Shown here: positions 1 to 64,000 of the stretch, piece by piece
How the letters are laid out: each line of letters opens with the position of its first letter
How positions within the stretch are numbered: position 1 is the stretch's first letter
Assembly: GCA_937961455.1 (NCBI GenBank)
Contig: CALGNN010000087.1
Coordinates: 1 to 64,000, forward strand
From: an uncultured Saprospiraceae bacterium
GTDB taxonomy: Bacteria; Bacteroidota; Bacteroidia; Chitinophagales; Saprospiraceae
DNA: 64,000 nucleotides
Reading direction: 5' to 3'
Position numbers and translations under genes: made by a program
Notes under the pieces: model-generated
Told to the model about the DNA's origin: nothing
What the model saw: only the letters and a program-made list of their open reading frames with translations
The model's database searches: none

Positions 1-835
1 CAGGTAAATCTCCCCAAAGCATTTGTTTTGCTGTATATACTTCTGTTACTGCTTCCCAACCTCCTGAATAGGCTAAGGCTAAAGGAGTCGCCCCAGTAAA
101 TCCGTCAACGACGGTTCGCCCCCAGTCATAGGTATCCCAGCCCACAAACTCAAATAAACTATTAAACAGTCCTAAGAATAAATTATCTCCCATTCCGTGA
201 GCCACTGCTGAACCAGCTGCTGAACCTTCTAAGCCTGCTACCCACACTTGATCTCCTGAGATACTAGTGGGATAAGCGAAGAAAACAAAGACTCTTGCCA
301 ATAAAGCTATATTCCAAACATTCATTCCAGTTCCTCCGAAGGCTTCTTTACCAATGATAACTGCAAAAGCTACGGATAGACAAAGAATCCAAATAGGAAT
401 GTCTGGTGGCATGATTAAGGGTATTAGCATACCTGAAACAATGAAACCTTCTTCTATAGCATGCCCTTTTTTAGCTGCATAGAAAAATTCAATTCCAAGG
501 CCAATAAGATTGGTCCAGATAACGATTGGTAAAAATTTCACCAATCCGAAAGCCAATTTTAAGTGTATACCTTCCATGAAACCTGTATGAAGACCCAATG
601 CATAAAAATGCTGATGTCCAATATTGTAGGTTCCAAAAATCAAACACAATTGCATAGCAAGGACAACGGAAATCATGGTCCTTTTTAAATCCACACCATC
701 TCTGATGTGCACACCACCTGAAGTCGTTTCATTGGGTGTGAAAGCAAAGGTGAAAAAGCCATCATACAGGGTATGCAAGAATGGGCTATTCTTTTTGTCT
801 GGCTCTATTTTTTTAAAAAAATCAAGTAATCCCAT
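1..835 (-). CDS. nqrB: Na+-translocating NADH-quinone reductase subunit B (partial, C-terminus beyond window start)
   Basis: The minus-strand translation starts MGLLDFFKK at 835 and continues to ...EVYTAKQMLWGDLP at the window edge, which is a typical NqrB N-terminal half. It lies 14 nt downstream of the nqrA stop, consistent with the nqrABCDEF gene order. Confidence 0.8.
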   Translation of the reverse strand, partial: MGLLDFFKKIEPDKKNSPFLHTLYDGFFTFAFTPNETTSGGVHIRDGVDLKRTMISVVLAMQLCLIFGTYNIGHQHFYALGLHTGFMEGIHLKLAFGLVKFLPIVIWTNLIGLGIEFFYAAKKGHAIEEGFIVSGMLIPLIMPPDIPIWILCLSVAFAVIIGKEAFGGTGMNVWNIALLARVFVFFAYPTSISGDQVWVAGLEGSAAGSAVAHGMGDNLFLGLFNSLFEFVGWDTYDWGRTVVDGFTGATPLALAYSGGWEAVTEVYTAKQMLWGDLP

Positions 836-849
836 GCGTTTCTTTTTTA

Positions 850-2478
850 CTAGCCTTGCGCTCTCATCATTTCCAATCCTTCTCTTAAAATGCTTTGAAG
901 CGGCATTTTAGAAGTGCAGGCAAATTCAGCTAGTGCGATATCTTCTTCAGAAAGTTCATTAATTCCTAATCCCTCCATTCTCTCAAAATCTCCAGCCATG
1001 ATGGCCTTCATTAAAGCTTGAGGGTATATATCCATTGGTAGCATTTTCTCGTATTGTCCTGTGACAACAAATGCTCTTCGCTCACCATTCGTGTTGGTAT
1101 TTGCAGCGTATTTTAAATCAGAAAATGCTGCGTTCAACATGGCTCTTGAAGCAGTTGGTCCCGTACTAAATGGGATCAACCATCCAAACATTTTATATTT
1201 ATCTCCTTCTTCTACCACAGTAACTTGGCTCGCATTAAAATCTAAATACTGCTCATCTGTAACTGCAGTTCCAGTAAGTACATTACCAGAAATAACCCTT
1301 ACATGTTCGTTTGTCACCTTACCTGAAAGTAGTTCGCCAGCATGTGCACCTTGGTATGTCTTCACGTATCCACCTTCCACGTCTTTTCCAGCAATTGCAA
1401 TTAAGCGCTCAGTATTATATCTTCCTTCTGAAAATATTCTTCCTAGTGTTATGGCATTTTGCACAGAAATGGTCCATACCTTATCGCCGCCTCTAATTGG
1501 TGCGATGTGATGGATTTGCACACCTACATTTCCGGCAGGATGTGGTCCTTTGAACCAATGCTTTTCAACACCGGTAGCTTCCATAAATCCTCTAGCTGGC
1601 TTATCTGCTGCAGCGTTAAGACTTAAGTGAACTTTACCTGAGGTCAATTTATTGAGTACATCGATACCCGCTTGGAAAGCTTGTTCATTGCCCTCAATAA
1701 TCATTCGACTATCTGCAGCTAGAGGTGCACTATCGAAACTACTTATGAAAATATTAACAGGCACCTGATCAGCAGGAGGTACAATGTCATAAGGTCTTTG
1801 ATTAAACAATGGCCATGCACCAGCAGATAATAGAAAATTCACCAAATCAGGTCTTGAACAAGTACCCAAATCAGGCAATTGATAAGATCTGTATTGCTGT
1901 TCCTTATCGGCTAGTATCTCTACTGAGCTGATAGATCTTTTTTCTCCTCTTTTGATTTCGATGACTTCTCCACTCACTGGAGCAACATATTTCACTTCAG
2001 GGAATTTTTTATCGTAAAATAAAACATCGCCTGCTTTGACTGTGTCGCCTTCAGTTACTTCCACTTTAGGAATAGGAGAAATGCCATTAAACTCTTGAGG
2101 TTTCAAAGCAAATCTTTGAATATTTGCTTCTATTACCTTTGGAGCTGCATCTCCTTCCAATTGGATATCAAATCCTTTCTTCAAAACATGCGCTGCATCT
2201 TCGTCAACGAAGTCTGGCAGTTTTTCTCGAAAGATATCTCTGATACCTGGCAGAATGGAAAAATTGTTGTCTTTAGATTTGATTCCTGCTCTCTTAGCTT
2301 CTAATTGCAATAAGTTTTCACCAAATAGGAAAATGACTGCTAAAAATAGCAAGCCAGCTATAACCAATAAGGTAGAACTAAATATTCCAGAACCCGAGTT
2401 CGCCTGAGCATAACTCATCGTGGGGATGCAAAATAGAAATAGAGAAAGAATGATGAATTTATAGGTCCCTTTACTCAT
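850..2478 (-). CDS. nqrA: Na+-translocating NADH-quinone reductase subunit A with an unusual ~100-aa hydrophobic N-terminal extension
   Basis: 542-aa ORF. Residues ~100-542 match NqrA (HVLKKGFDIQLEG..., GERRAFVVTGQYE). The first ~100 aa (MSKGTYKFIILSLFLFCIP..., IFSSTLLVIAGLLFLAVIFLFG) are in frame with no stop codon and carry two hydrophobic segments. Confidence 0.85.
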   Translation of the reverse strand: MSKGTYKFIILSLFLFCIPTMSYAQANSGSGIFSSTLLVIAGLLFLAVIFLFGENLLQLEAKRAGIKSKDNNFSILPGIRDIFREKLPDFVDEDAAHVLKKGFDIQLEGDAAPKVIEANIQRFALKPQEFNGISPIPKVEVTEGDTVKAGDVLFYDKKFPEVKYVAPVSGEVIEIKRGEKRSISSVEILADKEQQYRSYQLPDLGTCSRPDLVNFLLSAGAWPLFNQRPYDIVPPADQVPVNIFISSFDSAPLAADSRMIIEGNEQAFQAGIDVLNKLTSGKVHLSLNAAADKPARGFMEATGVEKHWFKGPHPAGNVGVQIHHIAPIRGGDKVWTISVQNAITLGRIFSEGRYNTERLIAIAGKDVEGGYVKTYQGAHAGELLSGKVTNEHVRVISGNVLTGTAVTDEQYLDFNASQVTVVEEGDKYKMFGWLIPFSTGPTASRAMLNAAFSDLKYAANTNTNGERRAFVVTGQYEKMLPMDIYPQALMKAIMAGDFERMEGLGINELSEEDIALAEFACTSKMPLQSILREGLEMMRAQG

Positions 2479-2587
2479 TATTTAACCCATAGTTTTTGTT
2501 GAGCCTATGGTAAAATCACCGCAAAGATATAATTCTTTTTGCCTTTTAAAAGATGCTTAAAATGGTTTTGAAAGCTGTCTAATTTAT

Positions 2588-3118
2588 TTAGACTTTGTCT
2601 AAATAAATTTTTCTCCAATTGAAATATCCATTTATCGCTACTACAAAATAAATAACATACAAAATGGCAAAAAGGATTGCTCCTCGGCTAAAATATAAAT
2701 ACACGTATGTTATATTAATAATGATCCAATACAGCCAATTGTTCAGTTTCTTTATGACTGTTAAATAGGTCGCAATAACCGCAAATATCGTCGTAGTCGC
2801 ATCAAGGTAAGTAGCTGCAGCTTCTGTATAAACATCGAATAAGGTGGCAAAGATCATGGAAAATACACATCCAATAAAAATGATTATACCATGAGTGTTT
2901 CCTGAAAAAGTAGTGATTTGAAGTTGTACTCCGCCTGTTTTAGCAAATTTCCATTGATATAATCCATAGAATCCCATCAAGACATAGAAGACTTGGAGGA
3001 ATCCATCAAAATAAAGGTCGTATTGATAAAAGGTGATATAGGACCAAATCCCACAACTTACAATACCCCAATACCAACAACTGGCTTTTTCTCTGGCGGC
3101 AAGAATGACATAGACCAA
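2588..3118 (-). CDS. pnuC: PnuC-family nicotinamide riboside transporter-like membrane protein
   Basis: 176-aa multi-TM protein with a PnuC-like aromatic-rich pattern (YQYDLYFDGFLQVFYVLMGFYGLYQW, NWLYWIIINI). The true start may lie upstream. Confidence 0.55.
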   Translation of the reverse strand: MVYVILAAREKASCWYWGIVSCGIWSYITFYQYDLYFDGFLQVFYVLMGFYGLYQWKFAKTGGVQLQITTFSGNTHGIIIFIGCVFSMIFATLFDVYTEAAATYLDATTTIFAVIATYLTVIKKLNNWLYWIIINITYVYLYFSRGAILFAILYVIYFVVAINGYFNWRKIYLDKV

Positions 3119-3231
3119 TCCTGTAATAAAAGCGAGCCACTCTGTGGCGCCAACTTCAAGAATGCTACTGAGTAATTGTTCCAGTGTAGTTAATCTACAA
3201 AAACTCTAAATCTAACTTGTGTCACGATCGG

Positions 3232-5559
3232 TTATGTATTTCCAACAAGGTCAACAGTGATTTCTTCTTCACCTTTTTTACCCTCACTTTTGAAAACAAC
3301 AGATATTTCTCCGCGTTGACCAGGTTTGATTGGTGTTTCAGGCCAAAGCAAATCTGTACATTCGCAAGCCGTCACCATATCAATGACCAAATCAGAGCCC
3401 CCTACATTGGTAAATCCAAATACATGCTTTTTGATATCACCTTCTTTTATGATACCAAAATCATGAAAGCGATTATCAAATTTCACAATTGGAGGTCCGC
3501 CTTCAGTTGCAATTCCGCTGGTTCCTTTTCTTTCACCAGCTTTCATTGTTTTAACTGATTTTTTAACCTGAATGGTTTGTGGCCCTTCTATGATTTTGAA
3601 TTCAGTTCTTCTATTGAATCTGTGTTCTTCATCTGAACATCTCACTCCATCTTTACATCTATTGAGGATTTGTGATTCTCCATATCCTATTGATTGCATT
3701 CTTGTTGGGCTAATCCCTTTTTGCCTTAACCATCGAACAGCTGAATCTGCTCTTCGCTGAGAAAGTTCAGCATTATATTCATCACCTCCTTGTGAATCTG
3801 TATGTGAGGAAAGCTCAATTTTCATTTCTGGATATGAAACCATCAAATCGTATAATTTATACAAATCTGGTTCTGCGCTTGGTAAAATTTTATCATCATC
3901 CAAATCATAGTAAATATTGGAAAGTCTGATTTTTTCATTTACGGCGTATTCTTCTACAACAATTTCTTCTGTAGTTTCTTCTGGCTCAGGAATTTTCTCC
4001 ATGAAGATTCTCTTATTGACTGTATGTGTCTCTTTGATACCCAAAGTATTGAACTCCGCCTCTGTATCATAATAGCCAGATCTTTTTACTAGAATCTTAT
4101 AAGTGCTTTCTTTTCCAAGTAGAAAGTTGAAATTATTTGCACTTGCATTCGATTTTGATTCACCTGCACCATTCTCAATATTGGTCAATTCAATTGTTGC
4201 ACCCATCAATGGTGTTTCACCATCAAATACTGAGGCTAATAAATCGATAACAATTTGTCTTTTCGCCCATTGATAAATATCATCGCAGCAAGTTGCACCT
4301 TTAGCTGATTTTGCTTTTGTATCTGGTCTATTAGATGTAAAAAAACCATTTTTCCCTTGTGAGTCAGAACGATAAGAGAATTCATCAAAACTAGAATTGA
4401 TGCCTTTTCCAATATTAGAAGCCAAGCTCCAATTGGTTCCATTCCAATCAGCACTATAAACATCAAAGCCTCCCAGGCCAGGATGACCATTACTGCTAAA
4501 GTAAATCGTACCATCTCGATAAAATGGACTTTCTTCATCTTGAGCTGTATTAATAGAAGTACCTAAGTTTACTGGCAATGAATATTCTGCTGGACCTTCT
4601 CTTGTAGAATAATATAAATCAAATCCACCATAGCCTCCAGGCATATTCGAACTGAAGAATAAAACTTCATTTCCAAATAATTCTCCAACTACAGGATGCT
4701 TAACTAAATAATTGCCATTTATACCTTCAATCTCTGAAGGTGGTGCCCATGATCCATCAGTAGCATAACTCACATATGCGTCACTCAACTGTACTTCGTT
4801 TCCGTCTAATAAAGCACGGGTAAAATACATTCTTCTTCCATCTGGAGATATAGCAACACTCGTAGTATGATATCCCTTACGGTTGATGTGATTGCCTAAG
4901 GCTTCTCCTTTATTCCATTCGTATTTATCATTTTGCGTGGAAGTAAAAATCTTTGCGTGATAGTCATCTTCAGATCCATCTAAGACGAGTGTTTTTTGCC
5001 TTGACATGGCTGCATAGTATAATGTCCCATCGTCAGTTAACCAAGGAGAATATTCTGAATACCTTTTATTTATACTTGAACCAGCGTGTGCAACAATGAG
5101 GTCAATCGGCGCTTCCATAGCAATGGATTTTTCAATCCCTGCAATTTCATTATTAGCAATCTCCGTTAAAATGGGATTGTTGCTGATATTAATGTAGTTA
5201 TTGAATTGTTTGATGGCTTCTGTATAATTATCCATCATTTTAAGTGATCTTGCGTAAGCAAGAACTGCATCAGGTTTGCTAAGCTCTTCATCTTTATCTA
5301 TGGCTCTTTTATACCATTTTTGAGCTCTATCATAATCTCTTAATTGATAGTTGAGATCAGCAATCCTATAAGCAAGGTTGATATTACGATCTTCCTTATA
5401 AGCTTGTTCAAACCAATCTAGCGCACTATAGTAATCATTCGCTGCAAGACTTTCTTCCGCAACCTCAAGCATCATTTCGCGAGGCGTTTCATCTAGCGGC
5501 TGAGCTTGTAAAGCCATATTACAAAGCAAAACGAGTGATAATATCTTTATTATTCGCAT
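3232..5559 (-). CDS. OmpA-family outer-membrane protein with N-terminal TPR repeats, a TolB-like beta-propeller region and a C-terminal DUF1573-like domain
   Basis: Signal peptide, then TPR-like helices (YYSALDWFEQAY, YDRAQKWYKRAI). WD40/TolB-like repeats follow (SPDGRRMYF, GGFDLYYS, GGFDVYS). The OmpA C-like domain has the NxxLSxxRAxxV signature (NAELSQRRADSAVRWL...NRRTEF). The terminal segment is Ig-like (IVKFDNRFHDFGIIKEGD). Confidence 0.8.
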   Translation of the reverse strand: MRIIKILSLVLLCNMALQAQPLDETPREMMLEVAEESLAANDYYSALDWFEQAYKEDRNINLAYRIADLNYQLRDYDRAQKWYKRAIDKDEELSKPDAVLAYARSLKMMDNYTEAIKQFNNYINISNNPILTEIANNEIAGIEKSIAMEAPIDLIVAHAGSSINKRYSEYSPWLTDDGTLYYAAMSRQKTLVLDGSEDDYHAKIFTSTQNDKYEWNKGEALGNHINRKGYHTTSVAISPDGRRMYFTRALLDGNEVQLSDAYVSYATDGSWAPPSEIEGINGNYLVKHPVVGELFGNEVLFFSSNMPGGYGGFDLYYSTREGPAEYSLPVNLGTSINTAQDEESPFYRDGTIYFSSNGHPGLGGFDVYSADWNGTNWSLASNIGKGINSSFDEFSYRSDSQGKNGFFTSNRPDTKAKSAKGATCCDDIYQWAKRQIVIDLLASVFDGETPLMGATIELTNIENGAGESKSNASANNFNFLLGKESTYKILVKRSGYYDTEAEFNTLGIKETHTVNKRIFMEKIPEPEETTEEIVVEEYAVNEKIRLSNIYYDLDDDKILPSAEPDLYKLYDLMVSYPEMKIELSSHTDSQGGDEYNAELSQRRADSAVRWLRQKGISPTRMQSIGYGESQILNRCKDGVRCSDEEHRFNRRTEFKIIEGPQTIQVKKSVKTMKAGERKGTSGIATEGGPPIVKFDNRFHDFGIIKEGDIKKHVFGFTNVGGSDLVIDMVTACECTDLLWPETPIKPGQRGEISVVFKSEGKKGEEEITVDLVGNT

Positions 5560-5570
5560 ACGAGTTGTTA

Positions 5571-6650
5571 TTAAAATCTAGGACAAATAATTACCGGATC
5601 AACGGTTGGTTTTTTATAAATATTAATGATGTACTGGGCGGCCATTTCGAATCCACCTACTGTGTTGGTCGCTGGAGTTAGGCCTGACAAATTCACATCA
5701 TAGGCAACTCCAAATTTGAATCTTCCTGAAGTAGCACCAACTAATAATTGTGCAGCATCTCCCACTCTATATCCCAATCCAAAATTGAGGGTAAAATCTT
5801 TTTCTTCATTTAATAAATAGCCTGCAAGACATTGTACAGCTAGCTCATATCCAGAACTCATTTTTTGGCCGTACCAGCTGGTCAAAAATGCCAGTTGCTT
5901 ACTCACTTGGGATTGGACGCTTCCATGCAGTGTAAAACGCATTTTCACATTACCTTGTGTGATCACAGGAGTTGGGTTAGGACCACCTCCGCCTCCAGTT
6001 GCTCCATTAGTGAACAAGCTAAATCTTTGTCTTCCAATATGATTGGCTGCAAGTCCTAATTTCAACTTGTTGTATTTATTGATTTGAGAGGTAAATTGAA
6101 GCCCTGCATTATGTGTAGTATACGTTGTACTTTCTCTATCTGGTAATAATAAACCAAAGATTTCTGCATTGTTAGGATCACCGAATTGTCCATTGGCATA
6201 TTGACTTGCTAAGTCTGCTTCACCAGGATTTTTTAGTCTTCTATAAACTTGGCCTGTTTGATATCCTATTGATAAATAATTTGTTGCTTTTCGATTGGTA
6301 GCTAGATGATAAGCTAAACTCATCATATAGGCACCATTTACCAAACCAAGTGTGCCTGCCTCATCTTGATAAAATGAAATACCTGCACCAACCCAATCTT
6401 TATCTCTAAATCCTTTATAGACCGGTGAATCTGCATAGAAACTTGGAGTCGAATAAAGGTTAGGAGTAATGGTCGTAAATTGGTTTCTGTAAAGTCCCCC
6501 TATTCTAACAGAACCATAGAAGTCACCTGTCTGTGCAGGATTGACTGTCAAGGGAGAAAAATTATATTGTGTGAAGTGTATATCCTGTGAATTCATTGAA
6601 TATGACATGCACAACAGGAAGCCAATTAGAAAAGTAAATTTTTTACACAT
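5571..6650 (-). CDS. PorP/SprF-family type IX secretion system membrane protein
   Basis: 359 aa with a signal peptide and the N-terminal motif DIHFTQYNFSPLTVNPAQTG characteristic of PorP/SprF, followed by beta-strand-rich sequence. It sits immediately upstream of the OmpA/TPR gene on the same strand. Confidence 0.7.
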   Translation of the reverse strand: MCKKFTFLIGFLLCMSYSMNSQDIHFTQYNFSPLTVNPAQTGDFYGSVRIGGLYRNQFTTITPNLYSTPSFYADSPVYKGFRDKDWVGAGISFYQDEAGTLGLVNGAYMMSLAYHLATNRKATNYLSIGYQTGQVYRRLKNPGEADLASQYANGQFGDPNNAEIFGLLLPDRESTTYTTHNAGLQFTSQINKYNKLKLGLAANHIGRQRFSLFTNGATGGGGGPNPTPVITQGNVKMRFTLHGSVQSQVSKQLAFLTSWYGQKMSSGYELAVQCLAGYLLNEEKDFTLNFGLGYRVGDAAQLLVGATSGRFKFGVAYDVNLSGLTPATNTVGGFEMAAQYIINIYKKPTVDPVIICPRF

Positions 6651-6776
6651 AGATTGATCTATATTTAGAAAATAAAGTTAGGAATATATTCCATTTACTT
6701 AAAACAGATTGAAGTTAGTTTAATGAAGCGTTCTGAAGCTTAATTCTTATTATTAAATACATAAATTGCAAATTAA

Positions 6777-7886
6777 TTGTCAATAAGAACTAATTATTTG
6801 AATAAACGTATCAAAATTAACTTTGCTGCAAGTTTTTGCATCATTTTTTTGAACTGCTTTTGCCTGAGCGCTCAAATGCTTGTTCCTACATCAAATGCTT
6901 CTCTTCAAAGCGAAATCCATTATCAATCGAACTATAAGGAATCTTCTTTTGAGATTACAAAAACACGCTTTGATTCCCTTTTTCTTAGATCTCCAGAATT
7001 TAACAAAAAACGTTTTTGGACCATCAATGGATTGGGAACTGGATTTTATGGTGGAGCATTGTTGGTGCTTAACCAAGCATGGTATAGTCAATTTGATAAA
7101 GAACCTTTTCACTTTTTCGATGATTCGCGTGAATGGTTGCAAATGGATAAATTTGGCCATGCCTTCACGTCATACTTTGAATGCGTCTATGCCCAAAAAA
7201 GTCTTATGTGGGCAGGTACAGATCAAAGAAAGGCCGCTTGGATTGGAGCTGCTTATGGAACTGCTTTCCAATCTGCTGTAGAATTCTTAGATGCCACTTC
7301 AGCAAAATGGGGATTTTCTCCGACAGACATTCTAGCCAATCAAGTTGGTGTCATTGTATTTTTGGCCCAGGAGGCTGGATGGAATGAACAGCGCATCAGT
7401 TTGAAAGTATCTTCACATCAAGTACCGTATCCCTCCTACATAGTCACAAGCAATTCTGGAAATGAAAATTTTGATCTTGCTCGTCGGCAAGCCAATCTTT
7501 TCGGAACTAATTATTTTGAAAGATTTCTAAAAGACTACAACGCTCAAACCATTTGGGCATCTGCCAATATCAGATCCTTCATTCATAAAGAAGATTCCTT
7601 CATTCCAGATTGGTTAAATGTTGCAGTGGGTTATGGCGCACAAAATCTTTATGGAGGTTTTGAAAATGAATGGGAAGATGGAAATGAACGTTATATCCTT
7701 ACACCTCCAGAATTTGATCGAGCCCGACAATACTATCTTTCTTTGGATGTCGATTTTAGCAGAATAAAAACCCACTCAGCTTTCCTAAATAGTTTATTTG
7801 ATGTATTAAACATCATAAAGATTCCGAGCCCTGCTTTGGAACTCACGCAAGGTTCAGGCTTTAAATTTAGACCTATCTATTTTTAA
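6777..7886 (+). CDS. DUF2279-like secreted/lipoprotein
   Basis: 369-aa ORF with a hydrophobic N-terminus and the MDKFGHAFTSY motif typical of DUF2279 proteins. Confidence 0.45.
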   Translation: MSIRTNYLNKRIKINFAASFCIIFLNCFCLSAQMLVPTSNASLQSEIHYQSNYKESSFEITKTRFDSLFLRSPEFNKKRFWTINGLGTGFYGGALLVLNQAWYSQFDKEPFHFFDDSREWLQMDKFGHAFTSYFECVYAQKSLMWAGTDQRKAAWIGAAYGTAFQSAVEFLDATSAKWGFSPTDILANQVGVIVFLAQEAGWNEQRISLKVSSHQVPYPSYIVTSNSGNENFDLARRQANLFGTNYFERFLKDYNAQTIWASANIRSFIHKEDSFIPDWLNVAVGYGAQNLYGGFENEWEDGNERYILTPPEFDRARQYYLSLDVDFSRIKTHSAFLNSLFDVLNIIKIPSPALELTQGSGFKFRPIYF

Positions 7887-7926
7887 TTCTCTCTTTTAAA
7901 AGAATTATATTAAACTAACTGTTGCA

Positions 7927-8856
7927 TTGCTACATTTTACAGCATTTGTAAAAATTAAAAAAACACGCATGAGTCCTATTAAAAAAGAAGACATCAATCA
8001 AGAAGTTTTTGATCTATACGATGACTATTGTCACAATAAAATTGACAGGCGAAATTTTATTGAAAAGTTGTCAGTCTATGCAGTTGGAGGGTTGACTGTG
8101 GCGAGCCTGTTGCAATGTGTTTCTCCGGACTATAAAAATAACATTCAGGTTAAAGTTGATGACCCTCGATTGGATATAGAAACTATAGCATTCACTTCTG
8201 CCAAAGGAGGTGGATCCATAAAAGGACAATTATCAAAACCAAAAAACCTCAACAATCAATTGCCAGGGATAATTGTGGTTCATGAAAATAGAGGACTGAA
8301 TCCGCACATTGCAGATGTAGGAAGAAGGGCTGGGCTTGCAGGATTTATTTCATTGGCCCCAGATGCCTTGACTCCACTGGGAGGCTATCCAGGCACAGAT
8401 GATGAAGGGAGAGCTCTTCAAAAACAAAGGGATAAAAATGAAATGCTTGAAGACTTTATTGCTGCATTTGAATATTTGAAAACCCATCCTAATTGTAATG
8501 GTAAAATTGGCGTTGTAGGATTTTGTTTTGGTGGCTGGATTTCTAATATGATGGCTGTGAGAGTTCCGGAATTGTTAGCCTCCGTTCCGTTCTATGGTGG
8601 GCAAGCAGACTCCGAAGATGTCCCAAAAATAAAAGCTCCCTTATTACTACATTTTGCCTCATTGGATGAACGTGTCAACAAAGGTTGGCCTGAATATGAG
8701 CAGGCTTTAAAGGCGAATGAAAAGGAATACATTGCTCATATGTACCCTGATGTAAATCATGGCTTTCACAATGATTCTACCCCACGATATGATGAAGCTG
8801 CAGCAAAACTTGCATGGAAACGCAGCATCGATTTTTTTAAAGAAAAATTAGTCTAG
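7927..8856 (+). CDS. Dienelactone hydrolase family protein (Tat-signal-bearing carboxymethylenebutenolidase-like)
   Basis: RRNFIEKLSVYAVGG twin-arginine-like signal. DLH-family alpha/beta hydrolase pattern (IIVVHENRGLNPHI, GVVGFCFGG, DVNHGFHND). The probable true start is MSPIKK at 7969. Confidence 0.7.
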   Translation: MLHFTAFVKIKKTRMSPIKKEDINQEVFDLYDDYCHNKIDRRNFIEKLSVYAVGGLTVASLLQCVSPDYKNNIQVKVDDPRLDIETIAFTSAKGGGSIKGQLSKPKNLNNQLPGIIVVHENRGLNPHIADVGRRAGLAGFISLAPDALTPLGGYPGTDDEGRALQKQRDKNEMLEDFIAAFEYLKTHPNCNGKIGVVGFCFGGWISNMMAVRVPELLASVPFYGGQADSEDVPKIKAPLLLHFASLDERVNKGWPEYEQALKANEKEYIAHMYPDVNHGFHNDSTPRYDEAAAKLAWKRSIDFFKEKLV

Positions 8857-11345
8857 TTAAAGAATATGGCATTGCTAAAAAGTTGAATGCCTTTTTTCCA
8901 AAAAGCCCGATATACTGGATTGTCCACCAGATAAACTACTTGTCCTCTTCCAACAGATTCGACGCCAAAGCTCAGTGAGTCTTCTAAGGATTTTTTAGCA
9001 TTCACTCCAACAAAGCCATGAGTCTGCGCTTCACCTTTCACTACACCCACATTCCATCCTCTTTCTAAAAATTCGTAAGAAGCTCCAGAGGTTTTTAGTG
9101 AATAATAGTAATCATCAAATCCGAATGCCAAAGGATGCGAGTTATCCATTGTATTTTTCACAATGGCACCTGGAATATAACTGCTGATAAAATCACGTTC
9201 TCTGTTTTCATAACGAGGTAATGACCCATCATCTTCTTTGCTTGGCCTTTCTTTCCTTGTTATAGAAAGTCCTTGAGCATTGGTTAAAGATTCAACGGCA
9301 TTCCCAACAGCGATGAGTGTACCTCCCCCTCTTATCCAATCAGAAACTTTGTCCCAATCATCGGACATATTGTATCTTCCTTCAGGTAAAATTAAGACAT
9401 CATAATCTGCGAGAATTGATGTATTCATATCCTCCCAAGTTACAGCTGAAAAAGGATATTGCAATTCATTTTCCATGACATGCCAAATGTGTCCATAGTT
9501 TTGAGAAGAGACATTGTCACCATAAGCAATCATAATCTTTTTTTCTTGGAGCAGCTCAAAATTTGAGCCTCCGAGATCCTTGCCATAGTCAGAAAAACCT
9601 GTCGTCAATTCTTGTAAAAGACTTCGATTTTTTCTAGCTAATTCACTCATTGTTTTAGCAAGGTCACCATTAAATTTTCGATTATCAGCGGCTGCTACTA
9701 TTAATGATCCTCTTGGATATTTTTTCCCTTTAATGCTAAATGGGTTCTTTGCGAATCTAAGATTTATTCCTTTTTTAAATAGGTCTGCCATAAGGGCTCC
9801 ACTTGAAAGGGACTGCCCTTCTAGTACATAAGCATAGGCAGCTCCATATTCAGGGAATGCAGCAATCTCGTTATTTTGCCAATCTGTTTGCACGGACACT
9901 TTTTCTTTAGAGGCAATGGCTTTGAATCCATAGGCATATGGTAATGACCAAGCAGTGATGTCGTAAGTAATTGAATCTGATAATTCAGCTTCAGGATCCA
10001 TTAACACCTGCACTAAAATGGCTTTCGGTTGATGGGCACTTATTACAATATCTCCTTCTTTCACCATCATACTCCCTTCAGCTGCTTGTCTGTAATTGTA
10101 GCCTCGAATGCTCCTATCATTAGACGCATAAGAATATTGAATGCCTTGGCGGAATAGAAGCATTTTAAAGTCTTTGAGCATGGCCGCATCATTGTCTTTA
10201 CTTACCACATAAGTGTTATACTTACCTGGTGGACTTTGCTGATTTTTTTTAAAGTAATCACTAAACTCATTTAACAATCTTGATGCATTTTCTGAGCTTA
10301 TCTCAATGGTGGATAATGCTGTAGTCGTATGGTGATCAATACGATCACGAATGCTAAGGGTATCTCCATTATCAAGAATGATTCCTTTCCCAGCTGTGCT
10401 ATGACCTGCTTGTTCATAAGTCATTCCGATAGCTCCATTAAAAGTGGGCCAGGTATCACCATAGCTTGGGTAGAATAAATCAAAGCGTTCTCTGGTAAAA
10501 TAATACCACTCATTTTCATCAAAATAACGTGCGTGGTTTTGGCCGATCTCTGTCTGGAAGGCTCTTTGAAATGGACTAATAAAATTATGGTATGGCTCGG
10601 CTGCGGGTGCAAAATAATAAGGACTATTATATCCTTGTTCGTGAAAATCTACATGGATTTGTGGCATCCACTGGTTGTACAATTTTACTCTTTGCTGAGA
10701 CTCTATTTGTGTTTGCCATGCCCAATCTCTATTTAAATCAAAGTGATAATGATTCACTCTTCCTCCAGGCCAGGGTTCGTTGTGTTCTCTTGACTCAACA
10801 TGAGGATTCAAGATTTTGTTTGCTGCATTCCAATTCCAATGCGTATATCTGGAATTACCATCTGGATTAATGCAAGGGTCTAACACGACAATGGTATTCT
10901 TTAACCAATTCTGAATTTCAGCATCAGATTTATTCATCAGTTTGTGAATTACATTGATGGCACTTTCGGGACCACCGGCTTCATTGCCATGGACACCAAA
11001 GCTCATCCAAATAATTGGGATGTTGCTAGACGGCGTCCCTTCGATGAGTCCTGTTCTCATCAAATTGTCCATTCTAATTTGCTCTAAGTTATCTAGATTT
11101 TCTTTGGTTGAAACAAAGGCAACTAATAAGGGTCTTTGTTGATTGGTTCTACCATAATTTTGCAGTATAACTTGATCAGACTGATCTGCTACATGTTGAT
11201 AATAGGCAATCTGAAGATGATGAGGTGTAAAATGTTCCCCATAGTGCGTGGGTAAGAAATCTTCGGGAGATTGTATTTGAGCATAAAGCCCACAAAATTG
11301 AAAAAAGAAAATTAGTGTTAAGCTTAAAAATTTAAACCCTTTCAT
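8853..11345 (-). CDS. M14-family zinc carboxypeptidase (secreted, ~830 aa)
   Basis: Signal peptide. HxxE zinc motif in FGVHGNEAGGPE, plus DFHEQGY and the long Bacteroidota-type M14 architecture. Confidence 0.8.
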   Translation of the reverse strand: MKGFKFLSLTLIFFFQFCGLYAQIQSPEDFLPTHYGEHFTPHHLQIAYYQHVADQSDQVILQNYGRTNQQRPLLVAFVSTKENLDNLEQIRMDNLMRTGLIEGTPSSNIPIIWMSFGVHGNEAGGPESAINVIHKLMNKSDAEIQNWLKNTIVVLDPCINPDGNSRYTHWNWNAANKILNPHVESREHNEPWPGGRVNHYHFDLNRDWAWQTQIESQQRVKLYNQWMPQIHVDFHEQGYNSPYYFAPAAEPYHNFISPFQRAFQTEIGQNHARYFDENEWYYFTRERFDLFYPSYGDTWPTFNGAIGMTYEQAGHSTAGKGIILDNGDTLSIRDRIDHHTTTALSTIEISSENASRLLNEFSDYFKKNQQSPPGKYNTYVVSKDNDAAMLKDFKMLLFRQGIQYSYASNDRSIRGYNYRQAAEGSMMVKEGDIVISAHQPKAILVQVLMDPEAELSDSITYDITAWSLPYAYGFKAIASKEKVSVQTDWQNNEIAAFPEYGAAYAYVLEGQSLSSGALMADLFKKGINLRFAKNPFSIKGKKYPRGSLIVAAADNRKFNGDLAKTMSELARKNRSLLQELTTGFSDYGKDLGGSNFELLQEKKIMIAYGDNVSSQNYGHIWHVMENELQYPFSAVTWEDMNTSILADYDVLILPEGRYNMSDDWDKVSDWIRGGGTLIAVGNAVESLTNAQGLSITRKERPSKEDDGSLPRYENRERDFISSYIPGAIVKNTMDNSHPLAFGFDDYYYSLKTSGASYEFLERGWNVGVVKGEAQTHGFVGVNAKKSLEDSLSFGVESVGRGQVVYLVDNPVYRAFWKKGIQLFSNAIFFN

Positions 11346-11363
11346 ATTTGATGAATTAGATCA

Positions 11364-12320
11364 TCAAAATACAGCTTTTGCGATTCTTTGAAAGCTTTTT
11401 GCATCTCCCATCGTGTAATAATGCAGACAAGGCACTCCATACTCTTTTAATTCTTTCGATTGAGCGGTGCACCATTCTATTCCTATTTCTTTAATCATTT
11501 TAGGATCTGATGCTTTTTGGACTTCGCTAACTAAATCGTCAGGCATATTAATGTAAAACATTCTAGGAATGCTCTTTAATTGATATCCTTTAGTTAAAGG
11601 TTTCAATCCTGGAACTATGGGAACGTTGATTCCAATTTTTCTACAAGCATCTACAAATGCAAAAAATTTACTGTTGTCAAAAAACATTTGAGTTACAATA
11701 TAATCTGCCCCTGCATCAACCTTATCTTTGAGATATTTTAAATCTGTTTCCAAATTTGGGCTTTCAAAATGTTTTTCAGGATAGCCTGCGACACCCACAC
11801 AGAATTCTGTTTTTGATCCATTTTCAATATTGGTATCAAGATAGATTCCTTCATTCATTTTTTTAATCTGTGTAACCAGATCAACTGCGTATTTGTGTCC
11901 ACCTTCAGTTGGAGAAAAATGTTTTTCAAATTCCATGGCATCTCCTCTTAAAGCAAGCACGTTGTTGATATTGAGGAAATTTAAATCTATTAAGGCATTT
12001 TCAGTTTCTGCAACCTTAAAACCTCCACAGATCAAATGAGGAACTGCATCCACACCATATTTATGCATAAGTGCGGCACAGATACCAACCGTTCCAGGTC
12101 TTTTTCTGATGGCAGTCTTTTCATAGTATCCACTAGCATGCTGCTGGTAGATATACTCTTCTCTGTGATAAGTTACATCAACGAATGGAGGTTTAAACTC
12201 CATCAATGGATCTAAAGTTTTAAAAATCCCTGACATACTCCCTCCTTTTAGAGGAGGTAATACCTCAAAAGAAATTAGGGTTTTGCCATCTGCCTTTTCG
12301 AAATGCTCTGTTACTTTCAT
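11364..12320 (-). CDS. metF: Methylenetetrahydrofolate reductase
   Basis: 318 aa. MKVTEHFEKADGKTLISFEVLPPLKGG and VDVTYHREE are classic MetF N-terminal motifs. Confidence 0.85.
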   Translation of the reverse strand: MKVTEHFEKADGKTLISFEVLPPLKGGSMSGIFKTLDPLMEFKPPFVDVTYHREEYIYQQHASGYYEKTAIRKRPGTVGICAALMHKYGVDAVPHLICGGFKVAETENALIDLNFLNINNVLALRGDAMEFEKHFSPTEGGHKYAVDLVTQIKKMNEGIYLDTNIENGSKTEFCVGVAGYPEKHFESPNLETDLKYLKDKVDAGADYIVTQMFFDNSKFFAFVDACRKIGINVPIVPGLKPLTKGYQLKSIPRMFYINMPDDLVSEVQKASDPKMIKEIGIEWCTAQSKELKEYGVPCLHYYTMGDAKSFQRIAKAVF

Positions 12321-12444
12321 GGATCAATACTCTTAAGTGCGCAAATGTAATACATTGCTAAACATTTGAAGCAAATGCAATGCCATACTTATGCAAATTA
12401 TTTATAATAGGTATTGGAATTGATGTTTATCTCAACAATAGAAC

Positions 12445-13092
12445 TTATTTTTTCTTTTCGCTTTTGAAGTCTCCATTCTTCCATGCTTCAATGAATTTTT
12501 TCCAAGCAATAGGATTTAGGATATTCATCGGACGATATTGGCCCTCATAATAGTATTGCTGGGCTCGGGCTCTTGTATAATAGTCGGCAGATTCGTTGCC
12601 ATCAGAGGGCACTTCTTCTACCATTCTTTCTAAAATATTATTGGCTAAGTTTCTATCTGCAATAGCTTGTAATTCATCTGTTACATCTAAGGCTAAAAAT
12701 TCAATTTTGAAATGTTCTTTACTAGGCCACGGATAAACAAATGCTTCTGTTAGCATTATAGCTTCCTGATCTAAAATTTGATACATCGTGTATCTATTAT
12801 CTTCTAAACTATCTGGTATGGTGTATTCAACTGTAGCAAAACCAACCGCTGAAAAAATCACGGTCTCTCCCTTTCTTCCCACTATGGAAAAGAATCCATC
12901 TTCATCTGTTGCAACACCCCTTCTTGTATTTTCTTTGAAATATACATTGACATATTCAAGTGGAATCAATTCTCCTTCTTCCTCTGTTAAAACCAATCCT
13001 GAAAATTGTACAATGGTAGAGTCTGCGGGTACTTGTGCAAACAAGATTCCGCTAGAAAGTAAAAACGCCAATAATATTCCACACCTTTTCAT
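12445..13092 (-). CDS. Hypothetical secreted protein with a carboxypeptidase-regulatory-like (CarbopepD_reg) domain
   Basis: Signal peptide. The segment SGLVLTEEEGELIPLEYVNVYFKENTRRGVATDEDGFFSI resembles a CarbopepD_reg_2 fold. Confidence 0.4.
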   Translation of the reverse strand: MKRCGILLAFLLSSGILFAQVPADSTIVQFSGLVLTEEEGELIPLEYVNVYFKENTRRGVATDEDGFFSIVGRKGETVIFSAVGFATVEYTIPDSLEDNRYTMYQILDQEAIMLTEAFVYPWPSKEHFKIEFLALDVTDELQAIADRNLANNILERMVEEVPSDGNESADYYTRARAQQYYYEGQYRPMNILNPIAWKKFIEAWKNGDFKSEKKK

Positions 13093-13182
13093 CTCTGACT
13101 AATTAATTTAGTAATGCTTATTTAAGATGTATGACAGTCTAAAATTGCAAAAGGTTAATTTTTTAACAAGTATTTAACGAAA

Positions 13183-15609
13183 CTAAAACGAATGTAAATC
13201 CAAAGCGTGTGCTAATACTTGTTCCATATTTTGCACATATTTAAATGTCAAGCCTTTAATATAGGCATCATTTATCTCATCTACATTCTTTTCATTCTCT
13301 GAAGAAAGCATAATTTCTTTCATTCCTGCTCTTTTAGCAGCTAGTACTTTTGCCTTAATCCCTCCAACAGGCAAAACTTTTCCTCTAAGGGTAATTTCAC
13401 CTGACATTGCAAGATAAGGTTTGATTTGTTTTTTAGTAAAAATACTAGCTAAAGAACTCAACATGGTAATTCCTGCTGAGGGTCCATCTTTTGGCGTTGC
13501 TCCTTCAGGCACATGTATATGAATATCTTTGTTTGATAATAAATCTGCTTCAATACCTAAAGACTCACTATTAGCTTTTAAATAGGATAAAGCTGTTGTA
13601 GCAGATTCTTTCATGACATCTCCCAAGTTTCCAGTTAGGATGAGTTTGCCTTTGCCTGTACTCAAGCTTGATTCTATAAAGAGAATATCTCCTCCTACTC
13701 TCGTCCATGCCAATCCTACAGCCACACCTGGCACATTCATTCTTTGATATCGATCTTTTGTAAATCGTTCTGGACCAAGAATCTTTTTTACTTTTTCAAT
13801 GGACAAAGAAGGACTGTATTCTTCTTCCATTGCTACACTTTTTGCCACAGATCTCATGAGACCACCTAATTGTCTGTGAAGCGATCTCACACCACTTTCT
13901 CTGGTATATAAATCAATCACATATTCAATCACCTTAGGACTCAATTTGATGTTGGCGGCTTTCAAACCATGATTTGTTCTTTGCTGTGGAATCAAATGTT
14001 GTTTTGCAATTTCGATTTTTTCTTCCGTTGAATATCCTGAAATATGAATAATTTCCATTCGATCTAGCAAGGCTGGCTGAATCGTACTCAGTGAATTGGC
14101 CGTCGCAATAAATAGGATTTTTGACAAGTCATATTCTAGGTCAAGGTAATTATCATGGAAGGTACTATTCTGTTCTGGATCCAAAACTTCGAGAAGCGCA
14201 GAACTAGGATCACCTCTAAAATCTTTCCCCACTTTATCTATTTCATCCAAAATAAAAACTGGATTAGATGAACCTGTCTTTTTTAAGGACTGGATAATTC
14301 TCCCAGGCATTGCACCGATGTATGTTTTACGGTGGCCTCTGATTTCTGACTCATCATGCAATCCACCTAAGGACATTCTCACAAACTTTCGATCCAAAGC
14401 ATGAGCGATAGATTTACCCAAAGAGGTTTTACCAACTCCTGGAGGGCCTACTAAACAAAGTATCGGAGCTTTCATATCTCCCTTCAGTTTAAGGACAGCT
14501 AAGTGCTCTATAATTCTTTCTTTCACCTTTTCTAAACCGAAGTGATCTTTGTCCAAAACCGTTTTAACCTTATTAAGATCAAAATTGTCTGTGGTATATT
14601 CATTCCAAGGCAGGTCAAGCATCAATTCCAGATAATTAAGGACAACAGAATACTCTGCAACCTGTGGATTGATCCTTTTTACTTTATTAATTTCTTTGTC
14701 AAAAGCGCTTTGAATTTCTTTAGACCATTTTTTATTTTTTGCCTTTTGGAGAAGGGCTTCTATTTGTTCTTCTTGAGGATTTGAACCCAATTCTTTTTGA
14801 ATCATTTTCATTTGTTGATTCAAAAAGTAATCTCTTTGTTGCTTTTCTATATCAACTCTAACCTTAGATTCAATTTGATCTTTTAGTTCGAGTAATTGTA
14901 ATTCATGATCCATGAAAGCAAGTATGTCAGTCGCTTTTTGGACAAGATTATCATCTTCTAATAAATTTTGTTTCTCCTCTATAGAAATACCGAGATTGGA
15001 TGCGAGAAAATTTAAAATAAAATTATCACTGTTGATATTTTTCAACATCATTACAGCTTCGCTTGGGATATTAGGAGATAGTCCTATGATTTTTTTTGCC
15101 TTGTCTTTTATGGTTGAAACAAGGGCTTCGTACTCCAGAGCATTTTCAACTTCTTGGTAAGCTAGCGACTGAATCTTTCCAATCATGAAAGGATTGTCTG
15201 TAACCATTTCCAAGAGGTTGCATCTTTTTCTACCTTGAAGAATTGCCGTTATGGTACCATCAGGCATCTTGAGTAATTTGACAATCCTTGCTACTGTCCC
15301 GATGCTATACAAATCATCTTTTTGAGGAGATTCTATATTAACATCTTTTTGTGAAAGTACGGCTATAAATTTATCGTCTGAATAAGCTTTGTTTACAGCT
15401 TTTATGGATTTATCTCTTCCGATGGTTATGGGAATGACCATACCTGGGAATAAGACGGTATTCTTTAAAGCTAATAGTGGTAATTGATCTGGATATTGCT
15501 CATCCTTATGTTCATCGTTTTCTTCATTTACTGAAAACATTGGCATAAAGTCTGGCTCGTCTCCTTGAGGATGATCCAAATACATATTTTCAAAAAAATC
15601 CTTTATCAT
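13183..15609 (-). CDS. lon: ATP-dependent Lon protease (endopeptidase La)
   Basis: 808 aa. LON N-domain, AAA+ Walker A (GPPGVGKTS) and the S16 protease motif (PKDGPSAGITM). Confidence 0.95.
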   Translation of the reverse strand: MIKDFFENMYLDHPQGDEPDFMPMFSVNEENDEHKDEQYPDQLPLLALKNTVLFPGMVIPITIGRDKSIKAVNKAYSDDKFIAVLSQKDVNIESPQKDDLYSIGTVARIVKLLKMPDGTITAILQGRKRCNLLEMVTDNPFMIGKIQSLAYQEVENALEYEALVSTIKDKAKKIIGLSPNIPSEAVMMLKNINSDNFILNFLASNLGISIEEKQNLLEDDNLVQKATDILAFMDHELQLLELKDQIESKVRVDIEKQQRDYFLNQQMKMIQKELGSNPQEEQIEALLQKAKNKKWSKEIQSAFDKEINKVKRINPQVAEYSVVLNYLELMLDLPWNEYTTDNFDLNKVKTVLDKDHFGLEKVKERIIEHLAVLKLKGDMKAPILCLVGPPGVGKTSLGKSIAHALDRKFVRMSLGGLHDESEIRGHRKTYIGAMPGRIIQSLKKTGSSNPVFILDEIDKVGKDFRGDPSSALLEVLDPEQNSTFHDNYLDLEYDLSKILFIATANSLSTIQPALLDRMEIIHISGYSTEEKIEIAKQHLIPQQRTNHGLKAANIKLSPKVIEYVIDLYTRESGVRSLHRQLGGLMRSVAKSVAMEEEYSPSLSIEKVKKILGPERFTKDRYQRMNVPGVAVGLAWTRVGGDILFIESSLSTGKGKLILTGNLGDVMKESATTALSYLKANSESLGIEADLLSNKDIHIHVPEGATPKDGPSAGITMLSSLASIFTKKQIKPYLAMSGEITLRGKVLPVGGIKAKVLAAKRAGMKEIMLSSENEKNVDEINDAYIKGLTFKYVQNMEQVLAHALDLHSF

Positions 15610-15739
15610 CTATCTGTCATTGTGTCTGTTTGAAAAAATGTTACACTGCATATAAGGATAAGTCAAGTTACATGCCATGGATGCGAAACATCCTTTTCTT
15701 CATTAAAATAAAGACAAAAAGTCAGATAAGGTTCTTGAA

Positions 15740-17629
15740 TTAGACAATTTCTTCCAGATCTGGAGTGATGGTGTCTTTTTCAACTTTGAGATTCTCAATG
15801 ATAAATTCTTGTCTCATGGGCGTATTTTTCCCCATATAGTAAGAAAGTATTTCTTCAATAGACATACTTCCTCCAATTAAGACAGGGTCTGTACGCATTC
15901 CGGATCCAATAAAGTCTTCAAATTCATCAGGGGATATCTCTCCTAAACCTTTGAATCGTGTTACCTCTGGCTTTCCTCTTAAAGCAGCCATGGCGTCTTG
16001 CTTTTCTTTTTCCGAATAGCAATAAAAAGTTTCTTTCTTGTCTCTAACTCTAAACAATGGAGTATCAAGAATAAATAAATGATGTTGGCGCACAAGTTCT
16101 GGGAAATACTGTAAGAAAAAAGTCAACAGCAATAAACGAATGTGCATACCGTCCACATCAGCATCTGTGGCAATGATCACTTTATTGTAGCGTAAGTTTT
16201 CAATACCATCTTCGATATCTAAGGCATGTTGTAGTAAATTCAATTCTTCATTTTGGTAGACAATTTTCTTTGTCATCCCGTAGCAATTTAGCGGCTTACC
16301 TCTCAAACTAAAAACGGCCTGTGTAGTTACATTCCTTGCCTTAGTAATGGAACCACTCGCTGAATCTCCCTCAGTGATAAAGATGGAAGATTCTAATTTC
16401 TTTGTTTCGTCTCCTTTTTTATCTGTCAAGTGGACTCTGCAGTCACGCAACTTTTTATTATGGAGATTGGCTTTTTTAGCTCTTTGATTTGCAAGCTTTT
16501 TGATGCCTGCAATTTCTTTTCTTTCCTTTTCTGATTGCTGAATTCTGCTAAGCAGTGCTTTAGAACTTTCAGGTGTTTTGTGGAGGTAATTATCAAGATG
16601 TTTCTTGACGAATTCACCTACAAATAATCGGATCGATTTTCCTTCAGGAGCTATACTTTGTGAGCCCAATTTGGTTTTGGTTTGCGATTCAAAAACGGGT
16701 TCTTCTACCCTTACACTGATCGCACCTACGATGGCAGACTGAATATCTTTAGTATCAAAATCTTTTTTGTAATGCTCCCTTATGGTCTTGACTATGGCTT
16801 CTCGAAATGCATGAAGGTGGGTTCCACCTTGCGTCGTATTTTGACCATTTACAAATGAGTGGTATTGTTCGCCATACTGATTACCATGACTTAAAGCAAT
16901 TTCTATATCATGACCTTGCAAGTGAATAATTGGATACCTCAATTCTTCAACATTGGTCTTGTTCGTGAGTAGATCAAGCAATCCATTTTTAGATTGAATG
17001 ATTTTCCCATTTAGTTTTAGCTTGAGACCAGCATTTAGATAGGCATAGTTCCACAATTGCTCTTCTATATAAGCTAATTCAAATTTATACTTTTTGAAGA
17101 TTTTGTCATCTGGAATAAACTCTATGCTTGTGCCATTTTCCATGGCAGTTTTTTGAAGTTTTGCATCTAGGGTCAATTCACCGCGTTCGAATTCGGCAGT
17201 TTTCACCTTTCCTTCTCTCATGGATTGCACCTTGAAGTTGGATGAAAGTGCATTGACTGCTTTGGTTCCTACTCCATTAAGTCCAACAGACTTTTTAAAG
17301 GCTTTTGAATCGTATTTTCCGCCTGTATTTATTTTGGATACACAATCAACTACTTTACCAAGAGGAATCCCTCTTCCATAGTCTCTTATCCGAACCATCC
17401 CATCTAAGATATCTACTTCGATCGTCTTGCCATGACCCATAACATACTCATCGATACTATTATCTAGGACTTCTTTTATCAATATATAAATACCATCATC
17501 TGCTGCTGATCCATCGCCCAATTTCCCAATGTACATACCAGGTCTTAACCTAATGTGTTCTTTCCAATCGAGTGAACGAATATTATCTTCGGTATATTTA
17601 ACTTGAGCCATATTGCGAATAAGTTTCAA
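15740..17629 (-). CDS. parE: Type IIA DNA topoisomerase B subunit, topoisomerase IV ParE-like
   Basis: 629 aa. GHKL ATPase (EVLDNSIDE), [13 protein letters not shown], and a Toprim domain ([16 protein letters not shown]). Length and N-terminus favour ParE over GyrB. Confidence 0.7.
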
Positions 17630-17728
17630 ACAAATATAACATATTACAAAAATATATAATTTAAAAATTATAATAGTTCTCAGAAAATGAGAAACGGAAA
17701 CTTACTACAAACTTGTGGTTGTGAAAAA

Positions 17729-18223
17729 TTACTCTTTTTCTCCTGCACTAAAAGTGTAAAAAGTAGGAAATGAGGCACTACCGTAGTGAGAATATTTTAC
17801 ATCAGAAGGCAATTCCATTTGAAATTCTTGTGTGAACTTTTCAAAGAAAACAGACAATTCTTCGTATTGCATGTTTTTGGAATTAGCTTTTGGATAGAAG
17901 GCGATATGACGAATGGTTCCATCCGCATTCCAGAATACATTTAACCAAATTTTTATGCCTCTTAGATCAAATCCAACTTCATTTGAATAGACTTCCATTT
18001 CACTTAGAAAGTTGGTCCATTTTTCAAAAGCAACTTCCATATCGTTTTCACAAACACTCATAAGCATTTGATCATAATTTTGGATAAGCAATTCATAGTT
18101 GGATTCAAATTCTCCGATAAGAAATGCCTTGGGCATTGCGGGAATTTCAATTTCAGGTCCTTGAGCGTAGGCTATATTGCAGACCAATAAAAATGCGGTT
18201 AATATGGAATAAATTGTTTTCAT
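17729..18223 (-). CDS. Hypothetical secreted protein
   Basis: 164 aa with a signal peptide (MKTIYSILTAFLLVCNIAYAQ). No recognisable domain. Confidence 0.35.
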   Translation of the reverse strand: MKTIYSILTAFLLVCNIAYAQGPEIEIPAMPKAFLIGEFESNYELLIQNYDQMLMSVCENDMEVAFEKWTNFLSEMEVYSNEVGFDLRGIKIWLNVFWNADGTIRHIAFYPKANSKNMQYEELSVFFEKFTQEFQMELPSDVKYSHYGSASFPTFYTFSAGEKE

Positions 18224-18398
18224 GTATACTTCAGTCTCTTAAATATAGAATTTTATCATATCTATCACAAGCCTGTTGCGTAATAAAAAGCCTTTTGTAA
18301 GCAATATTGTTCAAATTTTATTCCTTTTTCTACTCAGGGATTCATAAAACGATATTTTTTTCCTTAAATATTGTGATAACAATGATTAAATTACCCGC

Positions 18399-18947
18399 AT
18401 GACAATTGATATTATTGCAGTACTATGTCTTATTTTAGGTCTATTTCTAGGATATTCCAGAGGATTTTTCAGAGGAATTATCATGTTTATCGCCGCTATG
18501 CTTAGCTTTTGGGCTTGCTTAAAGGCGATTCCTGGATTGGGAAAAATTATAGCTGGCTTGGGCTTTTTAAGTGATCAAATTTCTTGGTGGATCGCCTTGG
18601 GTTTAATTGTCATTTTCTTTTACTTTTTAATTTCTTTGATTGACAAAGAGGTCAAATTTTCATTTAAAAACAAAAGTTTCCAATACATCAATAAAATTGC
18701 AGGAGCTATCATTCTTGCTTTGATATTTCTGCTTTCCTATAGTTCTGTACTTCTATTTGGAGCGCAGTCTAGATTTATTAGTAAAGAAAATACAGCGGAT
18801 TCCTTCAGTTATGAGTACTTGGACGGGGCCTATCAAAAAACCAAAAATTCCCTAAAGACTCTGAATCCATTTTTCGATAGTATGGGTGGAGCGATTACCC
18901 AAATTGGTTCACACTTGAAAGGTGAACACAACGAAGAAGAAGAATAA
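18399..18947 (+). CDS. cvpA: CvpA-family membrane protein
   Basis: 182 aa, 4 TM segments, N-terminus MTIDIIAVLCLILGLFLGYSRGFF typical of CvpA. Confidence 0.6.
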   Translation: MTIDIIAVLCLILGLFLGYSRGFFRGIIMFIAAMLSFWACLKAIPGLGKIIAGLGFLSDQISWWIALGLIVIFFYFLISLIDKEVKFSFKNKSFQYINKIAGAIILALIFLLSYSSVLLFGAQSRFISKENTADSFSYEYLDGAYQKTKNSLKTLNPFFDSMGGAITQIGSHLKGEHNEEEE

Positions 18948-18948
18948 T

Positions 18949-19941
18949 TTACTTATTTAAGATTGTCCAAATTTTGTCTTTCAATTGATCAAGACCTTCA
19001 CCAGTTACAGAAGAAATAAATAATGATTCGATTTCCTTTGGGATATCATCTTCAAGCATCTGTTTTAATTCTTCATCAATGAGGTCGCTTTTTGATATAG
19101 CCAGCAATTTTGGTTTGTCTAAAAGTTCTGGAGAATATTCTTTCAGTTCATTTAATAGGACCTTGAAGTCCTTGCGAATATTATCTGTATCTGCAGGAAT
19201 CATAAAAAGCAATAAGGTATTTCTTTCTATATGTTTAAGAAATCGGATACCAATGCCTTTGCCCAGATGTGCATCCTCTATGATACCAGGAATGTCTGCC
19301 ATGATGAAGGATCGATTATCTCTATATTTTACAATTCCCAAATTTGGGCTTAAGGTTGTAAAAGCATAGTTTGCTATTTTGGGTTTAGCTGCTGAAACTG
19401 CAGCAAGCAAGGTTGACTTTCCAGCATTGGGATAACCCACTAATCCTACGTCTGCTAAAACTTTCAATTCTAATATAAACCATGCTTCTTTCAGTTCTCC
19501 TCCTTCTTGGGCATAGCGTGGAGTCTGGTTGGTCGAAGATTTAAAGTGGGCATTTCCTTTGCCACCTCGACCACCTTCTAATAGAATTACCTCATCGTCG
19601 TGTTCTGTAAGTTCAAACATTATTTTGCCAGACTCAAAATCTCTAGCAACTGTACCTAATGGAACCTCCAAGATAATGTCTTCACCATCCATGCCGGTCT
19701 TATGACTTCCAGAACCATGAGAACCATGACCTGCTTTTATATTTTTCTTGTACTTGAGGTGTAAAAGCGTCCAGAGCTGTTTATTGGCTTTCAAAATGAT
19801 GTGGCCTCCTCGACCTCCGTCTCCGCCATCAGGACCACCTTTAGATGTAAGTCTACTTCTTAAGAAATGGGTAGAGCCAGAGCCTCCGTTTCCGCTAGTA
19901 AAGTAGATTTTTACATAATCTACAAAATTCTGATTTGCCAT
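18949..19941 (-). CDS. obg: GTPase Obg/CgtA
   Basis: Obg fold glycine-rich N-domain ([19 protein letters not shown]) and GTPase G-motifs ([16 protein letters not shown]). Confidence 0.9.
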
Positions 19942-19960
19942 GAAATGTTACTTTCTGGGC

Positions 19961-20536
19961 TTAAAGTAAGGAATTTACTTTACTTGAAAGTCTTTCTTGA
20001 ATTTCATCAATATTCCCAACGCCATTAATATTAAAGGCCTTATCTGATTGTTCGTAATGTTTAAACACTGGAGCGGTTTCATCTTTATAAACTTTAAGAC
20101 GATTTTTAATTATTGATTCGTCTTGATCATCAGATCTTCCAGAGGTTTTTCCTCTGTTTAAAAGTCTCGCTATGATTTCTTCATCACTTACTTCAAGTGC
20201 AAAAAGCCCTACTATCTTGTGATCCTTCGAATCAAGTAAGGCATCCAATGCTGCGGCTTGATCAATGTTTCTAGGAAAACCATCAAAAATGAATCCTTTT
20301 GCTTCGGGATGCTTATCAAGTTTATTTTTAAGCATACCAATCGTTACTTCATCTGGTACTAATAATCCTTTAGAAATAAAGTCTTTGGCTTTCAAGCCCA
20401 ATTCAGTATCGTTTTTCATTTCATATCTAAAGAGATCTCCGGTCGATATGTGAATGAGTTCAAATTTTTCCACGAGCAACGCTGCTTGGGTTCCTTTTCC
20501 CGAACCTGGAGGTCCGAATAAAATAATATTTAACAT
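19961..20536 (-). CDS. adk: Adenylate kinase
   Basis: 191 aa. P-loop GPPGSGKGTQA and the LID/NMP-binding pattern. Confidence 0.9.
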   Translation of the reverse strand: MLNIILFGPPGSGKGTQAALLVEKFELIHISTGDLFRYEMKNDTELGLKAKDFISKGLLVPDEVTIGMLKNKLDKHPEAKGFIFDGFPRNIDQAAALDALLDSKDHKIVGLFALEVSDEEIIARLLNRGKTSGRSDDQDESIIKNRLKVYKDETAPVFKHYEQSDKAFNINGVGNIDEIQERLSSKVNSLL

Positions 20537-20584
20537 AGTAAGGTATTACCTATTTACAAATGAATTACTGAACCAAAAGTTCAA

Positions 20585-21208
20585 TTATTTACTAGCAATT
20601 GATTGTGTAATAATATCTTTAGCAAATAAAACCTTAGGCTTCCAATAGTTAGAAGCTAAGATATCTTCTTCAATTACTCCTTTTGAAGAAGTACTATGAA
20701 TCACCTGGAGCTTGTATTTATTGGCTGATACAACCAAAGCAACATGATTGATCACAGTACCGTGTCCAAAAAAGACTAAATCACCTGCTCTACATTTGTC
20801 CAAATCAATGGGGATGCCATTTTTAGCTTGGGCATATGAGGCCTGTGAAATTTTTATTTTATGCTGGTCGAAAACGTATTTGGTAAGCCCGGAGCAGTCG
20901 AAACCGCCTTTGTTTTTTCCACCGTATAGATACGGAATATTTTTCAAAGATTTTGCTTTGCTTATAATGGAGGTTCGCAGTTCAAGCTCTGCCCTACTTA
21001 GCGTAACAGAGGGCCTTACAGTTTCTTCTTGTTTTTCAATTTCTTCTATGGGAGCTTTTGCTACCTGAGGCCTGTTGGCTGGTCTGGTTTTCTTTTGTCT
21101 ACTCTTATTGGTGGTAAAATCATTCGTTTTACTAAAAACGATTGAACAAGAGGAAATACTCATTCCAAATGCTGCAATAAGAATGAGAGCCAATGTTTGT
21201 TTTTTCAA
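20585..21208 (-). CDS. NlpC/P60-family (C40) peptidoglycan peptidase lipoprotein
   Basis: Lipoprotein signal peptide. Catalytic Cys in FDCSGLTKYVF and His in NHVALVV. Confidence 0.75.
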   Translation of the reverse strand: MKKQTLALILIAAFGMSISSCSIVFSKTNDFTTNKSRQKKTRPANRPQVAKAPIEEIEKQEETVRPSVTLSRAELELRTSIISKAKSLKNIPYLYGGKNKGGFDCSGLTKYVFDQHKIKISQASYAQAKNGIPIDLDKCRAGDLVFFGHGTVINHVALVVSANKYKLQVIHSTSSKGVIEEDILASNYWKPKVLFAKDIITQSIASK

Positions 21209-21262
21209 AATATAGTTCTATTTATCAGTTAACAACATATTAGGGTTATCAATAATGTGTTA

Positions 21263-21300
21263 CTGCAAAAAAAGAGCCGAAAATAAATTTCGGCTCTTTA
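21263..21300 (-). terminator. Intrinsic terminator downstream of rplY
   Basis: Perfect 12-bp stem AAAGAGCCGAAA/TTTCGGCTCTTT (21271-21299) with a 5-nt loop. On the minus-strand transcript it is followed by UUUUUUGC. Confidence 0.7.
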
Positions 21301-21320
21301 AAACTATATTTTGTAAGGTT

Positions 21321-21983
21321 TTATTCTGCTGGTGCTGCTCCTTCTGCTGCATCACCGCCTTCAGCTGTTTCGCCTTCAGCTCCTTCTTCAGTTGCATCTT
21401 CACCTTTAGCTTGAGCATCAAGTGCAGATTTAAGAGCTCTTGGAGTCTCAACCGTAGCAACAGGAATACCTGGATTGTTCATAATTTCTATTCCTTCTCT
21501 AACTACGATATCTCTTACCCTGATTGCACCACCTAATTGCAAATTGGAGATATCCATTTCAATGACGTCTACCAAATCTTCTGGTGCAGCTTTTACTTTT
21601 ATCTTTCTTAGGTTAGGATATAAAATTCCACCTTCGATGACACCTGGAGAGTTTCCAGTAAATTTAACTGGAATATTTACGCTTACTCGTGAGCCTTTTT
21701 CTAAAATCTGAAAATCTACATGCAAGATTTCTTCTGATACTGGATCAAACTGTGCATCTTTTAAAATGCATTTGTCTACACCATCAGGTGATGAAATCTC
21801 TGCCAATTTAAAGGCAGGCGTATAAATCAATGATTTTAATGACTTTTTTGAAACACTTAAATGTTTCACTTTATTTTTACTATATAATACACAAGGAACA
21901 TTACCTTCTTTTCTAAGAAGGGTCATAGCGCTTTTTTTCGCGCTTACATCTCTCTGTTGTGCATCTATTGCTACGATATCCAT
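21321..21983 (-). CDS. rplY: 50S ribosomal protein L25 / general stress protein Ctc, with an acidic C-terminal tail
   Basis: L25 core (LRKEGNVPCVLYSK...FDPVSEEILHVDFQ) and a Gly/Glu/Ala-rich tail. The ORF track starts at 22010 (MRPILKV...), but MDIVAI at 21983 is the more likely start. Confidence 0.75.
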   Translation of the reverse strand: MDIVAIDAQQRDVSAKKSAMTLLRKEGNVPCVLYSKNKVKHLSVSKKSLKSLIYTPAFKLAEISSPDGVDKCILKDAQFDPVSEEILHVDFQILEKGSRVSVNIPVKFTGNSPGVIEGGILYPNLRKIKVKAAPEDLVDVIEMDISNLQLGGAIRVRDIVVREGIEIMNNPGIPVATVETPRALKSALDAQAKGEDATEEGAEGETAEGGDAAEGAAPAE

Positions 21984-22063
21984 AAGACTCACTTTTAAAA
22001 TGGGTCGCAAAGGTAATGAACTTTAATTGAATTATATAATGAAATTTCGCTTCTGTTAAAGAA

Positions 22064-22996
22064 TTATTCTCCAACAAATAAGGCGCTAATCGAACGATGT
22101 TCGTGCGTATTTCTGATTGCTTTGGCGAATATTTTCGCACATGAAATTACTTTGATTTTATCACTCTTTCTTTTCAAAGGAATGGTATCAGAAACATATA
22201 ATTCAGAAAGGACTGATTCTTCGATAATATCATAGGCCTTACCAGATAACACAGCATGTGTCGTCATTGCACTCACACTATTTGCACCTTTGTCAATAAG
22301 AGCTTTGGCGGCTTTGGATAAAGTTCCTGCTGTATCAACGATGTCATCTACCAACATCACATTTTTACCATCAACCTCTCCTATTACTGTCATTCCAGCT
22401 ACTTCGTTTGCTTTTTTTCTATACTTATCACAGATCACCATTTCGCATCCAAAATAAGAGGCAAATTTTCTTGCTCTCTTCACACCTCCTACGTCAGGAG
22501 AAGCAAAGACAAGATTTGAAAGATCCATTTTTTCAAGAACTGGAATAAATATGGCATCACTTTGTAAATGATCCACTGGAATCTTAAAAAAGCCTTGAAT
22601 CTGGTCAGCATGAAAATCCATTGTCATAATTCTGTTAGCTCCAGCAGCTTCTAGAATATCTGCAATCAACTTTGCAGAGATGGGCACTCTGGCTTTGTCT
22701 TTTCGATCTTGTCTAGCATATCCAAAATAAGGAATAACAGCTGTGATGTAATCGCCAGAAGCTCTTTTGACGGAATCAATCATTAATAATAGCTCAAGTA
22801 AATTTTCCGCAGGTGCAAAAGTGGATTGAATTAGGAAAACAAATTGTCCTCTTACGGATTCAAGTATTTCAGGTTGCATTTCTCCATCGCTAAATCTATG
22901 CAAATCCCATTTTGATAATCCGTAACCATAAAAATCTGCAATGGGTTCTGCAAGATATTCGGTTGCACTACCTGAAAATAATTTAACATTGGCCAT
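22064..22996 (-). CDS. prs: Ribose-phosphate pyrophosphokinase
   Basis: 310 aa. PRPP synthetase motifs (DRKDKARVPISAKLIADIL, VDDIVDTAGT). Confidence 0.9.
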   Translation of the reverse strand: MANVKLFSGSATEYLAEPIADFYGYGLSKWDLHRFSDGEMQPEILESVRGQFVFLIQSTFAPAENLLELLLMIDSVKRASGDYITAVIPYFGYARQDRKDKARVPISAKLIADILEAAGANRIMTMDFHADQIQGFFKIPVDHLQSDAIFIPVLEKMDLSNLVFASPDVGGVKRARKFASYFGCEMVICDKYRKKANEVAGMTVIGEVDGKNVMLVDDIVDTAGTLSKAAKALIDKGANSVSAMTTHAVLSGKAYDIIEESVLSELYVSDTIPLKRKSDKIKVISCAKIFAKAIRNTHEHRSISALFVGE

Positions 22997-23176
22997 CTTA
23001 TCGCTTTAATAATTGATATGAGCAACAAATTTAAAATTATTTAATATCAATTGAAATTTTATTCGAATAAGCATTGATGTCTTTTAGCCGATGATATATT
23101 TCATTTGGTCGAATCAATTCTAAAAGTATCTCTAGAATTGGTTATTTTAATGCTAATTAGAAAGTATTTCAACAAC

Positions 23177-23779
23177 ATGAAATTATTTGTACTAAATCTG
23201 GATTCTTGGTGGCACAGTTTAACGAGTGGGCATCAAATCTTTTGGGGGATGGCAATTATCTCAAGTGTGCTATTCTTGATCCAATTTGTCCTGAGTCTTA
23301 TCGGTGCAGATTTTGACGGAGATGCAGATTTTGATGTCAGTGCGGAAGTTGAAAGTGATTACAGTATCGATCCGTCATTTACAGCATTCTCTGTAAGATC
23401 GATTATAGCTTTTTTTACATTTTTTTCATGGGCTGGAGTCCTTGTATTAAATGATGGAGGTTCTTTTACAAAAGCATTATTATCAGGTTTATTTGCTGGT
23501 ATTGTCGCCTTATTTATTGTAAGCTATATGATATGGCAGTTTGCTAAATTGAGCTATTCAGGAACGATGCGGATATCTGACACCATTGATCAACGCGGGG
23601 AGGTTTACATTCCTATCCCAGAAGGTAAAAATGGATCAGGCAAAGTAAATGTAATTATTGACGGCGCTGTAAAAGAATTGAATGCTGTTACCGAAGGAAA
23701 AAGTATTCCAACTGGAACAAAAATAAGAGTACTAGATGTACTTGAAAAAAATATACTATTAGTGACAAAAGACGAATAA
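23177..23779 (+). CDS. NfeD-like (YuaF-type) membrane protein
   Basis: N-terminal TM helices followed by a C-terminal OB-fold-like soluble domain. It lies immediately upstream of a flotillin gene, which is the canonical NfeD-SPFH pairing. The ORF track places the start at 23105, but MKLFVL at 23177 is more plausible. Confidence 0.6.
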   Translation: MKLFVLNLDSWWHSLTSGHQIFWGMAIISSVLFLIQFVLSLIGADFDGDADFDVSAEVESDYSIDPSFTAFSVRSIIAFFTFFSWAGVLVLNDGGSFTKALLSGLFAGIVALFIVSYMIWQFAKLSYSGTMRISDTIDQRGEVYIPIPEGKNGSGKVNVIIDGAVKELNAVTEGKSIPTGTKIRVLDVLEKNILLVTKDE

Positions 23780-23804
23780 CTAACCAACCAAAATTATAAA
23801 CACT

Positions 23805-25235
23805 ATGCAAAACGGATTAATATTTTTAGCAGCTATTATAGGCCTGATTTTTTTAATGGTCTTATTTTTCATTTCCAGATATCGAAGATGTCCTTCTGAT
23901 AAAATATTGGTGATTTATGGTAAAACTGGAGGAGGGTCAGCCAACTGTATTGCTGGTGGTGCCAAATTTGTTTGGCCTGTAATTCAAGATTACGAATACC
24001 TCGACCTTACACCTATTTCCATTGATGTGGATTTGCAAGGAGCTTTGAGTAAGCAGAATATTAGGGTAAGTGTGCCTTCTCGATTTACGGTAGGTATCTC
24101 AAATGAGCCAGGGATCATGCTTAATGCTGCTGAAAGATTATTGGGAAGATCACAAGAAGAAATTAAAGATATCGCGAAGGATATCATCTTTGGACAATTG
24201 AGACTTTCTGTCGCTACAATGGATATAGAAGAAATTAATGCTGATAGAGATAAATTTTTATCAAATGTTTCTTCCAACGTTGGTTCTGAGTTGAGCAAGA
24301 TTGGATTGCACTTGATCAATGTAAATGTTACAGATATCCAGGATGAATCTGGCTACATAGAAGCGCTTGGTAAAGAGGCAGCAGCGAAAGCCATAAACGA
24401 CGCGAAAATATCTGTATCTGAAAAGAACAGAGATGGATCAATTGGTGAAGCCAACGCATACCAAGATCAGAGAATCAAAGTTGCCTCAGCTGAAGCCCTT
24501 GCACAAGTGGGTGAAGCAGAAGCTCAAGCGAATGCTACCAAAGGACAAAATGAAGCACAAATTCTAATTGCACAATCGAATGCCGAAAGAAGGGAACGTG
24601 AGGCAGAAGCAGAAATGCGCGCAGCATCAGCGGAAAAAATTCAGTCTGCAAATACTTTAGCAGAAGCCTATAAAGCAGAGCAAGAAGCGGAGGTTGAAAG
24701 AGCGAAAAAAGAATTGGCTACCAGAGAGGCTGATATTATCGTAAAAGTTGAGATTGAGAAACGCCGTTTAGAAATAGAAGCAGAAGCTCAAGCAGAGCAA
24801 CACAGAAGGATTGCACGTGGAGAAGCTGATGCTATACTCATGAAGAAAGAAGCAGAAGCAAAGGGTCTTTATGAAATACTAAAGAAGCAAGCTGATGGTT
24901 TTGATGAGCTGGTTAAAGCAACTGGCGGATCTCCAAAAGAAGCGGTACTTATGTTAATCGCTGATAAGCTTCCTGAGTTGGTGAAAACTCAAGTAGAGGC
25001 TATCAAGGGTATCAACATTGATAAAGTTACTGTCTGGGAAGGTGGTGGTGGCCAAGGAGAAAAAAGCTCAACTGCTAATTTCATCAGCGGACTCTATAAG
25101 TCCGTGCCTCCTTTGAAAGAGTTGTTCAATATGGCTGGTATGGACCTCCCAGATTATTTGGGCAAAGAGGCACATGATACAAAGTTAGAGATTGAAGAAG
25201 CTAAAAATGGTCAGAACCAAAATAAAGAATCATAG
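23805..25235 (+). CDS. Flotillin-like SPFH/band-7 family protein
   Basis: 476 aa. N-terminal TM, SPFH domain, and a long Ala/Glu-rich coiled-coil (EAEAQANATKGQNEAQ...), as in FloT/YqiK. Confidence 0.8.
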   Translation: MQNGLIFLAAIIGLIFLMVLFFISRYRRCPSDKILVIYGKTGGGSANCIAGGAKFVWPVIQDYEYLDLTPISIDVDLQGALSKQNIRVSVPSRFTVGISNEPGIMLNAAERLLGRSQEEIKDIAKDIIFGQLRLSVATMDIEEINADRDKFLSNVSSNVGSELSKIGLHLINVNVTDIQDESGYIEALGKEAAAKAINDAKISVSEKNRDGSIGEANAYQDQRIKVASAEALAQVGEAEAQANATKGQNEAQILIAQSNAERREREAEAEMRAASAEKIQSANTLAEAYKAEQEAEVERAKKELATREADIIVKVEIEKRRLEIEAEAQAEQHRRIARGEADAILMKKEAEAKGLYEILKKQADGFDELVKATGGSPKEAVLMLIADKLPELVKTQVEAIKGINIDKVTVWEGGGGQGEKSSTANFISGLYKSVPPLKELFNMAGMDLPDYLGKEAHDTKLEIEEAKNGQNQNKES

Positions 25236-25272
25236 TTAAATATTGCCTGCGGGCTCTAACTCCAATTACCTT

Positions 25273-25307
25273 GCGGGCAGTGCATATTGTACTGCCCGTT
25301 TTTCTTT
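25273..25307 (+). terminator. Intrinsic terminator after the flotillin gene
   Basis: Stem GCGGGCAGT / ACTGCCCGT with a 9-nt loop, followed by TTTTCTTT. Confidence 0.65.
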
Positions 25308-25457
25308 ATTGCCAATTAGTATAGTAAAATCGAAAAAGGATTTGTAGTACAATAATTTATCAAGACCTAGTTGTTTGATAACAATGACTAATTAGTTGGT
25401 CTATTATTATTAATTTACAAATAGATCATATTAATTCATCAGACTATTCCATCTAGC

Positions 25458-27005
25458 TTGAAAAAATTACCTTTCACTATTCTGATCACTTTTTACATCT
25501 TTCTTTTGGGATGTAAATCTGATAAAGGTGTCAGACCGAATATTCTATTTATCATGTCCGATGACCATAGCTCACAAGCATGGGGCGTCTATGGTGGTGC
25601 ACTTGAAGCTCATGCAAAAAATGACAATATAAAGCGATTAGCTAAAGAGGGTATGTTGCTAAATAATGTATTTGCGACAAATGCTATCTGCGTGCCCAGT
25701 CGCGCAAGCATCTTAACTGGACAATACAGTCATCAAAATAATATTTACTCGCTATCTGACCCACTTGAACCTGATAGTATGAACATTGCTAAAGCCTTAC
25801 AAGCGAGTGGATATGAAACTGCTGTTATTGGCAAATGGCATTTAACAAAAGAACCCAATGGCTTTGATTATTATTTAGTCCTACCTGGTCAAGGCAAATA
25901 CCACAATCCAAAATTAAAATCTAAAGAAAACTGGCAAGATGGCGGTTTGGGAGGCAAAGAATACCAAGGGTTTTCGGCAGATGTTATTGGGGACAAAAGT
26001 ATTGAATGGCTGCAAGATCGAAAAACAGACAAACCCTTTTTTCTCATGACTCATTTCAAAGCTACTCATGAGCCTTTTGACTATCCTGAAAGATATGCAG
26101 ACTTCCTTGAAGGTGTAATTATAGAAGAGCCTGCTAGTTTATATGACTTTGGCCCGAGCACAAACGCCCGAAGCTTCATCGGTCAAAGTCTGAGTATTCT
26201 ACATGATAGATGGATCGCTGATCAAAAAGATACGACTCAAAATAGATACCCGGGATTACCCATTGACACAGAAGGATTAGACAGCATCGCTCGAAGGAAA
26301 TTTACTTATCAGAAATTTGTTAAAGACTTTCTAAGAAGCGGAGCCGCCATTGATGATAACATCGGAAAACTTATAGAAGAACTTGAAATAACGGGTCAAC
26401 TTGATAACACTGTTGTGATATACACTGCGGACCAAGGCTATTTTTTAGGAGAGCATGGAATGATGGACAAGCGGATGTTGTATGAAGAAGCCATTAGAAT
26501 GCCTTTTGTGATTAGATATCCAAAAGAAATTGAAGACAGCTCCACGCTTGATGATATTATTTTAAACATTGATTTTCCCGCTCTCTTTGCTGATTATGCT
26601 GATCTACCTAAGCAGAATTATATTTCAGGTAGAAGTTTTCGATCGAATCTCAATGGAAACACTCCTGAGGATTGGCGGCAATCTATGTACTATCGTTATT
26701 GGTTGCATAGAACAGAGCGTCCTGCACATTTTGCTATAAGAGACCATAGATACAAACTTGGATTATTTTATGGAATGCCCCTTGATATCACCGGAGCAAT
26801 GAAAGAATCTACTGATCCAGCTTGGGAGTTCTATGATTTAAAAAATGACCCAACAGAATCTCACAATGCTTATAATGATAGCGCATATCAAATAAAGATT
26901 GATAGTTTAAAAAAAGAACTTATCAAGCTTCGTAAAGAAGTTGGCGATACAGATACCAAATTCCCAGCACTTCAAAAATTGATTGGAGAAAATTTAGATA
27001 GGTAA
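25458..27005 (+). CDS. Sulfatase (Cys-type formylglycine sulfatase, arylsulfatase family)
   Basis: Signal/lipoprotein N-terminus. ILFIMSDDHS metal site, CVPSRASILTGQY FGly motif, GKWHL. TTG start in the ORF track. Confidence 0.85.
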   Translation: MKKLPFTILITFYIFLLGCKSDKGVRPNILFIMSDDHSSQAWGVYGGALEAHAKNDNIKRLAKEGMLLNNVFATNAICVPSRASILTGQYSHQNNIYSLSDPLEPDSMNIAKALQASGYETAVIGKWHLTKEPNGFDYYLVLPGQGKYHNPKLKSKENWQDGGLGGKEYQGFSADVIGDKSIEWLQDRKTDKPFFLMTHFKATHEPFDYPERYADFLEGVIIEEPASLYDFGPSTNARSFIGQSLSILHDRWIADQKDTTQNRYPGLPIDTEGLDSIARRKFTYQKFVKDFLRSGAAIDDNIGKLIEELEITGQLDNTVVIYTADQGYFLGEHGMMDKRMLYEEAIRMPFVIRYPKEIEDSSTLDDIILNIDFPALFADYADLPKQNYISGRSFRSNLNGNTPEDWRQSMYYRYWLHRTERPAHFAIRDHRYKLGLFYGMPLDITGAMKESTDPAWEFYDLKNDPTESHNAYNDSAYQIKIDSLKKELIKLRKEVGDTDTKFPALQKLIGENLDR

Positions 27006-27289
27006 TTAATATAAACCCTTCTATTCTTGCAGATTTTCCTCCCAAGAAGGCTTTTTTCAATATGATAAGAATGGACCATCTTGACTTATTGCTTTTTGGC
27101 TTTTTGTTTAAGTGCGCAGTCGCGATTCTCTCTCTTGTCGACCTGTCGGTCGCCACTGCTCCGTAGTTCGTTCGTTCACTTTTTGGCTTTAAGTTGTCAA
27201 TTTTGATCATTATTTATGTCTAATGCTAATTTTGATTCATTAATAAATATCTTACTTGAACAAGGCATACAAAAATCAAACTTTAAAAA

Positions 27290-28252
27290 ATGAATTTAAG
27301 ACTACGCAAATTCTTCCTGTTATTATTTCTGGCCATTGGTACAAGCTCAATAGGCATTTCACAGATTGAATATTTCAATGAAACTTCTAAATGGCTATGG
27401 GTTGATTTTGGTCGAAAGATTTCCTATTCAGATTATGGTCATGATGATATGTATCATCAACTAAAAGCTATTGAAGAAGTAGATTTGAACGGTCAGATTT
27501 ACATGAAATTCGAACATGCAACTAAAGTCTTACATTATGAATGGAGTGACGAGATTGCCTATTGGGTGCTAGATCAAACCAGTGTGTATACAAACGAAGT
27601 GCATATGCGACAAGAAGGGAAGAAAGTATACATATTAGATCAGAAAACTGAAATAATTAACAATTATGATCTTGAAGTTGGAGACACTTTGTATAGGATT
27701 AATGGCAATGCACCAGAAGCATCTGGGATCGTAGACTCGATCTATGATATCTCATTTAATGGGCAATCTAGGAAGGCTTTTATTATTGATCAAATTATTT
27801 TCCCATCATTTAAATATTTAATGTTTGAAGGGATAGGCACTGATGAAGGACTATTTGACATGCAATCCCATAATCATGAACAAGTTTCTTATTTGTTATG
27901 CTACGAGATGGACGATGAGCCTTTTCCTGTCGATCATTTTGATGACATTATTCAAGGTAATATTGAAGTCAGTTGTAATGCCTTTACTGTTCAATCAAGG
28001 GACTTGACGCAAGACCGATTGCATGTTTACCCAGTACCCACAATGGACATTATTTATGTTAATTTTGATTTCGATCTAACTAATAGTAGTATTTCTATCA
28101 TTTCCTTGGATGGAAAATTTCATCACATTGCTTCCATATTACATAATGATAGAGGCCTTGAGATAGATGTGTCCAATTTAGCTCCAGGCACTTATTTCTT
28201 GCAATTCATAAATGACGAAAGAAGATTGACCAAGAAATTTGTGAAAATATAA
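27290..28252 (+). CDS. Hypothetical secreted protein with a T9SS type-A C-terminal sorting domain
   Basis: Signal peptide. The C-terminal ~80 aa (LHVYPVPTMDIIYVNF...GTYFLQFINDERRLTKKFVKI) match the Por_Secre_tail pattern. Confidence 0.6.
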   Translation: MNLRLRKFFLLLFLAIGTSSIGISQIEYFNETSKWLWVDFGRKISYSDYGHDDMYHQLKAIEEVDLNGQIYMKFEHATKVLHYEWSDEIAYWVLDQTSVYTNEVHMRQEGKKVYILDQKTEIINNYDLEVGDTLYRINGNAPEASGIVDSIYDISFNGQSRKAFIIDQIIFPSFKYLMFEGIGTDEGLFDMQSHNHEQVSYLLCYEMDDEPFPVDHFDDIIQGNIEVSCNAFTVQSRDLTQDRLHVYPVPTMDIIYVNFDFDLTNSSISIISLDGKFHHIASILHNDRGLEIDVSNLAPGTYFLQFINDERRLTKKFVKI

Positions 28253-28301
28253 TCTTATCGAGAATAGCATTTTTCTATTACTTTTATGAAAACATCTCGT
28301 C

Positions 28302-29576
28302 ATGAAGTACAGTTACTTAGTCTTATCCTTATGCCTATTGATATTTATACAATGCAAGTCTAGCCAAAAATCCCATGTAGCTATTGAGCCTCCTCTTACC
28401 GCTCCTGAGACAAGCATTGCAGTGGTAGATTATGATAAATTAGCTAAAGAACTGGCTCATAAATACATCATCACAGATGGTCATGTAGATTTGCCCTATC
28501 GACTTAGGGTTCAGAATTTCAAATTGGAAAAAGAATTTCTAGCCATCCCTATCGAAACAGACAAAGGAGACTTTGATTATGTAAGAGCAAAGGAAGGTGG
28601 ATTGGATGCGCCTTTTATGAGTATTTATATCCCTGCAGGATATCAAAAATCTGGAGGTGCAAAAGAGCTTGCTGATACACTCATTCAAATGGTGACAGGA
28701 ATCGCAGATATTCATCCTGATAAATTTGCTGTCGCGATGACTGCTGATGATGTAGAAGCCAACTTTGCGAAGGGAATTATTTCGCTTCCTATGGGAATGG
28801 AAAATGGAGCTCCCATTGAAGACAAAATTGAAAATGTTGCCTATTTCAGAAACAAGGGAATCAGTTACATAACGCTTACTCACTCTAAAGATAATCTCAT
28901 TTGTGATTCTTCTTATGATACTACAGGTACACATGGAGGCCTAAGTCCCTTTGGTGTTGAAGTTGTAAAAGAGATGAATCGTGTCGGGATTATGGTGGAC
29001 ATTTCACATGTATCGGATAACACTTTCTATCAAGTCATGGAAATGACAGATGTCCCTTGCATTGCTTCTCATTCTTCGGCAAGAAGATTTACGCCTGACT
29101 TCGAAAGAAATATGTCTGATGACATGATCAAGAAACTTGGAGAAAACGGTGGGGTCATTCAAATCAATTTTGGTAGTACTTTTTTAGATGGTGAGGTTCA
29201 AAACCAAAATGGTAAACTCAGAGAAAAGTTTTTCAAGGAGATCGAAGGACTTGGTCTAGAGCGAGGGACTCCTGAATTTGAAGCATTTTCGGACAAATTT
29301 GCTAAAGAAAATCCCAAACTATATGCGGATGTTGAAAAAGTCGCAGACCATATTGATTTGGTTGTTGAATTAGCAGGTATTGATCATGTAGGTTTTGGTT
29401 CTGACTACGATGGTGTTGGAGATTCTCTCCCGACTGGGCTGAAAGATGTTTCGCAATTTCCAAATCTTATAGCCGAACTTTTGAGAAGGGGGTATTCAGA
29501 AGAAGACATCGCCAAGATCTGTTATCAAAATGTATTTAGAGTTTGGAGAGCCGTCGAAGCAGCTGCACGTTCTTAA
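28302..29576 (+). CDS. Membrane dipeptidase (peptidase M19 family), periplasmic
   Basis: Signal peptide. M19 motifs (HVDLPYRL, DISHVSD, GFGSDYDG). Confidence 0.8.
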   Translation: MKYSYLVLSLCLLIFIQCKSSQKSHVAIEPPLTAPETSIAVVDYDKLAKELAHKYIITDGHVDLPYRLRVQNFKLEKEFLAIPIETDKGDFDYVRAKEGGLDAPFMSIYIPAGYQKSGGAKELADTLIQMVTGIADIHPDKFAVAMTADDVEANFAKGIISLPMGMENGAPIEDKIENVAYFRNKGISYITLTHSKDNLICDSSYDTTGTHGGLSPFGVEVVKEMNRVGIMVDISHVSDNTFYQVMEMTDVPCIASHSSARRFTPDFERNMSDDMIKKLGENGGVIQINFGSTFLDGEVQNQNGKLREKFFKEIEGLGLERGTPEFEAFSDKFAKENPKLYADVEKVADHIDLVVELAGIDHVGFGSDYDGVGDSLPTGLKDVSQFPNLIAELLRRGYSEEDIAKICYQNVFRVWRAVEAAARS

Positions 29577-29591
29577 AATTTAAGAAAATTT

Positions 29592-29984
29592 ATGCTCCAT
29601 ATTCCGAGCTTGTATATACATGAACTTGAAGGAAAGGGTAAGGCAGTTTTTACTGCTGAAGCTTTGGATCCTGAAAGTCTTATAGAAACCTGCCCTGTGA
29701 TTATTCTTTCTAAAGAAGATTTACAAAAGATTCATCAAACAAGATTGCATGACTACTATTTTCTTTGGGGTGAGGATCTGCAATCTGCGGCAATTGCACT
29801 GGGATATGGCTCTTTATACAATCATGCAGAAAAACCCAATGCCTATTTTCAAATGGATTTTGAAAATGAAAGAATCGATATCATCTCAAAAACTGCCATT
29901 GAAGCAGGAGAAGAAATTTGTATCAATTATGTAGAAGAAAATAATAGAGGCGTTAAATTATGGTTTGATATAAAGAATACTTAA
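29592..29984 (+). CDS. SET-domain protein (putative protein-lysine methyltransferase)
   Basis: 130 aa. GSLYNHAEKPNA corresponds to the SET NHSCxPN motif, and ELEGKGKAVFT to the SET N-terminal GxG region. EEICINY is the post-SET-like end. Confidence 0.6.
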   Translation: MLHIPSLYIHELEGKGKAVFTAEALDPESLIETCPVIILSKEDLQKIHQTRLHDYYFLWGEDLQSAAIALGYGSLYNHAEKPNAYFQMDFENERIDIISKTAIEAGEEICINYVEENNRGVKLWFDIKNT

Positions 29985-30496
29985 GTATCAATCCAAGAGG
30001 CATATTTGATATAATTCTCAGCAGTCCTATGGATGAAAAACTGGGCAGTTTCTTCATCTAAAGGCTTCATTTTCTTTGCAGGAATGCCTGCATAAATCCA
30101 TCCACTTTCTAAGGTTTTATTTTCCGCAACTACAGCACCTGCAGCCACAACTACATTTGATTGAATAGTAGTATTATCCATAATAATGGCTCCCATTCCA
30201 ATCAGTACGTTGTCTTCTATGACGCAACCATGCACAATTGCATTGTGTCCAATACTCACATTTTTACCAATCAGAGTTTCACTTTTATTGAAGGTGCCAT
30301 GGATAACAGCTCCATCTTGTATGTTGGTTTTTTCTCCTATTCTAATTGGACAAACGTCCCCTCTGATAACGGCGCTATACCATATACTACAGTCGTTTGA
30401 AACGACTACGTCCCCAATAATGCTAGCATTTTCAGCTATGAAGCAATTCGCTCCAAATTTGGGTAATATCCCTTTAACGGATTGGATTAAAGGCAT
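29981..30496 (-). CDS. Gamma-class carbonic anhydrase / hexapeptide-repeat family protein
   Basis: 171 aa. Left-handed beta-helix hexapeptide repeats with conserved His ligands (IHGT..., IVHGCVIEDN). Confidence 0.75.
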   Translation of the reverse strand: MPLIQSVKGILPKFGANCFIAENASIIGDVVVSNDCSIWYSAVIRGDVCPIRIGEKTNIQDGAVIHGTFNKSETLIGKNVSIGHNAIVHGCVIEDNVLIGMGAIIMDNTTIQSNVVVAAGAVVAENKTLESGWIYAGIPAKKMKPLDEETAQFFIHRTAENYIKYASWIDT

Positions 30497-31470
30497 TAAA
30501 TTTTACTTATATGGGAAAGAGGTGTCAAACTATAACCTTCTTTTTGCAGCAATTTGATGACGCCATTGGGTCCACCTAAGTGGCCTGCACCTACAGCAAA
30601 AAAGGTTGCTTTTTTATTCATCATTTCAGCCATGATGGGTATCCAGTTTCGATTTCTTTGTGTCACAAGAATATCTTCAAATTCTGCTGTGCCTTCTTCT
30701 TCTTCAAGCATCATTTCATACATTCCATTGATGTCTTGATTTTTGTACATATCCACCATCATTTTAAACATGTCTTCTTCTCCTTCCTCTCCCGAACCCT
30801 TGATAGTTTCGACTAGCATTTGTGCCTGATCTGCGTATGGGATGCTATCAAATAGTCCAATTTGATATTCAATCGTCTCTAAGCCATGAGATTTCAAGTC
30901 CCTTTCTTGAGCCTTCTCATACAATTGCATTTCATAAGAAAGCATTTCTCCTGATTGCATAGCCATTGGATCGATATCATCAGAGGCAAAAACTGTAAGA
31001 AACATGGGTTTTATTTTTTCGACAAAAAGCATGGGTAATCCCATACCATCGAAATGATCTTTTACAATCTTGTAATCTTCTTCACTTAATAAGTCACTTA
31101 GGGTCTGGCCATCTTTCATTATGGCTTTTGTGAGCATACCCATTTGTTTGCCAATATTATTCATATCGTCCATATCAATTTCGAAAGCCATTTGCTCAGA
31201 TTGATTAACAGATTCTAAGGTGTTTTCAGGGTAGAAAAAATCATCCTTATCAATTATATGAATGGTACCATATAAAAAAGAGGGTTTTTCAATCCCATTT
31301 CCTTCAATTTTCCATAGCAAAGCATTTACTAATGCTTCATTTTCAATAGTGGCTTTTTGATCATTAGAAAGCACGGCTTGTGTCGTATCTGCCGTAGACT
31401 TACATTGGACAAAAAATAGGGCTAAGAATATGCTTAACACTCCAAAAATGTATCTTATACCTTGATTCAT
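30496..31470 (-). CDS. TraB/GumN-family protein
   Basis: Signal peptide. LLWKIEGNGIEKPSFLYGTIH is the hallmark TraB/GumN N-terminal motif. Confidence 0.6.
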   Translation of the reverse strand: MNQGIRYIFGVLSIFLALFFVQCKSTADTTQAVLSNDQKATIENEALVNALLWKIEGNGIEKPSFLYGTIHIIDKDDFFYPENTLESVNQSEQMAFEIDMDDMNNIGKQMGMLTKAIMKDGQTLSDLLSEEDYKIVKDHFDGMGLPMLFVEKIKPMFLTVFASDDIDPMAMQSGEMLSYEMQLYEKAQERDLKSHGLETIEYQIGLFDSIPYADQAQMLVETIKGSGEEGEEDMFKMMVDMYKNQDINGMYEMMLEEEEGTAEFEDILVTQRNRNWIPIMAEMMNKKATFFAVGAGHLGGPNGVIKLLQKEGYSLTPLSHISKI

Positions 31471-31498
31471 ATTATTACAATTACTTATTACAAACGCA

Positions 31499-32251
31499 TT
31501 ATTTTAAACTACGTTGTCTTTGTACTTCATATAAAATTATCCCCGCGGCAACAGAAGCGTTTAATGAGTCCGTTTTTCCTACTTGAGGTATAGAAACTTC
31601 AATATCACTAAGACTTATTAATGAGGGATGAATTCCTTTATCTTCAGAACCAATAATCAAACACATCGGTTCATTCATATCAACAGAAATTATTGCATTT
31701 TCTGCTTTTAACACTGCTGAAACCATTTTAACTCCAGAACTTTGGAGGTACTTGGCCGTCATGTTTAAGCTTTTTACTCTTGAAATCGGTATTCTACTCA
31801 AAGCTCCTGCAGCGGCTTTATTACTTTTTTCATCTATAAGCGCCGAGCCCTTAAGTGGTATAATAATCACATCTGCACCAAATACTTCGGCAGATCTAGC
31901 AATCGCGCCAAAATTTCTTACATCCGTCACCCCATCCAACATAATGATCAAAGGGTTTTCTCCTTGATCAAATTTTCTAGAAACAATTTCTTCGAAAGGC
32001 TGATAATCAATCACAGCATTCAAAGCAATAACACCTTGATGATTGGCTCCCGTCAAGCCCATCAATTTCGCCTTAGGCACCAATTGTGTAGGAATATTTT
32101 GATTACTTGCTAATGGAAGTAACTCATCTAAAAATTCTTTTTGGATGCCTTTTTGGATAAAAATCTTTTCAATCGAAACTCCTTCAACAAGCGCATCGAT
32201 AATAGGCTTTCTGCCAACTATCAGATTTTTAAGTTTTTTTCTTTTATACAT
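31499..32251 (-). CDS. rlmB: SpoU/TrmH-family 23S rRNA 2'-O-methyltransferase (RlmB-like)
   Basis: 250 aa. SpoU motifs (LDGVTDVRNFGAIARSA, LIIGSEDKGI, SLNASVAAGIILYE). Confidence 0.75.
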   Translation of the reverse strand: MYKRKKLKNLIVGRKPIIDALVEGVSIEKIFIQKGIQKEFLDELLPLASNQNIPTQLVPKAKLMGLTGANHQGVIALNAVIDYQPFEEIVSRKFDQGENPLIIMLDGVTDVRNFGAIARSAEVFGADVIIIPLKGSALIDEKSNKAAAGALSRIPISRVKSLNMTAKYLQSSGVKMVSAVLKAENAIISVDMNEPMCLIIGSEDKGIHPSLISLSDIEVSIPQVGKTDSLNASVAAGIILYEVQRQRSLK

Positions 32252-32344
32252 AAGTAAAACAAAGGTCGGGAATTTAACTTATTCTTTTATTCACAATCAG
32301 TAATTATAAAAATTCTGTATTTTCAAGCTCCATAAAATTTAAAT

Positions 32345-35300
32345 ATGAAAAAGACTTTTCTATTAATAGCAATGTTTGTGTTAGCAAACAGCTACAATGT
32401 ATTTGCTCAGTTTGCGGATAAAACTGAGAAAGCCATAGAATTCGTAAAACTCCAAGCTCCTGAATATGATTTGGGTGTGGAGGATGTTTCTAATATTCTT
32501 GTAACAGATGCTTACGAGACGAAAAGAAATAATCGGTCCATGCTTCATGTCTATTTACAACAAGCCTATAATGGAGTCCCCATTGAATCGGGAAGAATAA
32601 ATATGGTAATAATGGATTCTGGTAAAAAAAGGATTCTTGCCAACAGTTTTGAAAAAGACTACCAATCAAAAATCGCCCTATCAAGTAATGATATTGGATT
32701 CGCCAAAGCACTTGATGTGTATACAAAAGATCAAGGCATTCAAGGAATCCAAATGGCTGATAGAAAACAAAGAACTGGATATTCACTAATAATTAAAAAT
32801 GATGAGCAACTGCTTCAAGATATTTATGCTATTAAAAGCTATATCAAAAATGATGCGGGTGAATTCATTCTTGTTTATAGAATTTCTGCGCTTAAGAAGA
32901 AAAACGCTGATGCTTGGGAATTGACTATCGATGCAAGTAGTGGAAACATTATAAATAGAAAGAGTAATACTTTGCACTGTAATTATCAAACAGATCATAG
33001 TTTATCTCAAGCATGTGTTGAAGATCATTCACATGCAATTCCTTCTATGCTAGCAGGAGAAAGCTATAAAGCTTTAGTATTTCCAATTAGTAATCCTTTA
33101 ATGGGTGCAATGGAAGTAGTAACAGAACCTGCTGATCCTATTTCTTCTCCTTTCGGCTGGCATGATGACGACTTAGATGGAGTAGATGATTATACCGTTA
33201 CAAGAGGTAATAATATTAACGCTGGAGCTGATAAGAATGGAGATGATATCATAGACAATGGTGGACAACCAGATGGTGGAACAGAATTGCAATTTGATTT
33301 TCCAGTAGATTTCAGTTTAAACCCAGAGAATTATCTAGAAGCCTCAACTGTAAATTTATTTTATGCTTCTAATTATTTTCATGATTTCATGTATGCATAT
33401 GGTTGGGATGAGCCAGGAGGAAATTATCAACAAACACACCATACAAATACCGGTGGAGTTGCGGGTGACTTAGTTTTGACTTTATCGCACCAAGGTATCG
33501 ATATTGGTTCTTTAAATAATGCCAACTTTTCTCCATCTGTGGATGGCGTTAGAGGTGTTATGAGAATGTTTTTATGGGGTTCTACTCCTTCAGATGTTGT
33601 ATCGATCACATCACCTGCAGGAATTGCTGGAACTTATGATGGCGGTACAGCTACTTATGGAGCTGCAGTAACTGACATACCAGTAGTTGGGGAATTAGAT
33701 ATCGTGAGTGATGAATCAGAATTTCCTTCTCAAGGGTGTAATCCTTTAGTGAATGATTTAACAGGAAAAATTGCCCTTGTAGATCGAGGAGGATGTTTCT
33801 TTGCTCAAAAGTCTGCTCATGCAGAGGATGCTGGAGCGATTGGTGTTATCATTTGTAATTTTGAAAATGCTTACCTAGATCCTGCACCAGATACTGATGG
33901 TATATGGGCTGCTCAAGTAACCATTCCAACTGTAATGTTGCCAAAAGAAGATTGTGATAAATTTAGAGTTGCATTGAGTTCCGGACCTGTTACTGCTTCA
34001 ATAGGATTACCTAATGCGGATGATACGGAGCAACTAGATGGATCATTAGATAATGGTGTGGTAATTCATGAATATACACATGGTCTTAGTAATAGACTTG
34101 TTGGAGGACCAAGTACCACTTGTCTTGGAAGTGCAGAGCAAATGGGAGAAGGATGGAGTGATTTTTATGCACTTGCTACTTCAGTAAGAGAAGGAGATAC
34201 AGGACCTATGAAAAAAGGAATTGGCGTTTACGTATCAAAGCAAAATTTAGATGGACCTGGAATTAGAGGCTTCCCTTATTCAACTGATATGGAAGTCAAT
34301 CCATGGACTTACAATGATATTAGTGGAGAAGGTGTACATGCCGTTGGAGCAGTATGGTGTCAAATGTTGTGGGAGATGTATTGGGCATTGGTTGAAAAAT
34401 ATGGATTTGATAGTGACTTAGTATATGGAACTGGAGGAAATAATATTGCAGTTGATTTAGTAACAACTGGAATGAAGTTTACGAGTTGCAATCCTAGTTT
34501 TGAAGATGGTAGAGATGCCATTTTATTTGTGGATGAAGAAATGTATGGTGGAGAGAATGAAGAATTGATCTGGGCTGCTTTTGCCAAAAGAGGTTTAGGT
34601 TGGAGCTCTGACTCTGGAGATGCTAACAATACTTCAGATGGTACAGAAGGATTTGATTTACCTCCATATATCGTTAAAGAAATCGTTGTTACAAAATCTG
34701 TGACTGAAGAGATTGTCGCAGGACAAGAAATTCAAGTTGATATTTCAGTTACCAACTGGAAAGATGATCCCATTACCAATGTGATCATCTCAGATGACTT
34801 TGTCGATGGATTAGGATTTACTGAAGAATTATCTGGACCTGGAAATGCAGATGTAAGCGCAAACTCTGTTAGCTGGACCATACCATCTATGGAGAGTTTA
34901 GAGACGATAAATATCAGTTATACATTGAATACTGATGAGTCTACTTATTCTACAAGAAATATCTTCGATAATTTTGAAGATGGTGAGTCTGATTGGGAAG
35001 ATGCATGGGAATTGATTGACTTAGCAGGTCTTTCACCTTGGTCCTATACTGATGAAAGAGCCTTTAGTGGTTCCAACAGTGCTGGAATCCAAAACTTAGC
35101 AACCGAAGAAGATCAGGTCATGCAATCCATAGACTATTTTACTGTCCCAGGAGACAATCCTTATCTTAAATTCCAACACTTTTATAGCACTGAACCAGGA
35201 GTTGATGGTGGTATCGTGCAAGTGCAAAGAGAAGGGTCAATCGTATGGGAGTATTTGGATCAAAAATTCATTAGAAACGGCTATCCGGGCATTGTACAAT

Positions 35301-35863
35301 ATGGAACATTTGTTATTCCATTTTTATATGCTTTTAATGGAGATTCTGGTGGATGGATTCCGTCATATGCTGATTTATCTGAATACAAAGGAGAAAAAGT
35401 AAAAGTCAGATTCAGATTTGCATCAGATGAAAATACTGCTGGTATTGGATGGTGGGTCGATGATTTTGAAATCCTAGACTTGTTTACTTACAATACAGAT
35501 GTTTGTGTAAATACTGCAGAAGGAGATACTAAGTGCGCCAACGGTGGAATCGCCGGAACAATCGTGCTTAATCCAAATCTTACGGACATAACAGATGTTG
35601 AAAATTTAGCCTTTGATATGAATCTATATCCGAATCCAGGTGATAATTATCTACAAGTAACTATTGCTTCTGATAAATCATTAGACGGAAACATTGAATT
35701 ATTTGATTCAAATGGAAGATTATTAATGGCCAAAAATAGAGAGCAAATTCAAAAAGGAAATACTTTCTTTGGTTTCAACACAGCAGCTTTAGCAAGTGGG
35801 ATGTACTACATCAAACTTACAAGCGGAAATGATTCTGTTGTTGAAAAATGGGTCAAAAGATAA
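32345..35863 (+). CDS. Secreted M36 (fungalysin-family) metalloprotease with a PA domain and a T9SS type-A C-terminal sorting domain
   Basis: 1172 aa. Signal peptide, FTP/PepSY-like propeptide, HEYTHGLSNRL zinc motif plus EGWSDF (fungalysin signature), PA-like insert (GKIALVDRGGCFF). The C-terminal region (LYPNPGDNYLQV...YYIKLTSGNDSVVEKWVKR) matches a T9SS CTD. Confidence 0.8.
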   Translation: MKKTFLLIAMFVLANSYNVFAQFADKTEKAIEFVKLQAPEYDLGVEDVSNILVTDAYETKRNNRSMLHVYLQQAYNGVPIESGRINMVIMDSGKKRILANSFEKDYQSKIALSSNDIGFAKALDVYTKDQGIQGIQMADRKQRTGYSLIIKNDEQLLQDIYAIKSYIKNDAGEFILVYRISALKKKNADAWELTIDASSGNIINRKSNTLHCNYQTDHSLSQACVEDHSHAIPSMLAGESYKALVFPISNPLMGAMEVVTEPADPISSPFGWHDDDLDGVDDYTVTRGNNINAGADKNGDDIIDNGGQPDGGTELQFDFPVDFSLNPENYLEASTVNLFYASNYFHDFMYAYGWDEPGGNYQQTHHTNTGGVAGDLVLTLSHQGIDIGSLNNANFSPSVDGVRGVMRMFLWGSTPSDVVSITSPAGIAGTYDGGTATYGAAVTDIPVVGELDIVSDESEFPSQGCNPLVNDLTGKIALVDRGGCFFAQKSAHAEDAGAIGVIICNFENAYLDPAPDTDGIWAAQVTIPTVMLPKEDCDKFRVALSSGPVTASIGLPNADDTEQLDGSLDNGVVIHEYTHGLSNRLVGGPSTTCLGSAEQMGEGWSDFYALATSVREGDTGPMKKGIGVYVSKQNLDGPGIRGFPYSTDMEVNPWTYNDISGEGVHAVGAVWCQMLWEMYWALVEKYGFDSDLVYGTGGNNIAVDLVTTGMKFTSCNPSFEDGRDAILFVDEEMYGGENEELIWAAFAKRGLGWSSDSGDANNTSDGTEGFDLPPYIVKEIVVTKSVTEEIVAGQEIQVDISVTNWKDDPITNVIISDDFVDGLGFTEELSGPGNADVSANSVSWTIPSMESLETINISYTLNTDESTYSTRNIFDNFEDGESDWEDAWELIDLAGLSPWSYTDERAFSGSNSAGIQNLATEEDQVMQSIDYFTVPGDNPYLKFQHFYSTEPGVDGGIVQVQREGSIVWEYLDQKFIRNGYPGIVQYGTFVIPFLYAFNGDSGGWIPSYADLSEYKGEKVKVRFRFASDENTAGIGWWVDDFEILDLFTYNTDVCVNTAEGDTKCANGGIAGTIVLNPNLTDITDVENLAFDMNLYPNPGDNYLQVTIASDKSLDGNIELFDSNGRLLMAKNREQIQKGNTFFGFNTAALASGMYYIKLTSGNDSVVEKWVKR

Positions 35864-35880
35864 TAAGCTATAATAGCATT

Positions 35881-35924
35881 AAAAAAGCCTTGTTAATTAA
35901 GAAATTAGCAAGGCTTTTTTTTTA
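35881..35924. terminator. Bidirectional intrinsic terminator between convergent genes
   Basis: Stem AAGCCTTG / CAAGGCTT with a 16-nt loop, flanked by an A-run (35881-86) and a T-run (35917-24), so it works for both the + gene ending at 35863 and the - gene ending at 35943. Confidence 0.65.
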
Positions 35925-35942
35925 TGATTTATTTGAGAGATC

Positions 35943-37385
35943 TTATTCTTCTTCAGTCATTGCCTCTACTGCATCTTCAATTTTATCACCCACAACTTCA
36001 CCAATAGCCTTAACGGTATCGACTACATCTTTAAGTGATTCTGATAAGACGGCTCCAGCTGCGCCTAAAAGTGTTTCAGTAGTAGGCGCTTCTACTTTTT
36101 CTTGTTTTTGTTCTGCATCAGTTGTTTCATCCACTGGAGCTTCAGGATCTTTTGGCTCTATGGGTGCTTCTTCCTTTTTGGCTGGCTGCTTCTTTTTTGA
36201 TTTTAACTCGGAGGCTGCTTGTTCTAGTTTATCTTTATCAACATTCCTAGCTTCAGCATCTTCTTTAATTTGTGAAGCAATCTTTTCTTTGATCTCTCCC
36301 TCCTTTTCTACAATCTTAGCTTTTTCAGCTTTCTTTGCTTCTTTCTTTTTCTCTTGCTGCATTTTTGACTCAAGTTCTCCTTGTGTCTTTTTCATATCAG
36401 CTAATTTAATTTCTTTAGATTTTATACGCTCTTCCACCATCTTCAATTTTGCTTGGCGGATTTGCGTTTCTAACTGTCCATCTGATCGTTCTATTCTGGT
36501 ATCCTGAAATGCTTTCTCTTTACGATCTCGTTGGATAGATTTTTCCATTTTGCCGATGGCATTCATTAAGCCATCATAGCGCTTTTGTAAACGTGAACTT
36601 GCGTTAGAAGATTGATTACTTCCAGGACCGTATTTCTTTTCCTTGACAGTTTTGAAAGCTTTGTCAATTCTTTTCCAAATCTTTGATCTATCATCTTTTG
36701 TAAATGCAGTATCTCTAAATTGATTTTGCAGGTTTTTCAACTCTTCAAAAATTGGTCCTAGACCCAAACCCTCTGACACTCTCTTTTCAATATCATCTAG
36801 TTTTTCACTAAACTGTCCTACAAACTCAGAAGAAGACTTTTTGAAATCTTGATCCATCTTTCGACGGAATTGTTTCATTGCTCCAAAAAGATCATTCGTG
36901 CGACTTCTTAAGTCATCTGCATGATCTCTAAAAAGATTTTTTTCATGCACTTGCTCTTGTACTTTCGACCAAAATGTTTTTAGTGATTCCCAGGTTTCTC
37001 CATGAAATTCAGATAGACCCTCAATCTTCTCTTTAAATTCATCTAGTTCATTATGATACAATTGGCTTAGCTTGGTAGAAAGCACAATGAAATGCCATTC
37101 TGTTTGAGCTCTTTGGATTAAATCGCCTTGATCAACTTTAATATCAATGGGTAAAATGCTTTCTGCTACACTGAGTTCTCTTTCAACATGTTTATGTTCT
37201 TCAGGAAAAGAAACTTCTTTATCCTTGCGCCATTCATTCATTAAAAGATTGTAAAAAACTTCTGTTGCATCTTTTTCTTTAAAGGTGTAGATGTCAACTT
37301 TATTTTCTTTTTCGCGGAGTGCAAGTGCTACTAAAATCTTTTGATCTTGTGCATCTTTGCCCCAAAGGACTAGTTTTTTTTTCAT
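35943..37385 (-). CDS. Hypothetical Lys/Glu-rich coiled-coil protein (possibly DUF349-like)
   Basis: 480 aa with no signal peptide. The N-terminal ~250 aa have repeated W/F-containing helical motifs (TWESLKTFWSKVQEQ, NLFRDHADDLRSRTNDLFGAMKQFRRKM). The C-terminal half is highly charged K/E coiled-coil. Confidence 0.45.
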   Translation of the reverse strand: MKKKLVLWGKDAQDQKILVALALREKENKVDIYTFKEKDATEVFYNLLMNEWRKDKEVSFPEEHKHVERELSVAESILPIDIKVDQGDLIQRAQTEWHFIVLSTKLSQLYHNELDEFKEKIEGLSEFHGETWESLKTFWSKVQEQVHEKNLFRDHADDLRSRTNDLFGAMKQFRRKMDQDFKKSSSEFVGQFSEKLDDIEKRVSEGLGLGPIFEELKNLQNQFRDTAFTKDDRSKIWKRIDKAFKTVKEKKYGPGSNQSSNASSRLQKRYDGLMNAIGKMEKSIQRDRKEKAFQDTRIERSDGQLETQIRQAKLKMVEERIKSKEIKLADMKKTQGELESKMQQEKKKEAKKAEKAKIVEKEGEIKEKIASQIKEDAEARNVDKDKLEQAASELKSKKKQPAKKEEAPIEPKDPEAPVDETTDAEQKQEKVEAPTTETLLGAAGAVLSESLKDVVDTVKAIGEVVGDKIEDAVEAMTEEE

Positions 37386-37432
37386 GTGTACGGCAGTTGT
37401 ATGTCTTCAATACTATGGTAAATTGCTTTTAT

Positions 37433-38431
37433 TTAAAGCATGTCTTCTTTCAATAGATACTCTGCAATCTGAATTGCATTGGTAGCTGCGCCTTTTCTTA
37501 GATTATCTGAAACAATCCACATATTGACGCTATTCTCTTGTGATTCATCCGCTCTGATTCTTCCCACAAAAACTTCATCTTTCCCTTTGGCAAATAATGG
37601 CATGGGATAAAGGTTATTATTCACATCGTCTAATACTTCAACGCCTGAAGTATGATTTAAGATGTCTTTTAACTCAGTTATTATTGGTTTTTTTTCAAAT
37701 TCTACATTTACCGTTTCACTATGACCTCCTACAACAGGTACTCTAACAGCGGTTGCGGTAATGCGTAAACTTTGATCTGAAAGTATTTTCCTCGTTTCAT
37801 GGACCAATTTCATTTCCTCTTTGGTGTAATCATTTTCAAGAAAAACATCACAATGAGGAAGGCAATTCTTAAAGATAGGATGTGGATAAGCCTGATCTTC
37901 TTGCTCAGGAGTAGTACCTGCGACTTCCTTATCAAACTGCCTAACAGCTTGTACTCCTGTACCCGTTATTGACTGGTATGTAGAGATCACCAATCTTTTA
38001 ATCTTATATTTCTCATGCAAAGGAGCCAAGGCCATGACCAATTGAATCGTAGAGCAATTAGGATTTGCAATAATTTTATCTGTCTTTTCTAAAGCACTCG
38101 CATTGATCTCTGGAACCACAAGTTTTTTATCTGGATCCATTCTCCAAGCTGAAGAATTATCGATGACTGTCGTTCCTACTTTGGCAAACTCAGGTGCCCA
38201 TTTTTTTGAGGTATTACCACCTGCCGAAAAAATGGCAATTGCAGGTTTATTTGCAATCGCTGATTCCATGCTTTGCACGACATAATCATTACCCTTACAA
38301 CTAACTGTTTTACCTACAGATTTTGCTGAGGCCACAGGTATTATTTCTGTGAAAGGAAAATTTCTTTCTGCTAAAATCTCCAACATTACGGTTCCTACCA
38401 TTCCGGTAGCTCCTACTACTGCTATCTTCAT
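37433..38431 (-). CDS. asd: Aspartate-semialdehyde dehydrogenase
   Basis: 332 aa. MKIAVVGATGMVG Rossmann N-terminus and catalytic-Cys region (NPNCSTIQL). Confidence 0.9.
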   Translation of the reverse strand: MKIAVVGATGMVGTVMLEILAERNFPFTEIIPVASAKSVGKTVSCKGNDYVVQSMESAIANKPAIAIFSAGGNTSKKWAPEFAKVGTTVIDNSSAWRMDPDKKLVVPEINASALEKTDKIIANPNCSTIQLVMALAPLHEKYKIKRLVISTYQSITGTGVQAVRQFDKEVAGTTPEQEDQAYPHPIFKNCLPHCDVFLENDYTKEEMKLVHETRKILSDQSLRITATAVRVPVVGGHSETVNVEFEKKPIITELKDILNHTSGVEVLDDVNNNLYPMPLFAKGKDEVFVGRIRADESQENSVNMWIVSDNLRKGAATNAIQIAEYLLKEDML

Positions 38432-38495
38432 TAAATTGATATTAATTCAGAGACAAATATATATTTCACATTCGCTTTATTAGTATTTTCACACT

Positions 38496-41099
38496 ATGAA
38501 ATATAAACTACTAAAACTACTTTATTTAACCCTTCTGAGCCAAATATGTTTTGCTCAAGTCTCTGATAATTTTTCAGATGGAGACTTTACAGCAAATCCG
38601 ACTTGGCTTGGAGATACTGATCAATTCATTGTCGAAGATCAGGTACTCAGACTGAATGCCCCTGAAGCGGGCACTTCTCAGCTGGTACTTGCTTCTGAAA
38701 GTTCAGATAGCACGATATGGGATTTTTATTTTCTAATGGATTTTAGTCCCTCTGCTTCTAATCAATTACAAATTTGGTTGAATGCTGATCAAGCTAACTT
38801 AGAACAAGCCAATGGCTATTATTTAGAAATTGGAGAATCTGGAAATACTGACCATTTAAATTTTTACAAAAAGGAAGATGGTCAAACTACAAAACTTTGG
38901 GAAGGGCCAGAAAGCACATTGGGAACAGAACCTGCCCTTGCAAGGATTCGGGTGGAGAGATATCCTAATGGCAGTTGGAATTTTTATACCAATTATACAG
39001 CAAGTGGACCCTTAACATTGGAAGGAACAATTTCAGACTTCAGCTTCCTATCGTCTTGTGCAAGTTTTTTTGGATTCCATTGTTCTTATACTGCTACTAG
39101 AGCTGACAAATTTTATTTTGATGACATTGTCATCCAAAGCTTCCTTACGGATAATGAAGGACCAGAATTATTGAATGTATCAGCGATTGATGAATTCGAA
39201 CTAGAATTAAAATTTTCTGAAATTCTAGATCTAAGTAATATTAATATTTTAGAAGCCATTCGTCTTGAACCTGGATCTATCGCACCTATTAGTGTAGCTG
39301 TTGATGTAGAAGATCAAAAAAATCTGCAAGTCCTTTTCGACAAGCCCTTAAATGGTGTTGAAGATTACAGCATTGCATTTATGGATCTTCAAGACCTTTG
39401 TGGCAATTTAAGCACAGATAATTTTCCATTTAAACTAGAGGGAATAAGCCAAGCGTCCTACGGTGCTATATTAATCAATGAAATATTTTCAGACATCTCC
39501 CCTTCTCTTGGAGTCATTCCAGCGGTAGAATGGATTGAAATTTATAACAACAGCTCCATGAGCTTCCAGCTCAATCAATATCAATTGATAGCTGACCCCA
39601 ATCCTGCGCTGTTTCCTGATTACCTTTTAGAAGCTGGAAACTATGTAATTATCTGTAGTGACGAGGATGTTGCTGCTTTAAGTCCATTTGGCGATGTGAT
39701 AGGTCTTGAAGATTTTCCAAATTTAAAAGATGATGGAGAGCTCATTCAACTCTTCAATAAAAATTTTGGACTCGTTCATGCTTATGAATATTCTAAGAAA
39801 TTATTCCCTTCTAATAAATCAGATGGTGGCTGGTCATTGGAGCGCATCGATACAGAAGAAGCCTGTGTCGAAATAGCTAATTGGGCCGCAAGTGTGGATT
39901 TGAGAGGAGGAACTCCAGGTACAGAAAATTCAGTATCAAGCGACCTTAGCACAGTTCCTAACTTTAAAGTTTTAAATGCATCATACATTTCTGAAAATGA
40001 GATTCAGTTGAATTTTTCAAAAGCACTTGGAGCAAGTTTTCTTGGAGATCTGGATATAGAAATTGACCCTAACTTGTCTATCGACGAAGCGATTCTCGAT
40101 CAAGATGACGCGGCGAAACTGCAAGTCACATTTACAGAAGAGATGGTAGATGGCATCGTCTATGAAACCAGTTTTAATTCTGAAGTTTATGATTGTGCTG
40201 GCAATGCTTTGAGCTTAAGTGATACCATAAAATTTGGTATACCCCAAGAAGTGGCGCCATTTGATATTGTGATCAATGAAATTTTATATCATCCTGCCAC
40301 TGGAGGAGTTGACTTTGTTGAATTGTATAATCGCTCAGAAAAAATCATTGCACTCAATGATTTACAATTGGCAAATCTTGACCCATTCAATCCAAAGATT
40401 GAAAATATTGAAAGTGAAAGATTGCTTTTGCCGAATGATTATTTGTTGATGAGTGAATTTCCTCCAGACATTAAAGAACGATATAATGTAAAAGATGAGG
40501 AGGCAATATTTGTCTTCGACTTACCAAGTTTTCCAACACAATCAGGAAATGTAAGTTTGTTGAAAAACCAATTAGTAGGTACAACTGTCATTGATAGCTT
40601 CAATTATCACGATGACTTGCATTACCAACTTCTTGACAAAACGCAAGGAATTTCGCTGGAAAGGATTAATTTTGACGTGCTTAGCAACGATGCCAATTGG
40701 CATTCAGCCGCTTCTTTGGCCGGTAATGCAACACCAGGATATAAAAATTCGCAGTTCAACAACGACCGTATTGCAACAAATGAGTTTATAAAGTTGAATT
40801 CAAAATCGTTTTCGCCAGATGGAGATGGATTTGAAGATTTTTTACTTATAGAATATGAGCTAGAAAAACCAGGATATACTGGAACGCTTACTATGTATGA
40901 TGCTGAGGGTCGGAAAATCAGAACCATTGTAAACAACGAATTGCTCGGCTTGACGGGCACAATTAAGTGGGATGGCATCACAAATGATGGAAATTCAGCT
41001 AAAATGGGCATTTATATTGTTGTATTTAGTGTCTTTCATGCAGATGGTGACGTCAAAAGAGCAAAGCAAACTTGCTATTTGGCAAAAATATTGGACTAA
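38496..41099 (+). CDS. Lamin-tail-domain (LTD) surface protein with two LTDs and a T9SS type-B (gliding-motility-associated) C-terminal domain
   Basis: Signal peptide. Two LTD signatures (ILINEIFSDISP...VEWIEIYNNS and IVINEILYHPATGGVDFVELYNRS). The C-terminal FSPDGDGFEDFLLIEY...YDAEGRKI...IKWDGITNDG...YIVVF matches a type-B CTD. Confidence 0.7.
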   Translation: MKYKLLKLLYLTLLSQICFAQVSDNFSDGDFTANPTWLGDTDQFIVEDQVLRLNAPEAGTSQLVLASESSDSTIWDFYFLMDFSPSASNQLQIWLNADQANLEQANGYYLEIGESGNTDHLNFYKKEDGQTTKLWEGPESTLGTEPALARIRVERYPNGSWNFYTNYTASGPLTLEGTISDFSFLSSCASFFGFHCSYTATRADKFYFDDIVIQSFLTDNEGPELLNVSAIDEFELELKFSEILDLSNINILEAIRLEPGSIAPISVAVDVEDQKNLQVLFDKPLNGVEDYSIAFMDLQDLCGNLSTDNFPFKLEGISQASYGAILINEIFSDISPSLGVIPAVEWIEIYNNSSMSFQLNQYQLIADPNPALFPDYLLEAGNYVIICSDEDVAALSPFGDVIGLEDFPNLKDDGELIQLFNKNFGLVHAYEYSKKLFPSNKSDGGWSLERIDTEEACVEIANWAASVDLRGGTPGTENSVSSDLSTVPNFKVLNASYISENEIQLNFSKALGASFLGDLDIEIDPNLSIDEAILDQDDAAKLQVTFTEEMVDGIVYETSFNSEVYDCAGNALSLSDTIKFGIPQEVAPFDIVINEILYHPATGGVDFVELYNRSEKIIALNDLQLANLDPFNPKIENIESERLLLPNDYLLMSEFPPDIKERYNVKDEEAIFVFDLPSFPTQSGNVSLLKNQLVGTTVIDSFNYHDDLHYQLLDKTQGISLERINFDVLSNDANWHSAASLAGNATPGYKNSQFNNDRIATNEFIKLNSKSFSPDGDGFEDFLLIEYELEKPGYTGTLTMYDAEGRKIRTIVNNELLGLTGTIKWDGITNDGNSAKMGIYIVVFSVFHADGDVKRAKQTCYLAKILD

Positions 41100-42079
41100 T
41101 TGATTTAGTGGAAAAACTTTTTAAAAATAGAATCATACTTTTTGGATCAGCCGCAATGATTTCGGCCCTCACTTTGATTTGTATTTTTACGCCTGAAGTA
41201 CTATTCTTAAAAAAATGGGCGGATTACACGGTGCAGATCATGCTGAGCTTTTTATTGTTAGGCATTTTTTTCCTTGCAATCAATAATAGGATTCTGATGT
41301 ACATCAGCTTTTTCTCATGCTGTTTGCTTTGTTTATTCCTTAAATCTTCCTCCTATGAGAATATCAGACTTGCATTAGATACACAACAACCTGAGATTTC
41401 TATAGTACATATCAATACTTCTAATTTTAAGGAAGATTTCATGTTGTCCATCAATCAACTGAGTAAAAAGGATGCAGACATCATTTCTTTTCAAGAGGTA
41501 AACCCTTACTGGAATAAAATCTTAAAGGAACAATTAAACAAAACATATCCTCATTTTATAGAGCTTACTAGAATTGATCCCTATGGAATGATTGTTTTTT
41601 CTAAGCATGATATCAATCGCTCTGACACCATATTCCATGAAAACATTCCAACGCTACATTTGACGATAGATATTGAAGGTGAAGAATTGATGGACCTATT
41701 TTGCATTCCTTCGATTCCGCCTGTGAGCAAGAATCACTATGAGAAAATGAAAGCGCATCTAAGCAATACTGCGAGATATATAACAAGGACCTATCAACCT
41801 ACACTTTCGTTTGGAGATCTCAATCTAGTTAGTTGGTCAAACGAAATAAGATCTTTTAGATCTCAAGCTGGGTTGAACGACAGTCGAAGATCCATTTCTT
41901 CTATTTCGGAAGAGAGTAACTTTTCATTTTTTAGAGTCCCTGTTGATCATATTTTCTTTTCTGATGAATTGGAATGCACAAAGTTTGTAGATATTTTTCA
42001 AGCAGACGAAACGCATTTAGGTATCTTTGGTACGTACCAATTTAAGAACAAGGATAAGTATGGTCAAATTCTTGAATAG
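41072..42079 (+). CDS. Membrane-anchored endonuclease/exonuclease/phosphatase (EEP) family protein
   Basis: 335 aa. 3-4 N-terminal TM helices, then EEP motifs (DIISFQEVN, SFGDLNLVSW, VPVDHIFFS). Overlaps the LTD gene by 28 nt. Confidence 0.6.
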   Translation: MLFGKNIGLIDLVEKLFKNRIILFGSAAMISALTLICIFTPEVLFLKKWADYTVQIMLSFLLLGIFFLAINNRILMYISFFSCCLLCLFLKSSSYENIRLALDTQQPEISIVHINTSNFKEDFMLSINQLSKKDADIISFQEVNPYWNKILKEQLNKTYPHFIELTRIDPYGMIVFSKHDINRSDTIFHENIPTLHLTIDIEGEELMDLFCIPSIPPVSKNHYEKMKAHLSNTARYITRTYQPTLSFGDLNLVSWSNEIRSFRSQAGLNDSRRSISSISEESNFSFFRVPVDHIFFSDELECTKFVDIFQADETHLGIFGTYQFKNKDKYGQILE

Positions 42080-42422
42080 TTTTAAATATGCCATAAAAGG
42101 CATCATCTTAAACTTTAAGGAAGAAGCAAATTTTCGATTTCATTGCTTTATGGCATTGCTGGTAATTGCAGCTTCTTTTTATCTTAAATTAGATACTTTG
42201 GAGTTTGCCATAGTTGGGATTTGTATTGGCTTGGTATTAGCCGCAGAAGCCATCAATACTTCTATAGAAAATCTGACAGATTTGGTATCACCAGAAAAAC
42301 ATGAGCTCGCTGCAAAAACTAAAGATTCCGCTGCGGCTGCAGTGTTGATTATTTCCATTGCAGCAGCTATAGTAGGTCTTATCATTTTCTTACCTAAATT
42401 GATTGCACTATTTAATGGTTGA
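42060..42422 (+). CDS. dgkA: Diacylglycerol kinase (DgkA) family protein
   Basis: About 120-aa, 3-TM protein with the DgkA signature (EANFRFH, AINTSIENLTDLVSPE, KDSAAAAVL). The ORF track starts at 42027, but MVKFLNSF at 42060 is more likely, overlapping the EEP gene by 20 nt. Confidence 0.7.
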   Translation: MVKFLNSFKYAIKGIILNFKEEANFRFHCFMALLVIAASFYLKLDTLEFAIVGICIGLVLAAEAINTSIENLTDLVSPEKHELAAKTKDSAAAAVLIISIAAAIVGLIIFLPKLIALFNG

Positions 42423-42864
42423 CGTACAAATCAAGCGATTCTCAGAACTGGACCAAAATGAGCTTTATGATATTCTGGCACTAAGACAGATGGTATTCGT
42501 CGTTGAGCAAAATTGTGTCTATTTAGATGCTGATAATAAAGATCAACAGAGTTGGCATTTAATGCTCAAGGACCAAGAAAAAATTGTGGCTTATGCCCGT
42601 CTAATTCCTAAAGATCTTGTTTATGAAGATCACACTTCTATAGGGAGAATACTTGTTCATCCAGATGCACGCAAACAGGGGCTTGGGAAAAAACTTACCA
42701 TAGAAAGCATTCAATTTTTATTAGACAACGACTTGAGTAGTCCCATTAAAATATCGGCTCAATTGTACCTAAAGGAATTTTATTCTAATCTCGGCTTTGT
42801 TGCACAAGGGGTATCCTATCTCGAAGATGGAATACCACATATTGCGATGACTTATAAAAGATGA
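42403..42864 (+). CDS. GNAT-family N-acetyltransferase (ElaA-like)
   Basis: 153 aa. The ElaA-type N-terminus (LSELDQNELYDILALRQMVFVVEQNCVYLDAD) and acetyl-CoA motif (RKQGLGKKL). TTG start overlapping the dgkA end. Confidence 0.6.
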   Translation: MHYLMVDVQIKRFSELDQNELYDILALRQMVFVVEQNCVYLDADNKDQQSWHLMLKDQEKIVAYARLIPKDLVYEDHTSIGRILVHPDARKQGLGKKLTIESIQFLLDNDLSSPIKISAQLYLKEFYSNLGFVAQGVSYLEDGIPHIAMTYKR

Positions 42865-42865
42865 T

Positions 42866-44296
42866 CTAAGGAAGAATGCTATCCTTAACCGTATCTAATA
42901 TTCTTCGGGTGGCCAGTCGATCTGGAGCTTCAGCATAAACTCTCAAGACGGGTTCTGTTCCAGAAGGTCTAATCATTACCCAGGTACCATCTTCAAAGTG
43001 AAATTTAAAGCCATCAATTTTTTCAACCTTCACCACAGTTAAAGGACCAAAAGCCGTGTAGGAATCATTTGCACATTGCTCTATAATGGATTGCTTTTTC
43101 TCTTCAGTCAATCTAAGGTCATCTCTTTCGAATGCAAAACCTCCAACTTTATCATAGACTTCATCAATAAGCTGTTTAAGACTCTTACCTGTTTTAGCCA
43201 TAAGTTCAAGGATCATAATACCAATCCAAATTCCATCTCTTTCTGGAATATGACCTTTCACAGCTAGACCTCCTGATTCTTCACCCCCGACAAGGATGTC
43301 TTCTTTGATCATGATCTCAGCAATATACTTAAAGCCTATTTTGGTGACTTCAATTTCAAGTCCATATAATTCAGCAAGCTTTTTCATTTTCTCTGTAACA
43401 GAAAATGTAATCACCACCTTTCCATTCAATTTTTTATGCTCGAATTGATAGAATAATAGTAAAAGTAAGATCCTATGGGAATCTACAAAATGGCCATCTT
43501 CATCAAACATTCCAATTCTATCCGCATCGCCATCATTTGCAATACCGATATGCACATCATCACGATCTGCTATATACTTTGATATTTCTATTAAGTTTTT
43601 CTCTATAGGCTCAGGCGCCTGACCCATGAAAGAAGGATTCTTTTCACAATGCAATAAATGCGCATCAGGAAAAAGACGTTTCATTCCATCTTGGCCCGCA
43701 CCATACATGGCATCATAAGCGATACCAATTCCTGAATTTTTAATAGCATCTAAATCAAAATTTTCTTCTACATGATCGATGTATACTTGTTCAAAATCTT
43801 GATATTCTACGACGCCAGATTCCAAAAGATCATTTACTTGAGGTGGCGCTATCATCGCAGTTTCAGGAATCAATTGTTCAATCGCTGCAATATCATTTGG
43901 AACTGTTGGTCCTCCAAATGAAGACTTTAATTTATAGCCATTGTAAGAAGCAGGATTGTGGCTCGCTGTGATGACTACACCCATATCTGATTTTGTCTTT
44001 ACGACACCTAAGGAAACCATTGGTGTAGAAATAATTCTATCACTTAATAATACTTTAATATTATAAGCTCCTATAACTGATGCTGTAGTCTCAGCAAACA
44101 TCTTCCCTCCAAATCTACAGTCGTATCCAATTACTACTTGCTTCATCCCATTAGCAACCATAAATTTTGCAGTTGCTTCAGCGACTCTTTTAACATTGTT
44201 GACGGTATATGATTCAGCTATTATTGCTCTCCATCCGTCTGTTCCAAATTTAATTTTCTTCATTTGCGGCCCATTATGTTTAGACAAAATTAGCAT
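42866..44296 (-). CDS. Phosphomannomutase/phosphoglucomutase (alpha-D-phosphohexomutase family)
   Basis: Active-site TASHNPASYNGYK, Mg site DGDADR, GEESGG sugar-binding loop. The likely start is MKKIKFGTDGWR at 44260. Confidence 0.8.
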   Translation of the reverse strand: MLILSKHNGPQMKKIKFGTDGWRAIIAESYTVNNVKRVAEATAKFMVANGMKQVVIGYDCRFGGKMFAETTASVIGAYNIKVLLSDRIISTPMVSLGVVKTKSDMGVVITASHNPASYNGYKLKSSFGGPTVPNDIAAIEQLIPETAMIAPPQVNDLLESGVVEYQDFEQVYIDHVEENFDLDAIKNSGIGIAYDAMYGAGQDGMKRLFPDAHLLHCEKNPSFMGQAPEPIEKNLIEISKYIADRDDVHIGIANDGDADRIGMFDEDGHFVDSHRILLLLLFYQFEHKKLNGKVVITFSVTEKMKKLAELYGLEIEVTKIGFKYIAEIMIKEDILVGGEESGGLAVKGHIPERDGIWIGIMILELMAKTGKSLKQLIDEVYDKVGGFAFERDDLRLTEEKKQSIIEQCANDSYTAFGPLTVVKVEKIDGFKFHFEDGTWVMIRPSGTEPVLRVYAEAPDRLATRRILDTVKDSILP

Positions 44297-44334
44297 TTAC
44301 TTTCAATTTTAAATATATTACAAAAAAATTTAAT

Positions 44335-44985
44335 ATGTTAGTTGATTCTTACCGGCATAAAGGCTTGCGTAAAAATCTAATCGATCACTTAAAAATTAAA
44401 GGCATAAAGGACGAAAATGTTCTCTTAGCCATGTCAAAGATTCCTCGCCACTTTTTCCTTGATCCGGCTTTTGATGAATGGGCTTATAAGGATCAAGCCT
44501 TTCCAATAAGTGAAAATCAAACCATTTCACAACCCTTGACTGTCGCCATTCAAAGCAGTCTCTTAGAAATAAAAAAAGGAGATAAAGTTTTAGAAATTGG
44601 GACTGGAAGTGGATATCAGGCTTGTGTATTGAGGGAGCTAGGTGCTAAAGTTTATACTATTGAAAGAATAGAAAAATTATTTCATAAGACGAATCAGCTC
44701 TTGCAGTTAATGGGCTATCAAAGCATTCGCACTTACCATAAGGATGGATATCAAGGATTACAATTATTCGCACCCTTTGATAAAATCATCGTTACTGCTG
44801 GAGCAAATCAAATTCCAGAAAAATTAAAAGCTCAGCTTAAAGTAGGTGGATATCTTGTCATCCCAAGTGGAAAGGGAGACATCAAAACCATGATCAGACT
44901 CAAAAAAATATCGGAAACCAACTTCATTACTGAGAATTTTGGTGATTTCCGATTTGTTCCTTTTAAAGAAGGTGTAGTTACTTAG
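44335..44985 (+). CDS. pcm: Protein-L-isoaspartate O-methyltransferase
   Basis: 216 aa. PIMT motifs (QTISQPLTVA, VLEIGTGSGYQACVL). Confidence 0.85.
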   Translation: MLVDSYRHKGLRKNLIDHLKIKGIKDENVLLAMSKIPRHFFLDPAFDEWAYKDQAFPISENQTISQPLTVAIQSSLLEIKKGDKVLEIGTGSGYQACVLRELGAKVYTIERIEKLFHKTNQLLQLMGYQSIRTYHKDGYQGLQLFAPFDKIIVTAGANQIPEKLKAQLKVGGYLVIPSGKGDIKTMIRLKKISETNFITENFGDFRFVPFKEGVVT

Positions 44986-45518
44986 TTTATCTTCCTTCCC
45001 TCTGCTACTTTAGTTTTATAACTTGCTTGAGAAATTTTCTTCAGGTCCACCATTAGGGCTGCATAAGCACTTTCAGATGAGGTTTGATATATGTCATTAT
45101 CATAACTGACTTTACCTGTTTGTCGATTCCAATCTTTAGCTAATAAAACGTATCGATCATCTGCTCTTGGATTAGGCCCAAAAATCAAATACCGATCATC
45201 GGTTTCTTCAAAACTTACCGCAAAGCGATCATCTTTAGGTAAAAATATCAATACACCTGGAGTTCCTTTTTTAAATACAATTTCTTCTACTTCTCTTCCA
45301 TTTCTGATCTTTATTTTTCCTCCATCAATGATCTTAGTACCCTTCTTAATTTCTTTGAATAAAACAATATCTCTTGATAAGAAGAATTGCACATGCTTCA
45401 ATTCTTTTTCTGAGAATCTATACTCATCATAAATATCTTGAGTGAATGGGCTAAGAGAAGGTGCGCATGAACTTGCAAAAACAACTAAGGCTAAGTATAA
45501 AATGATTTTGGCTTTCAT
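44982..45518 (-). CDS. Hypothetical lipoprotein
   Basis: 178 aa. Lipobox FASSC. No recognisable domain. Confidence 0.35.
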   Translation of the reverse strand: MKAKIILYLALVVFASSCAPSLSPFTQDIYDEYRFSEKELKHVQFFLSRDIVLFKEIKKGTKIIDGGKIKIRNGREVEEIVFKKGTPGVLIFLPKDDRFAVSFEETDDRYLIFGPNPRADDRYVLLAKDWNRQTGKVSYDNDIYQTSSESAYAALMVDLKKISQASYKTKVAEGRKIN

Positions 45519-45632
45519 CTGTCTGGATTTTTCACCAATCTAACAGATTAGAAAGCGGGATTCAAGAACTTTAAAACTGTTTAACAAAGAGGTTAATAAT
45601 ATCTAAAGAGAATTATTGATAAGTAATATTGA

Positions 45633-46082
45633 TTAAGTAAGGCGCTTTTGTTCAAAAAAAGTCTTGAGTAAGTGCTGACATTCATCATGCATCACTCCAA
45701 ATTCAACCTTAGTTTTTGGGTGAAGTAATTCCTTGCCATAACGCATAAAACCTGATTTTTCGTCAGATGCTCCATAAACAATTCTTCCAATTTGAGACCA
45801 CCTTAAAGCTCCGGCACACATCACACAGGGTTCAAGGGTGACATACAGAGTACAAGTCGGCAAATATTTTGAACCCAGAAAATTAAAGGCCGAGGTAAGC
45901 GCTATCATTTCTGCATGAGCCGTCACATCGTTTAAAACTTCTGTATTATTTGAAGCTCTAGCAATAATTTGTTCTTTAGAAACAATGACTGCGCCTACAG
46001 GTATTTCGCCTGCCTCCATAGCCATTTTAGCCTCCTTTAAAGCAATGGCCATAAAATAAGTATCTCCTAACAATTCTGACAT
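45633..46082 (-). CDS. tadA: tRNA adenosine(34) deaminase
   Basis: CDA zinc motifs HAEMIAL and PCVMCAGAL. Confidence 0.85.
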   Translation of the reverse strand: MSELLGDTYFMAIALKEAKMAMEAGEIPVGAVIVSKEQIIARASNNTEVLNDVTAHAEMIALTSAFNFLGSKYLPTCTLYVTLEPCVMCAGALRWSQIGRIVYGASDEKSGFMRYGKELLHPKTKVEFGVMHDECQHLLKTFFEQKRLT

Positions 46083-46137
46083 TCAAAAAATCTTTACATC
46101 CAAAATAAAAAAATATGCGGAGGACTTTACTGATTAA

Positions 46138-47640
46138 ATGAAATGCCTATCTTTGCGCATGGAAAAGATAAATTCTAGAAAGCCCGATCTCGGTATTGAA
46201 TCCCTTACATTTGATGACATCTTACTGGAACCCGCCTACTCGGAGGTCCTTCCAAGAGAGGTTGACATTTCAACAAAAATCACCACTGACATTGAATTAA
46301 AAGCACCAATTGTATCTGCAGCGATGGATACAGTGACCGAAAGTGCCTTAAGTATTTCGATCTCAAGACAAGGTGGAATAGGAATCATCCATAAAAATAT
46401 GAGCATTGAAGCTCAAGCTGATGAAGTAAAGAGAGTTAAAAGATCTGAAAGTGGTATGATCATAGATCCAGTGACCCTTAAAGAATCAGCTATAGTCGCT
46501 GATGCACTGGCGCTGATGAAAAGGTATAAAATCGGTGGTATCCCAATAGTTGATAACAACAATATATTGATTGGTATTTTAACCAATAGAGATTTGCGTT
46601 TTGAAAAAAACCTTCAACGCCCTGTGAAAGAAATCATGACCACGGAAAATCTGATTACCGTAGGCGTAGGGACAACCTTAGAACAAGCAAAAGAAATTCT
46701 CCAAGTCAATAAAATAGAAAAATTACCTGTTGTAAATAGTAGCAACCATTTAGAAGGTCTCATTACATATAAAGACATCTTAAAACTTGAGGATTACCCT
46801 AATTCTTGTAAGGATCATCTTGGAAGACTTGTCGTCGGAGCAGCTGTTGGAGTAACGGCTGATACCCAAGATCGTGTTGAAGCCTTGGTAGCAAATGATG
46901 TAGATGTCATTATTGTCGATACCGCACATGGTCATAGCAAGGGCGTTTTAGACATGATTAAAAAATTACGGAAGGAATTTCCTGATTTACAAATTATTGG
47001 TGGCAATGTAGCTACAGGCGCAGGTGCTTTAGCGCTCGCTGAGGCTGGTGTCAACGGAGTAAAGGTTGGAATTGGACCTGGTAGTATTTGTACAACCCGA
47101 ATTGTCGCAGGCGTAGGTGTCCCACAATTGTCAGCTATTTATAGGGCTGCAACAGCCTTAAAAAATACAGGCATACCGATTATCGCGGATGGGGGAATCA
47201 GATTCACTGGTGACATTGCTAAGGCGATTGCTGCAGGAGCATCAAGCATCATGGCAGGTTCCTTATTTGCAGGAGTAGAAGAAGCTCCTGGCGAAACGGT
47301 TTTATATGAAGGAAGAAAATTCAAAGTATACCGAGGCATGGGATCTATGGGTGCTATGCAAAAAGGATCAAAAGATCGATATTTTCAAGATGCTGAAGAT
47401 GATATCAAGAAATTGGTTCCAGAAGGAATTGAAGGTCGAGTGCCATTTAAAGGAACGCTCCAAGAAGTCATGGTTCAATACTTAGGTGGTTTGAGAGCAA
47501 GTATGGGCTACTGTGGAGCTAAAGACATCAAAGATTTGCAGAATGCCAGCTATGTCAAAATAACCAATGCCGGAATCATGGAAAGTCACCCACATCATAT
47601 TACGATTACTAAAGAATCACCAAATTATAGTATGAGATAA
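46138..47640 (+). CDS. guaB: IMP dehydrogenase
   Basis: TIM-barrel IMPDH motifs ([11 protein letters not shown], catalytic Cys loop), a CBS pair, and the N-terminal [10 protein letters not shown]. The likely start is MEKI at 46159. Confidence 0.9.
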
Positions 47641-47747
47641 AAGATTTTTATATATTTGGGCTCTTAATTTGCGATTTAGCAATTCCCCCCGCACCTACTT
47701 ATTCTATTTCACCCATTTATTTTTGAATTAATAAAGCATTAAAATCA

Positions 47748-48713
47748 ATGATTATTAGGAATTTAAGCCTAATTCTAGGCGTTCTCATGTTCCCCTTGAG
47801 TAATATTTTTTCACAAGACGTAACATTTCGAATAAACCCAACAGCAACTGTAGATTGCAGCACAGAACAAATTTGTTATGATATCGAAGCTCACAGTTCT
47901 GCGGCAAACACAGAACTAACCGACTTAAATTTGCGGTTACTTTTCGATGACAATCTATTTGACTATTCTATTGTTAGAAACCCAGACCCACTTTATTCAT
48001 TAAACATTCAAAATGAAATCTTAGTAACAGGTTCTTGGGGCATGGACAATTTAAATTTTGTTGGAGAAGTTTGGTATTTAGCAGCAGGTTTATCAAAAAC
48101 TGGATCAGAAGGCACAATTTTAGCCGTTGGTCCTCTTGACTGGACCTACATAGCTGAAGTATGTGTAAGTACCGATGATCCAATTGATCAAATGGTAAAT
48201 GCATGTCCGATCATTTTGTTTGATGAACTACCCAACGGAGATGGCATTGTTGGAGGTAGCGGAGTAGAAGCTATCGTCGACATGGGAAATGGTGGTCTTC
48301 CTGTTCAAAACGAATACGTAATTAACTTAAACTACGACACCAACAGTGATACAAGTCCTTTTGGCGATTTGTTCATCACTGAATGTATTGATCCTGCATG
48401 TGATGGAGTTTGTGCAGATTCATTATTCTTATTTCAGCCTGCAACACAAAGTGAGTATGCTGGTGTATATATTGAATCAAGTTCTAATGTTCCAAACAGT
48501 TTTACCGGAGAATACATCGCTGGAGATAAAATCCAATTATTAGGTGGATTTGAAGTTGAGCTTGGAGCGAGTATTTACATAGGAATCGGACTTTGCGTTC
48601 CTCCATCTTTTGAAGAAGATCAACCAAATAATCTTCAGTCTGACCAAAGTCTTCGAAGTGTCCAGGAAGCTGTTAAAGTTTTGGATGCAAATAGCTTTTC
48701 GCCTAATAAATAA
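47748..48713 (+). CDS. Hypothetical secreted Cys-containing protein
   Basis: 321 aa, signal peptide, no recognisable domain. Followed by a strong terminator. Confidence 0.4.
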   Translation: MIIRNLSLILGVLMFPLSNIFSQDVTFRINPTATVDCSTEQICYDIEAHSSAANTELTDLNLRLLFDDNLFDYSIVRNPDPLYSLNIQNEILVTGSWGMDNLNFVGEVWYLAAGLSKTGSEGTILAVGPLDWTYIAEVCVSTDDPIDQMVNACPIILFDELPNGDGIVGGSGVEAIVDMGNGGLPVQNEYVINLNYDTNSDTSPFGDLFITECIDPACDGVCADSLFLFQPATQSEYAGVYIESSSNVPNSFTGEYIAGDKIQLLGGFEVELGASIYIGIGLCVPPSFEEDQPNNLQSDQSLRSVQEAVKVLDANSFSPNK

Positions 48714-48753
48714 GGCAGTATTCTAAAGAAATTTACTTAAAGCATTATTTTAA

Positions 48754-48801
48754 AAAAGTACTTTCCGTAGCAACGATCTTGCTAGGGAAGGTACTTTTTA
48801 C
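48754..48801 (+). terminator. Intrinsic terminator (long nested hairpin)
   Basis: AAAAGTACTTTCCGTAGCAA-CGATC-TTGCTAGGGAAGGTACTTTTT forms a ~20-bp near-perfect hairpin, followed by TTTTTA. Confidence 0.7.
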
Positions 48802-48982
48802 GTTATTGAAAGATCTATATAGAATTTTATACCTTAGATTTGATGATAAATCCTCATTAATTTAGTAGCAAAAACAGCAATTTTTCTCGTTCATTCAAAT
48901 GATATTAAATTATTCTTAAAATTGAGTTTTATCAAATGAACTCTAGCTTTGATACGTATATTAATTAGGAATATTCTTATTT

Positions 48983-50245
48983 ATGAAAAACTTACTTAGC
49001 ATAGTAGTCCTTTTGCTTTTTAGTAGCTCCATCTATAGTCAATATGATGATGTACTGTTCAGGGATCATATATATGTTACGAATATAAAATCTGTAAAGC
49101 TCTATCTAAATGGATCCTTCCTTTCCAATCCAATTTTAGACCTAAAGGAACGCGCAAAACTCTTATTAGAATTTGATGATATTGATGGGGATGTTAAAGA
49201 CTATACTTACAGTTTTGTGCATTGCAATAAAGATTGGCAGCCTTCTGAATTAAATTACAATGAATATGCCAATGGATTTGATGAAGAAGAAATAAGAAAT
49301 TTTGAAACCTCTGGATATACGCAACAAGATTATACACACTATGAATTGTTATTCCCCAATGATGAATTTTCATTTAGGGTGTCTGGAAATTTTTTACTGA
49401 TTATCTATGAGGATGAAGCGGAAAAAATACCCGTTATAACGAAAAGACTTATGGTAGTGGATAAGATCTTAGGCATTAATGCTAAGGTGGTTCCTCCACG
49501 TATGGTTGACAAATTTAATACCCATCAAGAAATTGATGTAAACCTGAATATAGAGAATACGACTATCAATAATCCTTATGAAGATATAAGCATTTCAATT
49601 CTTCAAAATGGAAGATGGGATAAGGCTATTGAAAATATCTATCCAAATAGAGTAAATGGTGATTTATTGCTTTTTGAATATGTGGATAAATTGGTTTTTC
49701 CTGGAGGAAAAGAATTTAGGAATGTCGATTTAAGAAGCATCACGGCAGGCACCGAGGATATGATTGATATTAAAAGATACACAGATGGTTATTCTGTGGT
49801 ACTCAAACAGCAGACGCCCAGAACCTATCAAGATTTTTTCTCCGAACCAGATATAAACGGAAAATTCATACTAGACAATTTTGAATTTAAAGGAAGTAAA
49901 ACCAAAGGGGAATATGCCAGAGTGCTTTTCTCTTTGATGAAAAACGAACCCTATCAAGATAAGGATGTCTATCTCTTTGGAGAATTTACGGATTGGGAAA
50001 TTCATGAAGATTTCAAGATGGTATATGATACTCGTGTGAATGGTTATCTAGCTGAAATTACTCTGAAACAAGGCTTTTATGACTACATATTTGCAAGTTC
50101 TTCAGATGGTATTAATGCGGATGAAAGTCAAATTGAAGGAAATTGGTATGAAACCTCTAATGACTATTTAGTGCTCGTTTATCATAGACCTTTTGGTGCT
50201 CGGTATGATCATCTAGTCGGTGCATTTACCGCAAGTTCTCAGTAA
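48983..50245 (+). CDS. DUF5103-like protein (PF17116-type T9SS plug-like)
   Basis: 420 aa. Signal peptide, beta-rich, with the C-terminal pattern YDYIFASS...EGNWYETSNDYLVLVYHRP resembling DUF5103/T9SS_plug proteins. This is a recognition-based call. Confidence 0.4.
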   Translation: MKNLLSIVVLLLFSSSIYSQYDDVLFRDHIYVTNIKSVKLYLNGSFLSNPILDLKERAKLLLEFDDIDGDVKDYTYSFVHCNKDWQPSELNYNEYANGFDEEEIRNFETSGYTQQDYTHYELLFPNDEFSFRVSGNFLLIIYEDEAEKIPVITKRLMVVDKILGINAKVVPPRMVDKFNTHQEIDVNLNIENTTINNPYEDISISILQNGRWDKAIENIYPNRVNGDLLLFEYVDKLVFPGGKEFRNVDLRSITAGTEDMIDIKRYTDGYSVVLKQQTPRTYQDFFSEPDINGKFILDNFEFKGSKTKGEYARVLFSLMKNEPYQDKDVYLFGEFTDWEIHEDFKMVYDTRVNGYLAEITLKQGFYDYIFASSSDGINADESQIEGNWYETSNDYLVLVYHRPFGARYDHLVGAFTASSQ

Positions 50246-50363
50246 TTAACTACTCAAATCGCTTTCGAGGTAGTTTTTATCCGCTACTTCATTGATTTCA
50301 TATAAATAATAGAATCATTTAACTTGTAATAGTTATAATTGACATTGTTATTATTTTTAAAAC

Positions 50364-51800
50364 ATGAAATCCAAATCAACACCTTTTTTTATACTAGCAT
50401 TACTCCTTTCCAGTATTGGATTTAATTCAATTTCTGCACAGGAGATTTGGACACTTGAACGATGTGTAAATTATGCACTGGAAAACAGTCTAGATATCCA
50501 AAATGCAAAAATTCAAGTTGAGCAACAATTGCTCAATAATAAGGATGCGAAATATGCACAATATCCAAGTGTGAATGGATCATTTGGTCTGAATCAAAAT
50601 TTAGGAAATGCCATTGACCCTACTAAAAATACCTTTGAAAGCTCCTTTACCTCAAACACCTTTGGGATCAATAGTAGCATTCCTATCTACAACCATTTTA
50701 AACTTAAAAATCAAATTAACCAATCCAAATTAATTTTGGAGGCCGTAGAATCTGAGGCTAAAGCAACAGCAAATGATTTGGCTTTGAATGTGGCCTTATC
50801 TTATCTAAATGTGCTCTTTGCCAAAGAGAATCTGAAAGTGGCTCAAAATCAACTAGAGCTCAACCAAGCTCAACTTAAACAAATAAATATTTTAATTGAT
50901 GCGGGATCGAATCCTCGGAGTGAACGCTTAGATGTAGAAGCACAAATTGCCATGAGCGAAGGAGAAATTATAGCTCGTGAAAATGAGTATGATATCAATC
51001 TATTGAGCCTTAAACAACTACTGCTGCTGGATCCCAATATCAATATGGTTGTTGAGACTCCAGAAGTCCCTATGCCAGATTTAAATATTGCAGTGAATAC
51101 AGATTTCAATAATATATATGAGCAAGCATTAAAAACACAGCCTTTAGTTGATGCTTATAATGCCAGACTCAAATCAGCATTATTAGATGTAGATATTGCC
51201 GAAGCAGATTTGTATCCCTCTGTATTTTTTGGTTTAGGTATGAATACGCAATATTCATCAGTAGCACTTAGACCCACTGGAGAATCTTTTCGAGTTGAAG
51301 AACGCTATCAACTGGTCATTAATAATCTATTAGAAGATGTCATCAGGCCAATAGATCTACCATTCACAGAAAACACTCCCTACTTCAATCAAATAGGAAA
51401 CAACTTTGGTGTTGGACTTGGTTTTAGCGCAAACATTCCCATCTTCAATGGCTATAGAGCCAGGACCAATATTGAGAGAGCTAAACTCAACATAGCCAAT
51501 GTCGAGAATCAAGCTGAAACCTACCGTCAACAATTAAAAGCAGACATTCAAAATGCCATTGCTAATGGAAGAGCAGCTCAGAAAACCTTAGAAGCTAGAC
51601 AAAAAACAGTGGCCGCTATGGAATTAGCCATGACCAATGCTGAAAAAAGATACAGTGTTGGCGCTATGAATACTTACGAGTTTATTACTGCAAAAAATCA
51701 GCTACAAGAAGCACAAACACAAGTCATCATTGCAAAATATGACTACATATTTAAATTGAAAGTGATTGACTTTTATTTAGGAAAACCCATTAAACTATAA
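50364..51800 (+). CDS. TolC-family outer-membrane efflux protein
   Basis: 478 aa. Signal peptide, two repeated coiled-coil/beta-barrel halves, and the ERCVNYALENSLDIQNAK N-terminal TolC signature. Confidence 0.75.
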   Translation: MKSKSTPFFILALLLSSIGFNSISAQEIWTLERCVNYALENSLDIQNAKIQVEQQLLNNKDAKYAQYPSVNGSFGLNQNLGNAIDPTKNTFESSFTSNTFGINSSIPIYNHFKLKNQINQSKLILEAVESEAKATANDLALNVALSYLNVLFAKENLKVAQNQLELNQAQLKQINILIDAGSNPRSERLDVEAQIAMSEGEIIARENEYDINLLSLKQLLLLDPNINMVVETPEVPMPDLNIAVNTDFNNIYEQALKTQPLVDAYNARLKSALLDVDIAEADLYPSVFFGLGMNTQYSSVALRPTGESFRVEERYQLVINNLLEDVIRPIDLPFTENTPYFNQIGNNFGVGLGFSANIPIFNGYRARTNIERAKLNIANVENQAETYRQQLKADIQNAIANGRAAQKTLEARQKTVAAMELAMTNAEKRYSVGAMNTYEFITAKNQLQEAQTQVIIAKYDYIFKLKVIDFYLGKPIKL

Positions 51801-51831
51801 CTGTCTTTTTGTAAGACAAATTCGAAGCACT

Positions 51832-53691
51832 ATGACAGAACATTTTACATGGAAGCACTCTTCAGAAAACTATGAAACTCCTATATCAAAGGAGATCATT
51901 AGTGCAATTCATAATGGTTCAGCATATTTAAAGGAACATAACACCGCGCAACTCACTATTAGTGGTTGGTACCTCAAAGATGAAAACTACAAAGGCAGCC
52001 TTTCAGATTTAGGCATTGCAAGAGCAAATAAAATAAAAAAACTATTCCTTGACAAAGGTGTCCTTGCACAGCAAATCCTAGTTACATCTAAAATCAAAGC
52101 TGAAAATTTAGCAAAGGATAATCTCTTGACACATGGCGTAGATTTTTCATTTAATCAAGACGCCCCGACAGACACAATGAAAGCACTTTTGTTTGTCCAA
52201 ACAGAAACAAGCATGGCAAAAAGCAGCTCGAAAAAACAAAAAGAAATGGCCTTAAGTACAGACAAGAAAGACAGTCTTGAAAAAAACCCTATGGCTAAGA
52301 AAGTAAAACCTAAGAAAAAAAGGAGATGGGTTCTACCCGTACTCATTTTGGCCATTGGAGCGATGGTAGCTGCAGCCTACTTCCAATCAAAAAATAAAAA
52401 AAGTGGAACAGAGGTAGAATTAGCAGAAGCTGAACTACGTAAAATTCATGAGACTGTTTCTGCAAGTGGAAAAATTTTTCCTATCCAAGAAGTTAAAATT
52501 TCGTCAGATGTATCAGGTGAGATCATTGATCTTTATGTAAAAGAAGGTGACTCAGTAAGAGCAGGACAAATCCTTGTAAGAATTGATTCAGAAGTGTATG
52601 CTTCGGCAGTAGAAAGAGGCAATGCTTCTGTCGCAGGATCTCAATCTAGACTGGAACAAGCCAGAGCGAGTGCCACCAGCAGTGAAGCTAATATCTCCAC
52701 ACTGAGAACACAATTGGATCAAGCTAAAAATGTTTTAAATAGATCAAAAAAATTATTTGAAGAAGGGGTAATTGCTGAAGCAGAATATGAAAATGCGCAA
52801 GCTGAGGTGAATCGATTAGAAGCTAGTATCCAAGCTTCTATTGCTACAGCCGCCTCTGCTAATGCAAGTATTAAATCTGCTCAGTCGGATGTGCAAAGCG
52901 CGCAAGCTTCATTAAAAGAGCTGCGAACCAATCTCAGCAGAACAACCATCAAAGCACCAAGTAGTGGTGTGATATCTGTTTTAAATGTGGAACAAGGTGA
53001 GCGTGTAGTAGGAACCGCACAAATGACCGGAACAGAAATGATGCGAATAGCTAATATGAATACTATGGAGGTGCAGGTTGAAGTAAGTGAGAATGATATA
53101 CTAAGAGTCTCTTTAGCAGATAGTGTATCAGTTGATGTTGATGCCTATCTCGATAGAAGATTTTCAGGTGTTGTAAGTGAAATTGCTAACTCTGCTGTCA
53201 ATACAGGCACAGGTGCCTCATTGACTTCAGATGAAGTCACCAATTTCATTGTTACTATTATTATCAATCCAGATAGTTACAGAGATATTATTGATGCTGG
53301 TAAAATCCCATTTAGACCAGGAATGTCTGCCTCAGTTGATATCAACACAGAAACTAAAGAATGCATAACTGTGCCTATTCAAGCAGTTACAACCAGAGAT
53401 AAAGAAGCCTTCAATAAAGCAAAAAAATCCAAAAAGAAAGTTGACCTAGATGATTTGGATGAAGAGGACTTGGCTGAGGTTGTATTCATCAAACAAGCTG
53501 ATACTGTATCGATGGTCAAAGTAGTCACAGGTATTCAAGATGACGAATTTATTGAAGTTCAAGAAGGCATCAAGGAGGGTGATGTGGTTGTATCAGGGCC
53601 TTACTCTGTCGTAAGTAGAAAACTAGAAGAAGGAGAAGAAGTCTCTGAAAAAGACGACAAAGAGGAAGAAACAGATGAAGATGACAGCTAA
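51832..53691 (+). CDS. HlyD-family membrane-fusion (periplasmic adaptor) protein with an extended N-terminal cytoplasmic region
   Basis: The polybasic anchor region (MAKKVKPKKKRRWVLPVLILAIGAMV) is followed by biotinyl-lipoyl, long coiled-coil and beta-barrel regions and an acidic tail. About 150 aa precede the TM anchor in the same frame. Confidence 0.7.
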   Translation: MTEHFTWKHSSENYETPISKEIISAIHNGSAYLKEHNTAQLTISGWYLKDENYKGSLSDLGIARANKIKKLFLDKGVLAQQILVTSKIKAENLAKDNLLTHGVDFSFNQDAPTDTMKALLFVQTETSMAKSSSKKQKEMALSTDKKDSLEKNPMAKKVKPKKKRRWVLPVLILAIGAMVAAAYFQSKNKKSGTEVELAEAELRKIHETVSASGKIFPIQEVKISSDVSGEIIDLYVKEGDSVRAGQILVRIDSEVYASAVERGNASVAGSQSRLEQARASATSSEANISTLRTQLDQAKNVLNRSKKLFEEGVIAEAEYENAQAEVNRLEASIQASIATAASANASIKSAQSDVQSAQASLKELRTNLSRTTIKAPSSGVISVLNVEQGERVVGTAQMTGTEMMRIANMNTMEVQVEVSENDILRVSLADSVSVDVDAYLDRRFSGVVSEIANSAVNTGTGASLTSDEVTNFIVTIIINPDSYRDIIDAGKIPFRPGMSASVDINTETKECITVPIQAVTTRDKEAFNKAKKSKKKVDLDDLDEEDLAEVVFIKQADTVSMVKVVTGIQDDEFIEVQEGIKEGDVVVSGPYSVVSRKLEEGEEVSEKDDKEEETDEDDS

Positions 53692-54292
53692 TGCATCTCA
53701 TGCAATTATCACTTTCATCAAGAATCCTGTTTTAGGTAAGGTCAAAACCAGACTCGCAAAAACCATAGGAGATGAGGCTGCTCTGGCTGCTTATAAGCAG
53801 TTATTGAATCATACGAGATCCGTCGTAATTCAATCTGAAGCTAAGGCCTATCTTTTTTATGATCAACAAATCCAAAAGGATGATTTTTTGGAAAAAGACT
53901 TCCACAAAAAATTACAACATCCAGGAGATTTAGGCGCACGTATCAATCACGCTTTTAATGAAGTATTTCAAAACAATCATACCAAAGTATTGATTATTGG
54001 AAGTGATTGCCCTGATATCAATCCTGAGATTATATCTGAAGCTTTTGCCTCTTTGGATGAACACGATTTTTGCATAGGACCGACTGAAGATCAAGGTTAC
54101 TACTTATTGGGAATGAAAGAAATGCAATCATTTCCCTTTGAGGGCATCAGTTGGAGTACCGAAAAAGTCCTTTCTCAGACTAAGGACAAAATCAAGGGTC
54201 AAAATAAAACCTGCGCTATTCTTAAAGAATTATATGATGTTGACTTTGAGAAAGAATGGAAGCGTTCTCACTTATATAGAAAGGTGAAATAA
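53675..54292 (+). CDS. DUF2064 / TIGR04282-like glycosyltransferase-fold protein
   Basis: AIITFIKNPVLGKVKTRLA and VLIIGSDCPD match the DUF2064 family. Overlaps the HlyD gene end by 17 nt. Confidence 0.5.
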   Translation: MKMTANASHAIITFIKNPVLGKVKTRLAKTIGDEAALAAYKQLLNHTRSVVIQSEAKAYLFYDQQIQKDDFLEKDFHKKLQHPGDLGARINHAFNEVFQNNHTKVLIIGSDCPDINPEIISEAFASLDEHDFCIGPTEDQGYYLLGMKEMQSFPFEGISWSTEKVLSQTKDKIKGQNKTCAILKELYDVDFEKEWKRSHLYRKVK

Positions 54293-54310
54293 TTTTTTTT
54301 TCAATTCTTT

Positions 54311-54337
54311 GTAACATTTTTGAAACCCATCCGTAAT
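54311..54337 (+). promoter_or_regulatory. Candidate ECF-sigma-type promoter (GTAAC-N16-CGTAAT) upstream of the ECF sigma gene
   Basis: AAC at 54313-15 and CGT at 54332-34 are separated by 16 nt, ~30 nt upstream of the TTG start at 54365. This fits the AAC-N16-CGT autoregulated ECF consensus. Confidence 0.45.
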
Positions 54338-54364
54338 TAGCTATACAAAACGACCTAATCAATT

Positions 54365-54871
54365 TTGAACACTTTTGAATACAATCGTACAGTGCATCAA
54401 TATTCGGACAGACTTTACCGGTATGCCCTTAAATTGACTAGAGATGCAGAATCTTCAAAAGATCTTGTGCAAGAGAGCTTTTTGAAGTTGTGGATGAACA
54501 AAGATAAAGTGAAAGGAGATCATATAAAGCCATTCTTGTTCAGAGTACTTTATAATAAAATGATAGATGATAAGCGGAAAATGGGAAGAATCCAACATGT
54601 AGATGTAATACCAGAAAAGTCCGGTACAAAGAATGTGTTTGGTGAAGATAGAGACATCATCGATAAGGCATTTGCTCAATTAGAGGATAAACAAAGAGCT
54701 ATTATAATGCTGAGAGATTGGGACGGATACAGCTACGATGAAATTGCAAAGATTCTGAATATAAGTTTAAGCAATGTCAAAGTAAACTTATTCAGAGCCA
54801 GGAAGAAAATGAAATCGGTTATCAACGCTTTGGAGCATAACCATAAAAAAGAAAGTTATGAAAATAAATAA
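54365..54871 (+). CDS. RNA polymerase ECF-type sigma-70 factor
   Basis: 168 aa. Sigma-70 region 2 (DLVQESFLKLW) and region 4 HTH (YSYDEIAKILNISLSNVKVNLFRARKKM). Confidence 0.85.
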   Translation: MNTFEYNRTVHQYSDRLYRYALKLTRDAESSKDLVQESFLKLWMNKDKVKGDHIKPFLFRVLYNKMIDDKRKMGRIQHVDVIPEKSGTKNVFGEDRDIIDKAFAQLEDKQRAIIMLRDWDGYSYDEIAKILNISLSNVKVNLFRARKKMKSVINALEHNHKKESYENK

Positions 54872-55778
54872 GGTCAACTACGAAAATTTTGTCATCGACT
54901 ACCTTGAAGGTAGTTTGAGCCCTGATCTTAAAGCAGAATTTGATAGCTTTCTACAAGTTAACCCAAATGTATACGAAGAAATCAAATTGTATTTATCTGC
55001 CCCCGTATTAGCAGAACCAAATGAAACTGTATTTGCTGAAAAAGACCTCTTGAAAAGAAGGGTCATCTCCTATCGATGGCTAGGTAGCCTGGCTGCTGCG
55101 GTAGCTGTTCTTTTGATAGGGTCTTTTTTCTTTTTTAACGGTACAGATAATCAAGTTAATGTGGCAAGTATTCCAGATACAGTTAAGGAGACTCCTGCTC
55201 ATGAAAATACCATCTTGCAAAAAAACAGCAATCAGATACGTCCAGTTAATCCTTCTACTACTGTTGAAAACAAAGATATAGCAGCACTTGAAAATAAAGA
55301 TGCCACTATTAAGAAAAATGTTTTGGACATGGAAAAACCATCGCTCAAAGTACTTGAAGAAAATGCACCAATTTTAGAAGAAGGATTTGAAGTGAACGAA
55401 AACAGTAATCAACTTAATGCGTATCAACTTGCTTCAACTGATACTTATCAGCCAGCAAAGAAAGAGCAAAATTTTTCTACGCAAACAAAAAAGGCAGTCC
55501 GTGAAAGTCTTAATATCGAAGACATCAAAGCGCTTCCATTTGAAACTGTAGCTACCATTGAAAATACTCATGTGATCTATGTGCCCAATGCTAATTATGC
55601 ATTCAATGTGGAAGCAAAAGAGACAACAAAGAACAACAAGATTATAGATTTATTTATGACAAAGGCTTATGATGATGTGGACCTTAAGGAAGCCATAGTT
55701 GCAAATAATCTAGATCGATTGAATATATCAAAGGATAAGATTAGAGAAATGATTTTACCTGAATCCATTCTAAATTAA
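54858..55778 (+). CDS. Putative anti-sigma factor (single-pass membrane protein)
   Basis: Overlaps the sigma gene end by 14 nt. The N-terminal ~60-aa cytoplasmic helix region precedes one TM (WLGSLAAAVAVLLIGSFFFF) and a periplasmic tail. Confidence 0.5.
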   Translation: MKINKVNYENFVIDYLEGSLSPDLKAEFDSFLQVNPNVYEEIKLYLSAPVLAEPNETVFAEKDLLKRRVISYRWLGSLAAAVAVLLIGSFFFFNGTDNQVNVASIPDTVKETPAHENTILQKNSNQIRPVNPSTTVENKDIAALENKDATIKKNVLDMEKPSLKVLEENAPILEEGFEVNENSNQLNAYQLASTDTYQPAKKEQNFSTQTKKAVRESLNIEDIKALPFETVATIENTHVIYVPNANYAFNVEAKETTKNNKIIDLFMTKAYDDVDLKEAIVANNLDRLNISKDKIREMILPESILN

Positions 55779-55790
55779 AAGATTACCAAA

Positions 55791-56672
55791 ATGAAAAATA
55801 TTACCAAATTATTAAGTCTGCTTATCATGCTATTCATGTGCCAGACCCTGCAAGCCCAAAAAGATACCATTATCGTCAAAACTAAAAATGACACAATCCT
55901 CACTATCAAGGTGGATAAGGATAAAGACAATGTAGACATCGAAATCTTAGATGATGACGATGATGAAGAATACGACCACGATGAAGACTGGGATGAAGAC
56001 TGGGATGATGATGACGATGATGATAAAAAAAGCAGAGCAAAGATCAGACTTGGAATGCTAGACATAGGAATTAGTGCATATCAAACTGAAGAGACGGGTT
56101 TTAACATGCCTTCAGAATTGGAATACATGGAGCAAAAATTCATTAATTCTACACACGTAGGATGGCATGTAGTTAATCTCAAGTTACCTTTAGCAGCGAA
56201 AGGAAAACCTGTGCTTTTCGGAATATCTACAGGACTGGTTGCAAACTTTAGTAAGTATAGTTTTGAAAATGACTTTAGATTGTCAACAGAAGCAGCAAGA
56301 TTTGAAGATGCCGTTTCTTTCACTGAAGAATCATTTGATAAGAATAGGTTGTCAGCTGTGTATGCTGCGGTACCAGTCTTACTAGAGTTTAATAGCAATC
56401 CAGCAAAGTCATCTAAGTCATTTAACTTATCAGCTGGATATGTTCACAACTTCTTATTGACTGCCAACCACAAGCTGAAAAATAATGACATTGGGAAAGT
56501 GAAAGTTAAAAACAATTTTCACCTGAGAAAAAATTACGGCATGTTGGAAGGAAGAATAGGATATGGCCCACTTAACTTTTATGTACAATATGGACTGGAC
56601 AACATGTTTCAAGATAATGAAGGACCGGAATTAAGACCGATTAATTTCGGAGTCAATATTATTCCGCGATAG
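55791..56672 (+). CDS. Outer-membrane beta-barrel protein with an acidic Asp/Glu-rich tract
   Basis: Signal peptide. DDDDDEEYDHDEDWDEDWDDDDDDD low-complexity tract, then alternating amphipathic beta strands ending in an aromatic-rich C-terminus. It is the third gene of the sigma/anti-sigma unit. Confidence 0.5.
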   Translation: MKNITKLLSLLIMLFMCQTLQAQKDTIIVKTKNDTILTIKVDKDKDNVDIEILDDDDDEEYDHDEDWDEDWDDDDDDDKKSRAKIRLGMLDIGISAYQTEETGFNMPSELEYMEQKFINSTHVGWHVVNLKLPLAAKGKPVLFGISTGLVANFSKYSFENDFRLSTEAARFEDAVSFTEESFDKNRLSAVYAAVPVLLEFNSNPAKSSKSFNLSAGYVHNFLLTANHKLKNNDIGKVKVKNNFHLRKNYGMLEGRIGYGPLNFYVQYGLDNMFQDNEGPELRPINFGVNIIPR

Positions 56673-56695
56673 TTACATTTTTAAATACATCTAAG

Positions 56696-56726
56696 ACCTG
56701 TCAGTTCTTGCTGGCAGGTTTTTTTA
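56696..56726 (+). terminator. Intrinsic terminator after the beta-barrel gene
   Basis: Stem ACCTGTCAG / CTGGCAGGT (one G-U pair) with a TTCTTG loop, followed by TTTTTTTATTT. Confidence 0.6.
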
Positions 56727-57734
56727 TTTGCCTTCTGTATAAATATAGGCTCTTAAATCTTCTAGCTGACGTTCCGACATTCTGTCGACCGTATAGTGTG
56801 GCATGTAGCTTCGTTTTCCATATAATGGTTGCGTTCCATATCTGGCTACTTGATACACTGATCTTCTATTGTACTTTGGAAAATTCTTCTTCAAATAATT
56901 TAGGCTCAATTTAGATTCATCTAATTGCAAAAAAGAAAATTTCCCATTTTCATGGCAATGTAGGCAGCTATGATCATAGATCAATTCGCCTCTATATGCA
57001 TTACCAGTGAGATCTAAACTTCTATTTTCTGGAGGATCTACGAAGGTAGCTGGCGAAGCGATACTATACTTTGATTGAATGAGATTTGCCGCTGCTTTTT
57101 TATCATCAATGGATTTTGAATCAAAAGCATTATCCACATTTTGAAGTTCTTGTGCACTTAGGTCAAGATCCTTTATTTTCAGATCGATCGTATTGAGATA
57201 TGCAACTACTGATTCCATCTCCCAACTTTTCAATTTTCTTCCTTGCGCACATTCCGTTGCACAAAGCTGAATTGCTGACCTCAAATCATTTCGAGCATCA
57301 TCTACCAAGTCACCATATTTTTTCACGTAGTCATCATTGTAGTAGTGCGTTCTATTGACCACACCATACAATGTAGTGGCTTGCAAAAATGGAAGATCAT
57401 TTTCCACAGCATAGGCTAAACGGTCTTCTGGATTTGGCGAAGAAAGCACAGGATCTTCCTTAACCAAATTGTGGCAAGCTACACAGGTAAAATGTTTACT
57501 TTGCTTTTTGACCTTTCTTCCACTTAAAGTTTCACCATACTTTACAATCTCCTCTCCTATTTCAACAGAGACTTTATTTTTATCCAATAAGGGAAGATTA
57601 TGAGGATCAACATCAAATTGTTTTAAAACCTCTGAGACTTTTCGTTCTTCTAGATCTCTGTAATTTTCATTATCGAATAAACCAGGTGCGATACTGGTCA
57701 ATAAAACAATGCAAAACATGATCAAATACTTCAT
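56724..57734 (-). CDS. Di-heme c-type cytochrome (secreted)
   Basis: Signal peptide. Two CXXCH motifs (CVACH, CLHCH). Each is followed by a class-I cytochrome-like distal Met/helix segment (ESVVAYL; MPHYT...LSERQLEDLRAYI). Confidence 0.7.
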   Translation of the reverse strand: MKYLIMFCIVLLTSIAPGLFDNENYRDLEERKVSEVLKQFDVDPHNLPLLDKNKVSVEIGEEIVKYGETLSGRKVKKQSKHFTCVACHNLVKEDPVLSSPNPEDRLAYAVENDLPFLQATTLYGVVNRTHYYNDDYVKKYGDLVDDARNDLRSAIQLCATECAQGRKLKSWEMESVVAYLNTIDLKIKDLDLSAQELQNVDNAFDSKSIDDKKAAANLIQSKYSIASPATFVDPPENRSLDLTGNAYRGELIYDHSCLHCHENGKFSFLQLDESKLSLNYLKKNFPKYNRRSVYQVARYGTQPLYGKRSYMPHYTVDRMSERQLEDLRAYIYTEGK

Positions 57735-58600
57735 ATATTAAAAAGTCTTGATATAGTAAATCCCATTCTAAATTGGCCGTCAAACCAATTGCTGGTGGTA
57801 TTAGGAATATAATCCGTTTCTATAATTGCTTGTGAATTGGTAAAATTTAATTGAAAAATATGTCCACCACCTGTTTCAAATTCAAAGCCCAATCCTAATG
57901 AAGGATGGTACCCATTTTCTTCTGTTCGCAATGCAGAAAAAGGATAGTTGAGATCAATGATTAATCCCAACCATTTATTTACATTGATTCTACTTGCAAA
58001 ACCTGCACTTATAATTCCATTTTCATCGTTTTCATTCACCAAGTTTCTATGTGTATAAGATCCATGAATTTGCAAAGAAAAATTGCTAGAAAATCGTTTT
58101 GCCAAAATAATTTGTGAATGGTAAGACATTCTATGAATGGATTCAGGAAAACTATTAAGTAAATCAGTATTGGTAGATTTTGACATAGTCGATCCTGAAG
58201 CTAATAGTAATAAGGTCATATCAATTCCATCATCCGTATTGGCACCTACTAATTGATACTTGGCAAAGCCATTGACTAATTGCTTCAAAGGACCCACTCC
58301 CTTCGTTCTGTTTAATCCAATCATAAATTTATCACTGATGCCATACTCAGCTCCTATCATTACATCTGCTACATTTTCTAGGCCATAAAAAGTTGGCCAG
58401 CCTCCATTTGTGCCTAATAAGTCACCAAAACGATGGGCAATTCTAATATCCAAATTACCAGCTTTAAGTGTTTCACTCGAATGTGTATTAATGACACGGG
58501 TATCCTTAAATGTTTGACCATAGGTTGCACTCACAAAAAATAGGAGTAACATTAAGACACAAATAATTGGATAAAATTTATTTCTATTCTGCATAATCAT
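57731..58600 (-). CDS. DUF5777-like outer-membrane beta-barrel protein
   Basis: 289 aa. Signal peptide and alternating amphipathic beta strands. The stop overlaps the downstream cytochrome start (ATGA), and the start overlaps the upstream small cytochrome gene by 17 nt. Confidence 0.5.
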   Translation of the reverse strand: MIMQNRNKFYPIICVLMLLLFFVSATYGQTFKDTRVINTHSSETLKAGNLDIRIAHRFGDLLGTNGGWPTFYGLENVADVMIGAEYGISDKFMIGLNRTKGVGPLKQLVNGFAKYQLVGANTDDGIDMTLLLLASGSTMSKSTNTDLLNSFPESIHRMSYHSQIILAKRFSSNFSLQIHGSYTHRNLVNENDENGIISAGFASRINVNKWLGLIIDLNYPFSALRTEENGYHPSLGLGFEFETGGGHIFQLNFTNSQAIIETDYIPNTTSNWFDGQFRMGFTISRLFNI

Positions 58601-58949
58601 TTTCTATCCAACATTTAATGATGTTTAATTCTTCTTCGGTTAACATAGTAGGACCTGTAGCATATTCAGGCGGCATATTTTGTTGGGTAACTACTCGATT
58701 CCCAAATTTTGCTTGATTCAACATAGGCTCCATGCTCGTATAGCTGGTAAAATCACCACTAGCAAAACCAGATACGTGACATCCTGTATAGGAACAATTC
58801 GTTTCAATAATGGCTTTTGCTTGATTGGTATAAGTTACTGGAGTATCACATACCAAAGGATCAACCATCACTTCGAGTTTGTCAAAACTACAGGAGGCTA
58901 AGCTTGCTAATAAGACTATATATATGGGTAAAAAATTCTTATAATTCAT
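58584..58949 (-). CDS. Small lipoprotein with a CX4CH (CSYTGCH) heme-like motif and a class-I cytochrome c-like C-terminus
   Basis: 121 aa. Lipobox LLASLASC, CSYTGCH, and NMPPEYATGPTMLTEEELNIIKCWIENDY resembling the Met-ligand loop plus C-terminal helix of small c-type cytochromes. Confidence 0.5.
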   Translation of the reverse strand: MNYKNFLPIYIVLLASLASCSFDKLEVMVDPLVCDTPVTYTNQAKAIIETNCSYTGCHVSGFASGDFTSYTSMEPMLNQAKFGNRVVTQQNMPPEYATGPTMLTEEELNIIKCWIENDYAE

Positions 58950-59031
58950 ATTGAGCTTGAAAATAAAAATAAATGAAGAAACAATTTCAGCATTTCTTAT
59001 GTTATTTTCGTGTTATAAAAATTAAAACAGC

Positions 59032-59445
59032 ATGTATCCACCAGAATTAGTTATCCCTAGAGTAAAAGATCTGACAGATTTCGGATTTAACTCCCTTAAT
59101 AATGCAGAAGAAGTAACCACTGCACTTAGTAATAACGAGGGAACGTCCTTTGTCGTTGTCAATTCAATTTGTGGCTGTGCTGCAGCTCATGCACGTCCAG
59201 GTGCAAAAAGAGCATTGTTAAATGATAAGAGACCAGAGAACTTATACACCGTATTTGCTGGTGTGCAAAGAGACGCTACTGATAAAGTAAGAGAGTTTAT
59301 GCTACCTTATCCACCTTCTTCTCCTTCAATGGCATTATTTAAAAATGGCGAATTGGTATTCGTACTAGAAAGAAGAGAAATTGAAGGCAGCAACGATGAG
59401 ATGATTGCTGCTAAACTTAAGGCCGCATTTGACGAGCACTGTTAA
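59032..59445 (+). CDS. Bacilliredoxin BrxA/BrxB (DUF1094/YphP-YqiW family)
   Basis: 137 aa. CGC active-site motif (SICGCAAAHARP) in a thioredoxin-like context (TSFVVVNS). Confidence 0.7.
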   Translation: MYPPELVIPRVKDLTDFGFNSLNNAEEVTTALSNNEGTSFVVVNSICGCAAAHARPGAKRALLNDKRPENLYTVFAGVQRDATDKVREFMLPYPPSSPSMALFKNGELVFVLERREIEGSNDEMIAAKLKAAFDEHC

Positions 59446-60090
59446 TCAAGGAGCTAGTCTCTCAATTATCCATGTTCCATCTTTCTGAGTATATCTGAAT
59501 CGATCATGCAATCGGCTTCTTCTGCCCTGCCAGAATTCGAATGTTGAAATAATGATTCTGTATCCTCCCCAATGATCTGGAGCAGGAATATTTTCTTCAT
59601 CTTTAAATCGCGTTTCCATCTCTTCCATTTTTGATTCTAAAACTCCCCTAGAATCAATATTAGATGATTGATCAGACGCCCAAGCTCCTAATTGAGATTT
59701 TCTTGGTCTGGTAGCAAAGTACTTATTTGATTGTTCACGACTCACTTTTTCTGCAAGGCCACTTATTCGAACCTGCGTTTGCATCTCTTTCCATAAAAAT
59801 ACTGCAGATACTTTCGGGTCATGAGCGATATCTTTCGCTTTATCACTGGTATAATTGGTATAAAAGACAAAAGCATCTTTTTCGATTTCTTTTAGAAGGA
59901 CAATCCTGGTTTGTGGATATCCTTCTTCAGAAATGGTAGAGAGTGCCATAGCATTTGGCTCATGGACCTTTTCTTCAACGGCAATTTGTAAATAACTTTT
60001 AAATTGTTCAAAAGGATCTACATGCAAGTCTGATCTATTTAAACTAGACCTTTCATACTGTTCCCTAAATTGATGTAATTCTTTATTCAC
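59446..60090 (-). CDS. pdxH: Pyridoxamine 5'-phosphate oxidase
   Basis: 214 aa. FMN-binding PNPOx motifs (MALSTISEEGYPQTRIVLLK, RLHDRFRY). Convergent with and abutting the brx gene. Confidence 0.85.
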   Translation of the reverse strand: MNKELHQFREQYERSSLNRSDLHVDPFEQFKSYLQIAVEEKVHEPNAMALSTISEEGYPQTRIVLLKEIEKDAFVFYTNYTSDKAKDIAHDPKVSAVFLWKEMQTQVRISGLAEKVSREQSNKYFATRPRKSQLGAWASDQSSNIDSRGVLESKMEEMETRFKDEENIPAPDHWGGYRIIISTFEFWQGRRSRLHDRFRYTQKDGTWIIERLAP

Positions 60091-63000
60091 TTATTACTTG
60101 TGTTGAGGCTGTATCTACATATTCTTCAGTCTTTGGATTCCTCCAATAATAAACAACACGTTGGACTCTGTAAAACAACCAATACATTACAGGCACAATA
60201 ACCAGTGTAAGGAAAGTCGCAAAGACCAATCCATATATAACGGTCCAAGCCATCGGACCCCAAAATTCGGCATTATCTCCTCCCTGAAAATATTGGGGAT
60301 CTAATTCAGTAACCAATGTAAAAAAGTTAATATTGATTCCCATTGCCAAAGGAATTAATCCTAAGACCGTTGTAATTGCAGTTAATAAAACCGGTCTTAA
60401 ACGTGTCGATCCTGCTTTGATAATTGCTTTCTTTACATCATGCGTGGTCAACCTCATCATATTAGAGATGCCTAAGGATTCCCTTTTATTCTTTATCAAT
60501 AAATTGATATAATCCACCAATACGATGGCGTTGTTTACAACAATTCCAGCCAATGAAATCACTCCAATACCCGTAAATACAATAACTACATTTCTACCTG
60601 TAAAATAGTATCCTAATAATACTCCGATAATACTGAATACAACAGACAGGATAATGATAAAAGGAGAAACGATAGAGTTAAATTGAGAAACTAATATGAT
60701 GAAAATCAAAAATACCGCAATCAACAAAGCACTGGTAAGAAAAGCTAATTCTTCAGCCTGTGCTTGTTGCTCACCCGTAAAACTGTAAGTCACCCCTGCA
60801 GGAAATTTAAAATTTTCAATAGCCCCTTTTATATCAGCCACAACTTCATTCGCATTGTATCCCTCCAAGACATTTGAATAAACCGTAATCATCTTCTTGA
60901 GATTCTTTCTTTTGATTGAGCTGTAGGTAGTATTGTAATCTATTTCTGCAACTGCAGAAATTGGAACTTGCACAATCCTTCCATTAGCTGGATTCCTAAA
61001 AGTGACCCGTTGATTCAATAACTGTGTAACTGAGTTTCTATATTTTGGATCAAGTCTTACGGTGATGGGATATTCATCCTCCCCTACTTTAAATTTAGAT
61101 ACCTCCTGACCAAAGACAGATGTACGAATCGCATTCGCAATACTGTATGTGGATAATTCATATCTTCTTGCCGCCTCACGATTGATATTGACCAGCATCT
61201 CTGGTTTTCCCAATTTCACATCAGCCTGCAATTCTTCATAGCCTTCTACACCCTCCGTCTTCACATGCTTAATTAATTCATTACTTAATATGGCTAATTC
61301 ATTAATATCATCACCTGTGATCTCAATATTAATGGGCTTCCCTGTAGGAGGACCCACAGCATTTTGATCAACAATAATTTTAACACCGGGATATCCGACT
61401 AGTAATTCTCTTAGATCGTTCATCACTTTTTTCGTTGAGATCGTTCCTCTATCTTCTGGAGGGACAAACTCAATGGTTAATCTCCCTTTATTAGGTGTAA
61501 CTCCTGGTTCAGGTGGGCTATTAGGATCTGAAGTATTTTCTCCTATCTGGGACAGGACAGACACAACAGCTGATTTTGATTTTTCAAGTTCCTCAAATAC
61601 ACGTGCTTCTAAGTCCTTCATGATTCTATTCGTAGCCTCTATGTCTTTGCCCATAGGCAATTCAACAAAAGCATTCACGTAGATTGGGTCAGTGTTTGGG
61701 AAAAAATCTGTTTTTGGAGGGCTGGTAGAAATTAAAAAACCAGATCCTATTAACAAGAAAATAGTTCCTACAAGGAAGAAAATGGGCGATACCTTATACA
61801 ATGCAAAACCTACAAATTTTTGATATGCACGTTCTAAAGCTGGCAAAATTTTACCTTGAAAGAAAAAAGAAGCTGGACGTAAAAAGAAAATATTTAGTAA
61901 TGCGATAAAGGCGGCAAAGGCAAATATATTCCTAGCCCAAAAGACTTCTTGTGTATGAAAGGCAAAGGCGATCAATCCCATAATCACGGCACCAATCAAG
62001 ACATTACGAATTTTCCTATTGCGGAGCTTTTTATCATCCACTCGTTCATCCACTTTCATAAACCGAGCAGTAAATACTGGATTAATCACTAAGGCTACGA
62101 ATAAGGAAGAACTCAATACGATGATAAGTGTAATAGGTAAATATTTAAAGAACTGCCCAAAAATTCCTGGCCAAAATGCTAGAGGTAAAAAAGCGGCAAG
62201 TGTGGTTGCTGTAGAGGCAATAATCGGCAGTGCCACTTCTCCAGCTCCATACTTTGCGGCATCGGTTCCAGAATAGCCTTCTTGCATATAGCGATAAATA
62301 TTTTCGACGACTACAATTCCATTGTCAACCAGAAGTCCAAGTGCAAGGATTAAAGCAAAAAGCACTACGATATTTAAGGTAACTCCCGTAATATATAGAA
62401 TTAAGATTCCCATTAACATCGAAAGAGGAATGGCAAGACCTACAAACAAGGAGTTCCTGATTCCCAAGAAAAACATCAAGACAAGAACCACTAAAATCAC
62501 CCCAGAAATGATGGAGTTTTCAAGATTATCTACATCTCTCTCCGTATTTATCGATTGATCATTAAACAAAGAAACGGCTAAACCTTCTGGGAAGACATTC
62601 TTCTTAGCCAATCGTACTTCCTCTTTTATTGAGGCTGCCGCAGCCAATAGATTTTCTCCCTTCCGCTTAATGATATCGAGAGATATTACGGGGAAGCCAT
62701 CCATTCTTGAGATGCTCGATCGGTCTTGATAAGAATAACTAGCTGAAGCGACATCCCTAAGATAGATTTGCCTTTGGTTTTCAGATTTTACAATGAGGTT
62801 TTCTATTTCTACCACATTATCAAACTCACCAATTACACGAATGGCTCTTCTAAAATCATTATTTACAAGTTCCCCACCAGACATTGATATATTCTCACTT
62901 CTTATCGCATTGGCAATATCGTCATAAGTAATTTGCAAGGCTTGCATTCTTGACAAGTCACAATTGATTTTAATCTCTCTTTCAAGAGCTCCTTTTATTT

Positions 63001-63583
63001 CTGCTTTGGATACTTCATTTACGGTTTCAATTTTGTCTTTAAGATACTCAGCGAATGATCTGAGTTCATCCATATTATATTCCCCTGAAATATTCACCGT
63101 CATGATGGGAATTTCAGAGGTATTAATCTCCAGTACTTCAGGGTCGGATGTGAGATCATCGGGTAATTCTGATTTAGCTTTGTCTACCGCATCTTTTACT
63201 TTACGCACAACATCGTCCATATCCATATCAGAATTAAACTCAGCTGTAATCACAGAGAAATCCTGCATCGAAGTTGATTGGATATCTTTAATTCCAACCA
63301 TGGCTTGTAGTTCCTTCTCAATAGGTCTGGTAACGAGATTTTCGATATCTGAGGCAGAGTTTCCGAAGTAAGGTGTATTTACAAAAACTGTTGGAAAAGA
63401 AGCATCGGGAAATTGCTCTTTGGGCATATCTTGGTAACCCTGCAATCCAAAGAGTAATATCATAAAAGTTAAGATGAAAACGCTTGTAGCATTATCTACT
63501 GCCAAGGTTGTCAAACCAAACTTCCTTAATTTAGTTTTGTCTATCTTATCGCTCATTGGAATCTGTTGAGGGTACAATATCAA
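60083..63583 (-). CDS. Efflux RND transporter permease subunit (AcrB/CusA superfamily)
   Basis: 1166 aa. 12-TM RND topology with two large periplasmic loops and conserved TM4 acidic region. The start is possibly MSDKIDK at ~63556. Confidence 0.9.
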   Translation of the reverse strand: MILYPQQIPMSDKIDKTKLRKFGLTTLAVDNATSVFILTFMILLFGLQGYQDMPKEQFPDASFPTVFVNTPYFGNSASDIENLVTRPIEKELQAMVGIKDIQSTSMQDFSVITAEFNSDMDMDDVVRKVKDAVDKAKSELPDDLTSDPEVLEINTSEIPIMTVNISGEYNMDELRSFAEYLKDKIETVNEVSKAEIKGALEREIKINCDLSRMQALQITYDDIANAIRSENISMSGGELVNNDFRRAIRVIGEFDNVVEIENLIVKSENQRQIYLRDVASASYSYQDRSSISRMDGFPVISLDIIKRKGENLLAAAASIKEEVRLAKKNVFPEGLAVSLFNDQSINTERDVDNLENSIISGVILVVLVLMFFLGIRNSLFVGLAIPLSMLMGILILYITGVTLNIVVLFALILALGLLVDNGIVVVENIYRYMQEGYSGTDAAKYGAGEVALPIIASTATTLAAFLPLAFWPGIFGQFFKYLPITLIIVLSSSLFVALVINPVFTARFMKVDERVDDKKLRNRKIRNVLIGAVIMGLIAFAFHTQEVFWARNIFAFAAFIALLNIFFLRPASFFFQGKILPALERAYQKFVGFALYKVSPIFFLVGTIFLLIGSGFLISTSPPKTDFFPNTDPIYVNAFVELPMGKDIEATNRIMKDLEARVFEELEKSKSAVVSVLSQIGENTSDPNSPPEPGVTPNKGRLTIEFVPPEDRGTISTKKVMNDLRELLVGYPGVKIIVDQNAVGPPTGKPINIEITGDDINELAILSNELIKHVKTEGVEGYEELQADVKLGKPEMLVNINREAARRYELSTYSIANAIRTSVFGQEVSKFKVGEDEYPITVRLDPKYRNSVTQLLNQRVTFRNPANGRIVQVPISAVAEIDYNTTYSSIKRKNLKKMITVYSNVLEGYNANEVVADIKGAIENFKFPAGVTYSFTGEQQAQAEELAFLTSALLIAVFLIFIILVSQFNSIVSPFIIILSVVFSIIGVLLGYYFTGRNVVIVFTGIGVISLAGIVVNNAIVLVDYINLLIKNKRESLGISNMMRLTTHDVKKAIIKAGSTRLRPVLLTAITTVLGLIPLAMGININFFTLVTELDPQYFQGGDNAEFWGPMAWTVIYGLVFATFLTLVIVPVMYWLFYRVQRVVYYWRNPKTEEYVDTASTQVISE

Positions 63584-64000
63584 TTAATTCTGTATCGGTC
63601 AAATCAAGGGATCCCTCCAAAATAATTTGTTCTCCTCCTTCAAGTCCAGATGTCACAATCGTTTCTCCTTGATAGCTTTCCCCCGTTTCGACATAGACTT
63701 TTCTTGCTAGAATATTTCCAATACTATCGACGGAAGAAATAAAGATATAGTCCTTCCCTCCGATCTCTTGCTGAATAATATCCTGTGGTACTACTACTGC
63801 GTCCTTAATTGAGTAATCAACAAATAACATTTCAGCCAATAGATTGGGCTTTAGAAAACCACTTGAGTTCGTTGCATTTACTTCAACTTTGAAAGTTCTA
63901 TTTGAAGGGTCAATACCTCTACCGATTTCGGAGACATTGCTACTGATCTGTCTATTTATCGTAGGAAAATTCACCTTCACTCGTTGTCCTCTTCGCACTT
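63546..64000 (-). CDS. Efflux RND periplasmic adaptor (membrane-fusion) subunit (partial, N-terminus beyond window end)
   Basis: C-terminal beta-barrel/MP domain of an MFP (GQRVKVNFPT...LLAEMLFVDYSIKDAVVVPQDII...). The ORF is open to the window edge and overlaps the RND permease start. Confidence 0.7.
   Translation of the reverse strand, partial: VRRGQRVKVNFPTINRQISSNVSEIGRGIDPSNRTFKVEVNATNSSGFLKPNLLAEMLFVDYSIKDAVVVPQDIIQQEIGGKDYIFISSVDSIGNILARKVYVETGESYQGETIVTSGLEGGEQIILEGSLDLTDTELIDIVPSTDSNER

Follow-up and report, generated by a model that had tools for sequence, protein, structure and literature searches.

Are four closely packed genes in an uncultured Saprospiraceae bacterium one functional system, or do only some of them belong together? 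An earlier note on this DNA had described four consecutive plus-strand genes at 38496-42864 of the window (the whole 64,000-nt stretch analysed, from contig CALGNN010000087.1), overlapping by 28, 20 and 20 nt as if in a single operon.

Gene content and junctions

The four genes were recovered in the order described, with Pfam domains above the cut-offs. Together with their flanks, they were annotated as follows:

37433..38431, minus strand: asd (aspartate-semialdehyde dehydrogenase), tblastn identity 57-73% across 80 loci; context only, outside the string
38496..41099, plus strand: secreted multi-domain LTD protein, 867 aa; LTD Pfam domain 62.5 bits (cut-off 34.3)
41108..42079, plus strand: small YafD-like EEP phosphoesterase with three TM helices, 323 aa when started at GTG 41108; Exo_endo_phos 50.5 bits (cut-off 24.5)
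42060..42079, plus strand: EEP/DgkA overlap, 20 nt, the EEP 3' end over the DgkA 5' end
42060..42422, plus strand: DgkA-family integral-membrane lipid kinase, 120 aa; PF01219/DAGK_prokar 118.9 bits (cut-off 22.3); exact protein on record
42415..42864, plus strand: ElaA-like GNAT N-acetyltransferase, 149 aa; Acetyltransf_10 55.3 bits (cut-off 23.6); exact protein on record
42866..44296, minus strand: phosphomannomutase/phosphoglucomutase (PMM), from the ORF list; the identical locus L095 carries PGM_PMM domains

The convergent PMM gene closes the string, its stop codon 1 nt from that of the GNAT gene.

The 28, 20 and 20 nt overlaps belong to maximal ORFs, taken from the first possible start codon. 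With the starts that gene callers choose and homologues share, the junctions were a gap of 8 (or 56) nt for LTD/EEP, an overlap of 20 nt for EEP/DgkA and an overlap of 8 nt for DgkA/GNAT, so that only the middle overlap kept its length. No gene caller used the EEP start TTG 41072. In L085 and P0001 the start was the GTG that corresponds to 41108 (323 aa, 8-nt gap after LTD), in L095 and L096 it was ATG 41156 (307 aa, 56-nt gap), and GTG 41108 was the shortest start fully keeping the first membrane helix. Because gene callers start EEP at 41108 or 41156, never at the TTG, the LTD and EEP genes most likely do not overlap. The exact products of DgkA from ATG 42060 and GNAT from ATG 42415 are on record, and it is these starts that give the 20-nt EEP/DgkA and the 8-nt DgkA/GNAT overlap (the latter ATGGTTGA). 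Within the 20-nt overlap, the EEP stop TAG arises inside the DgkA codons Asn6-Ser7 (AAT AGT).

Among the other same-strand junctions in the window (n = 33), six overlapped or had a gap of ≤10 nt, and the median was 48 nt. Three tight junctions in a row make this one of the tighter stretches of the genome, though not an exceptional one; another such run was seen in genes 56724-58949. Promoter-like and terminator-like matches showed no excess over shuffles, nor was the Bacteroidota -7 motif TAnnTTTG enriched. Usable intergenic spaces are absent, so that the four genes may plausibly, and do probably, share a transcript. The operon is probably a mixed one and not one machine, with ordinary gene packing beyond EEP-DgkA: synteny splits the string, leaving a single four-gene system unsupported.

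The LTD and GNAT genes

The LTD protein was divided as follows:

aa 1-21: signal peptide
aa 22-215: ConA/L-type-lectin-like beta-sandwich
aa 225-313: Ig-like domain (Big_5)
aa 319-465: LTD1
aa 492-580: second Ig-like domain
aa 588-738: LTD2, divergent
aa 739-763: disordered linker
aa 765-862 (40788..41081, plus strand): C-terminal beta-sandwich, candidate T9SS CTD of ambiguous type

Two lamin-tail domains had been claimed; the second, LTD2, was weak when scanned alone (27.8 bits, below the 34.3 cut-off). The proposed type-B CTD was borderline. CHU_C scored 25.4 bits on the full-length sequence, under its cut-off of 27, and 30.0 with the last 117 aa alone, but FlgD_ig competed at 28.5 bits (cut-off 27) on the C-terminal domain scanned alone, and NCBIfam TIGR04131 reached 13.1 of the 35 bits that its cut-off requires. 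In the predicted structure a low-confidence linker preceded this domain, and the N-terminal domain was lectin-like, not an OB fold. As previously noted, the sole PorP/SprF gene in the window (5571-6650, minus strand; 99.8 bits) lies ~32 kb off. The gene product is probably a secreted, lectin-headed surface protein exported by the T9SS.

For the GNAT, PRK10314 scored 93.6 bits, under its cut-off of 171. Its adjacency to DgkA was found in the window lineage only; in our reading, GNAT is a neighbour by descent plus a lineage-specific deletion.

Synteny across relatives

The comparison of the locus covered 80 Saprospiraceae genomes as well as other Bacteroidota. Judged from these sequences, EEP-DgkA is the only conserved junction of the string. 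In 30 DgkA-bearing Saprospiraceae loci the two genes overlapped in 23 (by 4-32 nt, most commonly 20 or 23) and abutted in four (0-1 nt). Adding the window and L093 (overlap of 29 nt), 25/32 overlapped and 4/32 abutted, 29/32 together. The pair was retained without LTD upstream in L018, L052, L069, L071 and L093; the upstream genes in L018, L069, L071 and L093 were mutually unrelated, and the neighbourhoods of L093 and L069 were wholly different. It thus survived rearrangements removing LTD, asd, GNAT and PMM, and the earlier suggestion that EEP and DgkA belong together gains support from the comparison. Conserved Asn-Ser codons in DgkA partly account for the recurring overlap length.

EEP occurred without an adjacent DgkA in a large clade, a pattern that takes ~4 state changes on the tree and so reflects mostly inheritance. 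L087 had LTD-DgkA with the EEP gene absent. Synteny in the family extends to the entire neighbourhood, the functionally unrelated asd, PMM, pcm and tadA included, and adjacency alone is therefore weak evidence.

The proposed LTD-EEP-dgkA synteny held for its second half; the LTD gene was tied elsewhere. EEP followed LTD in Saprospiraceae only, immediately downstream in 63 of 74 assessable loci and at gaps varying from 2 to ~430 nt, and inversions parted the two genes in L002, L006, L018, L038 and L043. In 53/55 assessable loci asd lay upstream of LTD and was read divergently. Outside the locus set, LTD homologues had asd in this position in 7/7 look-ups and an EEP gene beside them in 0/7. On this synteny, the constant partner of the LTD gene across Bacteroidota is asd.

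The EEP protein and its kinase neighbour

The EEP protein has two parts (335-aa numbering):

aa 21-91 (nt 41132-41344, plus strand): TM region
aa 108-325 (nt 41393-42046, plus strand): EEP domain

The N-terminal multi-TM anchor reported earlier was seen as three helices (20-38, 53-69 and 73-93) in an AlphaFold model that is confident overall (pLDDT 85.6, pTM 0.83) and by hydropathy, joined to the domain by a short, 15-residue linker in the model. A K/R bias (net +1.4 at the N-terminus and ~+1.3 in loop 2 plus the start of TM3; +0.25 and +0.14 on the opposite side) favours an N-in topology, which would place the domain in the periplasm. The best conserved segment was TM3 with its "CLFLK" end (0.64, versus 0.49 for the EEP domain), which is unexpected for a mere anchor.

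In the window protein all six canonical catalytic residues were present (N115, E142, D249, N251, D292 and H315), but the full set was found in only 37/81 family members (12/31 DgkA-linked, 25/50 in the DgkA-less clade). Individually, E142 was conserved in 79/81, N251 in 61/81, D249 in 56/81 and H315 in 53/81, with Arg replacing H315 in 16. L093 had Thr249 and Ala315, though its EEP/DgkA overlap was kept in the new context. The non-catalytic positions P145, W147, S271, R272, C302, G317 and TM3 L90/K91 were 93-100% conserved.

In the fold search with the model, human neutral sphingomyelinase ranked marginally first, ahead of nocturnin (21.6), TDP2 (21.3), ExoIII (20.6) and SMase C (19.4); the ranking was nearly flat, with TDP2, nocturnin and ExoIII ≤2 Z units below the top. 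The sequence-profile search of the PDB instead placed an AP endonuclease first, B. subtilis ExoA (E 3e-4), then nocturnin, NApe and TDP2. E. coli YafD could be recognised as a homologue (hhalign 86%, E 4.7e-6). The fold and profile searches yielded no subgroup assignment.

DgkA had an intact catalytic site, conserving the equivalents of E. coli E28, E69, N72, E76, K94 and D95. It was 30% identical to E. coli DgkA, 52% to a Firmicutes homologue whose gene lies in a ybeY-dgkA-cdd-era operon and 53% to a Pontibacter DgkA without an EEP neighbour. The label "diacylglycerol kinase" is doubtful, the undecaprenol-kinase (Firmicutes) type being closer.

A candidate lipid module and its alternatives

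The best explanation, which we hold tentatively, is a compact, functionally mixed operon whose one evolutionarily coherent unit is a lipid phosphoesterase plus lipid-alcohol kinase pair, EEP-DgkA, a candidate for recycling. Three N-terminal helices would hold the EEP protein in the inner membrane, with the small phosphoesterase domain in the periplasm near the membrane. There it would cleave the phosphate ester of a membrane lipid, leaving a lipid alcohol: possibly diacylglycerol or ceramide if the substrate is a phospholipid, or undecaprenol if it is an undecaprenyl-phosphate species. The alcohol would flip across the membrane and be re-phosphorylated by the DgkA-family kinase on the cytoplasmic face. 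As the reading frames overlap, we propose that both proteins are made together; the LTD and GNAT genes would lie outside the unit. The evidence hints at such a recycling pair: gene content, the geometry of the junctions, synteny, fold and residue conservation were observed, whereas co-transcription, topology, the lipid substrate and the cycle itself are inferred.

Alternatively, the EEP protein could act in the periplasm on nucleic acids or nucleotides, as a YafD/ExoIII/TDP2-like phosphoesterase serving scavenging or DNA processing. DgkA would then be merely co-transcribed, the overlap persisting because overlaps are hard to undo. The ExoA-led profile matches, the YafD homology, the nearness of TDP2, nocturnin and ExoIII to the top structure, and a region that is syntenic whatever the gene function all fit this, as do EEP without DgkA in a large clade and DgkA without EEP in L087 and Pontibacter. 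We nevertheless consider it unlikely: the pair stayed intact through at least four independent upstream-context changes, the membrane segment beside the domain is the most conserved, which an enzyme with a soluble substrate would not need, and the catalytic residues vary more than those of a housekeeping nuclease should. That same variability, with Arg at H315, the L093 substitutions and the near-invariant non-catalytic positions, would suit a largely non-catalytic EEP domain acting as a periplasmic binding or regulatory partner of the DgkA trimer in the membrane, sensing or delivering its lipid substrate, and overlapping frames would favour co-production. This is improbable, however, given the near-universal metal-binding Glu142 and the full six-residue set in the window protein; the canonical set is also commoner in the DgkA-less clade, which suggests real enzymes.

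Least credible, with a very small chance of being right, is a single system of all four genes, notably with LTD and EEP paired at the surface as DNA binder and nuclease, in the manner of the LTD-EEP fusions ExeM and Xds. It draws on the fusion of both modules in the characterised nuclease ExeM (PMC6085458) and on the frequent position of LTD directly upstream of EEP in Saprospiraceae. The spacing is unconserved and broken by inversions, however, and homologues outside the locus set adjoin asd, never EEP. The surface pair, raised in the earlier note, is unlikely because the EEP protein is predicted to be anchored in the inner membrane and the LTD protein, with its signal peptide and C-terminal sorting-type domain, to be secreted and lectin-headed, with no OB fold in its head. 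Moreover, ExeM can degrade DNA without its LTD (PMC6085458).

Comparison with known systems

Like the window locus, ExeM and Xds combine LTD and EEP modules, and ExeM is found in the cytoplasmic-membrane fraction (PMC6085458). They are, however, single LTD + OB + EEP polypeptides whose OB folds are essential for activity, whereas the window has two genes, a lectin-like LTD head, no OB fold and a linkage found in one family only.

The neutral sphingomyelinases (human SMPD2/SMPD3; bacterial sphingomyelinase C) were 15-19% identical to the window EEP, the best-ranked of them 1-2 Z units above the nucleases and the bacterial enzyme lower (19.4). The window protein has Pro in place of their central His/Tyr and is anchored at its N-terminus rather than its C-terminus. 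E. coli YafD (COG3021), unlike the window EEP, is without membrane helices and not beside dgkA. The small bacterial EEP proteins PDB 3g6s, 3mpr, 3l1w and 4ruw are uncharacterised comparators, and we know of no substrate for these or for YafD.

To our knowledge, no Bacteroidota DgkA has been assayed. The comparison with B. subtilis DgkA itself is to be read as approximate. The Firmicutes homologue 52% identical to the window DgkA sits in the B. subtilis-typical ybeY-dgkA-cdd-era-recO arrangement, and a passage of PMC5723303 citing Jerga 2007 states that B. subtilis DgkA phosphorylates undecaprenol.

The proposed EEP-DgkA cycle would follow the logic of EptA/MCR-3 with DgkA. The genes of these periplasm-facing lipid head-group enzymes, eptA and mcr-3, show a genetic linkage to dgkA that serves diacylglycerol recycling (PMC7559476). 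EptA and MCR-3 (and OpgB with DgkA in E. coli) share with EEP-DgkA the N-terminal inner-membrane helices, the periplasmic catalytic domain (predicted for EEP) and the dgkA linkage, and in the EptA/MCR-3 systems the lipid alcohol that stays behind in the membrane is phosphorylated again by DgkA (PMC7559476). The EptA/MCR-3 catalytic domain is a member of the alkaline-phosphatase/sulfatase superfamily and comes with five TM helices, whereas the window protein has a small EEP fold and three; EptA, MCR-3 and OpgB transfer to lipid A or glucans, whereas the window EEP is a predicted phosphoesterase.

Gene string and its junctions

According to the ORF list of the window, four plus-strand ORFs fill the interval 38496-42864, and one gene adjoins them on either side:

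38496-42864, plus strand: LTD protein gene, three-TM EEP gene, DgkA gene and GNAT gene, in this order
asd, minus strand: divergent from the LTD gene, with a 64-nt spacer
phosphomannomutase (PMM) gene: convergent with the GNAT gene, its stop 1 nt from the GNAT stop

We read this string as a mixed operon holding one real two-gene unit, EEP-DgkA. In a very probable decomposition, the LTD gene goes with asd, the EEP gene with DgkA, and the GNAT gene is incidental.

The earlier note described a translationally coupled string with overlaps of 28, 20 and 20 nt, lengths that had been counted from the earliest start codon available in each ORF. For the window sequence, a DgkA of 120 aa from ATG 42060 and a GNAT of 149 aa from ATG 42415 were on record as exact products, so the EEP/DgkA overlap of 20 nt was retained and the DgkA/GNAT overlap was reduced to 8 nt. 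For the EEP gene, TTG 41072 was used by no gene caller in the records of relatives. The GTG equivalent to 41108 was the start in P0001, a protein record 98% identical to the window EEP, and in the relative L085, leaving an 8-nt gap after the LTD gene. ATG 41156 was the start in the relatives L095 and L096, with a gap of 56 nt. We prefer GTG 41108, because it keeps the first membrane helix complete and nearly all of the 80 relatives have an open frame thus far. The LTD and EEP genes therefore probably do not overlap. An alignment of this junction among close relatives was too uniform (98% identity) to discriminate between the EEP starts.

Six of the 33 other same-strand junctions in the window overlapped or had a gap of ≤10 nt, the median being 48 nt. 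Since tight packing is normal in this genome and all genes belong to known families, the string as first described is mostly ordinary. It is reasonable to infer that the four genes are co-transcribed. Promoter and terminator scans of the window gave matches not above those in shuffled sequences, the Bacteroidota -7 motif TAnnTTTG included (71 found, 79 expected), and an Rfam scan of the window gave no match. One match to the -7 motif, TATCTTTG at 42022-42029 (+), lies inside the EEP gene, 30 nt upstream of the DgkA ATG. Since the window shows no excess of this motif, the match is no evidence of an internal promoter. The convergent ends of the GNAT and PMM genes are 1 nt apart (42864-42866), and the convergent pcm and lipoprotein genes overlap by 4 nt (44982-44985); a terminator-like structure was predicted at neither site.

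Synteny in related genomes

A locus scan with one genome per species gave 80 loci of 17 kb with an EEP relative, all from Saprospiraceae or unclassified Bacteroidota MAGs, plus Portibacter marinus. By these loci and its EEP homologues, the window belongs to Saprospiraceae (Bacteroidota). By tblastn of the window proteins, the gene order broadly kept was M36 protease, K/E-rich protein, asd, LTD, EEP, DgkA (not always present), GNAT (likewise), PMM, pcm, lipoprotein and tadA. Functionally unrelated genes are equally syntenic here, and adjacency within Saprospiraceae loci alone therefore says little; more discriminating are the EEP/DgkA junction, the DgkA/GNAT junction and the surroundings of the LTD gene. 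For the first genes of this order, we observed in the window:

32345-35863, plus strand: M36 fungalysin-like metalloprotease of 1172 aa with PA, DUF11, MAM-like and type-A T9SS sorting domains, syntenic in many relatives
35848-36507, plus strand: Ser-rich ORF of 219 aa, which looks like an antisense shadow of the K/E-rich gene
35943-37385, minus strand: conserved K/E-rich protein of 480 aa without a Pfam family, syntenic in 51/80 loci

DgkA followed straight after the EEP gene in 30 of the 80 loci. Measured to the nearest in-frame DgkA ATG, 23 of these junctions overlapped, nine of them by 20 nt, eight by 23 nt and the rest by 4-32 nt; four more abutted, and three were gapped (6, 59 and 77 nt). 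Counting also the window and L093, a locus found by a look-up from the DgkA side, 25/32 junctions overlapped and 4/32 abutted. The EEP stop codon is usually a TAG made by the conserved Asn-Ser codons of DgkA, so the constancy of the overlap is partly a by-product of DgkA conservation. The EEP frame must nonetheless stay open and in phase across the overlap.

The EEP-DgkA pair also persisted without the LTD gene, in loci L018, L052, L069 and L071. The context of L069 was foreign, with a CoiA-like gene upstream and a lipocalin-like gene downstream. In L093, an EEP family member overlapped DgkA by 29 nt. This protein was 39-42% identical to its relatives in L010 and L013 and kept the invariant S271-R272-R273, W255 and C302 (numbering of the 335-aa window protein from TTG 41072). 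Its neighbours were amidase/fn3, alpha/beta-hydrolase and HtrA-like genes; LTD, asd, GNAT and PMM genes were not nearby. The upstream genes of L018, L069, L071 and L093 were mutually unrelated.

Several observations count against EEP-DgkA as a unit. DgkA adjacency follows clades, with ~4 changes on the EEP tree, and a large clade has the EEP gene without DgkA at the locus. The Saprospiraceae-like 8.9-Mb genome of L087 (6001-11972) has the order LTD-DgkA-DUF5723-GNAT with no EEP gene, its DgkA beginning 10 nt past the LTD stop, and the Pontibacter DgkA had no EEP gene as neighbour. As yet, the EEP-DgkA linkage is known from a single bacterial family, and our literature search found no paper joining an EEP protein with dgkA.

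The GNAT protein matched generic GNAT models and reached 93.6 bits against the ElaA-type PRK10314, under the equivalog cut-off of 171 (NCBIfam). DgkA and GNAT were in direct contact in no lineage but that of the window (L085, L095, L096). Other loci with both genes had 1.5-3.3 kb between them, holding a DUF5723 gene and a 304-aa gene without a family. The DgkA/GNAT overlap is a recent product of deletion. Of the coupled string, then, the EEP/DgkA overlap is kept in relatives, the DgkA/GNAT contact is limited to one lineage and the LTD/EEP distance is variable.

The LTD gene, asd and the type-B question

The LTD gene was directly upstream of the EEP gene in 63/74 assessable loci, at a projected spacing of 2 to ~430 nt, and inversions part both genes in several lineages. 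Within the 80 loci, asd was divergently upstream of LTD in 53/55 assessable cases. We also looked up LTD homologues in seven genomes outside this set (L081, L082, L084, L087-L090), namely Adhaeribacter soli, Aureispira, four Bacteroidia/Bacteroidota MAGs and the 8.9-Mb genome. There, asd was divergently upstream in 7/7 and an EEP gene followed in 0/7. With asd kept at these rates, it is asd that is the constant partner of the LTD gene, and together with the variable LTD-EEP spacing this places the LTD gene outside the EEP-DgkA unit. Of the LTD-EEP-dgkA synteny, only the EEP-DgkA junction is kept. The divergent asd-LTD pair (window 37433-41099) is conserved across distant Bacteroidota, without an obvious functional rationale, and among the conserved linkages of the region it may be the more interesting one.

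The LTD protein has 867 aa, a lamin-tail match of 62.5 bits (PF00932), a Big_5 Ig-like domain and weak C-terminal CHU_C and FlgD_ig matches (Pfam). Two lamin-tail domains had been proposed. The PF00932 match lies in two stretches, the best being aa 319-433; the second copy alone reached 27.8 bits, under the cut-off of 34.3. The AlphaFold model (pLDDT 74.9) is all-beta. In it, a signal peptide is followed by an N-terminal sandwich of 195 residues, two successive Ig-LTD pairs, a disordered linker and a sandwich at the C-terminus. The family is very large, with >2,681 matches, usually of 1,130-1,420 aa.

As a type-B T9SS cargo signal, the C-terminal domain is borderline. The C-terminal part alone scored 30.0 bits with CHU_C and 28.5 bits with FlgD_ig; over the full length CHU_C gave 25.4 bits (Pfam cut-off 27), and the type-B model TIGR04131 gave 13.1 bits (NCBIfam cut-off 35). 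As the earlier note had stated, no PorP/SprF gene adjoins the LTD gene, the sole one in the window being:

5571-6650, minus strand: PorP/SprF gene (99.8 bits), with a PorE-like gene beside it

The product of the latter is a TPR/PD40/OmpA/DUF1573 protein resembling PorE (both genes at 3232-6650, minus strand). This pair is probably core T9SS machinery, not a cargo-specific SprF. A barrel-like DUF5723 gene lies two genes downstream of the LTD gene in relatives, and this barrel could be a PorP/SprF-like partner of the LTD protein. As a stand-in for such a partner in the 64-kb window, tblastn found no DUF5723 gene. In the relatives, the outer-membrane-barrel-like gene (92.7 bits) was located between DgkA and GNAT (L010 9572-12151; L087 9990-11510); in L010 it was accompanied by the 304-aa gene without a Pfam family. 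Our literature search found no paper tying LTD proteins to T9SS function.

The EEP protein

The EEP protein matched PF03372 (Exo_endo_phos) with 50.5 bits, against a curated cut-off of 24.5, and was predicted to form a four-layer alpha/beta sandwich, as in solved EEP enzymes. Its AlphaFold model (pLDDT 85.6, pTM 0.83) bears out the proposed N-terminal multi-TM anchor; three membrane helices are joined by a linker of 15 residues to an EEP domain of ~225 residues. Charge bias mildly favours an N-in, domain-out topology. An exhaustive profile search gave the membrane-anchored EEP branch 582 representatives at E<1e-30 and ~6,600 at E<1e-10, the best 150 matches all being members of the core family. 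The branch is sizeable and is not known to have a characterised member.

Comparison by HMM and structure did not separate the lipid subgroup (sphingomyelinase/PLC) from the nucleic-acid subgroup (DNase I/ExoIII). SMPD2 ranked first in two methods, by <2 Z units, and SMPD3 (19.1) and SMase C (19.4) were below TDP2 and ExoIII. The family profile against PDB had its best match in B. subtilis ExoA (E 3e-4), with SMPD2 at E 0.05; the single sequence gave no match against PDB sequences. E. coli YafD (COG3021) aligned with an hhalign probability of 86% (E 4.7e-6, 188 columns, 20% identity). It is a probable distant homologue, soluble and without a TM region, whereas the window EEP has three TM helices.

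The catalytic positions were mapped via ExoIII, YafD and nocturnin alignments, and N115, E142, D249, N251, D292 and H315 were all present. The first four aligned to ExoIII N7, E34, D151 and N153, D292 to the "LDY" motif, and H315 was placed by motif order and the final strand. Pro213 takes the place of the central Tyr/His, and Thr314 that of the "SDH" Asp. A reading of H293 as the catalytic histidine ("H293Y degeneracy") was rejected, because in these alignments D292-H293 is the "LDY" motif and H315 the catalytic His.

The full set in the window protein was poorly kept in the family. Among 81 members, N115 was conserved in 70, E142 in 79, D249 in 56, N251 in 61, D292 in 67 and H315 in 53 (Arg in 16); all six occurred together in 37/81 members and in 12/31 of the DgkA-linked ones. 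Conservation was only 65-75% for the catalytic Asp, Asn and His of the canonical set, whereas P145 and W147 were 100% and L90, K91, S271, R272, C302 and G317 93-99% conserved. The best conserved segment was TM3, residues 74-91 (window 41291-41344), which ends in "CLFLK". With this pattern of conserved TM3 and non-catalytic positions versus a variable catalytic set, the EEP protein may have a partly non-catalytic role.

The kinase

The third gene belongs to the DgkA family, as proposed (PF01219, 118.9 bits over the full profile), and equivalents of E. coli E28, E69, N72, E76, K94 and D95 were present in an alignment to 2kdc. The protein was 30% identical to E. coli DgkA, and 52% identical to a Mycoplasmatota homologue and to a Firmicutes homologue in a ybeY-dgkA-cdd-era-recO arrangement, which is that of B. 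subtilis dgkA. Against a presumed B. subtilis DgkA sequence, which corresponded to no exact database sequence and was not used as evidence, the identity was 39%. By the identities of 30% and 52%, the window DgkA leans toward the Gram-positive type rather than the E. coli type. In B. subtilis, DgkA phosphorylates undecaprenol (Jerga 2007, as cited in PMC5723303). A leaning toward this type makes the diacylglycerol label insecure, and the window protein may be misnamed as a "diacylglycerol kinase".

Possible roles of the EEP-DgkA pair

A four-gene system, or an LTD-EEP surface nuclease pair, as had been suggested, is very improbable. It has a precedent in ExeM, where LTD and EEP domains occur in a fusion (PMC6085458), but it is contradicted by synteny, compartment and domain content. 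We tentatively favour, at somewhat less than even chances, a mechanism built by analogy for the EEP-DgkA pair. A periplasm-facing EEP phosphoesterase would act on a lipid, leaving a lipid alcohol (diacylglycerol or ceramide, or undecaprenol), and the co-translated DgkA-family kinase would re-phosphorylate it. The EEP protein might instead be a scavenging nuclease or phosphatase merely sharing a transcript with DgkA, which we regard as rather unlikely. That it is a largely non-catalytic partner of DgkA seems more doubtful still; its catalytic set is incomplete in most of the family and complete in the window.

In a narrower version of lipid recycling, EEP-DgkA would be an undescribed carrier-lipid salvage module, which we consider a long shot. 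At the outer face of the inner membrane, undecaprenyl-phosphate-linked or dead-end species would be cut by the EEP protein to give undecaprenol, and the Gram-positive-type kinase from the overlapping frame would return undecaprenyl phosphate inside. If so, the long-missing undecaprenol-generating enzyme would be named for at least one bacterial lineage.

All components are of known families, the linkage lies within one family, and the mechanism is one we infer. What is new is a membrane-anchored EEP welded by overlapping frames to a DgkA-type lipid kinase in Saprospiraceae, the two genes moving together. Two easy annotation errors are also corrected: the LTD gene lies outside this unit, and the name of the kinase is doubtful. 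Should a lipid alcohol be recycled by the pair, the few bacterial reactions known to feed DgkA would be joined by an EEP-based route, the membrane-anchored EEP branch would gain a testable substrate class, and a source of undecaprenol or diacylglycerol in Bacteroidota might emerge. The same recycling logic applies to eptA and mcr-3, which are linked with dgkA (PMC7559476); the mechanism proposed for EEP-DgkA follows EptA/MCR-3 and DgkA in the re-phosphorylation of a lipid alcohol.

Follow-up and report, generated by a model that had tools for sequence, protein, structure and literature searches.

A conserved gene trio of a DUF5777 outer-membrane barrel and two cytochrome-c-like proteins as a possible envelope redox module of Bacteroidota

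Analysis of a 64,000-nucleotide stretch of DNA from an uncultured Saprospiraceae bacterium (hereafter the window) revealed a three-gene unit in which an outer-membrane beta-barrel of the Pfam family DUF5777 (B) is encoded together with a small cytochrome-c-like lipoprotein (S) and a di-haem cytochrome c (D). We propose, with a probability of about 0.42, that these proteins constitute a Bacteroidota-specific envelope redox module arranged around the small barrel, with its chemistry on the periplasmic side. The S-B-D module is widespread in Bacteroidota, and our literature search retrieved neither a known function nor any experiment or publication for the S, B or D families, and nothing relevant on PSCyt1, bacterial Reeler-domain haem proteins or Bacteroidota porin-cytochromes. 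The original prediction for this locus, which interpreted it as a self-contained porin-cytochrome redox module, is partly supported by our results. The open reading frame listing and the sequence itself place all three genes on the minus strand, with the following features in and around them.

58584..58949, minus strand: S, a 121-aa lipoprotein resembling a mono-haem cytochrome c (PSCyt1-like) with a CX4CH motif; from the open reading frame, the lipobox LASC and invariant residues
58776..58796, minus strand: CSYTGCH codons, putative CX4CH haem-attachment motif, S residues 52-58; read from the sequence
58668..58676, minus strand: MPP codons, S residues 92-94; from conservation and a match to the PSCyt1/class-I Met loop
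57731..58600, minus strand: B, a 289-aa DUF5777 12-stranded outer-membrane beta-barrel; from Pfam and AlphaFold2
56724..57734, minus strand: D, a 336-aa di-haem cytochrome c; its N-terminal haem domain is novel and its C-terminal domain is c6-like
57471..57485, minus strand: CVACH codons, haem 1 of D, residues 84-88; read from the sequence
57261..57263, minus strand: Cys158 codon of D, in the haem-1 domain; invariant in homologues
56952..56966, minus strand: CLHCH codons, haem 2 of D, residues 257-261; read from the sequence
56693..56722, no strand assigned: terminator-like hairpin between convergent gene ends; a stem of 13 pairs closing a loop of 4 nt, with its T-run on the plus strand
58950..59031, no strand assigned: 82-bp AT-rich divergent intergenic region, presumed to contain promoters for both S-B-D and the bacilliredoxin gene
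59032..59445, plus strand: bacilliredoxin (BrxA/B family) gene, divergent from S; from Pfam/NCBIfam

The predicted overlaps were confirmed by sequence reading: S and B overlap by 17 nt, with the TAG stop codon of S inside ATGATTATGCAGAATAG, and B and D share the 4 nt ATGA. Large homologue families and invariant motif residues indicate that S, B and D are real genes rather than chance open reading frames.

The lipobox of S is LASC, with Cys20 as the lipidated residue, and in an alignment of 75 sequences C52, C57, H58, M92, P93 and W114 are invariant while P94 is at least 90% conserved, which bears out the predicted cytochrome-like CX4CH lipoprotein. A word-index search with S gave only 3 relatives, reflecting the sensitivity limit of that method; an exhaustive profile search gave 4157 cluster representatives at E <= 1e-3. 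About 90% of the family has the CX4CH spacing, and variants have CX2, CX3, CX5 or CX7. In tandem relatives a single alignment column carries CX2CH, CX3CH or CX4CH within one protein, sister repeats of single proteins range from CX2CH to CX5CH, the CX4CH column of the S family aligns with the canonical CXXCH of sister repeats, and Pfam PSCyt1 and Cytochrome_CBB3 match repeats of the tandem proteins found by the S profile, CX4CH repeats included. S itself has no Pfam or NCBIfam match at E <= 1, and its top PDB profile match is the mono-haem cytochrome PccH (E 0.022). With PSCyt1 and PccH it shares an N-terminal helix, a haem motif followed after some 35 residues by MPP, and at the C-terminus an amphipathic helix that ends in W-I-x-x-G; it differs in the shift of its first Cys by two residues, in a family spacing that ranges from CX2 to CX7, and in being a stand-alone lipoprotein with an additional conserved Cys pair (C34/C35 and C113). 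Together, these comparisons support the assignment of S as a cytochrome-c-like lipoprotein in which CX4CH takes the haem-motif position, within a family related to PSCyt1-type cytochrome c. The conservation pattern suggests that haem would be covalently attached at CX4CH, with Met92 as the probable distal ligand. The idea that S was copied from one of the D domains was rejected, as hhalign shows no relationship.

The location of S bears directly on the predicted architecture, in which the barrel was sandwiched between cytochromes inside and outside the outer membrane. Surface export of lipoproteins in Bacteroidota needs at minimum the signal K-(D/E)2, KD by itself being a weak one (PMC5080379). 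The sequence that follows lipidation is C-S-F-D-K-L-E in the window and C-[TS]-K-D-K-L in the family consensus, so that S was rejected as a surface lipoprotein under a rule that has not been validated in Saprospiraceae. S lacks this surface-export signal, and the barrel therefore probably does not lie between inside and outside cytochromes, which counts against the sandwich.

B matches DUF5777 (PF19089) with E 8.8e-73 and covers the model from position 1 to its last position, 247; the score of 245 bits lies well above the gathering cutoff of 23.1. It has no other Pfam match and belongs to a family of more than 2100 homologues. Its AlphaFold2 model (pLDDT 86.8) is a 12-stranded outer-membrane barrel with long loops and short periplasmic turns, so both the family and the membrane barrel predicted for the middle gene were upheld. 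DUF5777 had also been described as lacking an established function, and in agreement we found no paper mentioning DUF5777 or PF19089, and hence no published function. Fold comparison places the model nearest to KdgM, NanC and FapF, with COG4313 channels and the NalP translocator also similar. While B shares the monomeric 12-stranded fold of KdgM and NanC, its sequence identity to these five groups is only 7-12% and it has no Pfam KdgM match. A strand-parity estimate puts the net charge of the B lumen near zero, in contrast to the basic, acidic-sugar-selective lumen of KdgM and NanC; this gives no hint of ion or anion selectivity, and the idea of an anion-selective channel was dropped. The genomic partners of B are cytochromes rather than the sugar- or amyloid-handling proteins of KdgM, NanC and FapF.

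Conservation within B also sets it apart from KdgM and NanC. Its N-terminal segment TFKDTRVINxHSxETL is highly conserved, and its surface loops are conserved to a degree unusual for an outer-membrane protein. In a comparison of 204 barrels H56 and H247 never vary, H156 is retained in 94%, and no Cys or Met is conserved. W68, F71, W272 and several Gly residues that face the lumen are likewise invariant or nearly so. The N-terminal segment, including DTRVINT, has a pLDDT of 91-95 and therefore seems to be part of the fold, probably as a plug, and a TonB-box-like reading of DTRVINT was set aside on the same grounds. A bis-His haem site in B is not supported: the topology puts H56 and H247 at the two opposite ends, and 11 of 61 sequences have Gln in place of H40. 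B may be open to a solute, or its conserved loops and N-terminal segment may plug it.

D has more than 1280 homologues and carries the two CXXCH motifs that were predicted. In haem 1 (CVACH), C84, C87 and H88 are invariant; in haem 2 (CLHCH), C257, C260, H261, M311 and P312 are invariant in 61 sequences, with Met311-Pro312 providing the probable distal ligand. The C-terminal domain resembles cytochrome c6, and for the N-terminal haem domain we found no solved relative. The latter domain has no conserved Met and contains Cys158, which is kept without exception in 61 close homologues and in 12 divergent ones, among them paralogues from which C162 has disappeared, and is a candidate distal ligand or active-site residue. 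D is possibly anchored by an N-terminal helix. The catalytic haem of the thiosulfate dehydrogenase TsdA is His/Cys-ligated, and TsdA was the top full-length structural match of D by two methods, at a level that was not significant. Likenesses include two cytochrome-c-like domains in one chain, a Met at the second haem, and an N-terminal haem domain with an invariant Cys and no conserved Met. Assignment of D as TsdA was rejected for want of a family match or significant sequence or structural similarity, and assignment as CCP/MauG because D has neither the CCP_MauG Pfam match nor the fold, and no significant structural match. Of the earlier suggestion that D is an enzyme with the barrel as its substrate channel, the CCP/MauG form is not supported, but an enzyme-like di-haem D supplied through the barrel may still hold.

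Conservation of the unit was assessed in those related loci, 38 after removal of redundancy, that have 1.6 kb or more of flank on each side. All three genes are present in 32 of these, in the orders SBD (27 loci), DBS (2), and SSBD, SBDD and SDB (1 each), while the incomplete loci comprise BD (3), SB (1), S'B (1) and B alone (1). The occurrence of five gene orders indicates that the linkage is functional rather than inherited gene order, whereas the occasional absence of S or D indicates that neither cytochrome is strictly required beside B. The trio was also found in Portibacter lacus, in a 2.9-Mb contig, and with reshuffled order in Crocinitomicaceae. A metagenome scan with the B alignment yielded 80 loci and a scan of a genome collection with a single B sequence yielded 4. 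Named carriers comprise Saprospiraceae, Crocinitomicaceae and Flavobacteriales along with unclassified Bacteroidota, and the sequences, numbering in the thousands, derive from marine, lake and engineered-system metagenomes. The hosts are apparently for the most part aerobic heterotroph-type Bacteroidota, and we know of no iron or sulfur oxidisers among such groups.

The region flanking the unit had been described as insulating it, with a terminator on one side and a divergent promoter region on the other. The conserved trio speaks for a self-contained unit; the 13-bp hairpin lies between convergent stop codons with its T-run on the plus strand, which makes it a clean terminator for the convergent plus-strand gene and only plausibly a bidirectional one that would also serve S-B-D. 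On the other side, the bacilliredoxin gene product matches Pfam Disulph_isomer (E 2.5e-55) and NCBIfam YphP_YqiW (E 1.1e-53), and this gene is adjacent and divergent in 49 of 87 related loci, with other neighbours variable. The link is missing from loci with rearranged S/B/D order and may therefore reflect clade synteny, so we regard the gene as a conserved neighbour that may or may not belong to the unit. Inspection of 48 distinct intergenic regions between the bacilliredoxin gene and S showed no common palindrome or conserved operator.

The analysis shows the folds, the motifs and the conserved gene linkage; haem attachment, the location of S, the openness of B, the direction of electron flow and the substrate are inferred. 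In the mechanism that we favour, B, with the size of KdgM and NanC, would be the hub of the module and would offer a small solute or ion a narrow, specific way through or a place to bind. S would be a mono-haem cytochrome c lipoprotein tethered beside B on the periplasmic side, and D would be a periplasmic cytochrome joining an enzyme-like, atypical haem-1 domain to a c6-like His/Met electron-transfer haem. Redox chemistry would take place on the periplasmic side and act on whatever passes or binds B, and the three c-type haems could relay electrons between the redox site and the aerobic respiratory chain. The likelier direction would be the oxidation of a reductant, since the c6-like domain is of a high-potential type and the hosts are apparently aerobic. 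Such logic would correspond to a split Cyc2/Cyc1 system, or to a substrate channel with a di-haem oxidoreductase and a dedicated cytochrome partner, rather than to a wire of the Mtr type.

Cyc1 is a di-haem c4-type cytochrome. According to two reports, Cyc1 is the periplasmic cytochrome c partner of Cyc2 in iron-oxidising bacteria, and Cyc2 is modelled with a single-haem domain at the periplasmic mouth of a small barrel, such that Fe2+ enters the pore and the substrate must do so (PMC8406198, PMC5566968). The S-B-D unit resembles this system in combining a small barrel in the outer membrane with a single-haem c-type domain and with a cytochrome c partner in the periplasm. It differs in that S and B are separate polypeptides, S being a lipoprotein, whereas Cyc2 fuses an N-terminal CXXCH domain to its barrel; the B barrel is 12-stranded and KdgM-like while that of Cyc2 is 16-stranded and OprP-like, the motif of S is CX4CH rather than CXXCH, and the hosts of S-B-D are not known iron oxidisers. 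No S-B fusion occurs among the best 120 B matches or the best 150 S matches, and no Cyc2-like family appears among the Pfam and NCBIfam matches of S, B and D. Of the predicted porin-cytochrome logic, a Cyc2-like version may still hold, with a single haem where the narrow barrel opens to the periplasm and a di-haem partner; the Mtr/Pio version is not supported.

We give almost no credence to a conduit of the Mtr/Pio type, in which the barrel would sheath a cytochrome and a chain of haems would link periplasmic and surface cytochromes through the outer membrane. As in MtrCAB, PioAB and MtoAB, an outer-membrane barrel gene clusters with genes for c-type cytochromes, of which one, like MtrC, is a lipoprotein, and the linkage is conserved. 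Those systems, however, use a barrel of about 26 strands that sheathes a decahaem cytochrome and sets haems across the membrane, with 26 strands given for MtrB in one report (PMC8406198), and the 12 strands of B are too few for this role. The whole unit holds three haem motifs, two CXXCH in D and one CX4CH in S, which are insufficient to cross the membrane, and multihaem families (Cytochrome_C7, OmcA/MtrC) gave only sub-threshold Pfam and NCBIfam matches with E of at least 0.02. Such a conduit is largely refuted by strand number and haem count, and the probably periplasm-facing S, lacking the export signal, departs from it as well. A much smaller relay across the outer membrane, in which B itself would carry a cofactor, metal or redox-active side chains and couple S to extracellular acceptors or donors, with surface haem proteins in some lineages, is also a long shot. 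It would account for the invariant H56 and H247, the conserved H156, the lumen Gly, W68, F71 and W272, and the unusually conserved surface loops. In four rearranged loci S or B is adjoined by a CXXCH-containing protein that also has choice-of-anchor V and T9SS sorting domains, which fits such a relay, but the window holds no such protein, B has no conserved Cys or Met, the positions of the histidines and the variable H40 do not make a bis-His haem site evident, and to our knowledge a cofactor-bearing 12-stranded barrel has no precedent. Only a slim chance attaches to the strongest form of this idea, that B, a single-haem lipoprotein positioned where the barrel opens to the periplasm and, in some lineages, T9SS-anchored surface haem proteins together form the smallest known device for redox coupling across the outer membrane; if they do, abundant aerobic aquatic Bacteroidota could exchange electrons with extracellular iron, oxygen species or other solutes. 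The thought was prompted by His156 alongside the invariant His56/His247, by a lumen lined with glycines, and by the conservation of the surface loops and of the N-terminal plug.

Alternatively, B may not be a channel for the substrate of the cytochromes. It could act as an anchor, as an enzyme of the outer membrane or in the handling of hydrophobic or isoprenoid compounds, with the cytochromes supplying or removing electrons at the inner face of the outer membrane. The set of invariant residues in B (His, Arg, Asn and Glu) is reminiscent of catalytic sites, and a gene of the YceI-like polyisoprenoid-binding family lies directly beside B in L005, L006, L083 and L087. We consider this unlikely: the YceI link is restricted to these few distant loci and absent from the window, B shows no sequence relation to any outer-membrane enzyme family, and we know of no outer-membrane enzyme that requires c-type cytochromes. 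A defence against peroxide or thiol stress, with a peroxidase-like D (one catalytic and one His/Met haem) reduced by S and co-regulated with bacilliredoxin, would explain the frequent divergent bacilliredoxin gene among otherwise varying neighbours, and D does show the layout of an atypical haem plus a His/Met haem known from bacterial di-haem peroxidases. Nevertheless, D has no CCP_MauG match, bacilliredoxin is cytoplasmic and its link is lost from the rearranged loci, and peroxide reduction offers no role for a dedicated outer-membrane barrel, all of which leaves stress defence very improbable.

Should the S-B-D unit prove to be an outer-membrane redox device, it would represent an unrecognised route by which 'ordinary' aerobic heterotrophs oxidise or reduce a small external substrate, for which iron, sulfur compounds and reactive oxygen species are candidates, and a minimal cytochrome-barrel architecture distinct from both Mtr and Cyc2. 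As a separate observation, the probable cell-surface haem protein in some rearranged loci points outward, a counterpoint to chemistry confined to the periplasm. For the study of c-type haem attachment, the S family is also a ready-made set of natural variants, in which a single cytochrome fold appears to tolerate spacings from CX2CH to CX7CH. Because Portibacter lacus is a cultured species that carries the trio, the function of the module is directly testable.

The three overlapping minus-strand genes encode a 121-aa lipoprotein (S), a 289-aa DUF5777 barrel (B) and a 336-aa di-haem protein (D). Open reading frames and sequence reading place them exactly as the original prediction did, with S and B overlapping by 17 nt (the stop codon of S lies within ATGATTATGCAGAATAG) and B and D by ATGA.

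Features of the unit and its surroundings in the window
58949..58584, minus strand: S gene, ORF of 121 aa
58600..57731, minus strand: B gene, ORF of 289 aa
57734..56724, minus strand: D gene, ORF of 336 aa
56693-56722: 13-bp hairpin between convergent gene ends, T-run on the plus strand
59032-59445, plus strand: bacilliredoxin gene (BrxA/B family, cytoplasmic; Pfam Disulph_isomer)
53675-54292: DUF2064 gene

The hairpin had been taken as a terminator insulating the unit; because its T-run is on the plus strand, it would act cleanly for the convergent gene and only plausibly for the S-B-D transcript. Between S and the divergent bacilliredoxin gene upstream lies an AT-rich gap of 82 bp. Convergent to D on the plus strand (54365-56672) lie genes for an ECF sigma factor (Sigma70_r2/r4), for a possible anti-sigma factor of 306 aa in which no domain is confidently assigned, and for a 293-aa OMP_b-brl_2-like protein containing an extended Asp/Glu run (DDDDDEEYDHDEDWDEDWDDDDDDD); their adjacency to the trio is not kept in other loci. 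The minus strand after the bacilliredoxin gene (59446-63583) carries genes for PNPOx, the pyridoxamine 5'-phosphate oxidase, and for an RND-type efflux transporter of 1166 aa.

The trio recurs on a 2.9-Mb metagenomic contig and in Portibacter lacus, where the bacilliredoxin gene is again divergent and DUF2064 is a neighbour. Fetched loci (87) were scanned with HMMs built from our own alignments, and barrels were collapsed into clusters at ≥80% identity and counted where at least 1.6 kb was present on each side (n=38).

Gene orders among the 38 clusters (SS and DD, duplicated copies; S', divergent copy)
SBD: 27/38
SSBD: 1/38
SBDD: 1/38
SDB: 1/38
DBS: 2/38
BD: 3/38
SB: 1/38
S'B: 1/38
B alone: 1/38

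All three genes were thus found in five orders, bearing out the proposal that the triad is kept as a unit in related genomes, and because the trio stays together across five different arrangements the pattern argues for functional coupling of S, B and D, with B as the hub. No natural S-B fusion was seen among the best 120 matches for B and the best 150 for S. Other variants of S form two groups: tandem gene pairs (for example L026 3469-4305 and L076 4070-4844, in each locus's own coordinates) and two-domain fusions of 217-228 aa upstream of B (L055 4310-4996, L059 489-1151 and L069 4340-4993). The bacilliredoxin gene is divergently adjacent to S-B-D or B-D in 49 of the 87 loci (L001 7137-7550 and 48 others) and is absent where the order is rearranged; this adjacency could reflect co-regulation or clade synteny only. 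More variable neighbours across the 87 loci are DUF2064 (13 loci) and RND pump genes (10-12). In four loci of rearranged order, S or B is adjoined by a protein of 270-290 aa with an NCBIfam choice-of-anchor V domain (E 1e-22 to 5e-27; Reeler matches weakly); it also has a signal peptide, one TGAPGE-x-C-x-x-CH motif and, at the C-terminus, a T9SS sorting domain. This is a probable cell-surface haem protein, of which the window holds no homologue. In four distant loci the gene directly beside the DUF5777 barrel is YceI-like (polyisoprenoid-binding family), in the orders B-YceI or S-YceI-B.

Neighbours of the barrel or of S in related loci
L005 4323-5159, minus strand: choice-of-anchor V protein
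L006 2230-3066, minus strand: choice-of-anchor V protein
L070 2726-3538, plus strand: choice-of-anchor V protein
L082 6250-7122, plus strand: choice-of-anchor V protein
L005 6437-6949; L006 4344-4856; L087 4462-5004; L083 2-406: YceI-like gene

S carries a LASC lipobox (Cys20), CSYTGCH at residues 52-58 and MPP at 92-94, and matched nothing in Pfam or NCBIfam. A word-index search returned three relatives only; when 1.8 billion cluster representatives were searched exhaustively with a profile, 4157 fell within E<=1e-3, of which 1126 within E<=1e-10, and most are lipoproteins of ~120 aa. Across a 75-sequence alignment C52, C57, H58, M92, P93 and W114 are invariant, with conservation of at least 90% at C20 of the lipobox, C34, C113, G65, P94 and L103. 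Tandem relatives contain two to six S-type domains per protein, in which CX2CH, CX3CH, CX4CH or CX5CH share one alignment column within a single polypeptide, MP(P) follows each haem motif by ~40 residues, and the repeats, CX4CH ones included, are matched by Pfam PSCyt1 and Cytochrome_CBB3. Against the PDB, the profile of S matched best to PccH, a mono-haem cytochrome (E 0.022), and to the haem domain at the C-terminus of hydrazine synthase alpha. On the strength of these motifs and matches, S reads as a divergent PSCyt1/class-I-like mono-haem cytochrome c with its first Cys displaced, in line with the lipoprotein cytochrome proposed; haem attachment itself is something we infer from sequence. 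A disulfide probably joins the extra conserved Cys pair (C34/C35 and C113).

D has the two predicted CXXCH motifs, CVACH (residues 84-88) and CLHCH (257-261). Only its C-terminal third matches Pfam cytochrome c models (Cytochrome_CBB3, E 3.5e-8; Cytochrom_C, E 1.1e-5); a profile built from the family picks up cytochrome c6 at residues 248-340 (E 7e-4), and the N-terminal haem domain draws no match in that comparison. Invariant residues in 61 close homologues include C84, C87, H88, C158, C162, C257, C260, H261, M311 and P312. Cys158, but not Cys162, remains invariant in 12 divergent homologues, and neither set has a conserved Met in the haem-1 domain. The invariant residues, the missing haem-1 Met and the c6 match would thus pair a haem site of atypical, enzyme-like character with an ordinary electron-transfer haem, and Cys158 is a candidate for the distal ligand or for a residue of the active site. 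Second-copy paralogues in the SBDD loci (L073 7357-8445 and L078 3547-4629) have lost Cys162 and the haem 2 ligand Met311 and retain Cys158 and both CXXCH motifs. At its N-terminus D has a stretch of 17 uncharged residues with no obvious cleavage site, which may serve either as signal peptide or to anchor the protein in a membrane.

The full-length Pfam DUF5777 model aligns to B (E 8.8e-73), as predicted, and B has no sequence relatives in the PDB. Conservation peaks in the mature N-terminal segment (TFKDTRVINxHSxETL, pLDDT above 90), loop 1 (GGWxTFYGLEN) and loop 6 (ETDYIPNTxSNWxDGxFR). Among 204 sequences H56 and H247 are invariant and H156 is 94% conserved; H40 is replaced by Gln in 11 of 61. 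Invariant Gly is frequent at positions facing the lumen, where the net charge is about zero; we tentatively read this as loops and N-terminus packing into the lumen. The mature N-terminus (TFKDTRVINTHS) is the most conserved stretch of B; its residues 33-39, DTRVINT (window 58483-58503), superficially resemble a TonB box (D-T-x-V-V-x-A). The high pLDDT suggests that this segment is a structured plug and not a TonB box.

The reading with most support is that S-B-D forms a redox module on the periplasmic side, coupled to a narrow barrel in the outer membrane. B would pass or bind a small solute or ion, S would be tethered beside it, D would supply one haem of catalytic type and one c6-like haem for relay, and the three haems of S and D would link the site to the respiratory chain, with openness of B, S-B contact, substrate and direction of flow all inferred. 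We place high confidence in the claims on structure and linkage and low confidence in those on function. The logic resembles either Cyc2 with its periplasmic cytochrome partner Cyc1 (PMC8406198, PMC5566968), or a substrate channel with a di-haem oxidoreductase and a cytochrome partner. The original prediction also placed the barrel between two haem proteins. The S-family consensus after the lipid-modified Cys is C-[TS]-K-D-K-L, whereas experiments have defined the Bacteroidetes signal for surface export as K-(D/E)2 with net negative charge, KD alone being poor (PMC5080379); S therefore probably faces the periplasm, which tells against that sandwich.

An Mtr-type wire through the outer membrane, the MtrAB-like conduit first proposed, is rejected: B has twelve predicted strands against 26 in MtrB and 16 in Cyc2 (PMC8406198), which would rule out a cytochrome-sheathing role, and the haems are too few. 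A minimal trans-membrane relay using B itself is kept alive by its invariant His and aromatic residues and by the CXXCH-bearing choice-of-anchor V/T9SS protein next to S or B in the four rearranged loci. LpxR- and COG4313-like folds and the four YceI neighbours hint that B is instead an enzyme or hydrophobic-ligand handler, and the conserved bacilliredoxin neighbour suggests a peroxide or thiol-stress role for the redox module.

The pairing of a cytochrome with an outer-membrane barrel is already known as a general idea. New as families or variants are the PSCyt1-like cytochrome with CX4CH, the 12-stranded barrel partnered with cytochromes, and the di-haem protein with a novel haem-1 domain. 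Our searches found no paper on DUF5777 or PF19089, in line with the earlier statement that the family has no established function, and nothing relevant on Bacteroidota porin-cytochromes. Within the S family, 99 of 111 single-domain members have CX4CH, two CX2CH, one CX3CH, and the remaining nine CX5CH or CX7CH in the same place. Spacings from CX2CH through CX3CH, CX4CH and CX5CH to CX7CH thus occur within one fold family (relatives P0244-P0393; e.g. P0300, P0357, P0287, P0370), which would make it a natural series for the tolerance of c-type haem attachment to Cys spacing.
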